Part shown: positions 1 to 36,205 of the stretch, one piece after another | How the letters are laid out: each line of letters starts with the position of its first letter | How positions within the stretch are numbered: position 1 is the first letter of the stretch | Source of the DNA: Patescibacteria group bacterium | Lineage (GTDB): Bacteria > Patescibacteriota > Patescibacteriia > UBA2591 > UBA6264 | Direction: 5' to 3' | Length of the DNA: 36,205 nucleotides | Assembly (NCBI GenBank): GCA_021735685.1 | Contig: JAIPGN010000006.1 | Coordinates: forward strand, 1 to 36,205 | Translations under genes and position numbers: made by a program | Notes under the pieces: model-generated | The model's database searches: none | What the model was told of the DNA's origin: nothing | What the model saw: only the letters and a program-made list of their open reading frames with translations

Positions 1-471
1 GTTTTTGCTCAAAATCTAAAATCTCAAATAAAAGGACTGGAGGAAAAATTGGATACTTTGCTTGACGCTCATTTGGACGGCACAATTACAAAAGAAGAAT
101 ACACCGCCAAAAAACAAAAAATCCTCAACCAAAAGATTGGGATTTCTGAAAAATTGAAGGATTTTGAGCAAAACGGCAATCATTGGCTCGAACCTGCCAA
201 AAAATTCATTTTAGACAGTAAACAAGCCGAAATTATCGCTTTTCAGGAAAATCTTTTTGAGAAAAAAGATTTTCTAAAAAAGATTGGCTCGAACCGAATT
301 TTGCGGGAACGGGAATTGGTTTTTGAGCCACGCGGAGCGTGGCAAATCCTTTTAAAATCAGACCTTAGCACCCGCAGGGCGCGTGCCGAGGCGCTTTGCG
401 CCGAGGCAACAAACGCCGAACATACAATTTGGCTCCGGAGGTGGGATTCGAACCCACGACAAACTGGTTAA
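1..471 (+). CDS. C-terminal part of a probable large serine (site-specific) recombinase; 5' end outside the window
   Basis: The frame is open from base 1. The coiled-coil segment LDTLLDAHLDGTITKEEYTAKKQKI resembles C-termini of large serine recombinases. The ORF runs antisense into the tRNA-Asn 3' half (WLRRWDSNP). No catalytic domain is visible in the window. Confidence 0.6.
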   Translation, partial: VFAQNLKSQIKGLEEKLDTLLDAHLDGTITKEEYTAKKQKILNQKIGISEKLKDFEQNGNHWLEPAKKFILDSKQAEIIAFQENLFEKKDFLKKIGSNRILRERELVFEPRGAWQILLKSDLSTRRARAEALCAEATNAEHTIWLRRWDSNPRQTG

Positions 472-505
472 CAGCCAGTTGCTCTGACCCCTGAGCTACT
501 CCGGA
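430..505 (-). tRNA. tRNA-Asn (GTT), CCA encoded
   Basis: Minus strand reads TCCGGAG TA GCTCAGGGGTCAGAGC A ACTGG CTGTTAA CCAGT TTGTC GTGGG TTCGAAT CCCAC CTCCGGA GCCA, a complete 76-nt cloverleaf. Confidence 0.97.
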
Positions 506-513
506 TCATTAAT

Positions 514-777
514 TTAAGATTGATGATTTTTGATTGATGATTTATTTTTTATATATTCACGACCAGAACCTGATTTGAGATATTTTTCGCGTTCACGAGC
601 GATAATTCTATTTTCCAATTTTTCAAAATAAATCAATTTAAATGGACCTCTATTCTTTGTTGAAGGCGTAGAGGCAACACCATTATTGTGTTCTTTAACC
701 CTTCTTTCTATATTATTAGTCATCCCGACATAAAACTTACCGTCTTTCTCGCTTTTCAAAACATAGACGAAATACAT
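514..777 (-). CDS. Small GIY-YIG nuclease family protein
   Basis: YFVYVLKS...KFYVGMTNNIERRVKEHN...TKNRGPFKLIYFE...AREREKYLKSGSGR; 87 aa, YhbQ/UPF0213-like. Confidence 0.9.
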   Translation of the reverse strand: MYFVYVLKSEKDGKFYVGMTNNIERRVKEHNNGVASTPSTKNRGPFKLIYFEKLENRIIAREREKYLKSGSGREYIKNKSSIKNHQS

Positions 778-786
778 AGTTAATTA

Positions 787-894
787 TTAACAGCCAGTTG
801 CCCCTCCTTCAGCGAGTGAACTCGCTTACGGCGGGTAAATCTGACCCCTGTCCTCCTGTGAGGCGGATCAGCCTTTGGCTGAAGCTACTCCGAA
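787..894 (-). pseudogene. 5' half of tRNA-Asn (nt 1-38) interrupted by two hairpin insertions
   Basis: 787-801, 840-850 and 883-894 join to match 468-505 with one mismatch. Insertions lie at 802-839 (38 nt) and 851-882 (32 nt). Confidence 0.9.
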
Positions 895-897
895 ACA

Positions 898-953
898 GTA
901 ATTTATGATTTACGATTTAAGAATTATGATTGATTATTTTTAATTGACGATTT
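898..953. repeat. Degenerate heptamer tandem array (minus strand AAATCRT-like, 8 units)
   Basis: Minus strand: aaatcgt caattaa aaataat caatcat aattctt aaatcgt aaatcat aaattac. A 5-unit copy lies at 509-543. Confidence 0.8.
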
Positions 954-1283
954 GCGTGAAGAAACCATAATCGCCACAATCTCGTTAGTTTCTTTCAATA
1001 AAGCATTCAAAAAATCGCTTTTTATTATAGCATTCTTTTTAATAATTTCAAGCCAAAAGGCTGATTCATCAGCTTCTTCAATAACAACGCCAAGCTTTGA
1101 TATAAACTCCGCTTTTGATCGAGAACGACAAACGGCTCTATAGTTAGCTCCAACCGAAGTTCCGCTTCTAATTAATTGATTTCCTATCACTCGCCCCTCC
1201 ATTGTATTTGGCAACATTTTCACTAATTTAATTATACTCAAGGCATATTCTTTTGTTCTCTCCTTCAAAATTTCCGAGTTCAT
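924..1283 (-). CDS. Four helix bundle protein (23S rRNA intervening-sequence protein / bAvd-like family)
   Basis: QLIRSGTSVGANYRAVCRSRSKAEFISKLGVVIEEADESAFWLE is the family signature; 119 aa. Confidence 0.92.
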   Translation of the reverse strand: MNSEILKERTKEYALSIIKLVKMLPNTMEGRVIGNQLIRSGTSVGANYRAVCRSRSKAEFISKLGVVIEEADESAFWLEIIKKNAIIKSDFLNALLKETNEIVAIMVSSRKSSIKNNQS

Positions 1284-1320
1284 AATTAAATCTTAAATTT
1301 TAAATCTTAAATTTTAAATT
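1284..1320. repeat. Heptamer tandem array between the rpoD stop and the four helix bundle start
   Basis: + strand: aattaaa tcttaaa ttttaaa tcttaaa ttttaaa. Confidence 0.8.
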
Positions 1321-2620
1321 AATAATAGTCTTGAATCTTTTTAATGCCTTTTAATTGCCGTATTCTCTCCAACGCCCTGGCTTCAATCTGCCTAATCCTT
1401 TCCCTGGTTACTCCAAAAACCTGCCCCACCTCTTCTAAAGTGTGAGCCACTCCATCTGATAAACCAAACCTGATATCTAAAATTTTCTGCTCCCGCGGAG
1501 AAAGATCAACAATAATCTCCTTAATATATTTACGCAATAAAACTAAAGCTGCAGCTCGATCTGGGGCCATAGTCTTGATATCCTCAATGAAATCAACTAA
1601 TTCCGACTCTTTGCCGTCATCATCGCCTCCAATAGTAGTCTCTAAAGAAATAACATCTTGAGAAATTTTCATTAAATAACGAGCTTCACTGGTTTCAATC
1701 TCTAGCTCAGCAGCTATCTCTTCTGGCGTCGGCTTTCTTCCTAATTGTTGTAATAAATAGCGGTCAGCGCGATGAAATTTTCCTAAAATTTCAACTACAT
1801 GTACTGGGATTCGAACAGTTCGTGATTGGTCAGCCAAAGATCTAATAATGGCCTGCCGAATCCACCAAGTGGCATAAGTAGAAAATTTATAACCCCTTTT
1901 CCAATCATATTTTTCTACAGCACGAAATAAACCAATATTGCCTTCTTGAATTAAATCTAAAAAAGTTAAACCATAACCAGCAAACTTTTTGGCAATGCTA
2001 ACCACTAACCTCAAATTAGCTTCAATTAATTTTTGGGCCGCCTTTTTGTCCCCAGCATCTTTTTTTTGAGCCAATTCTACCTCTTCCTCAGAATCAATTA
2101 AAGGCACGTGACCAATTTCTTTAAGATACATTTGAATAGAGTCAGCCGAAAGCTTAGTGAGGTCAAAAAAGAGCTCTCCTTTCTTTTCTTTTTTTTCCGA
2201 AGAAAGGCTTAAAAGATCATTATCAGATTCCATCACTTGAATACCAGCTTTCTTTACCTCCTCTAGAAAGGCCTCGTAATCGGGCAAATATTTTTCTACT
2301 CGTGGAAAAGCATAAAGAATTTCATTTTGAGTGATAAATCCCCTTTGTTTTCCTTTAGCCATCAACTCTTGGGCTGCTTCTTGGGGCCACTGAAAACGAG
2401 AAGCTCTTTTCTTTTTTGGAGAAGTCTTTTTTGCTTTCTTTTTTTGAGGTTTCTTAATAACCTTCTTACTTGTTTTTTTGCTTTTTGAGCCAGCTTTCTT
2501 TTTTAAAGAAACACTAGCCTTGGTTTTCTTGCGAGAAGAAACCTTTCTAGCTTTTTTTCTCTTAGAAGAAGAGAACTTCTTATTTTTTTTACTCTTAGAA
2601 GAAGAGGTTTTCTTTTTCAT
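1319..2620 (-). CDS. rpoD: Primary RNA polymerase sigma-70 factor with a Lys/Ser-rich N-terminal extension
   Basis: Region 1.2 [49 protein letters not shown] and [20 protein letters not shown]; lies downstream of dnaG. Confidence 0.95.
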
Positions 2621-2624
2621 AATT

Positions 2625-4433
2625 TTAATCTGCTAAATCTTGAGATATTTTTGTTATCCTTTTACTAGCTTTTTCAATTAATTTTTTTTGACCAGCTTTC
2701 TCCGCTTCCCTTAATTCATTCATAGCTTCATCCATTCTTGCCCGCAAATATTTCTTTTTCAAAGCCAAGAAAAAGGAAGAAATGGCTTGGCTAATTTCAA
2801 TATCATTACTCTCGGTAAAATTCTTTTCGGCTAGAAATAATAAGAAATCATAATAATTCTCTAATTTGCGATCCTTTATCTTATTCTTGATCTTAAGTTG
2901 ATCAATTTTTTTATATTTTTGATAATAATCTCTAATCAATCCTGCTATTTTTTGAGATTCCAAAGAGGGAAAAATATCCAATAATAAATTTTGCTTTTTA
3001 AAAAATTCAGCTCCCAATTTAGGGTTTTTTAAAACTAAACCCAAAAATCCCTTAGCAGATTGCTCTTCCATAGACTCCTTTTCTTTTGTTGGCTTCTTGA
3101 CCTCTCGAGAATTAGAATAAGAATAAGGAGTTTTCATCTTTTGTAAAGCATCTCGCAAAAAAACCTCTGAGACTGACAATTCTTCGGCCAATTTCCTTAA
3201 CCATAAACCCTGTTCCACTGAATCTCCAAGCTTAGCAATAACTGGTAGAAGTTTTTTGGTAATTTCTTTTTTGTCTTCGATTTTTAATAATTGCTTGCCT
3301 TTACTTTGGTAGGGCTGGAAGGCTGAAGAAAAATAATATTCCATAATTGGCAAAGATTCGATCAAAGCCTTTTTCCACCCTTTGCCATCCTTTTGAATAA
3401 ATTCATCCGGATCCTTGTGCTTGCCTAAATTAACAATTTTAACATTTAATCCTTGGCCTAAAAGAACATCAATGCCTCTCTTAGTAGCGTTCTGGCCCGC
3501 CATATCCATATCAAAGGCCAAAAGGATATTAGGGGCATAACGTTTCAAAAGCTGAGCTTGTTCTGTGGTCAAAGCAGTTCCTGAAGAGCAAATCGTGTTT
3601 TTGTAACCAGCCTGATGACAAGCCAAAACATCCATATTGCCTTCAACTAAAATAAAATATTTTTTCTTTTTGGCTTCTAATTTAGCTTTATCCAAGCCAT
3701 AAAGAACCCGACTCTTGTTGTAAATCTCTGTTTCCGGAGTATTGATATATTTAGCTATTTCTCTTTCCTCTTTTTTCTTTTTGCTCGGCAAAACCCTACC
3801 AGTAAAACCAACCACCTGACCGTGAGCATCATTGATTGGAAACATAAGCCGACAACGAAAACGATCATAATAACCAGAACCCTTTTGTTTAGAAACCACT
3901 AATCCCGCCGCTTCTATTTCTGAGCCTTGATATTTTCTTTTGCTCAAAAACTTAAATAAAGTATCCCATTGGTCAGGAACAAAACCTAATTGAAATGCAG
4001 CAATAGTTTGAGAAGAAACTCCTCGTTTTTCTAAATATTTTCGTGCTTCTTCTGCGGAAGATGATTCTAGTAAAATCTTGTGATAAAATTTAGCGCTTAG
4101 TTCACAAATATCCAATAATTTTGTTCTCTGACTAGTATTATGAGAATCGTATTGCTTGATTTCCACCCCAGCTTTCTCAGCTAAAATTCTCAAAGCTTCG
4201 GGAAAATCAACTCCTTCAATTTTTTGAATAAAACTAAACATATCTCCTCCCTCCCCACAACCAAAGCAGTGATAAATTTGTCGGTCTGGAGAAACAAAAA
4301 AGGAGGGGGTCTTTTCTTGATGAAAAGGGCATAAGCCACGAAAATTACTCCCGCTTTGTTTTAATTGCACATACTCAGAAACAACATCCAAAATATCTAA
4401 TTTGGACTTTATCTCTTCAACGTGATCAGCCAT
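2625..4433 (-). CDS. dnaG: DNA primase
   Basis: CHC2 zinc finger [11 protein letters not shown]...[24 protein letters not shown], and TOPRIM motifs VEGNMDV and FDMDMAG. Confidence 0.97.
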
Positions 4434-4451
4434 AAAATATTAAATAAATAA

Positions 4452-5735
4452 TTATTCTTGATTGGGATTCATCACCCGACCTAAGAACAAAATATTACCT
4501 GAATCTTTTTGTTGAATCATGAAGATAAAAGGATGATCAGCTCGGAAAACTGGAATTTTTGAACCTGGTCCAGCGCTAAGCAATTCCATTACCACCGCAG
4601 TAGCGGCGGCGGCCTCTGTCCCCTCTTCATTGACATCAACAAAGGCCTGATGAATTACTTCACTGATGAACAAATCTTTTTCTCCAGTCATGCCAGAAAA
4701 ATCAGCTAAATTAGAAAAAGCAGAAGACATGCCCAAATCTGATAAATCTTTCTTCATAAAATATTTAGTCTCAAATTTAAACTTAGGTAAATAAACCTTC
4801 ACTCTCTGTTCTCTTAACTCTTCTTTCCATTCTTCTATTTTCTCTACGATCAAAGTGTCTCCTAAGGCGTCAATATCATTCCCTTGTGGCAAAAAAATCA
4901 ACATTGACAATTCTTCTCCCTGATAAGGTAATTCCAAAATTTGTAACTGCTCATTTTCGAGATAATTAAACTCGGCCTCTTCGTCTGTACGTTGCATCAT
5001 TTCTGCCCTAACAACTTCACTTTCAGAAACCTTGAAATCCCTTTCCGTAGTTTGATCTTGATCAAACTCTTGTAACCAATTTCCCTTAAAATAAATAGCG
5101 TTAGTTAAAATTAGCCTAGTTAAGGGATTAATAGCACCAGCAGGGATTAAATCTTTAATTTTATCCTCGGTTTGTTCCCCTACCCAATCGTTAATAGTAA
5201 GACGTGATTCCTCGGCATTATTCTTAAAATCAAGATTAGTTATCTCAGCACCATAATATCTGTTAACTAAATTAAAATACTCAGTCAAAAATTCAAAATC
5301 TTCTTCAGCCCACAAAGCATTAGCTACCCTTAACTGATAATCCTTATCTTCTTGATTAATCACCTGATTGAGACTCTGGTAACCGCTTCTTAAATATTCT
5401 TCGCTCTCCGGAAAATGAAAAACAGATCTCATTTCTTCGGCAGTTTCTCCCCGAGCTCCTTCGTAAGTCATGGCTAAGGCACTAGAAATGCTATAGGGAG
5501 AGAAAAATATATTACCCTCTTCCTGTGCTTGATACCTCTGATAAAGATCAAGAGCAAATTCATTGTTAGCGATCACCACTTCTATTAGAGCTTCTTCTTG
5601 ACTGGCTGTTCCTAATTCTTCCTCTGGAGGAACCAACTCCATTTCTTTGGGAACGCAAGCCGTTACAAAAATACCTAAAAAAGCAAACATTAATAACAAG
5701 CTTGTAGTTTTGAAAAAACTTTTCTTTTTAATCAT
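4452..5735 (-). CDS. Serpin (serine protease inhibitor), predicted lipoprotein
   Basis: NIFFSPYSISSAL, LTNAIYFKGNW, hinge EEGTEAAAAT and FRADHPF; signal peptide ends in the lipobox VTAC. Confidence 0.95.
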   Translation of the reverse strand: MIKKKSFFKTTSLLLMFAFLGIFVTACVPKEMELVPPEEELGTASQEEALIEVVIANNEFALDLYQRYQAQEEGNIFFSPYSISSALAMTYEGARGETAEEMRSVFHFPESEEYLRSGYQSLNQVINQEDKDYQLRVANALWAEEDFEFLTEYFNLVNRYYGAEITNLDFKNNAEESRLTINDWVGEQTEDKIKDLIPAGAINPLTRLILTNAIYFKGNWLQEFDQDQTTERDFKVSESEVVRAEMMQRTDEEAEFNYLENEQLQILELPYQGEELSMLIFLPQGNDIDALGDTLIVEKIEEWKEELREQRVKVYLPKFKFETKYFMKKDLSDLGMSSAFSNLADFSGMTGEKDLFISEVIHQAFVDVNEEGTEAAAATAVVMELLSAGPGSKIPVFRADHPFIFMIQQKDSGNILFLGRVMNPNQE

Positions 5736-5743
5736 GATAATAT

Positions 5744-6232
5744 TTAATTAATTTTATTTTTTAAAATTTTAATTGCTGGATACATCACAAAATGACATTT
5801 TTTCTGACCAATCTCTTCCAAGGGAACCCATTCTACTCTTTCCACTTCATTGGGCTCTAAAGAATTAATTACCTCTTTGTCCTGCTTTAAAGAAGTAAGG
5901 TTAGCTTCATAAATCAAATTAATGGAATGACAAAATTTTTGCATACAGTAAAAATTCGTTTCTCCCACATAAAATGGTTTTGTCCCTTTAATCTTAACAC
6001 GATAGCCGGTTTCTTCATAACATTCTCTAATAATTCCCTCTTCAACAGATTCATCTAAATTAATTTCTCCGCCCGGTAGAATCCAAATATCTTTATTGTA
6101 CTGAGGAACTACTAAAAGAATTTTTTTCTGTGGAGACCTGATTAAACCGTAAGCAGAAATCCTCCAAAAAACCTGATCTCCTTTTTTTCTTTTAATTAAT
6201 TGCTGATTAACGTCGAAAAAATCATTATTCAT
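5744..6232 (-). CDS. NUDIX hydrolase
   Basis: Nudix box GGEINLDESVEEGIIRECYEETG. The ATG at 6232 is preferred over the upstream alternative start at 6250. Confidence 0.88.
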   Translation of the reverse strand: MNNDFFDVNQQLIKRKKGDQVFWRISAYGLIRSPQKKILLVVPQYNKDIWILPGGEINLDESVEEGIIRECYEETGYRVKIKGTKPFYVGETNFYCMQKFCHSINLIYEANLTSLKQDKEVINSLEPNEVERVEWVPLEEIGQKKCHFVMYPAIKILKNKIN

Positions 6233-6267
6233 GGAAAAAATTATAAACAAACCCTTGGTAAAAATTC

Positions 6268-6359
<92 letters not shown>

Positions 6360-6368
6360 TTGATAAAC

Positions 6369-7235
6369 TTATTTTTGATAAAAATGTCTTCTTAATTGCC
6401 CGCAACCAGCTTTAATATCAGTTCCCTTGGAAATGAAACGGCAAGTTTCTATTTCGTGCGAATGTAAGATTTTCTCAAAAAGATCAAATTTACTTATTTT
6501 AGATGGCTCTAAACCACTACAATTACCATTAAGACTACTTAATTTAACAATAAAAGGATAGGGTTTTATTAATTTCGCCAGCTCAAGAGCGTTTTCCGAA
6601 GAATCGTTTAAATCTTTAATCAAAATATAATTAACTTTCATTGGGGCTTTCTTGATCTCAGCAAAACTCTTTAAAGCCTCTAACCCCAACTTAATCGGTT
6701 GAGCAGAAGGAAGTATTTTCTTTCGTAATTTATCATTAGGGGCGTGTAAAGAAAAATGCAACTTCAAAGCAAGGTTAATGTCTTCTTCAGATAACTTTTT
6801 CATTAAGTCTGGCCTAGTCCCCAAGGTGGAAATAGTTGCCCGAGAATTAGGAAAAATTTTAGCTAAATTTTTAATACTCTCTACCACATTCTCGTAATTC
6901 AAAAGAGGTTCTCCCATTCCCATATATGATAATAGAATTTTCTTACCTTTTAACCGACCTTCTTTTTTTAAAAAAGAGAAAACATTCTTGATCTGATCTT
7001 CTATTTCTTGGGCAGTTAAATTACGAAAAAAAGCTTGATCAGCTTGCAAAGAGTCAATTGACTCTGCAGTGACGCAAAAAATACAACCCATAGAACAACC
7101 AATCTGACAAGAAATGCAAATTATCTCTTCGTCTAAATCATAATAACCCGTTTCAATAATATGATTATCTTTGGTTTGTTGTAAAAACTTAATACTTTTC
7201 TGATCTTTTGATTCTAAAAATTTTAATAATTCCAT
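6369..7235 (-). CDS. RlmN/Cfr-like class A radical SAM RNA methyltransferase, short form
   Basis: ICISCQIGCSMGCIFC (CxxxCxxC plus the upstream conserved Cys), MGMGEPL, SLHAPND and DIKAGCGQL. Confidence 0.85.
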   Translation of the reverse strand: MELLKFLESKDQKSIKFLQQTKDNHIIETGYYDLDEEIICISCQIGCSMGCIFCVTAESIDSLQADQAFFRNLTAQEIEDQIKNVFSFLKKEGRLKGKKILLSYMGMGEPLLNYENVVESIKNLAKIFPNSRATISTLGTRPDLMKKLSEEDINLALKLHFSLHAPNDKLRKKILPSAQPIKLGLEALKSFAEIKKAPMKVNYILIKDLNDSSENALELAKLIKPYPFIVKLSSLNGNCSGLEPSKISKFDLFEKILHSHEIETCRFISKGTDIKAGCGQLRRHFYQK

Positions 7236-7272
7236 TTTTTGTCAAAAATTAAACTAAGAACATTAAATAAAT

Positions 7273-8172
7273 TTAAATTTTCATTCCTCGCAAAGCTCGA
7301 ATTCTCTCCCCAACTTCTGGATGAGTCATAAATAATTTAGCAAACCAATTTTTATTCTCTGGCCCCCGCAAAGGAGAATGAATAAAAAGATGGGCATTGG
7401 CTTTGGAGGCGGTTCGCAAAGGGGCTTGATCTTTTGATATTTTTTCCAAAGCTTGAGCTAATCCCTCTGGATATCTAGTTAAAAGCGCTCCGGAAGCGTC
7501 TGCCAAAAATTCTCTTTTGCGCGAAACCGCCATTCTGATTAAACTAGCCGCTAAAGGAGCTAAAATTGCAGCCAATAGCCCTAAAATTAAAATTAGAACC
7601 CCTAATTTTCCTTCATTCCGACGATTCCCGCCTCTTCTAAAAAAACTAATCCTTAAGAAAAAGTTAGAAAGCAAGGCAATGGTTCCCGCCAGAATAACAA
7701 TCATGGTTTGAAGGAGCATGTCTTTATTACCAATATGAGAAAGCTCATGAGCAATTACTCCCTCCAGCTCCACTCTTTCTAGCTTGTCTAGAAGTCCCTG
7801 CGTTACCGCCACTACCGCATGCTTAGCATTGCGGCCGGTGGCAAAAGCATTAGGTTGGCTTTCTGGTAAAATAAAAATTTTAGGAAGAGGTAAACCGGCA
7901 GTTAAGCAAAGATTTTCTACAATTCGATAAAGCTCTGGATGGTCTTTTTTTTCAATAGGATGAGCCTTAGTTGTTCTTAAAACAAGTTTATCTGAAAACC
8001 AATAACTAGAAAAACTCATCAAAACACTAAAAACTACAGCAATGACTAGAATTAAAGAGCTTTCTAAAATATAACTAAAGAGCCATCCTAAACCAATAAC
8101 TAATACCAAGAAAAAAGTAACCAAAAGCCAAGTTTTGCGAACATTAGAATCCGCTTGCTGATAAAGGGTCAT
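7273..8172 (-). CDS. htpX: Zinc metalloprotease HtpX (peptidase M48)
   Basis: PNAFATG, HELSH, SRKREFLAD and FMTHP motifs with transmembrane helices; follows lemA. Confidence 0.93.
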   Translation of the reverse strand: MTLYQQADSNVRKTWLLVTFFLVLVIGLGWLFSYILESSLILVIAVVFSVLMSFSSYWFSDKLVLRTTKAHPIEKKDHPELYRIVENLCLTAGLPLPKIFILPESQPNAFATGRNAKHAVVAVTQGLLDKLERVELEGVIAHELSHIGNKDMLLQTMIVILAGTIALLSNFFLRISFFRRGGNRRNEGKLGVLILILGLLAAILAPLAASLIRMAVSRKREFLADASGALLTRYPEGLAQALEKISKDQAPLRTASKANAHLFIHSPLRGPENKNWFAKLFMTHPEVGERIRALRGMKI

Positions 8173-8185
8173 TTTCTAAATTTAA

Positions 8186-8737
8186 TTAAAATTTAACTGC
8201 TGGCGCTTGTCGAGCTGCTTCATCTTTAAGCTCAAAAAGATTCCTTTTACTAAAATTAAAAATTTTGGCCACTAAGTTTGATGGAAAACTTTCAATCTTA
8301 ATATTCAAGTCACGAACATTAGAATTGTAAAAACGTCGCGCTGCTTGAATTTTATCTTCTGTATCTCTTAACTCTCTCTGTAGTTCTAAAAAATTCTGAG
8401 AAGCCTTCAGATCTGGATAATTTTCCGAAACCGCAAAAAGAGATTTCAGGGTTTCAGTTAATTCATTCTCTGCCTTAGTTTTTTCTTCAACGCTCTTTGC
8501 TCCCATAGCTCTTGTCCTTGCTTCTGTTACTTTCTCTAAAACTCCTTTTTCGTGCTGAGCATAACCCTTAACACTTTCAATTAAATTGGGGATTAAATCA
8601 TATCTCCTCTTTAATTGAACATCAATATCTGCCCAAGCTTCCTGAGTTCGATTCCTCTTCTTGATTAAACCATTGTAGATCGCTATTAGCCAAAGGAAAA
8701 TTAAAACCAATAAAGCAATTAGATAATAAATTGACAT
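8186..8737 (-). CDS. lemA: LemA family protein
   Basis: N-terminal TM helix, WADIDVQLKRRYDLIPNL, ENYPDLKASQNF and RRFYN. Confidence 0.95.
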   Translation of the reverse strand: MSIYYLIALLVLIFLWLIAIYNGLIKKRNRTQEAWADIDVQLKRRYDLIPNLIESVKGYAQHEKGVLEKVTEARTRAMGAKSVEEKTKAENELTETLKSLFAVSENYPDLKASQNFLELQRELRDTEDKIQAARRFYNSNVRDLNIKIESFPSNLVAKIFNFSKRNLFELKDEAARQAPAVKF

Positions 8738-8761
8738 AAAATTTAAATTAAAATTAGTTAT

Positions 8762-9466
8762 TTATTTTTTAAGATAAAATTTTCTTTTAACCGGATTAAA
8801 TTTTTCTATAGAATAACGCAACATGGTTCGTGGCATTTTCTGATAATGCTTTTGTAAGAATTTTTCTTCTTGAGCTTGATCCCTTTTACCCACCTCTCTA
8901 AGCATCCATCCTGTAGCCTTGTGAATTAAATCATGCTGATCATTTAAAAACAAGGTGGCTATTTTTAAAGTATCAGTAAATTGATTATTTTTAATAAAAG
9001 CGTATGTAGCCACAATAGCTATCCTTCTTGACCAAAGATGTCTAGAGCGAGCCAGTTGATAAAGTACTTTTTTATCTTTTTCCAACAAAAAATCACCAAC
9101 AATCTTAGAGGCAGACAAATCTACTAAATCCCAATTATTTATATATTCCACCTGCTTTAAATAAAAATAAAAAATTTCTTTTCTTTTTTTATCACCGGCT
9201 TTTTGATATTGATCAACTAAAATAAAAAGAGCAATTTGGCGATATTCGTGAAACCTGCTTTGGGTTAATTTCTCTAAATCAGTCAAAGACAAATCTCTAT
9301 ATTTTTTTCCTATTTTTCTCAACAAAGGTACTCTGGCTCCCAAAAAAATATCACCTTCTCCATATCCTCCTTTGTTTGTTTTAAAAAAAATCTGTAAAAT
9401 TTTCGCTTTCTGAGGATTGGCTATTTCTAGAATTTCTTTTTTGAGAGAAATTAAGTTATTATCCAT
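8762..9466 (-). CDS. DNA alkylation repair protein (AlkD-like)
   Basis: FFKT..GGYGEGDIFLG, NNWDLVD, DLIHKATGWMLREVGKR and MPRTMLRYSIE. Confidence 0.9.
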   Translation of the reverse strand: MDNNLISLKKEILEIANPQKAKILQIFFKTNKGGYGEGDIFLGARVPLLRKIGKKYRDLSLTDLEKLTQSRFHEYRQIALFILVDQYQKAGDKKRKEIFYFYLKQVEYINNWDLVDLSASKIVGDFLLEKDKKVLYQLARSRHLWSRRIAIVATYAFIKNNQFTDTLKIATLFLNDQHDLIHKATGWMLREVGKRDQAQEEKFLQKHYQKMPRTMLRYSIEKFNPVKRKFYLKK

Positions 9467-9557
9467 AAAAACTTGATAAAAATATCTTTTTGTCTTTCTT
9501 GGAAGTGATTATTTACAACAATCAAATATCATAAATGACTATCTTGATAGAAAAAAA

Positions 9558-9914
9558 CTACTCTTTTTCTTCATCTTCTTGGTCTTCTTCTGGAGCAGGA
9601 GTCATACTTTCAATTAGCTCTCTTAAAATCTTTTTATCTTCTGAACTAAGGTCTTCTTTCTTCAGGTAATCTCCTAAAAACTCTCTGCCAATTTCGTTCA
9701 TTACTTCTTCTTCTCTCCCTTTAGTAAGGCGAAACAATCTTTTTTCGTACTTCAGTCTTTGACGAAAATCATATTCCGGAACCTGAAGATGCTCTGGCAA
9801 AGAATCATTCAAAATTCTAATTTTCCCCTGCACACAAGAATCAATTTTATCTTTTAGAAAAACATCTTCCCTTTTTTCTTCAGAAAAATTATTTCCTTTT
9901 TTTTCAAAATTCAT
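9558..9914 (-). CDS. Hypothetical protein, highly charged
   Basis: 118-aa ORF with an ATG start, co-oriented with its neighbours; no recognisable motif. Confidence 0.6.
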   Translation of the reverse strand: MNFEKKGNNFSEEKREDVFLKDKIDSCVQGKIRILNDSLPEHLQVPEYDFRQRLKYEKRLFRLTKGREEEVMNEIGREFLGDYLKKEDLSSEDKKILRELIESMTPAPEEDQEDEEKE

Positions 9915-10000
9915 AATTAAAAAATATTAAACTAATTAAATCTAATAACTCCATAAAAATTTTACGAAGTCTCATAGAGGCCGGACCTCCATAAATCAAT

Positions 10001-10086
10001 TGGCGGAGAGGGCGGGATTCGAACCCGCAAGTCCTAAGGGACGCCAGTTCTCCAAACTGGTGGAATAACCGTTATCCGACCTCTCC
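10001..10086 (-). tRNA. tRNA-Ser (GGA), CCA encoded
   Basis: GGAGAGG acceptor, CCAGT TTGGAGA ACTGG anticodon arm, variable arm GTCCCTTAGGAC, GGTTCGAATCC and CCTCTCC GCCA; 86 nt. Confidence 0.95.
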
Positions 10087-10101
10087 ATTATTTTCAAAAT
10101 T

Positions 10102-11127
10102 TTATAATTTTTTCTTTAAATTTAAAAAATTTTTCAACCTTTTGGAATGATATGAGTTACTAAAGCCAATCTCTTGATAATATCGCAGAACTTCATGTTT
10201 CCTGTATAGACGAACGCTACTACCTCCCTGCTTTTTCGGAGAAAAATTATATATTTCTAATGTATTGTAAACAAAATCTAACAAGGGAATAGATTTATTG
10301 GTAAAAGCCAAACCAATATTATAATGATTATATCCATGACTATTGTGTCTGTGCCCGTAGACACAACCGTCAGTATCTATTAATCCCCGAAGGCAACTTT
10401 TAGAAAATTTTTTATTTTTTTTAATCCAGATAGGAACACCTACCTGATTTTTGACCTTATTCCCTTTTTTTAAGCCTCTTGCTAACAAAAAATCTACTAA
10501 GTTGCTGCTGGAAATTGTTATTCTAACCACTTTTTTACTTTTTGGTGATTGAAGACAATAAACAGCTGGAGTTAATTTGAATAAATTTTTAATCAAAGAA
10601 CAAATAAAACCAATATATTGACGACCATTTTCTTTATGCACGGTAACAACTACTTGATAATCGCTACCTATTCCTCCATCCCCTAAAATAATTCCTATGA
10701 ATTCTGCTAATTCTGTGCTATTACCAGGCCTAGATATATCCTTTTTTAAATTACATTTTCTGTAAAATTCAGGATATTTTTTTCTTCTCTGTTGAGAAAT
10801 CAATCCTCCCCTTACTCTCCCTTTTGGCGTCCCGGGGTTACCATGCCTTTCGACAACTTTTAGACCTCCTTTGCGTGCCGCCCTTGATGCGCTCCAAAAG
10901 TCTGGCAACATTTTATATTCAGGAATCTTAGTCTCTTTATTTTTCAACCCTAAACATATCCCAAATGCCCTATTAGACATTGTAAATTTTTCCCTGCGCC
11001 AATCAAACAACGTTCTTCTATGAATATTTAGTTCATTGGCTAATTGTGACCAGGTAAAGTTAGAGTGTCTGTAAACATTATTTAAAAATTTAGATTGACG
11101 CCCTTTTTTAAACTTAACTCTAGGCAT
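10102..11127 (-). CDS. Free-standing double-motif LAGLIDADG (DOD-type) endonuclease with an N-terminal HTH
   Basis: Motifs LAEFIGIILGDGG and CLRGLIDTDGC; HTH WSQLANELNIHRRTLFDWR. No intein splice termini are seen. The ATG at 11127 lies 8 nt after a TATAAT, suggesting a leaderless mRNA. Confidence 0.88.
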   Translation of the reverse strand: MPRVKFKKGRQSKFLNNVYRHSNFTWSQLANELNIHRRTLFDWRREKFTMSNRAFGICLGLKNKETKIPEYKMLPDFWSASRAARKGGLKVVERHGNPGTPKGRVRGGLISQQRRKKYPEFYRKCNLKKDISRPGNSTELAEFIGIILGDGGIGSDYQVVVTVHKENGRQYIGFICSLIKNLFKLTPAVYCLQSPKSKKVVRITISSSNLVDFLLARGLKKGNKVKNQVGVPIWIKKNKKFSKSCLRGLIDTDGCVYGHRHNSHGYNHYNIGLAFTNKSIPLLDFVYNTLEIYNFSPKKQGGSSVRLYRKHEVLRYYQEIGFSNSYHSKRLKNFLNLKKKL

Positions 11128-11176
11128 ATACACATATTATAATACAAACCTCTAGCTAAAATTTCTCTAATTTCTT

Positions 11177-11192
11177 ACTCAGCCACCTCTCC
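11177..11192 (-). pseudogene. Probable 16-nt 5' remnant of a tRNA-Ser
   Basis: Minus strand reads GGAGAGGTGGCTGAGT: the same acceptor strand as both tRNA-Ser genes here, followed by a canonical D-arm start. It is a GC-rich island in an AT-rich spacer. Confidence 0.6.
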
Positions 11193-11200
11193 TTTAAAAT

Positions 11201-11743
11201 TTAAAAACGATAAATATGAATTGGTTTTTCTCCTTTTCTATTAGGTTGATGTACTTTTTCTGGAGTTAATCCTTTAATGGGAAAGCCATAAGCAATCACT
11301 CGAGCGCCTTTTTTTAATTCTTTCTCTAATTTAAATCTTAATCTCTTTTCTAAAACCTTGGGCATACCATAAACATAAATAGCGTCTGCTTGAGATAAAT
11401 CTTCGAAAAATAAATTTTTCATTTTAAAAATTATCCCCTGACTTTCGCTGACAAAAAGTTTTTTTATCCAAGAGTAAAGAAAAAACAAAAAACTCATTTC
11501 AATGCCAATAGCTTTAACTGGAAAATGTTCTCCGGCGTAAAAAACAACCCGACCATCTCCTGAACCCAAGTCATAGAAAACTTCCCCCTCTTTTAATTGA
11601 ATAGCTTCAAAAATACGAGGTAGCTCTCTGCGAGAACAAGGAACAAAAGGAGCAAAAGATTTACTAGAGTTATGAAAAGTAATTCCGACCAACAAAAGAA
11701 AAATGGCTAAAACAGAATAAACAAAAAACGAAAAAGTTACCAT
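11201..11743 (-). CDS. Class I SAM-dependent methyltransferase with an N-terminal membrane anchor (FAM173-like)
   Basis: APFVP, motif I YDLGSGDGR and KLEKELKKGARVI. Confidence 0.85.
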   Translation of the reverse strand: MVTFSFFVYSVLAIFLLLVGITFHNSSKSFAPFVPCSRRELPRIFEAIQLKEGEVFYDLGSGDGRVVFYAGEHFPVKAIGIEMSFLFFLYSWIKKLFVSESQGIIFKMKNLFFEDLSQADAIYVYGMPKVLEKRLRFKLEKELKKGARVIAYGFPIKGLTPEKVHQPNRKGEKPIHIYRF

Positions 11744-11751
11744 AAAGAAAA

Positions 11752-14142
11752 TTATTTTTTCTTAAGATTAGCTATCCTCATCGTGGTTTCAATAATAGTG
11801 TCTGGAAGTAAAGAAATAGAATCAATCCCCTCTTTAACTAAAAATTCTGCAAAATCGGGAAAATCGCTCGGTCCCTGACCACAAATTCCCACCTTACAAT
11901 TATTTTGATGAGCAACTTTAATTAACTCTTGAATCAATTTCTTTACCGCTTCATTTCTCTCGTCAAAAAGATGAGCCACTAAACTGGAATCCCTGTCTAA
12001 ACCTAGAGTTAATTGCGTTAAATCATTAGAACCAATAGAAAATCCATCAAAAAGTTGAGCAAATTCCTTGGCTAAAACAATATTAGAAGGAATCTCAGCC
12101 ATAACATAAATTTGTAAAGGCTTTTGTTTTTGATATTTCTTTCTTAAACCACTTTCTTCAATAATTTTCAAGACTGAACGGGCCTCGCCAATAGTTCGAC
12201 AAAAAGGCACCATCACGATCACATTATCTAAACCAAATTCTTCTCTCACTTTCTTGATGGCTTCACATTCTAATTGAAAAGCTTTTTTAAATTTAGGATC
12301 ATTGTAACGACTCGCCCCTCGCCAACCAATCATCGGATTAGCTTCTTCGGGTTCATAAATAGAACCACCAACCAGATTAGCATATTCATTGCTTTTAAAA
12401 TCAGAAAAACGGACAATCACATCTTTAGGGTAAAAGGCAGCAGCAATTGTGCCAATTCCTTCAGCTAATTTATGAATATAAAAATCAACTTTGTTTTGAT
12501 ATCCTGCTGTAATTTCGTTAATTTTTTTCTTTATCTTTTGATCTTTAATTTTTTTAAAATTAATTAAGGCCAAAGGATGAATTTTGATATGATTATTGAT
12601 AATAAATTCTTCACGAGCTAAACCCACTCCATCATTAGGAAGAAAAGAAAGACCAAAAGCTTGACTCGGCTCCGCTAAATTAAGCATCACTTTGGTTTCA
12701 GGTTTTTTGAAATTCTTTAAACGAGTCTTCTTTACTTGAAAAGGAAGTAATCCCTGATAAACACGCCCCACTTCACCCTCAGCACAAGAGACTGTTACTT
12801 TTTGCCCACTTTTAATTTTCTGAGTAGCATCACCAGTTCCCACCACACAAGGAACTCCCATCTCTCTGCTAACAATTGCAGCGTGACAAACTCTTCCTCC
12901 ATCATCAGTAATAATTGCCGAAGCAATTTTCATAATCGGCACCCAGTCTGGATCAGTCATTTTGGTCACCAAAACTTGACCCGGTTTAAACTTAACAATA
13001 TCTTTAGCACTTTTGATAACATTAACTTCGCCTTGACCAATTTTTGAACCCACAGCCACACCGGTAATTAAAACCTTTTTTTCTTCCTTTTGAGGCTTAA
13101 AAACAAATCTTTCTAAAACATCTACCGATTTCAAAGACTGGACTGTTTCCGGTCGAGCCTGAAGAATATATAATTTTTTATCTTTTCCGTCTTTACCCCA
13201 CTCCATATCCATGGGTCGGCCGTAGTGTTTTTCAATTAAAACCGAATAACGAGCTAACTCTAGAACTTCCTGATCAGAAAGAGTAAACTTACTTCTTTCT
13301 TGAGGGGTGGTCTTAATATTTTTAACCGCAGTCTTGCCTTTCTCGCCATAAGTCATTCTCCACTCTTTTCCGCCCAGCCTCTTATTAACAATTGGTCGAT
13401 ACCCTTGGTCTAACAGTGGTTCAAAAACCATAAATTCATCCGGACTAACCTTGCCCTGAACTACATTTTCTCCCAACCCCCAAGAAGAATTAATTACAGT
13501 TACATCTGCAAATCCAGACTCAGTGTCACAAGAAAACATTACTCCGGAACAAGCCAAATCTGAACGAACCATTTTTTGAACTCCAATGGAAAGAGCCACT
13601 TCGCTATGTTTAAAACCTTTAGACTGGCGATAAACAATAGCTCGATTAGTAAAAAGAGAAGCCAGGCATTTATGAGCAGCTTTTAAAAGATTTTCTGGAC
13701 CCTGAACGTTAAGGTAAGTTTCCATTTGGCCAGCAAAACTAGCATCTGGCAAATCTTCGGCTGTAGCCGAGCTTCGTACAGCGACGTCCACTGCTTTAGT
13801 TTTGTATTCTTGGGATAATCTTTGGTAAGCTTTTTTTAATTCATCAGCAAGTTCTTGACTTAAGGGAGTTTTTAAAATTAACTTGCGAACTTTCTCGCCT
13901 CGCAAAGCTAATTCTTTAACATCTTGCACGTCTAACCCCTCTAAGATTTTTTCAATCTTTTCGCCCAAAGCATCTTGTTGCATAAATCGCCAATAAGCTT
14001 CAGCTGTAGTAGCAAAACCATTCGGAATTCGCACCCCTTGCTTGCCTAATTTTTGATACATTTCTCCCAAAGAAGCATTCTTGCCACCTACTTGAGGGAC
14101 ATTTTTTAGAGTTAATTCCCTAAACCAAAGTATTGTTTGCAT
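11752..14142 (-). CDS. ppsA: Phosphoenolpyruvate synthase
   Basis: VGGKNASLGEM, AVRSSATAEDLPDASFAGQ, phospho-His GGRVCHAAIVSRE and FSIGSNDLTQL. Confidence 0.97.
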   Translation of the reverse strand: MQTILWFRELTLKNVPQVGGKNASLGEMYQKLGKQGVRIPNGFATTAEAYWRFMQQDALGEKIEKILEGLDVQDVKELALRGEKVRKLILKTPLSQELADELKKAYQRLSQEYKTKAVDVAVRSSATAEDLPDASFAGQMETYLNVQGPENLLKAAHKCLASLFTNRAIVYRQSKGFKHSEVALSIGVQKMVRSDLACSGVMFSCDTESGFADVTVINSSWGLGENVVQGKVSPDEFMVFEPLLDQGYRPIVNKRLGGKEWRMTYGEKGKTAVKNIKTTPQERSKFTLSDQEVLELARYSVLIEKHYGRPMDMEWGKDGKDKKLYILQARPETVQSLKSVDVLERFVFKPQKEEKKVLITGVAVGSKIGQGEVNVIKSAKDIVKFKPGQVLVTKMTDPDWVPIMKIASAIITDDGGRVCHAAIVSREMGVPCVVGTGDATQKIKSGQKVTVSCAEGEVGRVYQGLLPFQVKKTRLKNFKKPETKVMLNLAEPSQAFGLSFLPNDGVGLAREEFIINNHIKIHPLALINFKKIKDQKIKKKINEITAGYQNKVDFYIHKLAEGIGTIAAAFYPKDVIVRFSDFKSNEYANLVGGSIYEPEEANPMIGWRGASRYNDPKFKKAFQLECEAIKKVREEFGLDNVIVMVPFCRTIGEARSVLKIIEESGLRKKYQKQKPLQIYVMAEIPSNIVLAKEFAQLFDGFSIGSNDLTQLTLGLDRDSSLVAHLFDERNEAVKKLIQELIKVAHQNNCKVGICGQGPSDFPDFAEFLVKEGIDSISLLPDTIIETTMRIANLKKK

Positions 14143-14220
14143 AAAAAATTAATTTTATCTTCTAATTAATTTATTCTTATTTTCCCTTATCTTTTTTCCT
14201 TATCTTTTTTCATGTTTCTC

Positions 14221-14362
14221 AAAAACGTCAGTTTTTTAACATTTTTTCCCGGGGTCTGACCCCAAAAACAGCTTCTCTAAAACCCTTTCCTGGAAAAGAC
14301 ATTAAGGACGATTTTCTAAAAACGTCAGTTTTTTAACATTTTTTCCCGGGGTCTGGCCCCAA
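14221..14362. repeat. 45-bp direct repeat with 97-bp period, each copy ending in a GGGGTCTG(A/G)CCCC palindrome
   Basis: 14221-14265 and 14318-14362 are 44/45 identical. A homologous unit occurs at 36106-36192. Confidence 0.9.
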
Positions 14363-14722
14363 TTAAATTTTGATTTCTTGGGAAATTTTTTTAATAACAG
14401 GGATAGACCATTCTTGACCCTGAACTGCTTTTAAGACTCCTCGCAAAGAAAGCAAAATGCACAAAATCCAACCCAATAAACCGATTAACCAGCCCACAAA
14501 AGGAACGACCATAATTAAAGTAAAAACGATTTCTAAGCCAAATAAAACTAAACCTTGCCGCAAATGACAAGAAGCGGGTTTTTCTTTATCTCGCCAAATA
14601 AAAACAAGTAAAGATAAAACTCCTAAATAAGATAAAATGTCTTTAAACCTGTCTTTCCAGAGAACATTTTCTTCTTTTTTTAGAAAAGAGCTAATCTTTT
14701 CCTTAATTTCTTCTTTTTTCAT
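14363..14722 (-). CDS. Small membrane protein (DUF4870/Tic20-like)
   Basis: LSYLGVL..., HLRQGLVLF, VPFVGWLI and GVLKAVQGQEWSIPVI. Confidence 0.75.
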   Translation of the reverse strand: MKKEEIKEKISSFLKKEENVLWKDRFKDILSYLGVLSLLVFIWRDKEKPASCHLRQGLVLFGLEIVFTLIMVVPFVGWLIGLLGWILCILLSLRGVLKAVQGQEWSIPVIKKISQEIKI

Positions 14723-14739
14723 AATTTTAAATTAAAATT

Positions 14740-16419
14740 TCAAAATGAAACTATTACTTTTGGTTTTTTGCCAATCCGACTTAAAATAGAATCGCTTAAG
14801 CTGTGAGCAATTTTTTGCCCTGAACCTGGCCTTAATCCATGACGTTTAAACAAGCGACTAGCTTTCTTCTTTAATTCTGAAACTAGTTCTTCATTTAAAG
14901 CAATTCCCTGAGAAGATATTTTAACTCTTTCTTCTTTGTTTTTTGATTTCTTCTTCTCTGATTTTCGTGAAAAAGAATGGGATGAAACAAAAGAAACAAA
15001 ACAAATTCCATTCTCAGCTAAGCGTTGACGTTCTTCTAAAATTTGCTCATTTAAAACCTCGGTTCGACTTCCTTCGACCACAACCATATTATGAGATGCG
15101 CGAAAAGAAGAATCCTTTTTAATCTCCTTTCTTTCGTTAATTTCCAAAACTTCTCCATTCTTAAGCATAAAACAATTTTTTTTCTTAATTCCAAATTTTT
15201 GAGCTAATTTAATATGTTCAGCTTGCATGTAATGAGCTCCTTCAATCGGCACAAAAAATCGAGGACGAATCAAGGACATCATTTTCAAAAGATCTTCTTG
15301 CTGAGCATGTCCCGAACTATGAATGCCAGAACCTAAAGCTTTTCGAAAAATTATCTCTGCACCTTGATCAACTAAACCATTCATCACCGAGCTAACAGCA
15401 ATCTCATTGCCAGGGACAGTAGAAGATGAGAAAATAACCGTATCTCCAGATTTAATCCTTACTAAACGATGCACATTTTGAGCAATTCTTTCCATAGAAG
15501 AACCTTCCATTCCTTGAGATCCGCCCGCAATAATAAAAACTTTATGCGGAGGAAATTTTTTGATATCTGTAATGTCAATCAACATCTTGGGCGGGATTTT
15601 AAGATAACCTAATCCTTGAGCAATAGCTACTGTTTTTTGAACAGAAAGGCCAATTAAAGCCACCTTTCTTTTGCATTTCTGACAAACGTCAATTGCTTGC
15701 TGAATACGACTAATTAGACTAGCAAAGGTTGTGAAAATAATCCTTCCTTTAATTCCTTTGATCAAAGAAGAGATCATCTCTCCCACTTCTTTTTCAGAAA
15801 CCACCTCCCCGGGAACAGCGGCATTAGTGCTGTCCGACATTAACAATAAAACCCCTTCATCTCCTACTTTTTTTAAGAGCTTTTCGTTAACTGGTTTTTG
15901 GTCAGCTGGAGTTTTGTCAAATTTAAAATCTCCGGTATGCACGATAGATCCTAAAGGAGTTTTAATAATAAAACCAACACTATCAGGAATATTATGTACC
16001 ACGGCAAAAGGGAGAAGAGAAAAGGCTCCTATTGAAAATTTCTCTTCTGGCTTAATCACTTTAAATTTCGCATCTTGAAAACCCAGCTCTAAAAACCTGT
16101 CTTCAATTAAACCTATAGTCAAGGGAGTAGCGTAAATTGGAGGATTTCCCAACTGATTAATAAAATAAGGCAAAGCTCCAATATGATCTAAGTGTCCATG
16201 AGTAATAACTAGACCCTTAATCCTTTCTTTATTTTTTTTCAAAAAGTCAACATCAGGAAGAACGTAGTCAACGCCTAATAAATTTGGACCAGGAAAGTCC
16301 AGGCCCATGTCAATTACCATAATGTCTCCTTTTTTTTGCCCTGCAGGCAAAAGTTCTAAAGCTAAACAGTTTTTGCCAACTTCTTCAAATCCACCTAAGG
16401 GAATAATTCTTAATTTCAT
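14740..16419 (-). CDS. rnj: Ribonuclease J
   Basis: IPLGGFEEVGKN, THGHLDHIG, VHTGDFKFD, MSDSTNA and IHSSGHA. Confidence 0.95.
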   Translation of the reverse strand: MKLRIIPLGGFEEVGKNCLALELLPAGQKKGDIMVIDMGLDFPGPNLLGVDYVLPDVDFLKKNKERIKGLVITHGHLDHIGALPYFINQLGNPPIYATPLTIGLIEDRFLELGFQDAKFKVIKPEEKFSIGAFSLLPFAVVHNIPDSVGFIIKTPLGSIVHTGDFKFDKTPADQKPVNEKLLKKVGDEGVLLLMSDSTNAAVPGEVVSEKEVGEMISSLIKGIKGRIIFTTFASLISRIQQAIDVCQKCKRKVALIGLSVQKTVAIAQGLGYLKIPPKMLIDITDIKKFPPHKVFIIAGGSQGMEGSSMERIAQNVHRLVRIKSGDTVIFSSSTVPGNEIAVSSVMNGLVDQGAEIIFRKALGSGIHSSGHAQQEDLLKMMSLIRPRFFVPIEGAHYMQAEHIKLAQKFGIKKKNCFMLKNGEVLEINERKEIKKDSSFRASHNMVVVEGSRTEVLNEQILEERQRLAENGICFVSFVSSHSFSRKSEKKKSKNKEERVKISSQGIALNEELVSELKKKASRLFKRHGLRPGSGQKIAHSLSDSILSRIGKKPKVIVSF

Positions 16420-16525
16420 AATTAAATTACTTTACTTTTATATACAATAATATTTAATTTCTCTGCCTACCGGCAGACAGGAACGTTCTGCGAACAAGGT
16501 GAGCGGGTTGTTATAAATTTATTTT

Positions 16526-16831
16526 TTATTCTTTTCTGATTTTAATGTCTTTTAAGTTTTTTTCGTAAATTGATTCTTTTTTCATAATAGTTTTATAGAG
16601 ATTTTCAATAAAATCTCCCCCAGCGTAACCAACAATAAGGGCAAAAACCTCATTACCAGCAATTAGATAAGCAGCAGCTAATCCAATAATTCCAGAAAGA
16701 AAAACCATTAAAAAGAAATAACGAGCATTAAAGCCAATATTCTTGTAAGAATATTGATATTTAATAAAACCAAAAATACCTCGGATTGCTCCTCCAGCAA
16801 AACCGGCTATCAAAATTGGCAAAAAAGACAT
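16526..16831 (-). CDS. Hypothetical small membrane protein
   Basis: 101 aa with three Gly-rich hydrophobic segments. Confidence 0.7.
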   Translation of the reverse strand: MSFLPILIAGFAGGAIRGIFGFIKYQYSYKNIGFNARYFFLMVFLSGIIGLAAAYLIAGNEVFALIVGYAGGDFIENLYKTIMKKESIYEKNLKDIKIRKE

Positions 16832-16845
16832 ATTTTTAATTATTA

Positions 16846-17601
16846 TTATATTTCGTAACTTAAGTTTACAGTTACAGAAATCTTTGTTTCTCCAGCCTCA
16901 ACTTGCGCTGGGATTGGAGCCCCTCCGCCTACACCGTCCATCTCTTTCATGCTATAAGCCCGAGTCTCTGGGTAAACGCCACCACCTTCATAGACTGAAA
17001 CATTAATTAATCTTCCTAAAGACAAACCAGCTGCCTTGGCAATATCTTGGGCTTTTTCCTTAGCTTCAGCAATGGCCTGATCTCTAGCTTCAGCCAAAGC
17101 TTCATCTCGATCCTCAACGCTAAAATTCAAAGAATTAAGACGATTTGCTCCCGTCAAAGTCGCCTTTTCAATAATTTGACTTATTTTCTCAAAGTCTTTA
17201 GTTTTAACTGAAATACTGGCACTAGCTTGATAACCAGCTAATCTCCTCTCTCCGCTATCTCGATCGTATTCATATCGCGGATTAATACTATATTGATTAG
17301 TCTTAATGTCTTTCTCTTTTACCCCCAACTCTTTTAAATCAGCAATCAATTTATTATTCACTTCTGTAATTAAATTTTGAGCTTCAATAACTTCATCTGC
17401 TTCTTTTTCTACTCCTAAAGAAATTTCCGCTAAGTCTGGCTTGACGTAAATCTCTCCTTCAGCGCTAACCACAAAAGGACTTTCTTTGGGAATAGTCACC
17501 GTCCGAGAAGACCAAGTTAAGCCGCTCCCGTATTTCAAAAGACCTAAAATGGCTAAAAAAATTACAAAAACATTGAATAAAAATTTTCCATTTTTCTTCA
17601 T
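16846..17601 (-). CDS. SIMPL domain (DUF541) protein
   Basis: EGEIYVKPDLAEISLGV, DIKTNQYSINPRY and AIAEAKEKAQDIAKAAGLSLG; N-terminal TM helix. Confidence 0.9.
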   Translation of the reverse strand: MKKNGKFLFNVFVIFLAILGLLKYGSGLTWSSRTVTIPKESPFVVSAEGEIYVKPDLAEISLGVEKEADEVIEAQNLITEVNNKLIADLKELGVKEKDIKTNQYSINPRYEYDRDSGERRLAGYQASASISVKTKDFEKISQIIEKATLTGANRLNSLNFSVEDRDEALAEARDQAIAEAKEKAQDIAKAAGLSLGRLINVSVYEGGGVYPETRAYSMKEMDGVGGGAPIPAQVEAGETKISVTVNLSYEI

Positions 17602-17637
17602 ATTTTTTTAATAATTAAAAATTGATTAACTGTTTCT

Positions 17638-17666
17638 AGTATAACAAACAAAAGGGGCAAAGTCAA
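17638..17666 (-). promoter_or_regulatory. Sigma70-type promoter for the SIMPL gene
   Basis: TTGACT-N17-TATACT with an extended TG. Confidence 0.7.
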
Positions 17667-17699
17667 CAACAAAAAATTCTCTCTGGCTCTCTATTTCTG

Positions 17700-18512
17700 T
17701 TAAGCCCTCATCTTCTGAAACGTCAATAAAGTTACTTCTGGCCGGGAATTAAAACGTACCGGCAATTTGCGGGTACCAATGCCTTGATTAATATACATTT
17801 GCGCGCCCTTAACCAAAGAGAGACCCCTGATATATTTAAATTTATACTTAGTCGGCGCCCAAAGAACTGGAATTCCAGGAATATTCACTTGCCCACCATG
17901 AGTATGACCCCCTAAAATCAAATCCACATCTCCTGGACTTAAATCTTCTATAATCTCTGGACTGTGAGACAAAAGAATTTTAATAGTCGAATTGTCAGTT
18001 CCAGATAAAGCTCTTTCTAAATTGTGATGATGGGTGTGAGGGTCATCCACTCCTAAGAGCCAAAAACATTGTTTATCTTTACATAATTTTACGTTTTCAT
18101 TTCTTAAAACTTGCCAACCAACTTTTTCTAGGGTCTTTTGAAAAAAATCCGGTCTCATCTTCTTGTCTTCAAAAAGATGATTGCCGAAAACAACATAAAC
18201 TGGAGCTAAATCTCTTAATTTCTGCCAAAAAACAGAGCAAGAGTCGATTTCTTTCAAAAAAGCTTCATTGATATCACCAGTTACAAAAATAAAATCAGCC
18301 TTTTCTTGACTGATAATTTCTAAGACTCTTTTTTCTCTATAACCAAAATTAGAAGAATGTAAATCACTTAAATGAATTATCTTCAAGCCTTCCAATTTAG
18401 TTGGTGATTTTTTTAAAAAAATATCTCTTCTTTTTAAGGTCAACCAAAAGGGTTCAATTAAAAAAGAATAAATAATTAAAAAAATAAAAAGTAAAATAAA
18501 TATCCAAATCAT
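17700..18512 (-). CDS. Metallophosphoesterase (YkuE/YaeI-like)
   Basis: SDLH, TGD, GNH, LLSHSP and GHTHGGQ; N-terminal TM helix. Confidence 0.92.
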   Translation of the reverse strand: MIWIFILLFIFLIIYSFLIEPFWLTLKRRDIFLKKSPTKLEGLKIIHLSDLHSSNFGYREKRVLEIISQEKADFIFVTGDINEAFLKEIDSCSVFWQKLRDLAPVYVVFGNHLFEDKKMRPDFFQKTLEKVGWQVLRNENVKLCKDKQCFWLLGVDDPHTHHHNLERALSGTDNSTIKILLSHSPEIIEDLSPGDVDLILGGHTHGGQVNIPGIPVLWAPTKYKFKYIRGLSLVKGAQMYINQGIGTRKLPVRFNSRPEVTLLTFQKMRA

Positions 18513-18516
18513 AAAA

Positions 18517-19248
18517 CTATTTACCGAATCGCCTTTTCCTTTGAGAATAATCAGTTAAAATCCGATCAATGTCTTTCTCTTTAATGCTGGGCCAATATTT
18601 ATCCAAGAAACATAACTCGGCATAAGCTGATTGCCAAAGCAAAAAGCCAGATAATCTTTTCTCTGAAGTACGAACTACCAAATCCGGATCCGGTAATCCT
18701 TGAGTCCACAAATACTGGCTAATTATTTCTTCATTAACCTGAGAAGCCTTAATTCCATCCCTAAGCATACCTTTAAAAGCATGAACAATCTCCGAGCGAC
18801 CCCCATAATTAAAAGCTAAATTCACTATTCCTCTTTTATTGTTCTTTGTTTTTTCTTGGGCAATTATAGCAATTTTTTTGATCTCGGGCTCCAGTTGCGG
18901 ATCATCAATCCAGCCAGAAATAGATAATTTAACTTCCTGATCCATTAAATATTGCAAATCTTCTTGAAAAAGCCTCTTAATTAAACTCATTAAATGAGCA
19001 ACTTCCTTTTTGCTTCTTTTCCAATTCTCCGTAGAGAAAATAAAAAAACTTAAAACCTTAACTCCTTTTTTTAGACACCATTCAATGACATTCTTTACCC
19101 TTTCATATCCCTTTTGATGCCCATAATTAACTGGAAAAAAATATTGACGCGCCCAGCGACGATTACCATCTACAATAAAACCAATATGTTCCGGGATTAT
19201 TTCCTTTTTCGAGTCAGAACCCTTTGTTTTGGATTTCTCTTTTTTCAT
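18517..19248 (-). CDS. uppS: Undecaprenyl/polyprenyl diphosphate synthase
   Basis: HIGFIVDGNRRWA, FSTENWKR, NYGGRSEI and RLSGFLLWQSAYAE. Confidence 0.96.
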   Translation of the reverse strand: MKKEKSKTKGSDSKKEIIPEHIGFIVDGNRRWARQYFFPVNYGHQKGYERVKNVIEWCLKKGVKVLSFFIFSTENWKRSKKEVAHLMSLIKRLFQEDLQYLMDQEVKLSISGWIDDPQLEPEIKKIAIIAQEKTKNNKRGIVNLAFNYGGRSEIVHAFKGMLRDGIKASQVNEEIISQYLWTQGLPDPDLVVRTSEKRLSGFLLWQSAYAELCFLDKYWPSIKEKDIDRILTDYSQRKRRFGK

Positions 19249-19253
19249 ATTAT

Positions 19254-19664
19254 TTATTTTTTAACAATAGTAATGTTTGGTCCTTGCCCATAAAAAGGAG
19301 AAACCATTTTAAATTTTTTGCGCCGAGCAATTTGAGGCCAAGCTTTTTTAATCAAACTTTCATTAGTTTGCCCTGGGAAAAAACTAACCCCACACACCGG
19401 GATAGACAAAGCCCAACCCAAAGCATTAGCTAAAGAAAGAGCAATTCTAATGCCAACAAAAGAACCTGGTCCATTAACCACCACAATGCCCTTTAAGTCT
19501 TGAGATTTCTTTTTTTTCTCAATTAAGGCCTTTTCTAAAACTTCCAAAACATTTTCTCGCTCCATCCCTTTCTCTTCTTTTTCATACCAATAAATCTTTT
19601 TGGGATTAGAAAAAAGGGCTAAAGTAATTTTTCTAGTTTGAAGAGTGTTGATAAATAAGAACAT
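19254..19664 (-). CDS. tsaB: t6A biosynthesis protein TsaB (short form)
   Basis: LFINT, IVVVNGPGSFVGIRIALSLANAL and C-terminal PFY..PNIT. Confidence 0.85.
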   Translation of the reverse strand: MFLFINTLQTRKITLALFSNPKKIYWYEKEEKGMERENVLEVLEKALIEKKKKSQDLKGIVVVNGPGSFVGIRIALSLANALGWALSIPVCGVSFFPGQTNESLIKKAWPQIARRKKFKMVSPFYGQGPNITIVKK

Positions 19665-19670
19665 TTTTTT

Positions 19671-19753
19671 ATTTTAGCAAAATTATTTTTTTTAAGCCAC
19701 CTCTTCTTCCACACCAAAAGGTTATTTACATAAGCAGAGGTTTATATTATAAT
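19671..19753. promoter_or_regulatory. Divergent sigma70-type promoters
   Basis: + strand TTTACA(19725)-N17-TATAAT(19748). Minus strand TGGCTT-N17-TAAAAT ends 6 nt before the tsaB ATG (leaderless). Confidence 0.65.
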
Positions 19754-19780
19754 AAAGAAAGATTAATAAACAAAATTTAT

Positions 19781-21787
19781 ATGAAAAAAGAAGTTCAAAT
19801 TGGAAATTTTTGCTTTTCTGATCCTCAGGAATCTAATGCCTATTCTTCAGTTTATATTACTAAACCCACAGAAAAATTTCTTCAGAAATTTGGCAAATTA
19901 GCTATTTTAAGTAATATCAATTTCAAAGACTCAGTTGACTCAAAAACTAAGAATTGGGCCGAAGAATGGATCGAAAAAATGGCCAACTTGGCTAAAGGAA
20001 ATTTTTACCAAAACCGATCAAATTCAATTAGATTAGAAGAAAACTTAGAAAACCTTTTACAACAACTCAATGTTTGGCTTTCTCAAGAAAAGGTTTCTCA
20101 ACCTAAGATTTTTGAAGAAAAAATAGAATCTTACGACTTTACGGTTCTGGCCCTTAAAGATAAAGAAATTCAATTCAGTCAAATTGGCACAATTAAAGCT
20201 ATTTTAATTGAGAATCAATCTTCAGAAAATTTAGGAGAAGAAAAAAAACCTAATAAAACAGAAAAGTTTACAAATATTATTAGCGGAAATTTACAAAAAA
20301 ACAATATCTTATTTTTCGCCAATGAAGAGGTTTTGGACTATTTCTCCGTTGAAAAAATAATTCAGATTTTGAAAAATACCCCCCTTGATCAAATTCAAAA
20401 AGAATTCAAAAATTTAATTAAAGAGGAATCTCCTTCTCTTAATATGATCGGACTAGCTCTCTCCTCTCGTTCAAAAATTCAGAAAGAAGAAAGAGAAAAA
20501 GAGGTCAAAGAAAAGACTACGAAAGTAAAAGAAGTAAAGAAAAGAGAAAAAAAAGAAAAAGCAAACAAACCTACCACCCCTTCATCAACCTCAGCTCCTC
20601 TTCCCCGAAAAAAAATGACCTTTTCTCGCCCCCAAAATAAACAAAAAAAATGGTTGAATAAATTATTGTTAGGTGGAATTCTAATTTGCATTGTCCTTTT
20701 TGGCGGAAGCTTAGTATTTTTAAAACGACAGCAAAAAATTGCCATGGAAAGAGAACAATACGCTCAAACCCTTAATAATATAGAAAAAAAACAAGAACAA
20801 TTAGAATCTGCCCTTCTTTCCTCTTTAGAAGAAGCTCCGACGCAAGTTGGTGAAATTTTCCAAGAAATTAAAACCATGATTCAAGAACTTCCCCGGCGCA
20901 CCGAAGAAGAAGAACAAATTTTCCAAAATTTTACCACTGAGTATAAAGAAAAATTTAACAATTATTATCAAATAAAAGAAATTTCTAACCCTCTGCAAAT
21001 CACGGACTTAAAATTAATTGACCCTGAAGTCAAAACTCAAGGCTTAGCACTAGTTAAAGAGAATCTTTATATTTTTAACCCAGAAAATAATTATATCTAC
21101 CGTCTTGATCTCAGCGATAACCAAACTGAAATCATTAATAAGATTTCAGCAAACGTGGGTTATTTACAAAAATTATACCCCAAAGACGAGGACAGTTTAA
21201 TCGGCTACGATCAGAATCAAAATTTAAATGAGTTTAATATTATTGATAATCAACTTTCAGAATTAAATTTAAGTACCGATCATCCTAAAACGGAAATTGC
21301 TGATTTAAAAATTTATAATCGTCGCCTTTATCTTTTGCAGCCATCCCTGAACCAAATCTATAAATATCAAAAAACTATTGATGGCTTTGGCCAAGAAGAA
21401 GCATGGCTTAAAGATGAAAATATTGATATCTCTCAAGGGGTCAGTTTAGCCATTGATAGCTCTATTTACGTTTTACAAGGAAACGGCTCTATTGAAAAAC
21501 TATATCAAGGTGGAAAAGAAAACTTTAGATTAGATCACTTTCAACCTCAACTCTCTCCAGGCTCTACTGGAAAAATTTTGACTAATGATGAATTAAGTAA
21601 AATTTATATTTTGGACCCAAGCACCAAAAGAATAATTATTTTAGACAAACAAGGACAATTAAAACAACAATTAATCTTTAATTCTTTAGAAAATAACGAG
21701 ATTAAAGACTTTGCAGTCAATCCTCAAGAAGATAAAATATGGATCCTAAGTGGTTCTCAGGTCCTAGAAATTGAAATCGATTTCTGA
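19781..21787 (+). CDS. Hypothetical single-pass membrane protein (N-terminal alpha/beta domain, K/E linker, TM helix, coiled coil, C-terminal beta-propeller-like repeats)
   Basis: 668 aa; TM LLLGGILICIVLFGGSLVFL; repeated LYIF/LYLL/IYVL/IYIL blade-like motifs. Confidence 0.75.
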   Translation: MKKEVQIGNFCFSDPQESNAYSSVYITKPTEKFLQKFGKLAILSNINFKDSVDSKTKNWAEEWIEKMANLAKGNFYQNRSNSIRLEENLENLLQQLNVWLSQEKVSQPKIFEEKIESYDFTVLALKDKEIQFSQIGTIKAILIENQSSENLGEEKKPNKTEKFTNIISGNLQKNNILFFANEEVLDYFSVEKIIQILKNTPLDQIQKEFKNLIKEESPSLNMIGLALSSRSKIQKEEREKEVKEKTTKVKEVKKREKKEKANKPTTPSSTSAPLPRKKMTFSRPQNKQKKWLNKLLLGGILICIVLFGGSLVFLKRQQKIAMEREQYAQTLNNIEKKQEQLESALLSSLEEAPTQVGEIFQEIKTMIQELPRRTEEEEQIFQNFTTEYKEKFNNYYQIKEISNPLQITDLKLIDPEVKTQGLALVKENLYIFNPENNYIYRLDLSDNQTEIINKISANVGYLQKLYPKDEDSLIGYDQNQNLNEFNIIDNQLSELNLSTDHPKTEIADLKIYNRRLYLLQPSLNQIYKYQKTIDGFGQEEAWLKDENIDISQGVSLAIDSSIYVLQGNGSIEKLYQGGKENFRLDHFQPQLSPGSTGKILTNDELSKIYILDPSTKRIIILDKQGQLKQQLIFNSLENNEIKDFAVNPQEDKIWILSGSQVLEIEIDF

Positions 21788-21889
21788 AAAAAATTATTAA
21801 TTGGATAAATAAATAATCCTTTTACAAAAAAAATTTGACTAGATTAAACCTAGGCATTACTTAGGAGCCAAACCCCTAAGTGCTTTTAT

Positions 21890-21929
21890 AAAAAAATTAC
21901 TGAGAATTTTCATCTCAGTAATTTTTTTT
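21890..21929. terminator. Bidirectional intrinsic terminator between convergent genes
   Basis: AAAAAATTACTGAGA-attttca-TCTCAGTAATTTTTTTT. Confidence 0.8.
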
Positions 21930-21948
21930 GATAGAAATAAAACTTTTC

Positions 21949-22536
21949 CTATTTCAAAGTCACATTAGCCCCAGCTTCCTCTAACTCTTTTTTCATTTTT
22001 TCTGCCTCTTCCTTGGCTACTCCCTCTTTAACCATGGCTGGTGCAGAATCAACTAAATCCTTAGCTTCCTTAAGACCAACTTGAACAAAGTTTCTGATTG
22101 CTTTAATCACGGCAATTTTATTGCCCCCGGCTTCCGTAATTTCTACATTAAAAGAACTTTTCTCTTCTGCTGCTGAATCCTCTGCTCCTCCAGCTACAGC
22201 TGGACCAGCTACCGCCACCGGAGCCTGCGCAGAAACTCCAAACTTGTCTTCTAAAATTTCAACCAATTCAGCTAAATCAATCACGCTTAAGTTTTCAATA
22301 GTCTCTACTAAACTCTTAAACTTAGCGGGAACTTTAACTTCTTTTTTCTCTTCTTTTTTTTCTTCCTTTTTTTCCTCTTTCGGCTCTTCTTTTACTTCTT
22401 CTTCCTTTTTCTCTTCCTTAGATTCTTCTTTTTTCTCTTCTTTCTCTTCCTTGGATTCTTCTTTTTTCTCTTCTTTTTTTTCTTCTTTCTCTTCCTTGGA
22501 TTCTTCTTTTTTCTCTTCTTTTTTTTCTTCAGTCAT
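21949..22536 (-). CDS. rplL: 50S ribosomal protein bL12 (L7/L12) with a Glu/Lys-rich N-terminal extension
   Basis: [31 protein letters not shown] and [13 protein letters not shown]. Confidence 0.96.
22441..22530. repeat. Perfect 45-bp tandem duplication within rplL
   Basis: 22441-22485 is identical to 22486-22530; encodes [15 protein letters not shown] twice. Confidence 0.9.
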
Positions 22537-22557
22537 AAAATTAAAATTAATTTATTT

Positions 22558-23073
22558 TTATTTATTAATACTTGATAAAATATAGACTAATCCTCTTAAA
22601 TTGCCCTTAAGCACATAAGCTAAATTATTAATAGGCGCCTTAATTGTACTTAAAAGCTTGGCAATTAACTCTTCGCGAGAAGGAAGAGTGGACAGAATCT
22701 TTGCTTTTTCCGAAGCCAAAAACTCATCTCCCATAATGCCACCATTAATTTTCACCTCGTCATTTTCTTTAGCAAATTTAAAAGCAACTCTGATTGGAGC
22801 CACTTCATCCTCTAAAGAATAAGCCAAACCTAAGCCTCCTTGAATCTTGCTTAAATCAATATGACCTAAGCCAATTTTTTGAAAAACAAGATTTAAAAGA
22901 GTCTTTTTGGCCACAAAATATTGACAAGAATTTTCTTTGAGATTTTTCTTAAGTTCATCTACTTGGCCAACTTTTAATCCTGAATAATCCACAAAGACTA
23001 AACTCTTGATTCCCTTTAAGTCTTTCTCTAATTGATTAACGATTTCTTCTTTTTGTTTTCGCGTTTTGGCCAT
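22558..23073 (-). CDS. rplJ: 50S ribosomal protein uL10
   Basis: KEEIV, VDYSGL, VAKKTL and LSTLPSREELIAKL; upstream of rplL. Confidence 0.95.
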   Translation of the reverse strand: MAKTRKQKEEIVNQLEKDLKGIKSLVFVDYSGLKVGQVDELKKNLKENSCQYFVAKKTLLNLVFQKIGLGHIDLSKIQGGLGLAYSLEDEVAPIRVAFKFAKENDEVKINGGIMGDEFLASEKAKILSTLPSREELIAKLLSTIKAPINNLAYVLKGNLRGLVYILSSINK

Positions 23074-23099
23074 AAATTATTAATTAAAAAATATTAAAC

Positions 23100-23240
23100 A
23101 AAAAAACTGCTTACGCAGACTTTATTTTCGAAAAAACAAAAAATGTTTTTAGTCTCGGCAGGCCTTTCATCTTCTAATTTTGGAAATAAAATTAAAAAAC
23201 AAAAGTTTAAACTAATGTCAGCACCTACGGTCTGCGACAA
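23100..23240 (-). promoter_or_regulatory. L10-leader-like autoregulatory RNA with a terminator hairpin
   Basis: Minus strand CAGACCGTAGGTG...CCTGCCGAGAC matches the L10 leader kink-turn pattern, followed by CTGC-GTAA-GCAG-T7 before rplJ. Confidence 0.75.
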
Positions 23241-23247
23241 CACTATT

Positions 23248-23275
23248 ATGATAACAAAGAAGAGGTCTTTGTCAA
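23248..23275 (-). promoter_or_regulatory. rplJL promoter
   Basis: TTGACA-N16-TATCAT with an extended TG, just upstream of the leader. Confidence 0.65.
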
Positions 23276-23294
23276 ACCATATTTATCCACAATA

Positions 23295-23702
23295 TTAAAG
23301 CTTTTTGGTTGATTTCCAATGATAAGCATATAAAGGCAAACCAATCAAAATTAAAGCCAAACTAACTGAGGCTTCTCGATGACGACGGCTAGTCAGGGGA
23401 TCAATCTGAGAGCTTTTTTCTTCCCAATCTTGATAAGACTCAACAATGGATGTAATCGCTTTTTTTTCTTCATCGCTTAGTTCTTCATCTCCCCTTTCTT
23501 CCACTTTTTGCAAATAATCTACAGGATAACTAAGAGAAGGTCGAGAATAATTTATTCTATCTTGCTCTTCAGCTTGTTTAAAAACAAAGGCCTTGAGTCC
23601 CATATCCAATAAACGAACACTACCAATAATTAAAAGGACCAGGCCAACTAAACTAAAAATATATAAATAAATTGCTTTTAAGGTTTGATGAGAAGAAGAC
23701 AT
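23295..23702 (-). CDS. Two-TM membrane protein (DUF5671-like)
   Basis: IYLYIFSLVGLVLL...SLALILIGLPLYAYHW. Confidence 0.7.
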   Translation of the reverse strand: MSSSHQTLKAIYLYIFSLVGLVLLIIGSVRLLDMGLKAFVFKQAEEQDRINYSRPSLSYPVDYLQKVEERGDEELSDEEKKAITSIVESYQDWEEKSSQIDPLTSRRHREASVSLALILIGLPLYAYHWKSTKKL

Positions 23703-23712
23703 ATAATAAATT

Positions 23713-24408
23713 TTATTTAATAATTGTGCCTTTAAATTTTTGAGAGGCTAGACATTTTTTTAAATTTTCAACATCTCGCCCATTCAAAATAACCACCTCT
23801 AATCCTAATTTTTGAGCTAATAAGCTCGCCGGAGGACCAAAGGGTGCTGACTTACGAGGAGACCATTCTCGTCCGACAATTTTTAAAAAATTTCCCCAAC
23901 TTAATTCAGAAAGCGGCTTAGCGTCAGGGAATTTATCTGGATCTTGATCATAAACATAATCAATATCGCTTAAATTAAAAACTCGACTCGCTCCCAAATT
24001 ATCAGCCCATAGAACCGCATCTTTATCACTGGAACAACCCGGCTTCCAACCCGAGGCAACAATTAAATTGTATTTATTGTCCACTTTAGTGTGCGGATCA
24101 ATTAAAACTTGAGGATAAGCTAAATCGCCGAAAAGACAACGCACAAATTCCGCATTAAGTTTAGTTGCTGCAATGCCCAACCAGTCCAAATCTAAATCTT
24201 TAATTTTTGCAATAGACTGAGCCGCTTGATTATACTTACGATTAACTCCTCCCCCGCCCGTAATTAAAACTAAACGATAATCTTGCTTTAGTAAATCAAT
24301 TATTAACTCTCTTATTTTTTTTAGAAAATCAACATTAATTTCTTCCTGAGGAATAATAAGAGACCCCCCTAAAGAAAAAACTAAAGTTTTTTTATTTTTT
24401 TCAGACAT
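23713..24408 (-). CDS. pyrH: UMP kinase, archaeal-type
   Basis: SLGGSLI, ITGGG..NRKY, LDWLGIAATKLNA, GWKPGCSSD and VYDQDPDKFPDAK. Confidence 0.88.
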   Translation of the reverse strand: MSEKNKKTLVFSLGGSLIIPQEEINVDFLKKIRELIIDLLKQDYRLVLITGGGGVNRKYNQAAQSIAKIKDLDLDWLGIAATKLNAEFVRCLFGDLAYPQVLIDPHTKVDNKYNLIVASGWKPGCSSDKDAVLWADNLGASRVFNLSDIDYVYDQDPDKFPDAKPLSELSWGNFLKIVGREWSPRKSAPFGPPASLLAQKLGLEVVILNGRDVENLKKCLASQKFKGTIIK

Positions 24409-24418
24409 AAAACAAAAA

Positions 24419-26161
24419 TTACATTTTAGAAAGAACTTTAATTCCCAATAGTTTCAATCCATTTTCTAAAACTTGGGCAACGCAAAGCAAAAATTGAAGT
24501 CGAGCAGCCTTTAAATCGGGTTGCGATTTAAGAATATTGCTTTGGTGATAAAACTCATTAAATTGGTGCCCTAATTTTAGCAAATAATGAGCCAATAAAG
24601 AAGGATTGCGTTCTTGACTAGCTCTTTTAATAATTTCAGGAAAAAAAGACAAAAACTGGGCTAAATTAATTTCAGTATCCGTGCCAAGTAAAGAAAAATT
24701 TATCTCTTGTTCTTTTTCTTTTTTTTCTTTTGAATTTTTAGTTAAAATACTTTGGATTCGAGCATAAGTATATTGCAAATAAGGACCAGTGTCTCCCTCA
24801 AAGGAAAGAGAATCTTCTGGGCTAAAATTAACTTTCTGATCTGGTCGGAATTTTAAAAAGAAAAAACGTAAAGCAGCTTGGGCAATAATCTGAGCCCGCG
24901 TCGATACCTCTAAAGGGCTCAAGTTTGGGCTTCTTTTAAAAACCTCTACCTTAGCCATTTGTTCCATTTTTTTAACCAATTCATCAATATCTACCACCTC
25001 TCCTTCCCGAGATTTCATTTTTCCCTCCGGTAAAAAAACCAAGCCATAAGAAAAATGTTCTCTTTGAGGTCCTTCTTGATTTAAACCAAAAATATCCAAA
25101 ACCTTAAACAAAACTCGAAAATAATGATTTTGTTCGGAAGCAACCACATAAATAAAACGATCTAGATTAAAATCATTATAAATTTTAGCCAAACCAATAT
25201 CTTGAGTAATATAAACACTAGTTTGATCTGGACGTAAAAGAACCTTTTTGCCTAAATTATACTCCTCTAAATCAATTTCAATAGCTCCGTCTTCTCTCTG
25301 GCAACAAAGATCTTTTTTCAGAGCCTTATTAACAATGTCTTTTCCCGAGTTATAAACATCACTTTCAAAATTAACGTGATCGAAACTAATGCCCAATTTT
25401 TGGTAAGTTTCTTCTATTCCCTCTAAAGCCCATTTGTTCATCTTTTGCCAAAGATCAAGCACGTGTGGATCACCCTCTTCCCATTGTTGTAACATTTCTT
25501 GAGCTTCTGTTAACAGGGAAGGATCTTCTTGTGATTTTTGCTCAAATAAAACATAATAATTGCCCACAAAATGATCTCCTTTTATTTTTTCTGACTTCGG
25601 TGTCTTCCCCTCTCCCCATTTTTGGTAAGCCAACATTGACTTACAAATATGAATCCCTCGATCGTTGATTAAGTTAAAAGTTGAGACCTTGAGCCCTTGA
25701 GCCCTAAACAAACTCGTTAAACTATCTCCTAAAAGATTATTTCTTAAATGTCCCAAATGTTGAGGCTTATTAGTGTTAGGGGCTGAATACTCAATGCCAA
25801 TTTTCTGCTTTTGATTATCTGAAGAGTAACCAAATTTATCCTTTTCTTCTAATATCTGCTGACAGATTGCTTTAAAAAAATTAGTTTTTTTAATAAAAAA
25901 ATTAAGATAAGGGCCTACATTTTCAATTTTCTCTAAAAAATCAATATTCTTTCGATCTAATTCTTTTTTGAAATGTCGAGCTAATTCTTTAGGATCTTTT
26001 TTTAAAACCTGAGAAAGTTGAAAGCAAGGAAAAGTAAATTCTCCTTGTTCTAATTGCTCAGATCTTTCTAAATTGAATATAAAGTCTGTTGGCAAATCTT
26101 CTGTGATTGCCTCTTTTAAAGATTCAACAATTTTTTTTTGAATTTCTTTTATTTTCACCAT
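24419..26161 (-). CDS. argS: Arginine--tRNA ligase
   Basis: EYSAPNTNKPQHLGHLRN, YITQDIG, GKMKSREG and GDTGPYLQYTYARI. Confidence 0.97.
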   Translation of the reverse strand: MVKIKEIQKKIVESLKEAITEDLPTDFIFNLERSEQLEQGEFTFPCFQLSQVLKKDPKELARHFKKELDRKNIDFLEKIENVGPYLNFFIKKTNFFKAICQQILEEKDKFGYSSDNQKQKIGIEYSAPNTNKPQHLGHLRNNLLGDSLTSLFRAQGLKVSTFNLINDRGIHICKSMLAYQKWGEGKTPKSEKIKGDHFVGNYYVLFEQKSQEDPSLLTEAQEMLQQWEEGDPHVLDLWQKMNKWALEGIEETYQKLGISFDHVNFESDVYNSGKDIVNKALKKDLCCQREDGAIEIDLEEYNLGKKVLLRPDQTSVYITQDIGLAKIYNDFNLDRFIYVVASEQNHYFRVLFKVLDIFGLNQEGPQREHFSYGLVFLPEGKMKSREGEVVDIDELVKKMEQMAKVEVFKRSPNLSPLEVSTRAQIIAQAALRFFFLKFRPDQKVNFSPEDSLSFEGDTGPYLQYTYARIQSILTKNSKEKKEKEQEINFSLLGTDTEINLAQFLSFFPEIIKRASQERNPSLLAHYLLKLGHQFNEFYHQSNILKSQPDLKAARLQFLLCVAQVLENGLKLLGIKVLSKM

Positions 26162-26167
26162 ATATTT

Positions 26168-26818
26168 TTATGGTAATAATAAATCAACCAAAGCTTGGCC
26201 AAATCTTTCTGCAGCCAAAGGACCATTAGCTGTTACTATTCGAGAATCGATCACTACTGCTTGATCGACATACTCTGCTTCTTTTTCTTTTAAAGCCTCA
26301 ATCGTCCATTGGTTGTCTGGGTCGGACCAAACTGTAGCTTGATGACCCGCCAGAACTTCAGCTTGCGCTAAAATAACTGGAGCTAAACAAATTGCTCCCA
26401 AAACTTTATCTTTTTCAACAAATTGATGCACTACTTGATGAACTTCTTGATCTTCAATGTAATCAACAGCGCCCGGACCACCAATAAAAACCAAAGCACC
26501 AAATCGATTTGGATCTAAATCAAAAAGATTTCTTTCTATTTTAACTATCTGGCCAAATTTTCCCTGAGCTTCGTTTCCTTGAGAACTAACAGTAACAATT
26601 TCTAAGCCTCCGGCCTCCAAGACCTTTTTAGTATTTTCGTACTCTAAATCTTGAAAACCCTGTGGAGCAACTACTAAAGCTACTCTCTGATTAAGGTTAG
26701 ACTCTAAAGGCATCATATTGTTTTCTTCATTATTACGAGATGGCTCAAATAAACGACAAGCCGTTAAAAGGAAAGTGATAGTAATAAAAAATAAAAATAG
26801 TTTAATATTTGATTTCAT
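26168..26818 (-). CDS. DJ-1/PfpI family protein with a predicted lipoprotein signal
   Basis: GFQDLE, FIGGPGA, nucleophile elbow GAICLAP and IVTANGP; N-terminal FLLTAC. Confidence 0.9.
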   Translation of the reverse strand: MKSNIKLFLFFITITFLLTACRLFEPSRNNEENNMMPLESNLNQRVALVVAPQGFQDLEYENTKKVLEAGGLEIVTVSSQGNEAQGKFGQIVKIERNLFDLDPNRFGALVFIGGPGAVDYIEDQEVHQVVHQFVEKDKVLGAICLAPVILAQAEVLAGHQATVWSDPDNQWTIEALKEKEAEYVDQAVVIDSRIVTANGPLAAERFGQALVDLLLP

Positions 26819-26821
26819 TTT

Positions 26822-27637
26822 TTAAAATTTCAACTCATCTAAAGGAACTTCCAAGAACTCATTTTTGGTCTTAATAATAACAATTCTTTCTAAGACCCGA
26901 TAACCCTTGACTTGGCCAGGGCCTTGCTTAGTCTTAACCTTGCTCCCCAAAGAAGGTAAATCTTTAAGCGCTTCTTTATAAGCTTCTTCTTCAAAAGAAA
27001 GGCAACACTTGAGGCGACCGCAGATTCCCGATAACCTTTCTGGTCCCCTCTGAGAAAGGCTTTGATGAGCCATCATTTCTGTAGTTACTTGTCCTAAATT
27101 TTTTAAAAAACTTAAACAACATAAGGGTCGGCCACAAGGTCCAATATCTCCCATCAAACAAGTTTCTTGCCGCGCACCCACTTGATGCATTCGAATTGAT
27201 TTATGGAAACGATGAGCTAAATCTTTAACCAAAAGACGAAAATCAACTCGATTAGGTGCCACAAAAGCAAAAGTAACCCTTCCTCCGTCAAAACTAAAAA
27301 GAGCGTCAATAACTTTTATTGGCAACTCTCTTTTTTTTGCTAAATCCTCACAGGCCTTAATTGCCTTTTTTTTAGCTTTATTCTTTTCTTGGAAATTTTT
27401 TATATCCTCTGCGCTCGCTTTTCTTAAAATAATGACTTTCTCTTCTTGGTCAGAGAATTCCTTGCCTTCTTCTGTCACTCTCACTACTGTGCCTAAATCT
27501 GTACCCTTCTTTGATCTAATAATAACCTTTTGGCCCGCTTGTAAATCTCCAGCCAAAATTGGCTTTCCTTTCTGATTTAAAATAGCGCCATAAAGACCTT
27601 CCCAGGAAGCTAATTGTACTAAAACTCCAACACCCAT
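26822..27637 (-). CDS. ricT: PSP1-domain protein RicT/YaaT
   Basis: RVDFRLLVKDLA, GPCGRPLCC and LSGICGRLKCCLSFE. Confidence 0.9.
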   Translation of the reverse strand: MGVGVLVQLASWEGLYGAILNQKGKPILAGDLQAGQKVIIRSKKGTDLGTVVRVTEEGKEFSDQEEKVIILRKASAEDIKNFQEKNKAKKKAIKACEDLAKKRELPIKVIDALFSFDGGRVTFAFVAPNRVDFRLLVKDLAHRFHKSIRMHQVGARQETCLMGDIGPCGRPLCCLSFLKNLGQVTTEMMAHQSLSQRGPERLSGICGRLKCCLSFEEEAYKEALKDLPSLGSKVKTKQGPGQVKGYRVLERIVIIKTKNEFLEVPLDELKF

Positions 27638-27673
27638 TTAGATTTCAAGTATTTATTTCTTTGATCTTAAAAA

Positions 27674-28255
27674 CTATAAAGCGAAACGAACGAATCTACG
27701 AATCTGAATATTTTCACCAAGTTTAGCAATCATCGCCTGAATTAAATCAGTAATCGTTTGTTGATCGTCCTTAATAAAACTTTGCTCCAATAAACAGGAG
27801 GTGCTATAGAATTTTTCTATTTTATTTCCTAAAATTTTATCAATAATTTCAGCTGGTTTTTTTTCTTTTTCTAGATTTTCTCGATAAATTTGCTTTTCCT
27901 TTTCAATAATTTCAGCTGGCACCTCTTCCCTTTCTTTCCAACGAGGATTTGCCGCCGCAATATGTAAAGCAATTTCGTGAGCCAATTTTTTAAACTCTTC
28001 ATTTCGAGCCACAAAATCAGTCTCGCAGACTAATTCCAGTAAAACTCCAATTTTGTTATTGCTGTGAATATAGGCCTCAACTAGCCCCTCTTTGGTTTCT
28101 CTCAAACCCTTATCGCTGGCCATCTTTTGCCCTCTTTTCCTTAAAAATTCAATTGCTTTTTCTAAATCATTATTACTTTCTTTTAAGGCCTTTTGGCAAT
28201 CTAAGATGCCTGCCCCAGTAACTTGACGTAATTTTTTGATAATTTCAGAACTCAT
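27674..28255 (-). CDS. tsf: Elongation factor Ts (short form)
   Basis: IKKLRQVTGAGILDCQKAL and ELVCETDFVARN. The real start is the ATG at 28255, directly after the rpsB stop. Confidence 0.96.
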   Translation of the reverse strand: MSSEIIKKLRQVTGAGILDCQKALKESNNDLEKAIEFLRKRGQKMASDKGLRETKEGLVEAYIHSNNKIGVLLELVCETDFVARNEEFKKLAHEIALHIAAANPRWKEREEVPAEIIEKEKQIYRENLEKEKKPAEIIDKILGNKIEKFYSTSCLLEQSFIKDDQQTITDLIQAMIAKLGENIQIRRFVRFAL

Positions 28256-28256
28256 A

Positions 28257-29132
28257 TTATTTTTCTTTTTTATCTTTATCTTTTTCTTTTTTATCTTTTT
28301 TATTTCCTTTTTTTGTTTCCTTCTTGTCTTTCTCTGTCTTTTTTGCTTCCTTTTGCTCGCCTTTAGACTCTTTTTCCTCACTTTTCTCTTTTTTTCCTTT
28401 TTCTTTAGCCACTAAGGAAGGATTCTCTGCTTGGCCAATAATAACAGCTTCAGTAATTAATTTAGTTATTATTTCAATTGTTTTTAAAGAATCGTCATTA
28501 ATAGGAATAGGAAAATCAACTAATTCTGGATTAGCATTAGTGTCCACCATAGCCACTACTGGAATTTTACACTTCTGAGCCTCCTCTATTGCTGTTTTTT
28601 CGTGAACAATGTCAATAACATAAATTAAGTCAGGTTTCTTTTTTAAATCCTTAATTCCGCCAATCATGGTTTCTAATTTTTTGAGCTCTCTTTCCATTTC
28701 TAAACGTTCTTTTTTCGTATATTTCTCCCATTCTCCTGATTGCGAATCTTTGGTCATTTTATTAAATTTTTTAATCAATTTAGAAATAGTAGCAAAATTA
28801 GTTAAGGTGCCTCCTAGCCACCGTTGATTAACATAAGGAACTCCGGACTCTAAAGCAAACTTAGTAACAATATCTTTGGCCACTGGTTTGGTGCCTAAAA
28901 AAAGAATCTCTGCACCAGCAGCTACCTGCTCTCTAACAAAATTAACAGCCTCTTCTAATTTTAGAAGGGTTTTTTCTAAATCAATAAAATGAATATTATT
29001 TCTTAAGCCCACAATAAAAGGTTGCATTTTGGGCAAACATTTATTTTTGAAATGCCCTAATTGCGCTCCCGCTTCAGCTAGTTCATCTACAGAAGGTAAG
29101 GACAAGGTTTTCTTCGATTGCTTGGTTGTCAT
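28257..29132 (-). CDS. rpsB: 30S ribosomal protein uS2 with a Lys/Glu-rich C-terminal tail
   Basis: LAEAGAQLGH, YVNQRWLGGTLTNF, VDTNANP and PINDD. Confidence 0.97.
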   Translation of the reverse strand: MTTKQSKKTLSLPSVDELAEAGAQLGHFKNKCLPKMQPFIVGLRNNIHFIDLEKTLLKLEEAVNFVREQVAAGAEILFLGTKPVAKDIVTKFALESGVPYVNQRWLGGTLTNFATISKLIKKFNKMTKDSQSGEWEKYTKKERLEMERELKKLETMIGGIKDLKKKPDLIYVIDIVHEKTAIEEAQKCKIPVVAMVDTNANPELVDFPIPINDDSLKTIEIITKLITEAVIIGQAENPSLVAKEKGKKEKSEEKESKGEQKEAKKTEKDKKETKKGNKKDKKEKDKDKKEK

Positions 29133-29167
29133 AAAATAAGTAAATAAAAAATTTTTAAGCTTTTGAA

Positions 29168-29196
29168 ATTATAACAAAATCTCCTCAAAAGAGCAA
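29168..29196 (-). promoter_or_regulatory. rpsB promoter
   Basis: TTGCTC-N17-TATAAT with an extended TG. Confidence 0.7.
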
Positions 29197-29244
29197 GACT
29201 TGTTTTAAGGCTTGACAAAAACATTGACTCCTGTATACTATTGA

Positions 29245-29374
29245 TACTAAATTAATGGAGGAAAAATATTTTTAGGGAGGTGAGCGAGAAAGTCCGGGAA
29301 AGAAGAGTCCTCCTTTCATCAATAAAGATCGCTCGCTTCCCTTGTCTTAATTGCCCTTCGGGGCAATTTTTTTT
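29245..29374 (+). ncRNA. Candidate small non-coding RNA of unknown family
   Basis: Promoter TTGACA(29212)-N16-TATACT(29234); 14-bp stem 29274-29287/29329-29342; terminator AATTGCCC-TTCG-GGGCAATT plus T-tract. Confidence 0.55.
29349..29374 (+). terminator. Intrinsic terminator
   Basis: TTGCCC-TTCG-GGGCAA followed by T8 on the + strand. It may also serve ybaB on the minus strand. Confidence 0.8.
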
Positions 29375-29385
29375 ATTCTGAAAAA

Positions 29386-29631
29386 CTAAAGCCCTTCTTT
29401 AATTTTAGACATTTTTGAAGCCAAGTCTCCCTGCATCTTCTTCAAAGCCTGATTAAAACATTTCTGAATAACCTTTTCTTGTTTTTCTTTTTCTAATTCT
29501 GGGTTTAATTGAATCTCCAAAATTTCCATTTTTCCATTTATTTTTATCTTTACCCCTTCTAATTCTTCTTCTACCTCAGATTGACTTAATAAAGATTGAA
29601 TTTGTTTTAATTGTTTTATTTTCTCAAACAT
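29386..29631 (-). CDS. YbaB/EbfC family nucleoid-associated protein (short)
   Basis: QLKQIQSLL, VKIKINGKMEILEIQL and CFNQALKKMQ. Confidence 0.75.
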   Translation of the reverse strand: MFEKIKQLKQIQSLLSQSEVEEELEGVKIKINGKMEILEIQLNPELEKEKQEKVIQKCFNQALKKMQGDLASKMSKIKEGL

Positions 29632-29752
29632 ATTTTTTTATAATTTAATTTATTTTATAATCCCCTAGGAACCCGTTTCCCCAGTCATTTATTGCACAGG
29701 TTGAACCTGTGTATTTTTTTAACTTCAACTCCTAAGAAATATTTTGATAAAC

Positions 29753-29845
29753 AAAAAAGGGTGTTAAGTTAGAATCAGGCGAAGCCTTCAACCAAGAGAT
29801 AATTAAGTAAATAATCATCCTGAGAAATAAATCCCCCTAACACCA
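29753..29845 (-). ncRNA. Candidate structured RNA or attenuated leader upstream of ybaB
   Basis: TG-extended TATAAT at 29857-29852, then GGTGTTAGG...CTTAACACC closing stem, two internal hairpins and a T6 tract. Confidence 0.45.
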
Positions 29846-29997
29846 TTGCTTATTATAACAACCTCTATCAGAAAAACAACTTTCTAAAACTGTGGACAAT
29901 CATAGCCAATCCTCTTCGACAAATAAACCGACAAGCAGAAGGCGACTATCAACTCTTAGGAGCCGAGCTCCTAAATAAAATAGCTTTTAGGAATAGC

Positions 29998-30024
29998 AAA
30001 AGCCCGGGCAAAAGCCCGGGCTTT
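29998..30024 (-). terminator. Terminator downstream of the S-layer-like gene
   Basis: AAAGCCCGGGC-aaaa-GCCCGGGCTTT. Confidence 0.8.
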
Positions 30025-30099
30025 CTAATTAGCGAATATTTTTAGTATATTCCTAACTGTGAATCGGTTTAAACGCTCCGATCAAAACGTTAAATCTAT

Positions 30100-33000
30100 C
30101 TATTGAGTCCAGCTAGACCAATCAGAAGGCAAAGTATCTACATAAGTACCAGCACACCAATCATATTCAGTGGTGTCGTTGGCAGCACTATGAGTAACTC
30201 CTTCATAATGATCTGACCAGATCAAATAACTATCTCCACTTAAAGTGTTGTAGTTAGTAAGCTCGGTAGCGTCAGTATTGACCTCTTCGGCAACTCGGAT
30301 AGAGAAAGAATCATCTTCGGCAAAGCCTTGGCCAGTACCCTTTAAGGTATAGGTTCGGGTTTCGCCAGCTGGAATGACTTCTTCCTTAGCAGTCAACCAA
30401 GAAACGGACAAGACATCAGAAGTAGAGGTGGTATTAGAAATATCACTAATAGTACCAATGTCTGTGCCTTGAACAATCTTAGTGGAACCACGATAGAGCT
30501 CAATATTATTGACAGAATTACCAGCGCTAGTAGCGTCAAAAACAGAATAGTCGAAACTAATTCTCTTTAAGGCTACGTCTTCATTAGCGTCAGCACTAAC
30601 CGTAAAGGTGATCAAATCCATTTGTTTATTGCCTAAAGCACCACTGTAATCGCTAGCAGCGATTGTTGGTTTAGTGCGTCGGACATACATAGGATTAGCA
30701 CCAAGCAAACCACCAGAGAGAGACAAATCATAAATTGTTTCACCAGAGGAAGAGCCAACAGCTTCAAAGTAAGTGCTGGTATCATTTTCCCTGATTCCTA
30801 AATTAATGACATTGCCAGAAACAGCTTGACCAGACCAAGTATTGAGATTAGCTTTAATGGTTAATACTGTAGTTCCATCTTGAGGAACCTCAATATTAAG
30901 GCCACTAATCGTTTTTTGGCCACCAGTCAAATCAAGACCAGTGCGAGAACCGCCATCCCAATAGAGATCTATAGAAGAAATCTCCGTGGTGGTAGCAAGA
31001 GCACTACCAGCGGCATTTAGATTTAGCACGGTCAATTTGTTAATGACATAACCCTCATTAGTAGCAGTAAACTTAACTTTACTTACTTCTTGAGCGCTAT
31101 TTCCCATAACCACAATCGTGGAGTCAGGAGAATTAGCATCCAAGGCTGCGGTTAAACCACCTTGCTCAGTAACAGTAATAGCGACGGTATTAGCAGCGTT
31201 AGCTGAACCGCTAACATCAACGTCACGAGAATCCTGATCATAAGCAATGATGATAGAATCGCTAGCAGCTGAAGGATCAACCTCAAAATAAAGGAAAGTA
31301 TTGCCACTATTTAAATAAGTGGAAGAAATGCTGGAAGAAATATTAGCCTTGAAATTAAGGGTTTTAGATTCTCCAGCTGGGACCGTAATGTCTAAGCTAT
31401 CAAAGATAGCAGCATTTTTGCTAGAGCTATAATTCTCTAAGCCTACGGTCTTAACTAAAGTGTCTCCATCATAGATAGAAATACTATCCACTGCGTTTTT
31501 AGCGTCATAAGCAGAGCCAAAAGCAGTGCTGGTGTCATCAGCATGTAAGTAACCAGTAATCTTGGAAACATCAATATCATCAGCTTCGCCAGCAGTTAGG
31601 ATTAGACCCAAGACCGGCACGTCAGTAGCACCAACTACAAAAGTGTTACTAGTCGGTAATGAAGAGCGAGAAGCAGCTAAAGTAGGAGCTTCTACGGTCT
31701 GAGCATTACCAGTAACAGAAGTTGGAACAATGTCTGATTGGCTAATGAATTCATTAGAGTCGTCATCTTTAACATAATCCGCAGTAGCGCCTAACTCAAT
31801 ACCAGCAGTGATTTGAGCATCAACCACAGTATCGGTGTTGGCGGTATCAATAGTCACAATAAAATTGCGAGTATTGTTAGCAGAAATACTAAAGTCGTCA
31901 GACAAATTAAAGGTGTTGGTGTCAGTGCCATCATAAGAAGTAGCTCCACCAAACTCAACATAAGTAGCGTCAGTATAGGTGACGGTACCTAAGCTGCTTA
32001 AAGAAGCTAAGGTAGATCCAGTATCAGCATCCTTAACCTTTAAGTCAGAAATATCACCAGCAACCACACCTTCGCCAGCTTCATAAACTTTTAAAGTTAC
32101 ATCTAAGTCCTTGACCGTAACATTGGTTTCTGGAGTAATAGAGAACTTTAAGATAGTGACATCGTTGGCGTTTTTAGTGATTTTGCCAGCATTAGGGCCA
32201 TTTTCTGCAATCGTGATTGCTCCACCCTGAAGATCAATTCGACGAGCGGTAACATTTTGCTCAGCCGTAGTATCAACATCAGTGTTGTCAACAGCAGCGC
32301 TAACATTATAAAGCAAGTCAGTGGCATTTAAATGGCTATCTTCTTCAATCATGGCATAGAGGTATTGGGCAACCTTGCCCAAGACATCAGCCTTGACAGA
32401 GAAACGCATAGCATTGCTATCAGCAATGGCATAAGGAGAGCTGAAATTAAAAGTAGCTCTATCTTTAGCGCCAACAGAAGCAACGCTAGAAACTAAATCA
32501 CCATTTTGGTCATAAAGCTTAAGATTGCTGACTTCAGAGGTAGACAAAGTTCCACCAAAGGTAACTACTAATTGATTAACGCTAATATTGTTAGCGCCAG
32601 CTGTAATTTTAAAGTTAGCAACTTCTACATTATCAGATCCTACTGAAGGATCAGAGGGATTGGTTCCCATAGAAATAGTAACACTGCTCACATCTTGAGC
32701 GCCAACTTCCATGGTATTACCATTTAAAGGTAAACCATTAACAGTGGCCGTAGTATCAACTGTAGTTAAACTAAAAATATGACGATTGCCTTGATCGGCA
32801 GTACCTAAAGCGGCTAAGTCACCTTTTAAAGTAACAGTCTTGTAAGAATTAGCCGGAACGTTTAAACCTAAACCAGAAAATTCAACAGTGTGATTGTCTG
32901 TGCTTAAAGTTCGGCTATTAGTGACACGACTGGAATCCACGTCTAAATATAAACCGGTCCAATCATCAGTATCACCAATTCCACTTCTCTTAAAGGTCAA

Positions 33001-33855
33001 AGAGTCAACAGAAACAGCTGAAGAGCCAGCAGTTAATTTAACTTGCAAAAGACCATTATTGGTGGAATTACCCAGCATTAATGAAGGAGCAAAAGTATTG
33101 TATAAGCTCGCAGTTAAAGCTGAAGTAGTGGTGCCGGAACCAGCTAACCAACCTGGAGTTAATAATCCAGATTCTACGCCAGTAATAGCAGCACCGTCGG
33201 CATAAACTTCGTCATTGTCAATAGTGACAACAGAAGTTTCAAGATATCTGTTGGCGCTGAAAGCAGCGTCAGAGATAGCTCTTTTCTTGCCATCTTGAAT
33301 CAGATATCGTTGGGAAGAACCGGCATATTTTACAATAGTGCCGTCAGGATGGGTGGCGGATGAAGTTAAGTCTGAGCCCATATCATAGTTGAACTTAGAC
33401 AATAAATCATCAGGAACCCAAGTTACTCTTGCCCAATTAGGATCGCTAAACAATCCTTGATAAACTTGCTCTGATAAAACAGGGCGAAGTTCGCCGTCTT
33501 CTACGTAGAAAACAGCAGTAGCGTCTTTCCCTTCTAAACTGGTGGTAGTCCCACGGAAAAGAGAGCCATCACGAAATGGCATGGGGTTTTCATCAGTATA
33601 GGCAGCTAATTCTGAAGCACTTACTGTTTTCACAGTAGAGAAATCCTCAGGATAGCCCCAAGAGAGATAGACGTTAAAGTGAGGAAAAACTCGCTTACTG
33701 GAACCCTGAATGTAATAAACAGCTGAACTGTCAGCAGTCTTTACTAGGTCGCCATCAACAATGGTCGCTGCTTGAGCAGGAATGACCATGCCGAAGGACC
33801 AGAGTAACATAGTAGCGGTAGTTCCTATTGCAATCAATTTTTTTAATCTACTCAT
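30100..33855 (-). CDS. Large secreted S-layer-like / cell-surface protein
   Basis: Sec signal ending AQA; N-terminal repeats (GDLVK..SAVYYI, DGSLFR..TAVFYV, DGTIVK..QRYLI); Thr/Ser/Asp-rich beta-sandwich-like repeats; 1251 aa. Confidence 0.8.
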   Translation of the reverse strand: MSRLKKLIAIGTTATMLLWSFGMVIPAQAATIVDGDLVKTADSSAVYYIQGSSKRVFPHFNVYLSWGYPEDFSTVKTVSASELAAYTDENPMPFRDGSLFRGTTTSLEGKDATAVFYVEDGELRPVLSEQVYQGLFSDPNWARVTWVPDDLLSKFNYDMGSDLTSSATHPDGTIVKYAGSSQRYLIQDGKKRAISDAAFSANRYLETSVVTIDNDEVYADGAAITGVESGLLTPGWLAGSGTTTSALTASLYNTFAPSLMLGNSTNNGLLQVKLTAGSSAVSVDSLTFKRSGIGDTDDWTGLYLDVDSSRVTNSRTLSTDNHTVEFSGLGLNVPANSYKTVTLKGDLAALGTADQGNRHIFSLTTVDTTATVNGLPLNGNTMEVGAQDVSSVTISMGTNPSDPSVGSDNVEVANFKITAGANNISVNQLVVTFGGTLSTSEVSNLKLYDQNGDLVSSVASVGAKDRATFNFSSPYAIADSNAMRFSVKADVLGKVAQYLYAMIEEDSHLNATDLLYNVSAAVDNTDVDTTAEQNVTARRIDLQGGAITIAENGPNAGKITKNANDVTILKFSITPETNVTVKDLDVTLKVYEAGEGVVAGDISDLKVKDADTGSTLASLSSLGTVTYTDATYVEFGGATSYDGTDTNTFNLSDDFSISANNTRNFIVTIDTANTDTVVDAQITAGIELGATADYVKDDDSNEFISQSDIVPTSVTGNAQTVEAPTLAASRSSLPTSNTFVVGATDVPVLGLILTAGEADDIDVSKITGYLHADDTSTAFGSAYDAKNAVDSISIYDGDTLVKTVGLENYSSSKNAAIFDSLDITVPAGESKTLNFKANISSSISSTYLNSGNTFLYFEVDPSAASDSIIIAYDQDSRDVDVSGSANAANTVAITVTEQGGLTAALDANSPDSTIVVMGNSAQEVSKVKFTATNEGYVINKLTVLNLNAAGSALATTTEISSIDLYWDGGSRTGLDLTGGQKTISGLNIEVPQDGTTVLTIKANLNTWSGQAVSGNVINLGIRENDTSTYFEAVGSSSGETIYDLSLSGGLLGANPMYVRRTKPTIAASDYSGALGNKQMDLITFTVSADANEDVALKRISFDYSVFDATSAGNSVNNIELYRGSTKIVQGTDIGTISDISNTTSTSDVLSVSWLTAKEEVIPAGETRTYTLKGTGQGFAEDDSFSIRVAEEVNTDATELTNYNTLSGDSYLIWSDHYEGVTHSAANDTTEYDWCAGTYVDTLPSDWSSWTQ

Positions 33856-34213
33856 ATATTAATTAATCCTCTTTATGATCCGCCTTAAAACAAATATCAA
33901 CGAGTACTGCATTGATATCTTAAAATGTTTTAAAGACGCATCTTATATAATATTTCCCCGCTTAGTTCTCGATCTTCTCAACACTTGCGCGCCAAGACGA
34001 TAAAGGAAATTCTCAGGGGATATCCCGTTCTGAGACCTTCCCCGTTGAATTAAATGAAATCATTTAATAGAACACAAGAACCAAAACTCGACCTTTAGTG
34101 TCAGCCGAAGCTGACTCGGCCTGGCCCGACAAATATTGACCTGAGTGAATGCCGGGTGAACCGAGGAGGAATTAGTAATTAGTAAGATATTTATTATAAA
34201 TTAGTTAAAAGAT

Positions 34214-35248
34214 TTATTGGTCTTCTCTAATCAAACCGGTTTGCAATTCTTGATCTGGATTTTCTACTCTTTTTATATTAATACCTTGAAAAACTTCGCC
34301 AGTAGATGCCGGTGGAAGTGAGGGACTAGGTTTAATAATTTCTGCCGGCTCAGAAGTCTCTGAAGATAAATCCTCTTCTAAGAGAGAATCTTCCAATGTG
34401 CCTTCTTCGGTAATCGGCTCTTGAGGCTCAACTAAGTTTGACGAATCCTCAGGAATAAAGTCACCTTCAATTTCATTATCTAGTGAATTCTTTTCTGTTT
34501 CTTCTAGTAAATCGTTAAGCTCTTCTTCAATGGTGGGATCTGAGGAATTTTCCAAATATTGCATAGCTTCTTCAATATTATTTAAAGCTGCCGAGAAATT
34601 TCCTACATTCAAGTAATCAGAAGCTTCTTTTAAAATTCTAGCCAGAGCATCTCCTTGCAGGGAACCAAAAATTTGTCGGCCATCTTCTACCGGCAAATTA
34701 TCTTCTTCTAAGTCGTCTTCTATATATAGAAGCTCATCTTCTGGAAAAGTGTCAACACGAGCAGTTAATTCTTTTTTTAAACTTTTAATCTCTGTAGAAA
34801 CTTCTTGAGCCAAAATATTTAAATCTTCTTCTTGTTCAACACTTCCCTCTTCTATTCCTTGGGCTAAAATTTTAGCCTCTTGTAAACGGGTGGTTAAAAT
34901 GTCAGCCCGCAAAACAGTTTTTTTGCTTTGATTGAAAGCTAAAACTAATTGAGTTTTCTCAGCCACTCTTTTAACGGTGTATAAGAATTGACCGGGCACA
35001 GCGTTTTCTGAAGCCTTAACTAAACCAAAACCACTGATGAAAATAACAAAAAAGGCCATTAGGCTTATCGCCACTGGCTTTAAAGATAAATAGAAATTCA
35101 TTCCAATCTTTGGGCTTCCGGGAAACATCTCTTTAAAAGATCTTAAAAGCATATCATAAGACTCCCTTTCTTTAATGGGGTCTTGTTTCGCAGATTGATG
35201 AAGTCTTCCTAATTGTTTTAAAGATTTTATAATCTCTTTTTCGGTCAT
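34214..35248 (-). CDS. Putative anti-sigma factor (DUF5667-like, single TM, acidic C-terminus)
   Basis: TM helix followed by ASENAVPGQFLYTVKRVAEKTQL; directly downstream of an ECF sigma gene. Confidence 0.7.
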   Translation of the reverse strand: MTEKEIIKSLKQLGRLHQSAKQDPIKERESYDMLLRSFKEMFPGSPKIGMNFYLSLKPVAISLMAFFVIFISGFGLVKASENAVPGQFLYTVKRVAEKTQLVLAFNQSKKTVLRADILTTRLQEAKILAQGIEEGSVEQEEDLNILAQEVSTEIKSLKKELTARVDTFPEDELLYIEDDLEEDNLPVEDGRQIFGSLQGDALARILKEASDYLNVGNFSAALNNIEEAMQYLENSSDPTIEEELNDLLEETEKNSLDNEIEGDFIPEDSSNLVEPQEPITEEGTLEDSLLEEDLSSETSEPAEIIKPSPSLPPASTGEVFQGINIKRVENPDQELQTGLIREDQ

Positions 35249-35322
35249 GTTTATCCCGTTATAAATTTAATAACTCATTCACTTATTAAGACGAAGGAAT
35301 CTCAAAAATGTAACAACAAAAA

Positions 35323-35871
35323 CTATACCGAATATTTCTGTTCGTTATCAATTATTTCTTTCACTTTCTTAATTCCCCTATGAGCCAACATCCTACAATT
35401 CCCTAAGGATTTGCCCGTGGATTGACTAATCTCATCAAAACTAAGGCCATCAACAAATCTAAGAATAATTACTTCTTGATAGTCATTTGATAATTGTTTA
35501 ATTGCTGTAGCAATTTTTTCTACTTCCAATTTATTATCAATCTTTTCGTTTACATCCTCTTTGGAAACAATTTCAGAAATAGAATCTAAAGAAATATTTT
35601 TTTGGTGAGTACGATAAAAATCAATAACTGAATTGCGTGCTGTTTTATACAAAAAGGCCCGAAAGTTATCAATATCATGGCCATCCCTCAAATAACGATA
35701 TACTTTTAGAAAAGTGTCGTTTACTAGATCGTCTGCTTTTTCTTTCCCAGGAACTTTGAAATAAATAAAACTATAAATTTTGTCCTTATATGTATTATAA
35801 AACTGGGCGAACGCTTGTTCGTCCCCTTTTTTAATTTGATTGATTAAAATTTTCTCAAAAATATGAAGCAT
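35323..35871 (-). CDS. ECF RNA polymerase sigma factor
   Basis: GDEQAFAQFY, ADDLVNDTFLK, FLYKTARNSVIDFYR and QEVIILRFVDGLSFDEIS. Confidence 0.93.
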   Translation of the reverse strand: MLHIFEKILINQIKKGDEQAFAQFYNTYKDKIYSFIYFKVPGKEKADDLVNDTFLKVYRYLRDGHDIDNFRAFLYKTARNSVIDFYRTHQKNISLDSISEIVSKEDVNEKIDNKLEVEKIATAIKQLSNDYQEVIILRFVDGLSFDEISQSTGKSLGNCRMLAHRGIKKVKEIIDNEQKYSV

Positions 35872-35908
35872 AGGTTAGGTACTTAGGCAATTGGAATTTT
35901 ATATTAAA

Positions 35909-35950
35909 TTATTAATCACTAATAATTGATTACTGATTATTGATTATTGA
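35909..35950. repeat. Degenerate heptamer tandem array
   Basis: ttattaa tcactaa taattga ttactga ttattga ttattga. Confidence 0.7.
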
Positions 35951-36070
35951 ACATTGCCTTCCTTGTATATAAAAGAAGACGATAGTTTCTTTAATATTAT
36001 ACAAATTTTAAGCTTAAAATCAAGAAAAATTTCTCATCCTTCTAATCTTTTTTTAAATAAAGAAATTAAA

Positions 36071-36101
36071 AATTGCGGAGAAACATCTTTTCTCCGCAAT
36101 T
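36071..36101. terminator. Terminator-like hairpin
   Basis: AATTGCGGAGAAA-catct-TTTCTCCGCAATT. Confidence 0.7.
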
Positions 36102-36105
36102 CTCT

Positions 36106-36192
36106 GGGGCCAGACCCCAAAAACTGATTCTCTAAAACCCTTTCTTAGAAAAGGTTTTAAGAGCGATTTTTCAAAAACGTTAATTTTTTAAC
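36106..36192. repeat. Diverged copy of the 97-bp unit at 14251-14347
   Basis: GGGGCCAGACCCCAAAAAC..TTCTCTAAAACCCTTTC..GAAAAG..CGATTTT..AAAAACGT..TTTTTTAAC is colinear with 14251-14337. Confidence 0.85.
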
Positions 36193-36205
36193 GCTTTTTT
36201 AAGTG

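Follow-up and report, generated by a model that had tools for sequence, protein, structure and literature searches.

Nuclease genes lodged directly before tRNA genes of a Patescibacteria genome: probable integrase-free cassettes of two apparently undescribed families

Two loci in a Patescibacteria genome are probably small selfish nuclease cassettes that lack an integrase, each settled at the 5' end of an essential tRNA gene that is present in one copy and has stayed intact. In each, the nuclease ORF would have been placed between a partial copy of the tRNA 5' end and the intact gene. Both cassettes belong to widespread, apparently undescribed families. This reading builds on the observed anatomy of the loci, the association of the nuclease clades with tRNA genes, the finding of orthologous sites that are empty, the intactness of the catalytic residues and an in-place duplication of target DNA. 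The DNA analyzed (the window) comprises 36,205 nt of contig JAIPGN010000006.1 (assembly GCA_021735685.1) from a Patescibacteria group bacterium. ARAGORN called three tRNA genes in the window, all on the minus strand, and a co-oriented ORF precedes each of them with a gap of 8, 9 or 15 nt (Table 1). As the preliminary description had stated, two of these ORFs encode nucleases: a GIY-YIG protein 8 nt before tRNA-Asn and a LAGLIDADG protein 15 nt before tRNA-Ser(GGA). The third is a radical SAM ORF. The further claim that the same architecture occurs twice holds for the arrangement; however, the two cassettes are analogous rather than identical, the GIY-YIG one being an in-place duplication of host DNA and the LAGLIDADG one having no palindrome.

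Table 1. Positions of the tRNA genes, nuclease genes and associated features in the window.
Feature	Position	Strand	Evidence and remarks
tRNA-Asn(GTT), intact	430..505	-	ARAGORN; Rfam RF00005, 72.3 bits; sole tRNA-Asn gene of the genome
GIY-YIG nuclease gene, 87 aa, single domain	514..777	-	PF01541, E 1.1e-16
Split copy of tRNA-Asn positions 1-38	787..894 (blocks 883-894, 840-850, 787-801)	-	Sequence; exact blocks: tRNA positions 3-12 at 883-892 (10 nt), 13-23 at 840-850 (11 nt), 24-38 at 787-801 (15 nt)
Upstream flank	895..950	-	Copy at 506-560, in the 3'-terminal portion of the GIY-YIG ORF; left part of the ~95-nt duplication
Four-helix-bundle ("23S rRNA IVP") gene	924..1283	-	PF05635, 6.2e-15; TIGR02436, 6.1e-24
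tRNA-Ser(TGA)	6270..6359	-	ARAGORN
Radical SAM ORF, 288 aa	6369..7235	-	Pfam; 9 nt before tRNA-Ser(TGA); non-nuclease
tRNA-Ser(GGA), intact	10001..10086	-	ARAGORN; Rfam, 54.3 bits; sole GGA isoacceptor of the genome
Free-standing LAGLIDADG endonuclease gene, 343 aa	10102..11133	-	PF14528, PF00961
tRNA-Ser-like 5' fragment, 16 nt	11177..11192	-	Covers the acceptor strand and the first D-arm nucleotides; stops before the D-loop GG

The GIY-YIG protein at tRNA-Asn is close in length to the family median (87 versus 85 aa) and matched PF01541 with 61.3 bits (cut-off 22.6); Pfam detected no second or DNA-binding domain in the ORF. Residues Y5, Y16, G18, R26, H30 and E64 are kept in 99-100% of 89 homologues and are present in the window protein. 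We take Y5, Y16, R26, H30 and E64 to be the catalytic Tyr/Tyr/Arg/His/Glu, assuming the roles known from the I-TevI and UvrC literature. The best PDB sequence matches were the UPF0213 proteins 1zg2 (4e-8) and 1ywl (2e-7), followed by Slx1.

The tRNA-Asn copy upstream of this gene is divided by two GC-rich inserts of 32 nt (851-882) and 38 nt (802-839), which form hairpins (fold z -3.07), and it shares a lineage-specific D-loop with the intact gene. Hairpins related to these inserts occur at the same tRNA position in loci L122 and L123. Note that the hairpins at tRNA-Asn in the window are variants and not the canonical 20-nt palindrome of the family. The copy ends 9 nt before the start of the GIY-YIG ORF, the stop of which lies 8 nt before tRNA-Asn. 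Farther upstream, repeat search and alignment identified a flank repeat of 60 nt with 78% identity. The translations have a common tail, KSSIKNHQS at the end of the GIY-YIG protein and KSSIKNNQS at the end of the 23S rRNA IVP protein, both directly followed by the stop; the final ~10 codons of the GIY-YIG gene are duplicated host DNA. Thus, by flank identity, common ORF tail and D-loop, the GIY-YIG insertion was accompanied by an in-place duplication of ~95 nt of the DNA that it entered. The 23S rRNA IVP gene is a separate small cassette and predates this insertion, since its end was included in the duplication. The GIY-YIG ORF (~235 nt) would have entered the spacer region between rpoD and tRNA-Asn, and the duplicated segment would run from the last part of the upstream gene through the spacer and across tRNA-Asn positions 1-38. 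The spare tRNA copy would later have gained its GC-rich hairpins, which are related to the palindrome travelling with the nuclease clade.

The LAGLIDADG ORF lies between a methyltransferase-like gene and tRNA-Ser(GGA), not in an intron or intein, with possible starts at GTG 11133 (the listed start) and ATG 11127. It matched LAGLIDADG_3 (PF14528) with E 1.7e-5 and 25.4 bits (cut-off 22.5). Its two LAGLIDADG motifs (G151-D152-G153 and D253-T254-D255-G256) were invariant in 14 aligned sequences, and the family profile matched PDB 2dch over residues 141-327 (E 5.2e-11). The latter structure, deposited as a "putative homing endonuclease", is of the monomeric two-motif LAGLIDADG type of archaeal rRNA introns. 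The likeness covers both LAGLIDADG domains and the acidic residues of both motifs. In contrast to the 2dch type, the window protein is free-standing, has an HTH-like N-terminal region of ~130 aa (weak matches, E 0.008) and is encoded before tRNA-Ser, with tRNA-Tyr and tRNA-Gln as the other neighbors in the family.

The 16-nt fragment upstream of this ORF resembles the 5' end of a class-II tRNA, but only its first 8 nt match the adjacent tRNA-Ser(GGA) exactly. By manual count, it is identical to the 5' ends of tRNA-Ser(CGA) and tRNA-Ser(GCT) of the same genome at 14/16 and 15/16 positions, respectively. With a tRNA-Ser 5' matrix it scored 11.5, below the control 99th percentile of 14.5, and is therefore not beyond chance when taken alone. 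Similar 5' fragments were found at the same place in the relatives L092, L093, L097, L172 and L173, and it is this recurrence in homologous loci that makes the fragment a candidate tRNA-Ser remnant. Hence the claim that both nucleases have a 5' fragment of the same tRNA upstream is borne out by exact blocks for tRNA-Asn, while the tRNA-Ser fragment is not significant by itself. Among larger numbers of loci, a tRNA-Ser-like 5' piece was detected upstream of LAGLIDADG genes in 15/74 cases versus 5/444 controls.

A LAGLIDADG match was present in 28 of 401 Patescibacteria genomes, with a patchy distribution. Most loci adjoined a tRNA gene, 23/27 in genomes (tRNA-Ser 17, tRNA-Gln 4, tRNA-Tyr 2) and 73/80 in metagenomes (71 of them tRNA-Ser). 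The cassette in the window contains no palindrome, and the D-arm of its fragment differs from that of the intact tRNA. In comparison with 99 tRNA-Ser genes, the D-arm of tRNA-Ser(GGA) is unusual, with two non-canonical D-stem pairs (Rfam). This arrangement probably arose by classical homing: in a tRNA-Ser gene still free of the cassette, the enzyme would cut within the D-arm, repair would bring in the ORF along with a tRNA having a D-arm unlike that of the target, and 16-22 nt from the start of the former gene would stay behind upstream. The LAGLIDADG proteins closest to that of the window are those of L172 (54% identity) and L173 (52%); the D-arm of their tRNA-Ser differs. We found no support for a tRNA travelling with the ORF.

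Presence/absence polymorphism at orthologous sites, a criterion for homing genes, was observed for both cassettes in comparisons made at class level, not within species. In 12 of 29 related genomes, rpoD is followed by tRNA-Asn without a GIY-YIG gene upstream, the tRNA beginning 11-237 nt after rpoD. In the nearest relative this distance is 11 nt, with no GIY-YIG gene between. Two of the 12 sites (L122 and L125) carry ORF-less fragments with hairpins, and the site is filled in two cases, the window and L123. At the second site, PPDK is followed by tRNA-Ser(GGA) in eight related genomes (empty) and the window alone is filled; a LAGLIDADG endonuclease at PPDK was absent from all 29 loci of relatives.

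The association with tRNA extends across the GIY-YIG family. Of 86 homologue matches, 39 adjoin a co-oriented tRNA, 24 have no tRNA nearby and 18 lie downstream of one. For 38 matches (80 loci, many phyla), the start of the co-oriented tRNA falls between -4 and +92 nt relative to the end of the match; tRNA-Leu accounts for 29 of these 38 tRNAs. Exact tRNA blocks upstream derive from the 5' half in 36/38 loci, compared to the 3' half in 10/38. This 5' piece is usually divided by one conserved repeat, a perfect 20-nt palindrome with non-conserved flanks. Allowing ≤3 mismatches, the palindrome occurs ≤250 nt upstream in 30/39 tRNA-adjacent loci and not once in the remaining 362,220 nt of the GIY-YIG loci. 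It is conserved across phyla, with proteins diverged to ~50-60% identity. Thus, the 5' part of the tRNA is present, as the preliminary description had it, but it is not a simple leftover, since it nearly always comes with the palindrome or a related hairpin. In line with in-place duplication, the 8 nt immediately preceding the fragment agree with those preceding the intact tRNA at 4.2 positions (30 loci; shuffled mean 2.6, maximum 3.4).

The GIY-YIG tree separated into two supported clades (96/89), one of 33 rows, 24 of them without tRNA, and one of 52 rows, which is tRNA-lodged and includes the window gene. Within the latter, a mostly tRNA-Leu subclade of 43 rows spans Bacteroidota, Ignavibacteriota, Patescibacteria and Omnitrophota. 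The idea that such cassettes are particular to this lineage fails for the GIY-YIG type, which also occurs in Bacteroidota, Ignavibacteriota, Planctomycetota and others. The broader proposal of an integrase-free, tRNA-targeting class of nuclease cassettes is supported by the tRNA adjacency of both families and by the empty sites.

The same genome contains a third case, in which a tRNA-Phe 5' part, two copies of the palindrome and a GIY-YIG ORF precede the intact tRNA-Phe. A genome-wide scan for exact 5'-half blocks of ≥10 nt returned upstream matches for 6/44 tRNAs, a downstream match for 1/44 (a neighboring paralogue) and none on the opposite strand (0/44). ORF-less units were found at tRNA-Thr(GGT), tRNA-Ile(TAT), tRNA-Ile(GAT) and tRNA-Val(GAC). 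In total, 7 of the 44 tRNA genes of this 611-kb genome bear such a cassette or its scar. The influence of these elements on the tRNA loci of reduced genomes is thus plain to see.

The ORF-less units bear on the alternative that another process, such as movement of the palindrome by an unlinked enzyme or replication slippage, makes the 5' duplications and hairpins, and that nuclease ORFs settle there secondarily, lodging in dispensable, well-transcribed DNA. Such units are common, occurring at the four tRNA genes just named and in loci L118, L122, L125, L126 and L163. Among loci of this class chosen by housekeeping genes, there were five ORF-less units of fragment plus hairpin versus one with a GIY-YIG gene. 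ORF-less units thus outnumber ORF-bearing ones, which suggests that they may form without the nuclease gene. Moreover, a GIY-YIG gene lay within 500 nt of only 1 of 42 viral palindrome sites. However, L025 and L026 retain only the first codons of the GIY-YIG ORF, showing that ORF-less units can arise by ORF deletion. The tRNA-lodged state and the palindrome also track a single clade of the nuclease tree across phyla, and the palindrome is missing from the 362 kb outside the cassettes of those loci. We regard a separate origin of the duplications as quite improbable.

tRNA genes are known landing sites of SegB in phage T4 and of integrase-driven islands, which usually duplicate the tRNA 3' end. 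Partial tRNA duplication being a hallmark of such integration, the partial copies might be att-like repeats of former islands or, alternatively, exon remains of former tRNA introns; many intron-encoded LAGLIDADG genes are described in CPR rRNA genes (PMC11270868), in a paper with no occurrence of "tRNA". The cassettes resemble tyrosine-integrase islands in their landing site and in keeping the tRNA gene intact by partial duplication. In contrast to these islands, with their tRNA 3' part and integrase, they have the 5' part, inserts of just 0.3-1.1 kb and no integrase. No integrase-like domain was detected among the 15 ORFs scanned in 1-14142, and Rfam searches of 1-12500 at E up to 1 returned no intron or other RNA family besides tRNA. 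The 9 and 8 nt on either side of the GIY-YIG ORF leave no room for a ribozyme. An integrase-driven tRNA island was rejected on the lack of an integrase domain among these 15 ORFs and on the duplicated 5' end, and scars of islands or introns are very improbable. A REP/RAYT system was likewise rejected: REP/REPIN-RAYT elements share a short, GC-rich, dispersed palindrome tied to one small nuclease-type gene, but their enzyme is an HUH/Y1 transposase, whereas the window system has a GIY-YIG protein, low copy number and a strong preference for spare tRNA copies.

Phage T4 SegB is a free-standing GIY-YIG homing endonuclease in a tRNA gene cluster (PMC2330249). As described there, it shares with the window gene a free-standing position among tRNA genes and is inherited preferentially with flanking tRNA DNA. 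SegB is described as a site-specific phage endonuclease, whereas the window type, encoded on bacterial chromosomes, consists of the catalytic domain alone and comes with partial tRNA duplication and usually a palindrome. A separate DNA-binding domain as in SegB is absent from the GIY-YIG ORF; the LAGLIDADG ORF has its weak HTH-like N-terminus. SsnA of Neisseria meningitidis belongs to the Ssn family, whose members cut single-stranded DNA site-specifically and are accompanied by NTS/SRM hairpin repeats (Chenal et al. 2025, PMC11893778). We compared Ssn (cd10448) by protein size (single domain, ~90-100 aa) and published description. By that description, Ssn proteins resemble the window protein: both are single domains of ~90 aa, and a GC-rich hairpin repeat is found next to the gene as well as scattered over the genome. 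The authors remark on an insertion-sequence-like arrangement; "tRNA" has no occurrence in the main text. The NTS is oriented, with non-palindromic flanks, in contrast to the perfect palindrome without conserved flanks in the window family. Here the motif differs from the published NTS, and the hairpins lie only upstream of the GIY-YIG gene (30/39 tRNA-adjacent homologues) and, unlike Ssn as described, inside the duplicated tRNA 5' part.

SsnA (94 aa, single-domain GIY-YIG) restricts transformation and binds hairpin repeats located on either side of the gene encoding it (PMC11893778). The nuclease and hairpin might accordingly have been domesticated by the host for an Ssn-like role, a single-strand-specific nuclease and its hairpin sites modulating recombination, foreign-DNA uptake or processing around tRNA genes, with tRNA adjacency only reflecting use of a strong promoter. 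The strong conservation of catalytic residues would fit such a role, as would the palindromes apart from nuclease genes (~10 sites in this genome and 42 in viral contigs). Nevertheless, we consider it unlikely, given the patchy distribution and empty orthologous sites. Tandem copies and ORF-less relics, both seen among the GIY-YIG cassette loci, resemble what is expected of a selfish element that is gained, decays and is lost again, and hairpin copies are few in this genome compared with the hundreds of NTS described for Neisseria (PMC11893778).

For the selfish GIY-YIG cassette, the analogy with Ssn enzymes suggests that the 87-aa nuclease may recognize such hairpins in single-stranded DNA, and its cuts could drive hairpin spread and copying of the cassette into tRNA genes. 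Note that we infer every cleavage and copying step of both cassettes from sequence. Several observations speak against selfish cassettes. The palindrome is located in the cassette and not in empty sites, the reverse of a classical homing target, and the GIY-YIG protein has no DNA-binding domain. The variant hairpins at tRNA-Asn, the excess of ORF-less units, the GIY-YIG matches with no tRNA nearby or downstream of one, the 16-nt fragment that is not significant by itself and the different D-arm paired with the L172 and L173 proteins count against it as well. Tentatively, the palindrome could be free-moving DNA, moved in trans by the bare GIY-YIG nuclease. It would then be among the smallest known mobile DNAs, moving via single-stranded DNA and inserting, with no duplication of the target, where folded DNA such as a tRNA-gene cloverleaf or another hairpin forms a loop. 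Entry of the nuclease gene itself into tRNA genes would involve duplication of a long target stretch of variable size (30-100 nt), and the two processes together would be an undescribed mode of transposition. The LAGLIDADG family would have reached the same tRNA 5' niche independently, by convergence.

In the literature searched, we found no paper describing these tRNA 5'-side cassettes, in which two unrelated nuclease families without integrase share one chromosomal niche in bacteria. If the GIY-YIG enzyme reads the hairpin, it would be, as the Ssn enzymes are, a compact site-specific nuclease (~85 aa, 20-nt palindrome) with potential for practical use. Both nuclease families favor tRNA-Leu and tRNA-Ser, the synthetases of which do not read the anticodon; this preference suggests that cassettes may pass from one isoacceptor gene to another.

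Two of the three tRNA genes in the window are preceded by a co-oriented nuclease gene, as the preliminary description had reported. The co-oriented ORFs end 8, 9 and 15 nt ahead of tRNA-Asn(GTT), tRNA-Ser(TGA) and tRNA-Ser(GGA), and encode a GIY-YIG, a radical SAM and a LAGLIDADG protein, respectively; with the radical SAM gene in this position, there is thus no nuclease before tRNA-Ser(TGA). Two unrelated, apparently intact nuclease genes share one niche. Pfam detected no integrase domain among the neighbouring genes of the two cassettes, in agreement with the earlier view that these are integrase-free. The housekeeping neighbours are dnaG, rpoD, PPDK and genes for serpin, NUDIX, M48 peptidase, LemA, DNA alkylation repair and methyltransferase-like proteins. 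The serpin gene (4452-5735, minus strand; PF00079, E 1.7e-128) is full-length. The Patescibacteria genome that holds it is 611 kb, assembled as 7 contigs; among its 44 tRNA genes are a single gene each for tRNA-Asn, tRNA-Ser(GGA) and tRNA-Phe.

tRNA genes, adjoining ORFs and tRNA 5' copies in the window and on contigs C3 and C6 of the source genome (G000)
Feature	Position	Strand	Basis or remark
tRNA-Asn(GTT)	505..430	minus	ARAGORN; Rfam 72.3 bits
tRNA-Ser(TGA)	6359..6270	minus	ARAGORN; Rfam 55.2 bits
tRNA-Ser(GGA)	10086..10001	minus	ARAGORN; Rfam 54.3 bits
GIY-YIG ORF, 87 aa	777..514	minus	Pfam E 1.1e-16
LAGLIDADG_3 ORF, 343 aa	11133..10102	minus	Pfam E 1.7e-5, over curated cut-off
Radical SAM ORF	7235..6369	minus	Pfam
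tRNA-Asn positions 3-12, exact block	883-892	minus	upstream of GIY-YIG start
tRNA-Asn positions 13-23, exact block	840-850	minus	upstream of GIY-YIG start
tRNA-Asn positions 24-38, exact block	787-801	minus	upstream of GIY-YIG start
ORF-less 5' fragment before tRNA-Ile(TAT)	G000:C6:8152-8228		with palindrome or nested hairpins
ORF-less 5' fragment before tRNA-Thr(GGT)	G000:C6:22372-22470		with palindrome or nested hairpins
ORF-less 5' fragment before tRNA-Val(GAC)	G000:C3:19018-19100		without hairpin
ORF-less 5' fragment before tRNA-Ile(GAT)	G000:C3:20763-20880		with palindrome or nested hairpins

The tRNA-Asn copy ahead of the GIY-YIG gene comprises three exact blocks; in addition, position 1 of the tRNA is identical and position 2 is not. 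Inserts of 32 and 38 nt, both folding as GC-rich hairpins, interrupt the copy; over 126 nt, the fold z-score here is -3.07. At E values up to 1, Rfam returned no family in the Asn or the Ser fragment region. The ~45 nt before the Asn fragment and the 45 nt before the intact tRNA-Asn show 78% identity, and the flank copy just before the intact gene codes for the C-terminal end of the GIY-YIG protein. The GIY-YIG ORF (tail KSSIKNHQS) shares its end with a four-helix-bundle ORF (1283..924; tail KSSIKNNQS). The fragment and the window's tRNA-Asn also have a lineage-specific D-loop in common, which differs from that of the nearest relative. The shared flank, ORF tail and D-loop show an in-place duplication and not an import of the 5' piece. 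The GIY-YIG ORF arrived together with a duplication of ~95 nt of host DNA, running from the end of the four-helix-bundle gene across the spacer into tRNA-Asn positions 1-38; the insertion thus duplicated its own target. Since the four-helix-bundle gene's end lies within the duplication, the four-helix-bundle cassette predates the GIY-YIG insertion. This gene (924-1283, minus strand) encodes a '23S rRNA intervening sequence protein' and is located between rpoD and the tRNA-Asn cassette. It is missing at the same site in relatives and is followed by ~7-nt AT-rich repeats (flanks 895-960); a copy of its last 9 codons now closes the GIY-YIG ORF.

Three GIY-YIG matches are present in the source genome, two of which abut a tRNA gene. 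On contig C3 the order is tRNA-Phe positions 1-20, a tandem insert, positions 21-39/40, an 86-aa GIY-YIG ORF and the intact tRNA-Phe, which the ORF overlaps by 29 nt. The insert consists of two perfect palindromes (CCTGCCTGCCGGCAGGCAGG), copies of a 20-nt GC-rich repeat of which the window's own hairpins are variants. Further tRNA genes have an ORF-less layout, in which a short spacer alone separates the 5' fragment from the intact tRNA (see table). Across all 44 tRNAs, exact 5'-half blocks of at least 10 nt were found upstream in 6 cases, downstream in 1 and on the opposite strand in 0; one upstream case and the sole downstream case are the same neighbouring tRNA-Leu paralogue pair. A palindrome variant with 3 mismatches is also found in an intergenic spacer of the window (16462-16481). 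Approximately 20 nt to its left and 40 nt to its right are found again on either side of a double palindrome at G000:C3:149286-149325, and these repeats look like a second small hairpin-carrying repeat family. At G000:C2:85100-85400, a palindrome variant lies amid three repeats whose opening motif resembles the first part of the NTS motif published for Neisseria.

Empty sites were identified using housekeeping genes as anchors. With rpoD in 29 other genomes of the class, a co-oriented tRNA-Asn was present within 1.5 kb after rpoD in 14, and in 12 of these it started 11-237 nt after rpoD, without an upstream GIY-YIG gene. These 12 include the only genome from the same taxonomic order, where the distance is 11 nt. 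Two of the 12 loci (L122 and L125) contain several tRNA-Asn pieces with hairpins and no ORF. The site is filled in L123, where a GIY-YIG gene accompanies a decayed fragment bearing a hairpin of the TCCGCC type; in L119 the GIY-YIG gene is downstream of the tRNA. Among 27 tRNAs with at least 200 nt of upstream sequence in loci chosen by housekeeping genes, 8 had an upstream 5' block: two are paralogues, one is a chance match and five are real fragments (L118, L122, L123, L126 and L163). L125, scored as a paralogue case in the block scan, represents a fifth ORF-less unit, given its fragment pieces and hairpins; only L123 among these fragment units contains a nuclease ORF. With PPDK as the anchor, tRNA-Ser(GGA) was downstream in 8 of 29 related genomes, and no LAGLIDADG endonuclease was found at the PPDK loci of any of the 29. 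Note that in L122, ~380-460 nt after rpoD, the intact gene is followed by a tRNA-Asn 3' half whose T-arm contains the canonical palindrome; spare 3' copies thus also gain the hairpin.

A family scan of one genome per species yielded 80 GIY-YIG loci from Patescibacteria, Bacteroidota, Ignavibacteriota, Planctomycetota, Omnitrophota and others. For 86 near-full-length matches, a co-oriented tRNA was located directly downstream in 39 and within 300 nt upstream in 18; 24 had no nearby tRNA and 5 were on contigs too short for a tRNA call. In a first pass, a tRNA lay -4 to +92 nt from 38 matches (tRNA-Leu in 29), with exact 5'-half blocks within 350 nt upstream in 36 of these 38 loci and 3'-half blocks in 10. 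The insert splitting the fragment is the palindrome or a close variant in most loci. For 30 of the 39 tRNA-abutting matches, the palindrome lies no more than 250 nt upstream, and the other 362,220 nt of these loci contain it 0 times. Its insertion points (n=30) fall in the D-loop (18), at the loop edge (6) and in stems (6), but are not independent because many represent the same tRNA-Leu position. The palindrome positions within fragments are central, but detection required at least 8 nt on each side and the position test is therefore biased. When the 8 nt ahead of the fragment are compared with those ahead of the intact tRNA, 4.2 positions match (30 loci, two of them tandem and trivially identical); shuffled pairs give 2.6, and none of 2000 shuffles exceeded 3.4. 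The duplication therefore usually extends a few nt past the tRNA start, which again points to target duplication. Tandem units (L019, L020 and L059) and units reduced to the first ORF codons (L025 and L026) fit the expectation for multiplying and decaying elements.

The catalytic residues are kept in 99-100% of 89 GIY-YIG homologues, and a maximum-likelihood tree resolved two supported clades (96/89). Clade 1 (33 sequences, 24 without a tRNA) holds the source genome's third copy. Clade 2 (52 sequences, nearly all tRNA-linked) holds the window and Phe-linked genes and contains a 43-sequence subclade, mostly at tRNA-Leu, in which four phyla are mixed. Thus, tRNA lodging is a heritable trait of one phylum-crossing nuclease lineage. 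Hairpin type tracks the tree loosely, with CCTGCC in the Leu-rich subclade and the TCCGCC and CCCGCC types in the window, L059, L014 and L078. The overall observation of the preliminary description is confirmed, and its nuclease-cassette reading is supported with corrections: the clade-level tRNA link and the empty sites favor a general class of such cassettes, but not one confined to this lineage, as the GIY-YIG loci span phyla.

The LAGLIDADG protein combines an HTH-like region at its N-terminus with two LAGLIDADG motifs, whose acidic residues do not vary among 14 relatives. The profile of the family matches 2dch, an archaeal intron endonuclease (E 5.2e-11). Matches were found in 28 of 401 Patescibacteria genomes, spread over many families. 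A co-oriented tRNA was present at the ORF end in 23 of 27 tblastn loci (Ser 17, Gln 4, Tyr 2) and, at -52 to +37 nt, in 73 of 80 metagenome loci (71 Ser, 2 Arg); in 5 of the remaining 7 the sequence ends too early for a tRNA call. The niche 5' of a tRNA is a clade-level trait of the nucleases. A weaker LAGLIDADG subfamily (L105, L106, L108 and L111) lies ~7 nt after tRNA-Leu(CAA), or overlaps it, mirroring the tRNA-Ser layout.

A tRNA-Ser-like 5' piece was detected in the 120 nt before the LAGLIDADG ORF in 15 of 74 loci, compared to 5 of 444 control windows, some of which hold real antisense tRNAs. In many loci it is placed at -52 to -55 and finishes with GGTTGA before a C, a sequence that reads like a -35 box. 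In the window it (11192..11177) stops after position 16, as in L092 and L093, and by itself scores under the control threshold with a tRNA-Ser 5' matrix. The proposal that each nuclease follows a 5' fragment of the same tRNA holds for Asn, with its three exact blocks; the Ser piece taken alone is not beyond chance, but relatives carry one at the same place. The Ser piece resembles the canonical 5' ends of the source genome's other tRNA-Ser genes, unlike the intact tRNA-Ser(GGA) with its unusual D-arm. The LAGLIDADG cassette has no palindrome. The window's tRNA-Ser(GGA) is 78-82% identical to LAGLIDADG-adjacent tRNA-Ser(TGA) and 68% to the nearest relative's orthologue, in a comparison set in which 87 of 99 genes are LAGLIDADG-adjacent. 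The LAGLIDADG proteins closest to the window's adjoin other tRNA bodies, and the comparisons gave no support for the idea that the cassette brings its own tRNA. In D-arm, anticodon stem and variable-arm layout, tRNA-Ser(GGA) is closest to LAGLIDADG-adjacent tRNA-Ser(TGA) on unrelated contigs, and its anticodon loop is that of the nearest relative's tRNA-Ser(GGA); the gene may be chimeric or have switched its anticodon.

We class the cassettes with two known kinds, free-standing homing endonucleases and nuclease-hairpin pairs of the Ssn type. A parallel is known from mitochondrial protein genes, part of which can be duplicated by a free-standing endonuclease gene. The Ssn nucleases are described as 94-aa single-domain GIY-YIG proteins that bind hairpin repeats beside their own genes and cut single-stranded DNA only; the authors remark on the IS-like layout of genes and repeats, and the main text does not mention tRNA (PMC11893778). 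T4 SegB is described as a GIY-YIG gene that stands free within the tRNA cluster of a phage (PMC2330249). The accessible part of a paper on CPR rRNA insertions deals with intron-borne LAGLIDADG genes and makes no mention of tRNA (PMC11270868). A literature search with nuclease names and tRNA terms returned no description of such cassettes, and the palindrome sequence had no literature match.

For both cassettes we infer a mechanism from these features. A complete tRNA copy is always left at cassette loci. The LAGLIDADG enzyme would home via a cut in the tRNA-Ser D-arm DNA, with the short 5' piece and the conserved tRNA 3' half as portable homology, and the deviant D-arm would shield the cassette-bearing allele. 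The GIY-YIG protein would be an Ssn-like enzyme for which the hairpin, in single-stranded form, is the recognition signal. The cuts it makes would disperse the hairpin and, where they fall at tRNA genes, yield insertions with long target duplications. A hairpin in the spare copy may also break up the direct repeat, hindering deletion of the cassette; hypothetically, the palindrome may lie mid-fragment for this reason.

Viral contigs were considered as cassette carriers and rejected, as a GIY-YIG gene was near 1 of the 42 exact palindrome sites (L283) in 35 viral-contig stretches (L252-L286). Many of these sites are within short tandem repeat runs, and the palindrome is inside a tRNA-Met-like gene in L276 and probably in L253.

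What the first reader, a model, noticed from the sequence alone, without database searches (positions are those of the whole stretch)
802..882. Two tiny hairpin elements inserted cleanly into the dead tRNA half
Seen: the intact tRNA 300 bp away acts as the empty-site reference, so the insert boundaries are readable to about 1 nt. Insert 1 (802-839) is CCCTCC-ttc-AGCGAG-tgaa-CTCGCT-tac-GGCGGG-taaa. Insert 2 (851-882) is TCCTCCT-gtg-AGGCGGA followed by TCAGCC-ttt-GGCTGA. No target bases are lost and there is no clean target-site duplication. The inserts are 11 nt apart and share an imperfect CCTCC/GGCGG stem with the mismatch at the same position. Inference: these are ultra-short mobile palindromes, possibly created or mobilised by the adjacent GIY-YIG nuclease, by analogy with REP/RAYT pairs. 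Alternatively they are scars that destroy the nuclease's target site.
Basis: partly seen in the sequence, partly recalled or inferred. Interest (0 to 1): 0.8.

Follow-up and report, generated by a model that had tools for sequence, protein, structure and literature searches.

The report
Mobile mini-hairpins in displaced tRNA copy
Two small GC-rich hairpin insertions in a leftover half of a tRNA gene are worn copies of tiny mobile DNA palindromes that travel with very small nuclease genes in ultra-small bacteria, a pairing this scan has met before but that I could not find in print.

Summary
Window 787-894 is a copy of tRNA-Asn positions 1-38 (37 of 38 bases identical). It is interrupted cleanly by a 38-nt insert (802-839) and a 32-nt insert (851-882), and it sits upstream of an 87-aa GIY-YIG gene and the intact tRNA.

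Insert 2 is a slightly decayed member of a 30-nt double-hairpin family. The family has 197 copies in 34 of 61 relatives, and the exact 30-mer occurs across phyla. A 96%-identical environmental strain has the precise empty site (joint 850->883).

Insert 1 has one homologue, at the same tRNA position in another genus.

All 10 upstream partial tRNA copies found beside GIY-YIG genes in relatives carry GC-rich hairpins. Hairpin families co-occur with GIY-YIG genes genome by genome (37/5 versus 3/16). Hairpin type follows nuclease clade.

Most hairpin copies are nevertheless far from any nuclease gene, and no cleavage was tested. The hairpins are therefore well supported as mobile, while "mobilised by the GIY-YIG nuclease" remains an inference, by analogy with Ssn/SRM. 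The "scar that destroys the target" reading is not supported.

This scan has reported the same cassette and hairpin family on other DNA.

The parts
430..505 (-). Intact tRNA-Asn(GTT), the working gene
   Evidence: ARAGORN; Rfam tRNA 72.3 bits
514..777 (-). 87-aa single-domain GIY-YIG nuclease ORF; its last ~12 codons are encoded by the duplicated tRNA leader
   Evidence: ORF list; Pfam PF01541 E 1.1e-16, residues 1-73; nearest solved structures are UPF0213 proteins 1zg2 and 1ywl, then SLX1
787..801 (-). Displaced tRNA-Asn copy, positions 24-38 (ends in the anticodon loop)
   Evidence: 15 of 15 identical to 468-482
802..839 (-). Insert 1: outer CCCGCC/GGAGGG stem around an inner AGCGAG-TTCA-CTCGCT hairpin, at tRNA position 23/24
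   Evidence: Homologue TTTACCTGCCGGAGGAGGG at the same tRNA position in L093. The inner hairpin motif is not a repeat family
840..850 (-). Displaced tRNA-Asn copy, positions 13-23
   Evidence: 11 of 11 identical to the intact gene
851..882 (-). Insert 2: decayed 30-nt double-hairpin element (TCAGCC-AAA-GGCTGA + TCCGCC-TCACA-GGAGGA), at tRNA position 12/13
   Evidence: Family counts. The intact form of the same sequence occurs in four places in G055, G050 and G031. Precise empty site in run X5, joint 850->883
883..894 (-). Displaced tRNA-Asn copy, positions 1-12 (one change at position 2)
   Evidence: alignment
895..960 (-). Duplicated tRNA leader with two promoter-like sites (960->933 and 950->923); overlaps the 3' end of the four-helix-bundle gene
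   Evidence: Alignment; blast 928-953 vs 518-543; consensus scan only
924..1283 (-). Four-helix-bundle (23S rRNA IVS protein family) gene, a second insertion between rpoD and tRNA-Asn
   Evidence: Pfam PF05635; TIGR02436; relatives have rpoD directly followed by tRNA-Asn

Best explanation
The two inserts are worn copies of tiny GC-rich hairpin repeats. They sit in the displaced 5' copy of tRNA-Asn that forms the upstream arm of a small GIY-YIG nuclease cassette lodged at the tRNA gene.

Insert 2 is a member of a 30-nt double-hairpin element (15 + 15 nt). Insert 1 is a second hairpin of the CCYGCC...GGRGGG kind with a nested inner hairpin.

Shown here: these hairpins are discrete insertions, they belong to multi-copy families, and they come and go between close strains. 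They are near-obligatory in the partial tRNA copies beside GIY-YIG genes. Their type follows the nuclease clade.

Inferred: the single-domain nuclease recognises such hairpins in single-stranded DNA and nicks beside them, as Ssn nucleases do with their SRM/NTS hairpins. Repair of those nicks then copies hairpins, and the cassette, into exposed loops of folded single-stranded DNA. The loops of tRNA genes would be favoured landing sites. Insertions survive only in redundant tRNA copies, in spacers, or in frame in proteins. Interrupting the direct repeat also protects the cassette from deletion by recombination.
For: 1. Anatomy and clean boundaries.

2. The same design occurs at a second locus of this genome. 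At C3:14740-15175 a tRNA-Phe 5' copy carries two tandem copies of a perfect 20-nt palindrome in the D loop, followed by a GIY-YIG ORF (44% identical) and then the intact tRNA-Phe.

3. In 30 GIY-YIG loci of relatives, 13 have a tRNA beside the gene. Of those, 10 have an upstream partial tRNA copy, and all 10 carry GC-rich hairpin inserts at D-loop, anticodon-loop or T-arm positions.

4. 13 of 41 perfect GC-rich hairpins in those 30 loci lie in the 100 nt before the GIY-YIG start. That stretch is about 3% of the sequence.

5. Insert 2 family. The core pattern gives 197 hits in 34 of 61 genomes, against 5 hits for the reversed control. The undecayed form of the window's own sequence occurs in four places in three other genomes, G055, G050 and G031. 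The exact 30-mer occurs in at least 120 stretches from many phyla.

6. Mobility. Run X5 holds a contig joining 850 to 883 (skips 32, side 37, depth 7.0, about 96% identical over 354 nt). It also holds the filled form. Relatives show clean 10-residue gaps against this genome's orthologues in 4 cases: L126, L129, L146 (10 aa each) and L147 (13 aa).

7. The same double hairpin sits at the same tRNA-Asn position 12/13, upstream of a GIY-YIG gene, in another genus (L097). It sits at a different position in a third genus (L093).

8. Genome level. GIY-YIG present with repeats present in 37 genomes, GIY-YIG present without repeats in 5. GIY-YIG not found with repeats present in 3, not found without repeats in 16 (Fisher p 7e-8, Spearman 0.64; kin are not independent). 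Within single genera (g1, g25) the contrast holds.

9. Nuclease tree. The five nucleases with the 20-nt palindrome form one clade (93/82) although they sit at three different tRNAs in three host families. All hairpin labels together need 6 changes, against a shuffled mean of 15.3 (0 of 200 as low).

10. Precedent. Ssn nucleases are 94-aa single-domain GIY-YIG proteins that cut single-stranded DNA beside hairpin repeats flanking their genes (PMC11893778, sections read).
Against: - Both inserts are single-copy in the window's genome, which has no intact double-hairpin copy.
- Most copies are far from any GIY-YIG gene. Only 2 of 30 double-hairpin loci in relatives and 2 of 80 cross-phylum loci (random expectation 0.58) lie within 300 nt of one. 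Only 6 of 27 palindrome loci have a GIY-YIG gene within 1.5 kb.
- Three genomes have repeats but no GIY-YIG match (G013, G019, G036; 77-88% complete). Five have GIY-YIG but none of these repeats.
- The window's closest nuclease homologue (L002, 56% by tblastn) is flanked by a different hairpin.
- The clade/hairpin agreement could simply reflect cassettes inherited or transferred as units.
- Membership in the Ssn family (CDD cd10448) could not be tested. The nearest solved structures are UPF0213 proteins.
- A hydrolytic nuclease alone cannot explain how a hairpin is copied to a new site.
- The inner hairpin of insert 1 is not a repeat family: 8 hits against 10 control hits.
Confidence: 0.6

Rival explanations
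1. The hairpins are autonomous selfish mini-repeats spread by host replication or repair, or by some other enzyme. They merely accumulate wherever DNA is dispensable, and the dead tRNA half and the GIY-YIG cassette are such a place. The nuclease has no part in their movement.
For: - Most copies are not near GIY-YIG genes.
- The exact 30-mer occurs in phyla far from this one.
- 34 of 80 copies sit in frame inside long ORFs, 33 of them in the frame reading SAKGGSASGG or SARGGSAFGG.
- Three genomes have repeats without a GIY-YIG match.
Against: - 10 of 10 partial tRNA copies beside GIY-YIG genes carry hairpins. 5 of the 7 copies of the 20-nt palindrome in this genome lie in about 40-nt tRNA part-copies. 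That is far above any random intergenic density.
- Genome-level co-occurrence holds.
- Nuclease clade and hairpin type agree across different tRNAs and host families.
Confidence: 0.25
2. The hairpins act at the RNA level. Transcribed from the old tRNA promoter, they form the 5' leader of a GIY-YIG mRNA-tRNA co-transcript. There they stabilise the message, block misfolding of the half-tRNA with the real tRNA, or mark processing sites.
For: - Promoter-like sites lie upstream of the fragment, and no terminator-like site lies before the tRNA.
- Folding is somewhat better on the sense strand, where the shared mismatch is G.A.
- Compensatory changes keep the stems: TCCGCC/GGCGGA becomes TCAGCC/GGCTGA.
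Against: - The same elements occur in both orientations, inside ORFs and in spacers.
- There is no Rfam match in 1-1500 apart from the tRNA.
- A strain lacking insert 2 exists.
Confidence: 0.1
3. The inserts are repair scars that inactivate the nuclease's target in the old tRNA copy.
For: Every partial copy is interrupted. The interruptions fall in structured parts of the tRNA.
Against: - The whole target sequence survives in the adjacent intact tRNA, so nothing is protected.
- Scars would be idiosyncratic, yet the same 30-mer and 20-mer recur letter for letter at unrelated sites and in unrelated genomes.
Confidence: 0.05

Closest known systems
Ssn nucleases with SRM/NTS hairpin repeats (Chenal et al. 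2025, PMC11893778; sections 7, 10, 12 and passages read)
   Same: A small single-domain GIY-YIG protein (94 aa there, 87 aa here). GC-rich hairpin repeats beside the gene and multi-copy in the genome. Genome-level co-occurrence. An IS-like repeat-gene-repeat layout, seen here in the non-tRNA cassettes.
   Different: The paper's main text has no occurrence of tRNA or Patescibacteria. Here the hairpins lie only 5' of the gene, inside a partial tRNA duplication. The hairpin sequences differ. CDD family membership and single-strand cleavage were not tested.
REP elements and RAYT transposases (recalled; mentioned in the discussion of PMC11893778)
   Same: Short palindromes are spread through the genome, with one or a few enzyme genes flanked by them.
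   Different: RAYTs are Y1 (HUH) transposases that can cut and rejoin DNA. The enzyme here is a hydrolytic GIY-YIG domain.
Rickettsia palindromic elements (passage in PMC1166351: 728 RPEs, 85 within ORFs, 3 in RNA genes)
   Same: Palindromic repeats that invade coding and RNA genes and are tolerated in frame.
   Different: By recall, RPEs are several times longer. Here the unit is 30 nt (10 codons), and the element occurs across phyla.
Double-hairpin elements of fungal mitochondrial DNA (passages in PMC10085805 and PMC3787672, citing Paquin et al. 2000, which I did not read)
   Same: GC-rich elements made of two adjacent hairpins in AT-rich genomes. They are found in spacers and rRNA genes, are identical across species, and are thought to be mobile.
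   Different: Organellar rather than bacterial. Sequence relatedness was not tested, and no linked nuclease is established in what I read.
Phage T4 SegB, a free-standing GIY-YIG homing endonuclease in a tRNA gene cluster (PMC2330249; search listing and start of abstract only)
   Same: A GIY-YIG gene lodged among tRNA genes and inherited preferentially.
   Different: By recall, SegB is a larger protein with a DNA-binding part that cuts double-stranded DNA. No hairpin repeats or tRNA part-duplication are described in what I saw.

Membership tests
Ssn (site-specific single-stranded nuclease) / SRM system | Single-domain GIY-YIG protein of about 100 aa | tested here: met
   87 aa; Pfam PF01541 covers residues 1-73; no other domain found
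Ssn / SRM system | Assignment to CDD family cd10448 or the Ssn clade | not testable with these tools
   No CDD library and no SsnA sequence are available here. The nearest solved structures are UPF0213 proteins. NCBIfam gives only sub-threshold hits.
Ssn / SRM system | Gene flanked by 20-50-nt hairpin repeats | tested here: inconclusive
   Two hairpin inserts lie 5' of the gene and none 3', where the tRNA sits. Across 30 loci, hairpins are enriched in the 100 nt upstream.
Ssn / SRM system | The same repeats are multi-copy in the genome | tested here: not met
   Both window inserts are single-copy in this genome. The criterion is met for the sister cassette's 20-nt palindrome (7 copies) and in relatives.
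Ssn / SRM system | Cuts single-stranded DNA next to the hairpin, and cuts neither double-stranded DNA nor RNA | not testable with these tools
   Needs purified protein
REP/RAYT | Associated enzyme is a Y1 (IS200/IS605-like) transposase | tested here: not met
   The adjacent ORF is GIY-YIG
MITE | Terminal inverted repeats plus a target-site duplication | tested here: not met
   The inverted repeats make up the whole element. There is no duplication at either insert, nor at L093.
30-nt double-hairpin element family (named in this scan, not in print) | Two adjacent 6-bp GC-rich stems with 3-nt loops, 15 + 15 nt, core GCC-N3-GGC-N6-GCC-N3-GGC | tested here: inconclusive
   Insert 2 has both hairpins, and the first unit is exact. 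The second unit has a 5-nt loop and one stem mismatch, so it fails the strict pattern (G000 has 0 hits). It aligns column for column with L093 and L097 copies.
tRNA group I intron | Group I ribozyme fold between the tRNA halves | tested here: not met
   There is no Intron_gpI match in window 1-1500 at E up to 10. A relative's tRNA-Asn does contain one.

The most novel reading that the evidence does not exclude
The mini GIY-YIG nuclease and its hairpins form a self-contained mobile system that relies on a nuclease alone. The protein reads hairpins in single-stranded DNA, and the folded loops of tRNA genes serve as landing pads. The 30-nt double hairpin is its non-autonomous offshoot. That offshoot has crossed phylum boundaries and persists in essential proteins as a ten-residue Ser/Gly/Ala linker. 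This would be a new mode of DNA mobility, and a natural source of paired hairpin/nuclease specificities.
Probability: 0.25. Interest if true: 0.85.

Novelty: new variant of a known kind. Interest (0 to 1): 0.6.

Why it matters
If the small GIY-YIG proteins really act on these hairpins, three things follow.

- A very large family of uncharacterised mini-nucleases gains a function and a set of natural substrates.
- The partial tRNA duplications common in ultra-small bacteria get an explanation.
- The clean ten-codon insertions seen in their housekeeping genes get an explanation.

The window adds a rare piece of direct evidence: one copy caught present and absent in near-identical wild strains, with boundaries that match the tRNA reference to the base.

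It is not a first sighting. Other sessions of this scan reported the same cassette and hairpin family on other genomes.

Tried and rejected
- **Rfam scan** of window 1-1500 at E up to 10. Only the tRNA scored; nothing covers the fragment.
- **Own-genome blast** of both inserts. Self-hits only.
- **Inner hairpin of insert 1** (AGCGAG-N3-5-CTCGCT) as a repeat family. 8 hits in 8 of 61 genomes against 10 reversed-control hits, so it is not a family.
- **NCBIfam** gave only sub-threshold hits for the nuclease.
- **RNA evidence.** No RNA holder was listed for the locus, so expression could not be examined.
- **Weak joints in the laid contigs**, not used as evidence: 506->859 (X3, X5, side 27), 544->906 (X2, side 27), 542->1287 (X5, side 21).
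- **Orientation of the G005 double hairpin.** I first read it as inverted relative to the window's. The alignment and the loop sequences (RAA then TCN) show the same orientation, and I withdrew that reading.
- **Copy-level association of the exact 30-mer.** With GIY-YIG genes across phyla it is weak: 2 of 80 against 0.58 expected. With tRNAs it is modest: 6 of 80 against 2.4 expected (11 of 500 random draws as high), and 7 of 30 against 2.4 (1 of 500).
- **Literature.** Full-text searches found no description of a tRNA-lodged GIY-YIG cassette with hairpins, of the 30-mer, or of the 20-mer:
  - GIY-YIG + tRNA + palindrome + Patescibacteria
  - GIY-YIG + tRNA gene + Candidate Phyla Radiation
  - GIY-YIG + inverted repeats + IVS / four-helix bundle
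  - the literal strings SAKGGSASGG, the 21-mer and the 20-mer

  Supplements were not seen. The Ssn paper's supplementary lists of homologues and motifs could bear on whether such bacteria were included.

Full report
**The locus**

The window is the first 36 kb of contig 1 of a 611-kb, 35% GC genome in 7 contigs. I take it to be of the ultra-small Patescibacteria/CPR kind from its size and from the records that share its repeats.

On the minus strand the order is as follows.
- rpoD, 2620-1319.
- A four-helix-bundle gene of the 23S rRNA IVS protein family, 1283-924.
- A leader with promoter-like sites.
- A copy of tRNA-Asn positions 1-38, broken by two inserts, 894-787.
- An 87-aa GIY-YIG ORF, 777-514.
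- The intact tRNA-Asn(GTT), 505-430.

In relatives, rpoD is followed directly by tRNA-Asn after about 70-130 nt (L089, L090, L091, L092, L093, L094, L104). The four-helix-bundle gene and the nuclease cassette are therefore both additions.

**The observation**

The three tRNA pieces are 12, 11 and 15 nt long and collinear. They are identical to the intact gene except at position 2, and together they cover positions 1-38 with nothing missing.

The duplication runs on into the leader for at least 45 nt. As a result the nuclease ORF and the four-helix-bundle ORF end in the same tail, KSSIKN(H/N)QS.

Both are single-copy in this genome.

**The design recurs**

A second GIY-YIG gene of this genome (C3:14875-15102, 44% identical) abuts tRNA-Phe. 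It is preceded by a tRNA-Phe 5' copy whose D loop holds two tandem copies of a perfect 20-nt palindrome.

That palindrome has 7 copies in the genome at up to 2 mismatches. Five of them lie in tRNA 5' part-copies. Two of those part-copies have no nuclease ORF left: C6:22426 before tRNA-Thr, and C6:8172-8211 before tRNA-Ile.

Homologues of the nuclease occur in 42 of 61 related genomes. Of the 30 loci fetched, 13 have a tRNA beside the gene.
- 10 of the 13 have an upstream partial tRNA copy, and all 10 copies are interrupted by GC-rich hairpins.
- One (L017) has the partial copy downstream, also interrupted.
- Two (L008, L016) have hairpins but no partial copy detectable by 8-mers.

Perfect GC-rich hairpins pile up in the 100 nt before the nuclease start, 13 of 41. 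The 17 loci without a tRNA mostly show terminal inverted repeats around the ORF. In several, an ATG or TATG is repeated at a host start codon.

**What insert 2 is**

On the sense strand it reads TCAGCC-AAA-GGCTGA followed by TCCGCC-TCACA-GGAGGA.

The same two-hairpin unit, undecayed (second loop TCT, second stem GGCGGA), occurs in four places in genomes G055, G050 and G031. The core pattern of the family gives 197 hits in 34 of 61 relatives, against 5 for the reversed control. The exact 30-mer, allowing two degenerate letters, occurs in at least 120 stretches. These come from many Patescibacteria lineages and from Ignavibacteria, Omnitrophota, Gammaproteobacteria, Planctomycetales and others.

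Of 80 such copies, 34 lie inside long ORFs. 33 of those are in the one frame that reads SAKGGSASGG or SARGGSAFGG. Four relatives' genes with the element align to this genome's orthologues with a clean gap at the element: 10 residues in L126, L129 and L146, and 13 in L147.

Another genus (L097, G005) has the element at the same tRNA-Asn position 12/13, in the same orientation, before a GIY-YIG gene. A third genus (L093, G011) has it in the anticodon stem of a tRNA-Asn part-copy that has no nuclease ORF. In the same-genus genome G001, the leader plus tRNA positions 1-12 are duplicated and then run into a stretch of N. The break falls at the same position, but what follows cannot be read.

**Direct evidence of gain or loss**

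Contigs of four public metagenome runs were laid on window 200-1500.

Run X5 holds a 392-nt contig that matches 883-1236 with 13 differences. It then continues directly at 850 for 37 letters, into the 3' part of insert 1. This is the joint '850->883, skips 32, ends TC..GA', at depth 7.0. The same run holds the filled form (814-888, depth 7.3).

The junction has flanks specific to the displaced copy on both sides, so it cannot come from the intact tRNA. A close strain therefore has insert 1 but lacks insert 2, with exactly the predicted boundaries. These are assembled contigs from one study, and the result should be confirmed by targeted sequencing.

**What insert 1 is**

Its only relative found is TTTACCTGCCGGAGGAGGG. 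That sequence sits at the same tRNA position (23/24) in L093 and lacks the inner hairpin. A long CCCGCC...GGCGGG hairpin sits at the same position of a tRNA-Phe copy in L019. The inner AGCGAG/CTCGCT hairpin is not a repeat family. Insert 1 is therefore less well explained than insert 2.

**Link to the nuclease**

The association is seen at three levels.
- Genome by genome. Presence of the double hairpin or the 20-nt palindrome goes with presence of a GIY-YIG match: 37 and 5 against 3 and 16. The same contrast holds inside genera g1 and g25. Kinship inflates the p-value.
- On a tree of 37 nucleases. The five associated with the 20-nt palindrome form one clade although they sit at tRNA-Phe, tRNA-Leu and tRNA-Gln in three host families. 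All hairpin labels together need 6 changes, against 15.3 when shuffled. This shows that nuclease and hairpin travel together. It does not show that one acts on the other.
- Copy by copy. Most hairpins are far from any nuclease gene. That is also true of SRM/NTS and REP repeats.

**Comparison with what is known**

The closest described system is Ssn/SRM. Ssn proteins are 94-aa single-domain GIY-YIG enzymes that cut single-stranded DNA beside hairpin repeats flanking their genes (PMC11893778). That paper's main text has no occurrence of tRNA or Patescibacteria.

In form the double hairpin resembles the double-hairpin elements of fungal mitochondria (PMC10085805, PMC3787672). In behaviour it resembles the Rickettsia palindromic elements (PMC1166351).

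Four full-text searches found no description of this cassette or of these sequences.

Other sessions of this scan have described both the tRNA-lodged cassette and the ten-codon double hairpin on other genomes. Those notes gave me the Ssn and double-hairpin-element leads. I re-tested their main claims here on independent loci.

**Verdict**

The inserts are worn members of mobile hairpin families. This is very likely for insert 2 and likely for insert 1. Their tie to the GIY-YIG cassette is strong as an association but unproven as a mechanism. I put 0.6 on the combined reading. Within it, I put about 0.85 on 'mobile hairpin family members' and about 0.4 on 'moved by this kind of nuclease'.

Noticed in passing
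window 1-471 (+), overlapping tRNA-Asn 430-505: This is the C-terminal end of a large serine recombinase, cut by the contig end. Its last codons are the complement of the tRNA's 3' half. Homologues overlap tRNA-Asn in the same way in L089, L090, L098, L100 and L104; L108 also holds a 66%-identical homologue, but it lies about 1.2 kb from that locus's tRNA-Asn. The full-length L089 protein has Recombinase and Zn_ribbon_recom domains. An integrative element therefore probably uses the 3' end of this tRNA.
   Followed up: partly
window 924-1283 (-): The four-helix-bundle (23S rRNA IVS protein family) gene is also an insertion relative to the rpoD-tRNA-Asn synteny of relatives. It ends in the same leader-encoded tail as the nuclease, KSSIKNNQS against KSSIKNHQS. 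Four more copies of the family are in the genome.
   Followed up: partly
L156 (G004:C1:137600-139000), positions 405-1030: In a genome of the same family, tRNA-Asn is split in the anticodon by a roughly 540-nt group I intron (Rfam RF00028, 54.9 bits, E 7.5e-13). The intron carries a 123-aa ORF with a CxxC...CANCHRELH motif and no Pfam match. A second kind of mobile element therefore uses the same tRNA.
   Followed up: partly
own genome C6:22400-22470 and C6:8150-8228: These are hairpin-bearing tRNA 5' part-copies with no nuclease ORF: tRNA-Thr(GGT) with one 20-nt palindrome and a 34-nt spacer, and a tRNA-like 5' part with two palindromes before tRNA-Ile(TAT). They are probably remnants of cassettes that lost the gene.
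   Followed up: partly
L004, L006, L007, L011, L013, L022, L030; own genome C3:212800-213060: GIY-YIG genes that are not at tRNAs are bracketed by 15-20-nt terminal inverted repeats, for example CCCGCCnAAATT ... AATTTnGGCGGG. In several, ATG or TATG is repeated on both sides at a host gene's start codon, an IS-like layout.
   Followed up: no
L157-L236 (genome contigs): The exact 30-nt double hairpin occurs letter for letter in genomes labelled as many different phyla. 34 of 80 copies are inside long ORFs, and 33 of those are in one reading frame (SAKGGSASGG or SARGGSAFGG).
   Followed up: partly
own genome C2:85150-85330: This is a cluster of GTCATTGCGAG-type short repeats around a 2-mismatch copy of the 20-nt palindrome. 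It is a different repeat family and is unexplained.
   Followed up: no
window 506/859, runs X3 and X5: Contigs at depth about 15 join the 5' end of the intact tRNA to the middle of insert 2, skipping 352 nt including the nuclease gene. The shorter side is only 27 letters, so this may be a deletion allele or an artefact.
   Followed up: no
L089 (G001), L092 (G030), L012, L026: Runs of N lie exactly where a duplicated tRNA leader or partial tRNA copy begins. Cassettes of this kind may often be hidden in gaps or masked stretches, and counts of 'empty' sites are upper bounds.
   Followed up: no

Follow-up and report, generated by a model that had tools for sequence, protein, structure and literature searches.

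Organization of the locus

The window, meaning the whole stretch of DNA analyzed here, is the 36,205-nt contig JAIPGN010000006.1 of assembly GCA_021735685.1, which represents the 611-kb genome of a Patescibacteria group bacterium (Patescibacteriota; UBA2591; UBA6264). The earlier note, made from the sequence alone, had described a minus-strand array consisting of a methyltransferase stop codon, 8 nt, a tRNA 5' remnant, a TATAAT box, an endonuclease open reading frame (ORF), 15 nt and an intact tRNA gene. Each of these elements was recovered at its place, in the order of the minus strand:

11201..11743, minus strand: SAM-methyltransferase-like gene (ORF of 180 aa; Pfam DOT1-type match, E 3.2e-07)
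11200-11193, minus strand: spacer of 8 nt from the methyltransferase stop to the remnant
11177..11192, minus strand: 16-nt 5' remnant of a canonical tRNA-Ser(GGA), GGAGAGGTGGCTGAGT, equal to nt 1-16 of the L133 tRNA
11136..11141, minus strand: candidate promoter (TATAAT), 8 nt ahead of the ATG
10102..11127, minus strand: ORF of a two-motif LAGLIDADG endonuclease (341 aa from ATG 11127; 343 aa from GTG 11133)
10087..10101, minus strand: spacer of 15 nt from the endonuclease stop to the tRNA
10001..10086, minus strand: intact tRNA-Ser(GGA) of the short-D-loop type, 86 nt (ARAGORN; Rfam tRNA, 54.3 bits)
10079..11184, minus strand: stretch of 1106 nt skipped by the X3/X4 contigs, flanked by the 8-nt direct repeat GGAGAGGT

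The methyltransferase gene, whose TAA stop codon occupies 11203-11201, anchors the locus on its upstream side and does not belong to the mobile unit. The remnant includes the 5' strands of the acceptor stem and the D-stem as well as U8, and it reaches D-loop position 16. Its likeness to the intact tRNA is confined to the first 8 nt, as had been claimed, with two scattered matches among the next 8, so that six of the eight positions from 9 to 16 differ. The skipped stretch of 1106 nt takes in positions 9-16 of the remnant, runs through the endonuclease gene and the spacer and ends 8 nt into the new tRNA. According to ARAGORN, the tRNA-Ser(GGA) of the window is the sole GGA isoacceptor in the assembly, and the endonuclease gene is likewise present in a single copy in the genome. 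A composition check found no GC anomaly over the cassette.

A group I or group II intron and a split tRNA were considered and rejected, since a complete tRNA lies downstream of the ORF and a search of positions 9000-12500 against Rfam gave no intron family at E <= 1, the only matches being the tRNA and one chance match to a plastid family. The 16-mer cannot pair with the 3' strand of the downstream D-stem, nor can it form a complete tRNA together with the sequence past the ORF.

The endonuclease

The ORF has its own start and stop codons and lies outside any intron or intein; it is a free-standing gene. Its product matched Pfam LAGLIDADG_3 at 25.4 bits (cut-off, 22.5), and the best match in a sequence-profile search was I-Tsp061I (E 1.1e-06). 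An AlphaFold2 model of the protein (pLDDT, 94.9) gave 143 Foldseek matches at E <= 0.001, headed by I-Tsp061I (2dch; E 4.2e-12; TM score of 0.76 normalised by target length), intein endonucleases, I-LtrWI, I-SceI and I-OnuI variants, and this predicted structure has the tandem alpha-beta-beta-alpha-beta-beta-alpha core fold of LAGLIDADG enzymes. Both LAGLIDADG motifs, G149-D150-G151 (LGDGG) and D251-T252-D253-G254 (DTDG) when residues are counted from ATG 11127, show no variation across 71 aligned homologues. The model also suggests a helical, helix-turn-helix (HTH)-like N-terminal domain, for which HTH matches fell below the Pfam cut-off (HTH_23, E 0.0076).

The start codon is likely to be ATG 11127, which gives a protein beginning MPRVK as in the two closest homologues, and less likely to be GTG 11133. 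In the closest homologues, L043 and L044, a TATAAT likewise precedes the ATG, by 8 and 6 nt, respectively. Because no -35 element is evident before the TATAAT at 11141-11136 and this site was not listed by a consensus promoter and terminator scan, which returned 4 promoter-like sites (6.8 expected) and no terminator, we infer only that it may serve as the promoter of a leaderless or near-leaderless endonuclease mRNA. None of the sequencing runs listed as containing this DNA was an RNA run.

The 16-nt remnant and the empty site

By the terms of the earlier note, a 16-mer equal to no tRNA 5' end in this lineage would speak against its reading. A match exists: GGAGAGGTGGCTGAGT forms the first 16 nt of tRNA-Ser(GGA) both in the closest relative, L133, and in a genome of the same family, G004. 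Within the window, a search allowing up to 2 mismatches found 1 match, with 0.02 expected.

L133 is a metagenome contig and the closest relative that lacks the endonuclease; its methyltransferase is 87% identical to that of the window over 120 aa. The note had proposed that relatives of this kind be inspected, and in L133 a 90-nt tRNA-Ser(GGA) with an exact GGAGAGGTGGCTGAGT start begins 10 nt past the methyltransferase stop. In blastn, positions 2-387 of L133 align with window positions 11563-11177, the likeness ending at the last base of the remnant and returning at tRNA position ~31 (window positions 10057-9995). Because the likeness ends exactly at 11177, the resident canonical tRNA-Ser(GGA) appears to have been interrupted between positions 16 and 17, in the D-loop. 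The empty site and the exact junction thereby support the claim that the cassette split the resident gene at this point.

Methyltransferase homologues directly followed by tRNA-Ser(GGA) occur in two genomes (G001 and G002), at metagenome loci L126, L127 and L129-L133 and at genome locus L143, which adds nine empty sites to that of L133. Those from the same genus other than L133 carry a third tRNA allele, starting GGAGAGGTCGCATAG. Among close relatives the endonuclease gene is thus present or absent at the same site: it is lacking at these ten loci and in a joint seen in the X3 and X4 contigs described below, and homologues were found in 11 of the 55 genomes of the order.

Other features of the neighbourhood vary as well. 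At locus L128 a GIY-YIG nuclease gene is found at the same methyltransferase/tRNA-Ser site. About 530 nt that lie between the tRNA and an alkylation-repair gene in the window are absent in L133, and synteny 3' of the tRNA is not kept in G001.

The replacement tRNA

The tRNA behind the endonuclease gene is only 68% identical (61/90) to the L133 allele, whereas the tRNA-Ser(GGA) genes of L133 and of G004, which belongs to another genus, are 93% identical to each other. Relative to the L133 allele, the window tRNA has compensatory changes at two anticodon-stem pairs and is also distinct in its D-arm and variable arm. Higher identities were found to L204 (89%), to the endonuclease-linked tRNA-Ser(GCT) of G001 (88%) and to G017 and G018 (92% and 91%), members of the same family but of two other genera, in which a short-D-loop tRNA-Ser occupies a syntenic PEP-synthase locus without an endonuclease. 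The last 28 nt of the window tRNA, comprising the T-arm and the acceptor 3' strand, are identical to the L133, or resident-lineage, allele. Judged from these alignments, the body of the tRNA beside the endonuclease gene is foreign to the resident lineage, and its combination with a resident-type 3' end is consistent with a conversion tract that ended before the T-arm.

The earlier note had supposed that the cassette supplied either a recoded replacement 5' end or a whole tRNA. A whole tRNA is what lies there; it is a natural allele type and not a specially recoded one, since the same type occurs in G017 and G018 without the endonuclease. The note had also held that the new allele in relatives lacking the endonuclease would speak against its reading. 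Formally, G017 and G018, and probably the X3/X4 strain, do so, and the canonical remnant stands regardless.

A short-D-loop arm (GTCGGATAAYGGT..ATTCCA) specific to the cassette was likewise considered and rejected. A scan for this pattern gave 99 stretches, from which 80 loci with 81 matches were fetched, 70 of the matches lying in tRNA-Ser genes and 11 outside tRNA. No endonuclease lies upstream of 55 of the 70 tRNA-Ser matches, one is present in 6, and the upstream region is cut off in 9. The type is commonly free of the endonuclease and therefore cannot be called a cassette-specific resistant allele.

Homologous loci

At least 530 loci encode homologous endonucleases; the neighbourhood counts given here cover 80 of these on genome contigs. 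In 76 of the 80, drawn from several phyla, the endonuclease gene lies directly 5' of a tRNA-Ser, and two of the four exceptions, which have no adjacent tRNA-Ser, are at contig ends. Within the genomes of the order, a tRNA-Ser on the same strand directly follows each of the eight endonuclease matches with E <= 3.3e-24. The gap between endonuclease and tRNA in the 76 loci ranges from -131 to +32 nt with a median of 0; in 33 of them the ORF extends into the tRNA. None of the 80 has the methyltransferase beside the endonuclease, and different tRNA-Ser loci are used among genomes of a single genus.

A recognisable 5' remnant is kept in 16 of the 80 loci, one of which (L088) is doubtful, with lengths of 16 to 23 nt by the prefix rule. 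tRNA-Ser-like 5' 16-mers numbered 17 in the 25,230 nt upstream of endonuclease genes, compared with 15 in 792,494 nt elsewhere. Across 18 loci, 0 to 7 of the 8 positions from 9 to 16 differ between remnant and adjacent tRNA. The remnant of L098 equals the adjacent tRNA at these positions and those of L060 and L111 differ at only two of them, and a changed D-arm is therefore not universal.

The tRNA-Ser(GCT) locus provides a second before/after pair. In G001 it holds a 5' remnant (26 nt by eye, 23 by the prefix rule) together with a homologous endonuclease and a tRNA of the short-D-loop type, whereas in G000 and G002 the canonical gene at this place is intact. The likeness between G001 and G000 ends at tRNA position ~22. 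The 88% identity between the window tRNA and that of G001 had raised the idea of a recent cassette hop between isoacceptor loci with a switch of anticodon, which was not supported; the two endonucleases are 38% identical. A tree of 78 endonucleases shows 11 changes of the neighbouring anticodon, compared with 39.2 in shuffles (0 of 200 as low), and the window enzyme groups with two other GGA-linked enzymes; rows that were short or contained a stop (L078, L100, L106 and L111) or had no adjacent tRNA (L088, L101, L108 and L118) were dropped. This clustering is not independent evidence, because related hosts share both labels.

An endonuclease-free form in close relatives

Contigs of runs X3 and X4, from another study, join the methyltransferase end to the new-type tRNA and skip the endonuclease gene. 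The joint runs from 10078 to 11185, omits 1106 nt and leaves 8 letters that fit both sides; it is carried by one contig per run, at depths of 8.3 and 14.8, with 22 and 42 letters on the shorter side at 85% likeness. The new allele type is thus probably present without the endonuclease in this strain, which is 96 to 98% identical to that of the window. The joined form could be ancestral rather than the product of loss, and either polarity fits a within-species polymorphism.

Proposed mechanism and alternative explanations

We consider it quite probable that a free-standing LAGLIDADG cassette invaded the chromosomal tRNA-Ser(GGA) gene just past the methyltransferase, left a dead 16-nt remnant of it and brought a functional substitute. 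The incoming DNA would have carried the endonuclease gene and, behind it, a working tRNA-Ser(GGA) belonging to another natural type, whose D-loop is short and whose anticodon stem and variable arm are different. The enzyme would cut canonical tRNA-Ser(GGA) genes that lack the endonuclease in or near the D-arm, and repair would then copy the endonuclease-bearing allele, using the tRNA 5' piece as homology on the left and the conserved T-arm and acceptor end on the right. In this way the endonuclease gene would be co-converted along with the tRNA body linked to it, which is presumably uncleavable. Because a whole tRNA sits behind the ORF, the cell would keep tRNA-Ser(GGA) throughout, and splicing would not be needed. 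A later precise loss between the two 8-nt GGAGAGGT repeats may have produced the "new" allele without the endonuclease. Several points count against the proposal: the left homology arm available for repair is only 16 to 26 nt long, no more than 16 of the 80 homologous loci keep a remnant, and the cassette does not stand out in composition.

A different sequence of events would have the endonuclease gene reaching a tRNA that already had the short D-loop. The X3/X4 form would then be ancestral and the canonical 16-mer a passenger of the donor cassette, brought in, for example, by homologous recombination with an earlier-invaded L133-like relative, in which, and not in this lineage, the canonical tRNA was interrupted. 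Such a history could accommodate the contigs that link the methyltransferase end straight to the new-type tRNA, the occurrence of that type without the endonuclease at the syntenic PEP-synthase locus of G017 and G018 and the fact that remnants travel with cassettes at other loci. However, the remnant starts 8 nt past the methyltransferase stop, close to the 10 nt found for the intact tRNA of L133, and is identical to it at 16 of 16 positions; because both position and sequence match, the interruption is best placed in this methyltransferase context. The remnants beside the closest endonucleases (L043, L044 and L045) have other sequences, and deletion between the 8-nt direct repeats simply yields the X3/X4 form. 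We therefore regard the passenger history as unlikely.

Still less probable, in our estimation, is domestication of the protein into a LAGLIDADG/HTH factor that is kept by tRNA-Ser for a cellular function and has ceased to be mobile, whether as a regulator resembling WhiA or as a maturase-like aid to the expression of tRNA-Ser. Intact ORFs beside tRNA-Ser, often overlapping it, in most of the 80 loci and several phyla are what such a role might produce, and WhiA (8dy9_I) and the bI3 maturase (2ab5) are among the fold matches. A resident helper is nevertheless hard to reconcile with homologues in only 11 of 55 genomes, with varied tRNA-Ser loci within one genus, with empty sites in the closest relatives and remnants that mark insertion events, or with catalytic aspartates that are invariant in both motifs across 71 sequences. 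We give the least credence of all to the notion that the 16-mer is a decayed tandem duplicate of tRNA-Ser or a chance match, with the endonuclease gene merely occupying an intergenic spacer. Tandem tRNA-Ser genes are indeed common here, and a complete tRNA-Ser lies within 300 nt upstream of the endonuclease gene in 19 of the 80 loci, but L133 and the nine other empty loci each have a single tRNA at the site, a match at all 16 positions was found where 0.02 would be expected even with up to 2 mismatches, and the likeness to L133 ends exactly where the 16-mer does.

Invasion of the resident gene followed by its replacement thus remains our preferred reading, and it may extend beyond this locus. 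It is possible, although we hold this tentatively and at slightly less than an even chance, that the cassettes belong to a large and so far undescribed guild that resembles introns but needs no splicing, in which nuclease genes (LAGLIDADG here, GIY-YIG in L128) invade essential tRNA-Ser genes of bacterial chromosomes at the D-loop. They would do no harm because the ORF is followed by a spare copy of the tRNA or of its 5' part, and would often borrow the tRNA promoter and even A7-U8-G9 as a start codon, with repeated invasion and precise loss driving lateral turnover of tRNA-Ser alleles. If true, this turnover would explain the sharp differences in D-arm, anticodon stem and variable arm between orthologous tRNA-Ser genes of Patescibacteria sister genera, and the cassettes would offer a way to account for the odd tRNA-Ser diversity of that group, which does not follow phylogeny. 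To live by splitting and replacing an essential bacterial tRNA gene would be a new niche for homing endonucleases, and doing so harmlessly with no splicing step would be new as well. The window offers an unusually clean before/after pair, with an ancestral allele, a foreign replacement and an exact junction between tRNA positions 16 and 17, and it points to the D-arm region of canonical tRNA-Ser(GGA) as a specific candidate target. The family may also yield new meganuclease scaffolds with a defined natural target.

Comparison with known systems

Homing endonucleases are well known from introns, inteins, phages and organelles. The closest structural relative, I-Tsp061I, comes from an archaeal rRNA intron; the protein of the window shares with it and with other monomeric two-motif enzymes the two LAGLIDADG motifs with conserved acidic residues. 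It is 18% identical to I-Tsp061I and differs from it in being free-standing and in carrying an additional domain of ~120 aa at its N-terminus. Group I introns in bacterial tRNA genes are mobile, may carry a homing endonuclease and leave tRNA function intact, but they sit in the anticodon loop and must splice, whereas the insertion in the window lies in the D-loop, gave no ribozyme match in Rfam and has a complete tRNA behind the ORF. Domesticated LAGLIDADG proteins of the WhiA type have lost the catalytic residues, carry a C-terminal HTH and are near-universal in their lineage. In the window family, by contrast, the aspartates are invariant, the extra domain is N-terminal and homologues occur in 11 of 55 genomes.

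A literature search, with supplements outside its scope, returned no paper on a bacterial chromosomal endonuclease at tRNA-Ser genes. Intronless homing in T-even phages offers one point of comparison. As described in PMC2330249, phage T4 SegB is a GIY-YIG enzyme encoded in the phage genome, recognises a motif conserved among tRNA genes, in the form of a 27-bp site that includes the T-psi-C stem-loop, and spreads in co-infections, together with flanking tRNA markers, into relatives without SegB. As in that system, a free-standing endonuclease gene lies among tRNA genes. The window enzyme differs from SegB in being a LAGLIDADG protein on a bacterial chromosome, from a family tied to one tRNA species (Ser), and its cassette breaks the tRNA gene at the D-loop, with a 5' piece left behind and a full tRNA brought in as substitute.

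A nearer parallel in layout is provided by the mobile endonuclease ORFs, accompanied by a replacement gene part, of Allomyces macrogynus atp6 and Glomus atp6, atp9, cox2 and nad3, as described in PMC3630166. In both settings an endonuclease ORF comes with a diverged, foreign copy of the invaded part of the gene, a native piece matching close relatives is left over, and the host gene keeps its function with no splicing step; at the window the remnant is identical to the L133 allele at 16 of 16 positions, whereas the functional copy is 68% identical to it. The mitochondrial ORFs are LAGLIDADG or GIY-YIG, the foreign part is 3' (C-terminal) and the native remnant lies downstream. The window differs from these organelle protein genes in that its host gene is a bacterial tRNA, and its arrangement is a mirror image of theirs, with the 5' remnant upstream and the functional copy behind the ORF.

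Structure of the disrupted tRNA locus

The endonuclease gene is present in a single copy in the source genome (611 kb, 35% GC, 44 tRNA genes). The intact tRNA-Ser beside it is the sole GGA isoacceptor of that genome, and the remaining three tRNA-Ser genes (TGA, CGA, and GCT) have the usual long D-loop. The order of elements claimed in the earlier note was recovered in full on the minus strand.

Features of the locus, in minus-strand order
11743..11201, minus, methyltransferase-like ORF
8 nt, minus, spacer between the methyltransferase ORF and the remnant
11192-11177, minus, tRNA-Ser 5' remnant GGAGAGGTGGCTGAGT
11141-11136, minus, TATAAT
3' end at 10102, minus, LAGLIDADG ORF
15 nt, minus, spacer between the LAGLIDADG ORF and the tRNA
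10086-10001, minus, tRNA-Ser(GGA)

In a scan of the window, the 16-mer GGAGAGGTGGCTGAGT had one match at two or fewer mismatches versus 0.02 expected, and no intron family from Rfam was found at an E value of ≤1 over positions 9000-12500. Between the tRNA and an alkylation-repair gene lie ~530 nt (9467-10000) that are missing in L133, the closest endonuclease-free relative, and present in the strain of sequencing runs X3 and X4; this stretch contains a 118-amino-acid ORF (9914..9558) rich in lysine and glutamate, with only a subthreshold Pfam match.

Endonuclease-free relatives and the insertion junction

A search of metagenome contigs with the methyltransferase returned 17 loci, of which L133 was the closest (87% identity over residues 61-180). 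No endonuclease homolog was found by tblastn in the 10 closest methyltransferase loci examined (9 of these 17 plus L143), L133 included. As the earlier note had predicted for relatives lacking the gene, L133 carries a 90-nt tRNA-Ser(GGA) that lies 10 nt past the methyltransferase stop and begins with the exact 16-mer of the window.

Homology blocks between L133 and the window (blastn)
L133 2-387 = window 11563-11177, 82%, ending where the remnant ends
L133 402-467 = window 10057-9995, from tRNA position ~31 to the 3' end
L133 480-1637 = window 9460-8298, alkylation-repair gene

Since the first of these blocks stops at the final base of the remnant, a canonical tRNA-Ser(GGA) was interrupted between positions 16 and 17. 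Further endonuclease-free sites behind the methyltransferase (65 to 73% protein identity) occur in the related genomes G001 and G002 and at L126, L127, L129-L132, and L143, all of which carry a third tRNA allele, starting GGAGAGGTCGCATAG.

A separate cassette was seen at the same methyltransferase locus of a metagenome contig (L128:1980-2404; methyltransferase 69% identical). There, an 84-amino-acid GIY-YIG gene (Pfam PF01541, E value of 7.2e-14) comes after a 13-nt remnant of the GGAGAGGTCGCATAG-type tRNA and before a complete canonical-type tRNA-Ser(GGA), the same architecture as that of the window, built from an unrelated nuclease family.

Origin of the intact tRNA

The window tRNA is only 68% identical to the L133 allele (61/90, alignment A3), while the L133 tRNA and that of G004, from another genus of the same family, share 93% (84/90). 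Between the window and L133 alleles, the D-arm and the variable arm differ, and two pairs of the anticodon stem have changed in both partners; no difference occurs in the acceptor stem, in the anticodon loop, or over the last 28 nt. The nearest relatives of the window tRNA are short-D-loop tRNA-Ser genes, namely, the tRNA-Ser(GGA) genes of G017 (92%) and G018 (91%), L204 (89%), and the tRNA-Ser(GCT) of G001 (88%). In G017 and G018, just as in the window, the tRNA is located downstream of a PEP-synthase gene, and no endonuclease or methyltransferase match was found at either of these loci. The earlier note had proposed a recoded replacement 5' end or a whole tRNA, and the idea of a recoding is weakened: 55 of the 70 short-D-loop pattern matches within tRNA-Ser genes have no upstream endonuclease, and the short-D-loop type is a natural allele type native to sister genera rather than a cassette-specific recoding. 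A hint that the conversion tract stopped short of the T-arm comes from the T-stem: that of the window tRNA is the same as in L133, G001, G002, and G004 but not as in G017 or G018.

Genera of one family show four or more markedly divergent allele types of tRNA-Ser(GGA) at the syntenic locus, PEP-synthase/(methyltransferase)/tRNA-Ser(GGA) (L249 from G017, L250 from G018, L252 from G006, L006 from G004, L003 from G001, and L133), and their distribution does not follow relatedness.

Polymorphism of the cassette

A 96 to 98% identical strain is represented in two runs from another study, X3 and X4. Their contigs, aligned at 85% likeness, showed 15 differences in 660 positions over one flank (9369-10028) and, over the other, 10 in 277 for X3 (11197-11473) and 6 in 265 for X4 (11197-11461). 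One contig per run joins 10078 to 11185, skipping 1,106 nt, with 8 letters fitting either side and 22 and 42 letters on the shorter side, so that the methyltransferase end is directly joined to the new-type tRNA. Another joint, connecting 10028 to 11208, comes from a more distantly related organism. The joint at 10078/11185 may represent a precise loss of the endonuclease gene between two GGAGAGGT repeats; the main rival explanation is that the polymorphism has the opposite polarity and that the endonuclease-free form did not arise by loss.

The endonuclease family at tRNA-Ser genes

Of the 55 genomes of the order, 11 encode a homolog of the endonuclease. All eight matches with E values of ≤3.3e-24 are immediately 5' of a tRNA-Ser on the same strand; the four weaker matches are not, or were not recovered. 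Among genome contigs, 530 of at least 599 pattern matches encode relatives, and the best 80 were examined. For 76 of the 80 loci, the start of a tRNA-Ser on the same strand (GGA, CGA, TGA, or GCT) lies -131 to +32 nt from the ORF stop, with a median gap of 0 and with ORF and tRNA overlapping in 33 of the 76; the exceptions are two contig ends, one opposite-strand tRNA, and one 762-nt gap. The methyltransferase is present at none of the 80 loci, and the tRNA is therefore the only common neighbor. Judged from record titles, the hosts include many lineages of Patescibacteria as well as Omnitrophota (15), Nitrospirota (7), Planctomycetota (6), and others, with 19 having no phylum on record. A weaker LAGLIDADG match (L042, on contig C2 of G039; E value of 3.2e-13) has tRNA-Leu and tRNA-Met genes around it instead of a tRNA-Ser and may belong to a separate tRNA-linked endonuclease family.

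Candidate remnants were likewise found beyond the window: 16-mers agreeing with some tRNA-Ser 5' end in at least 14 of their 16 positions occurred 17 times in 25,230 nt upstream of endonuclease genes versus 15 in 792,494 nt of control sequence. A remnant is present at 16 of the best 80 of 530 loci, one of them doubtful. The remnants are 16 to 23 nt long, and the junction thus always falls within the D-loop region; remnant and tRNA share the same 5' part of the D-arm at one locus, L098. In 6 of 15 remnants inspected (L081, L083, L098, L102, L109, and L116), the ORF uses A7-T8-G9 of the tRNA as its start codon, its initial MAE being read from the old D-stem, and a promoter-like -10 element of the tRNA lies just 5' of the remnant, so that the tRNA start region has been adopted as the 5' end of the endonuclease gene.

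The genus of the window offers a second before/after pair, at the tRNA-Ser(GCT) locus (L036/L124, on contig C7 of G001, compared with L123 of G002 and with G000 C3:96259-97563). In G001, the order is a remnant (26 nt by eye, 23 nt by the prefix rule), the homologous endonuclease gene, tRNA-Ser(GCT) with a short D-loop, an MscS-like gene, tRNA-Ser(TGA), likewise with a short D-loop, and tyrS. In G002, the GCT and TGA genes ahead of tyrS are canonical and separated by 12 nt; the GCT gene of G000 is canonical as well. The homology of G001 to G000 breaks off at tRNA position ~22. The stretch from remnant to tyrS seems to be a replacement tract exceeding 2 kb that covers two tRNA genes.

The endonuclease protein

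Both motif aspartates are invariant in 71 homologs, and the structure model (pLDDT of 94.9) has I-Tsp061I as its best match by fold and by profile. The N-terminal 120 residues are helical. The helix-turn-helix label in the earlier note is plausible but unconfirmed, since an HTH-like helix pair is present (H26-32 and H37-44) but the Pfam HTH matches fall below cutoffs. In a tree of 78 homologs, the window enzyme groups with those of L043 and L044, each beside a GGA tRNA, and the neighboring anticodon changes 11 times on the tree versus 39.2 in shuffles.

Comparison with known systems

Our literature search yielded no account of endonucleases at tRNA-Ser genes in bacterial chromosomes. The window contributes an empty site of ancestral type, a junction placed to the base, evidence that the tRNA is foreign, and a form that may have arisen by precise loss. 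The closest architectures are T4 SegB, which recognizes a tRNA-gene motif (PMC2330249), and the mobile ORFs of mitochondria, which supply a replacement C terminus while the native one persists as a leftover (PMC3630166).
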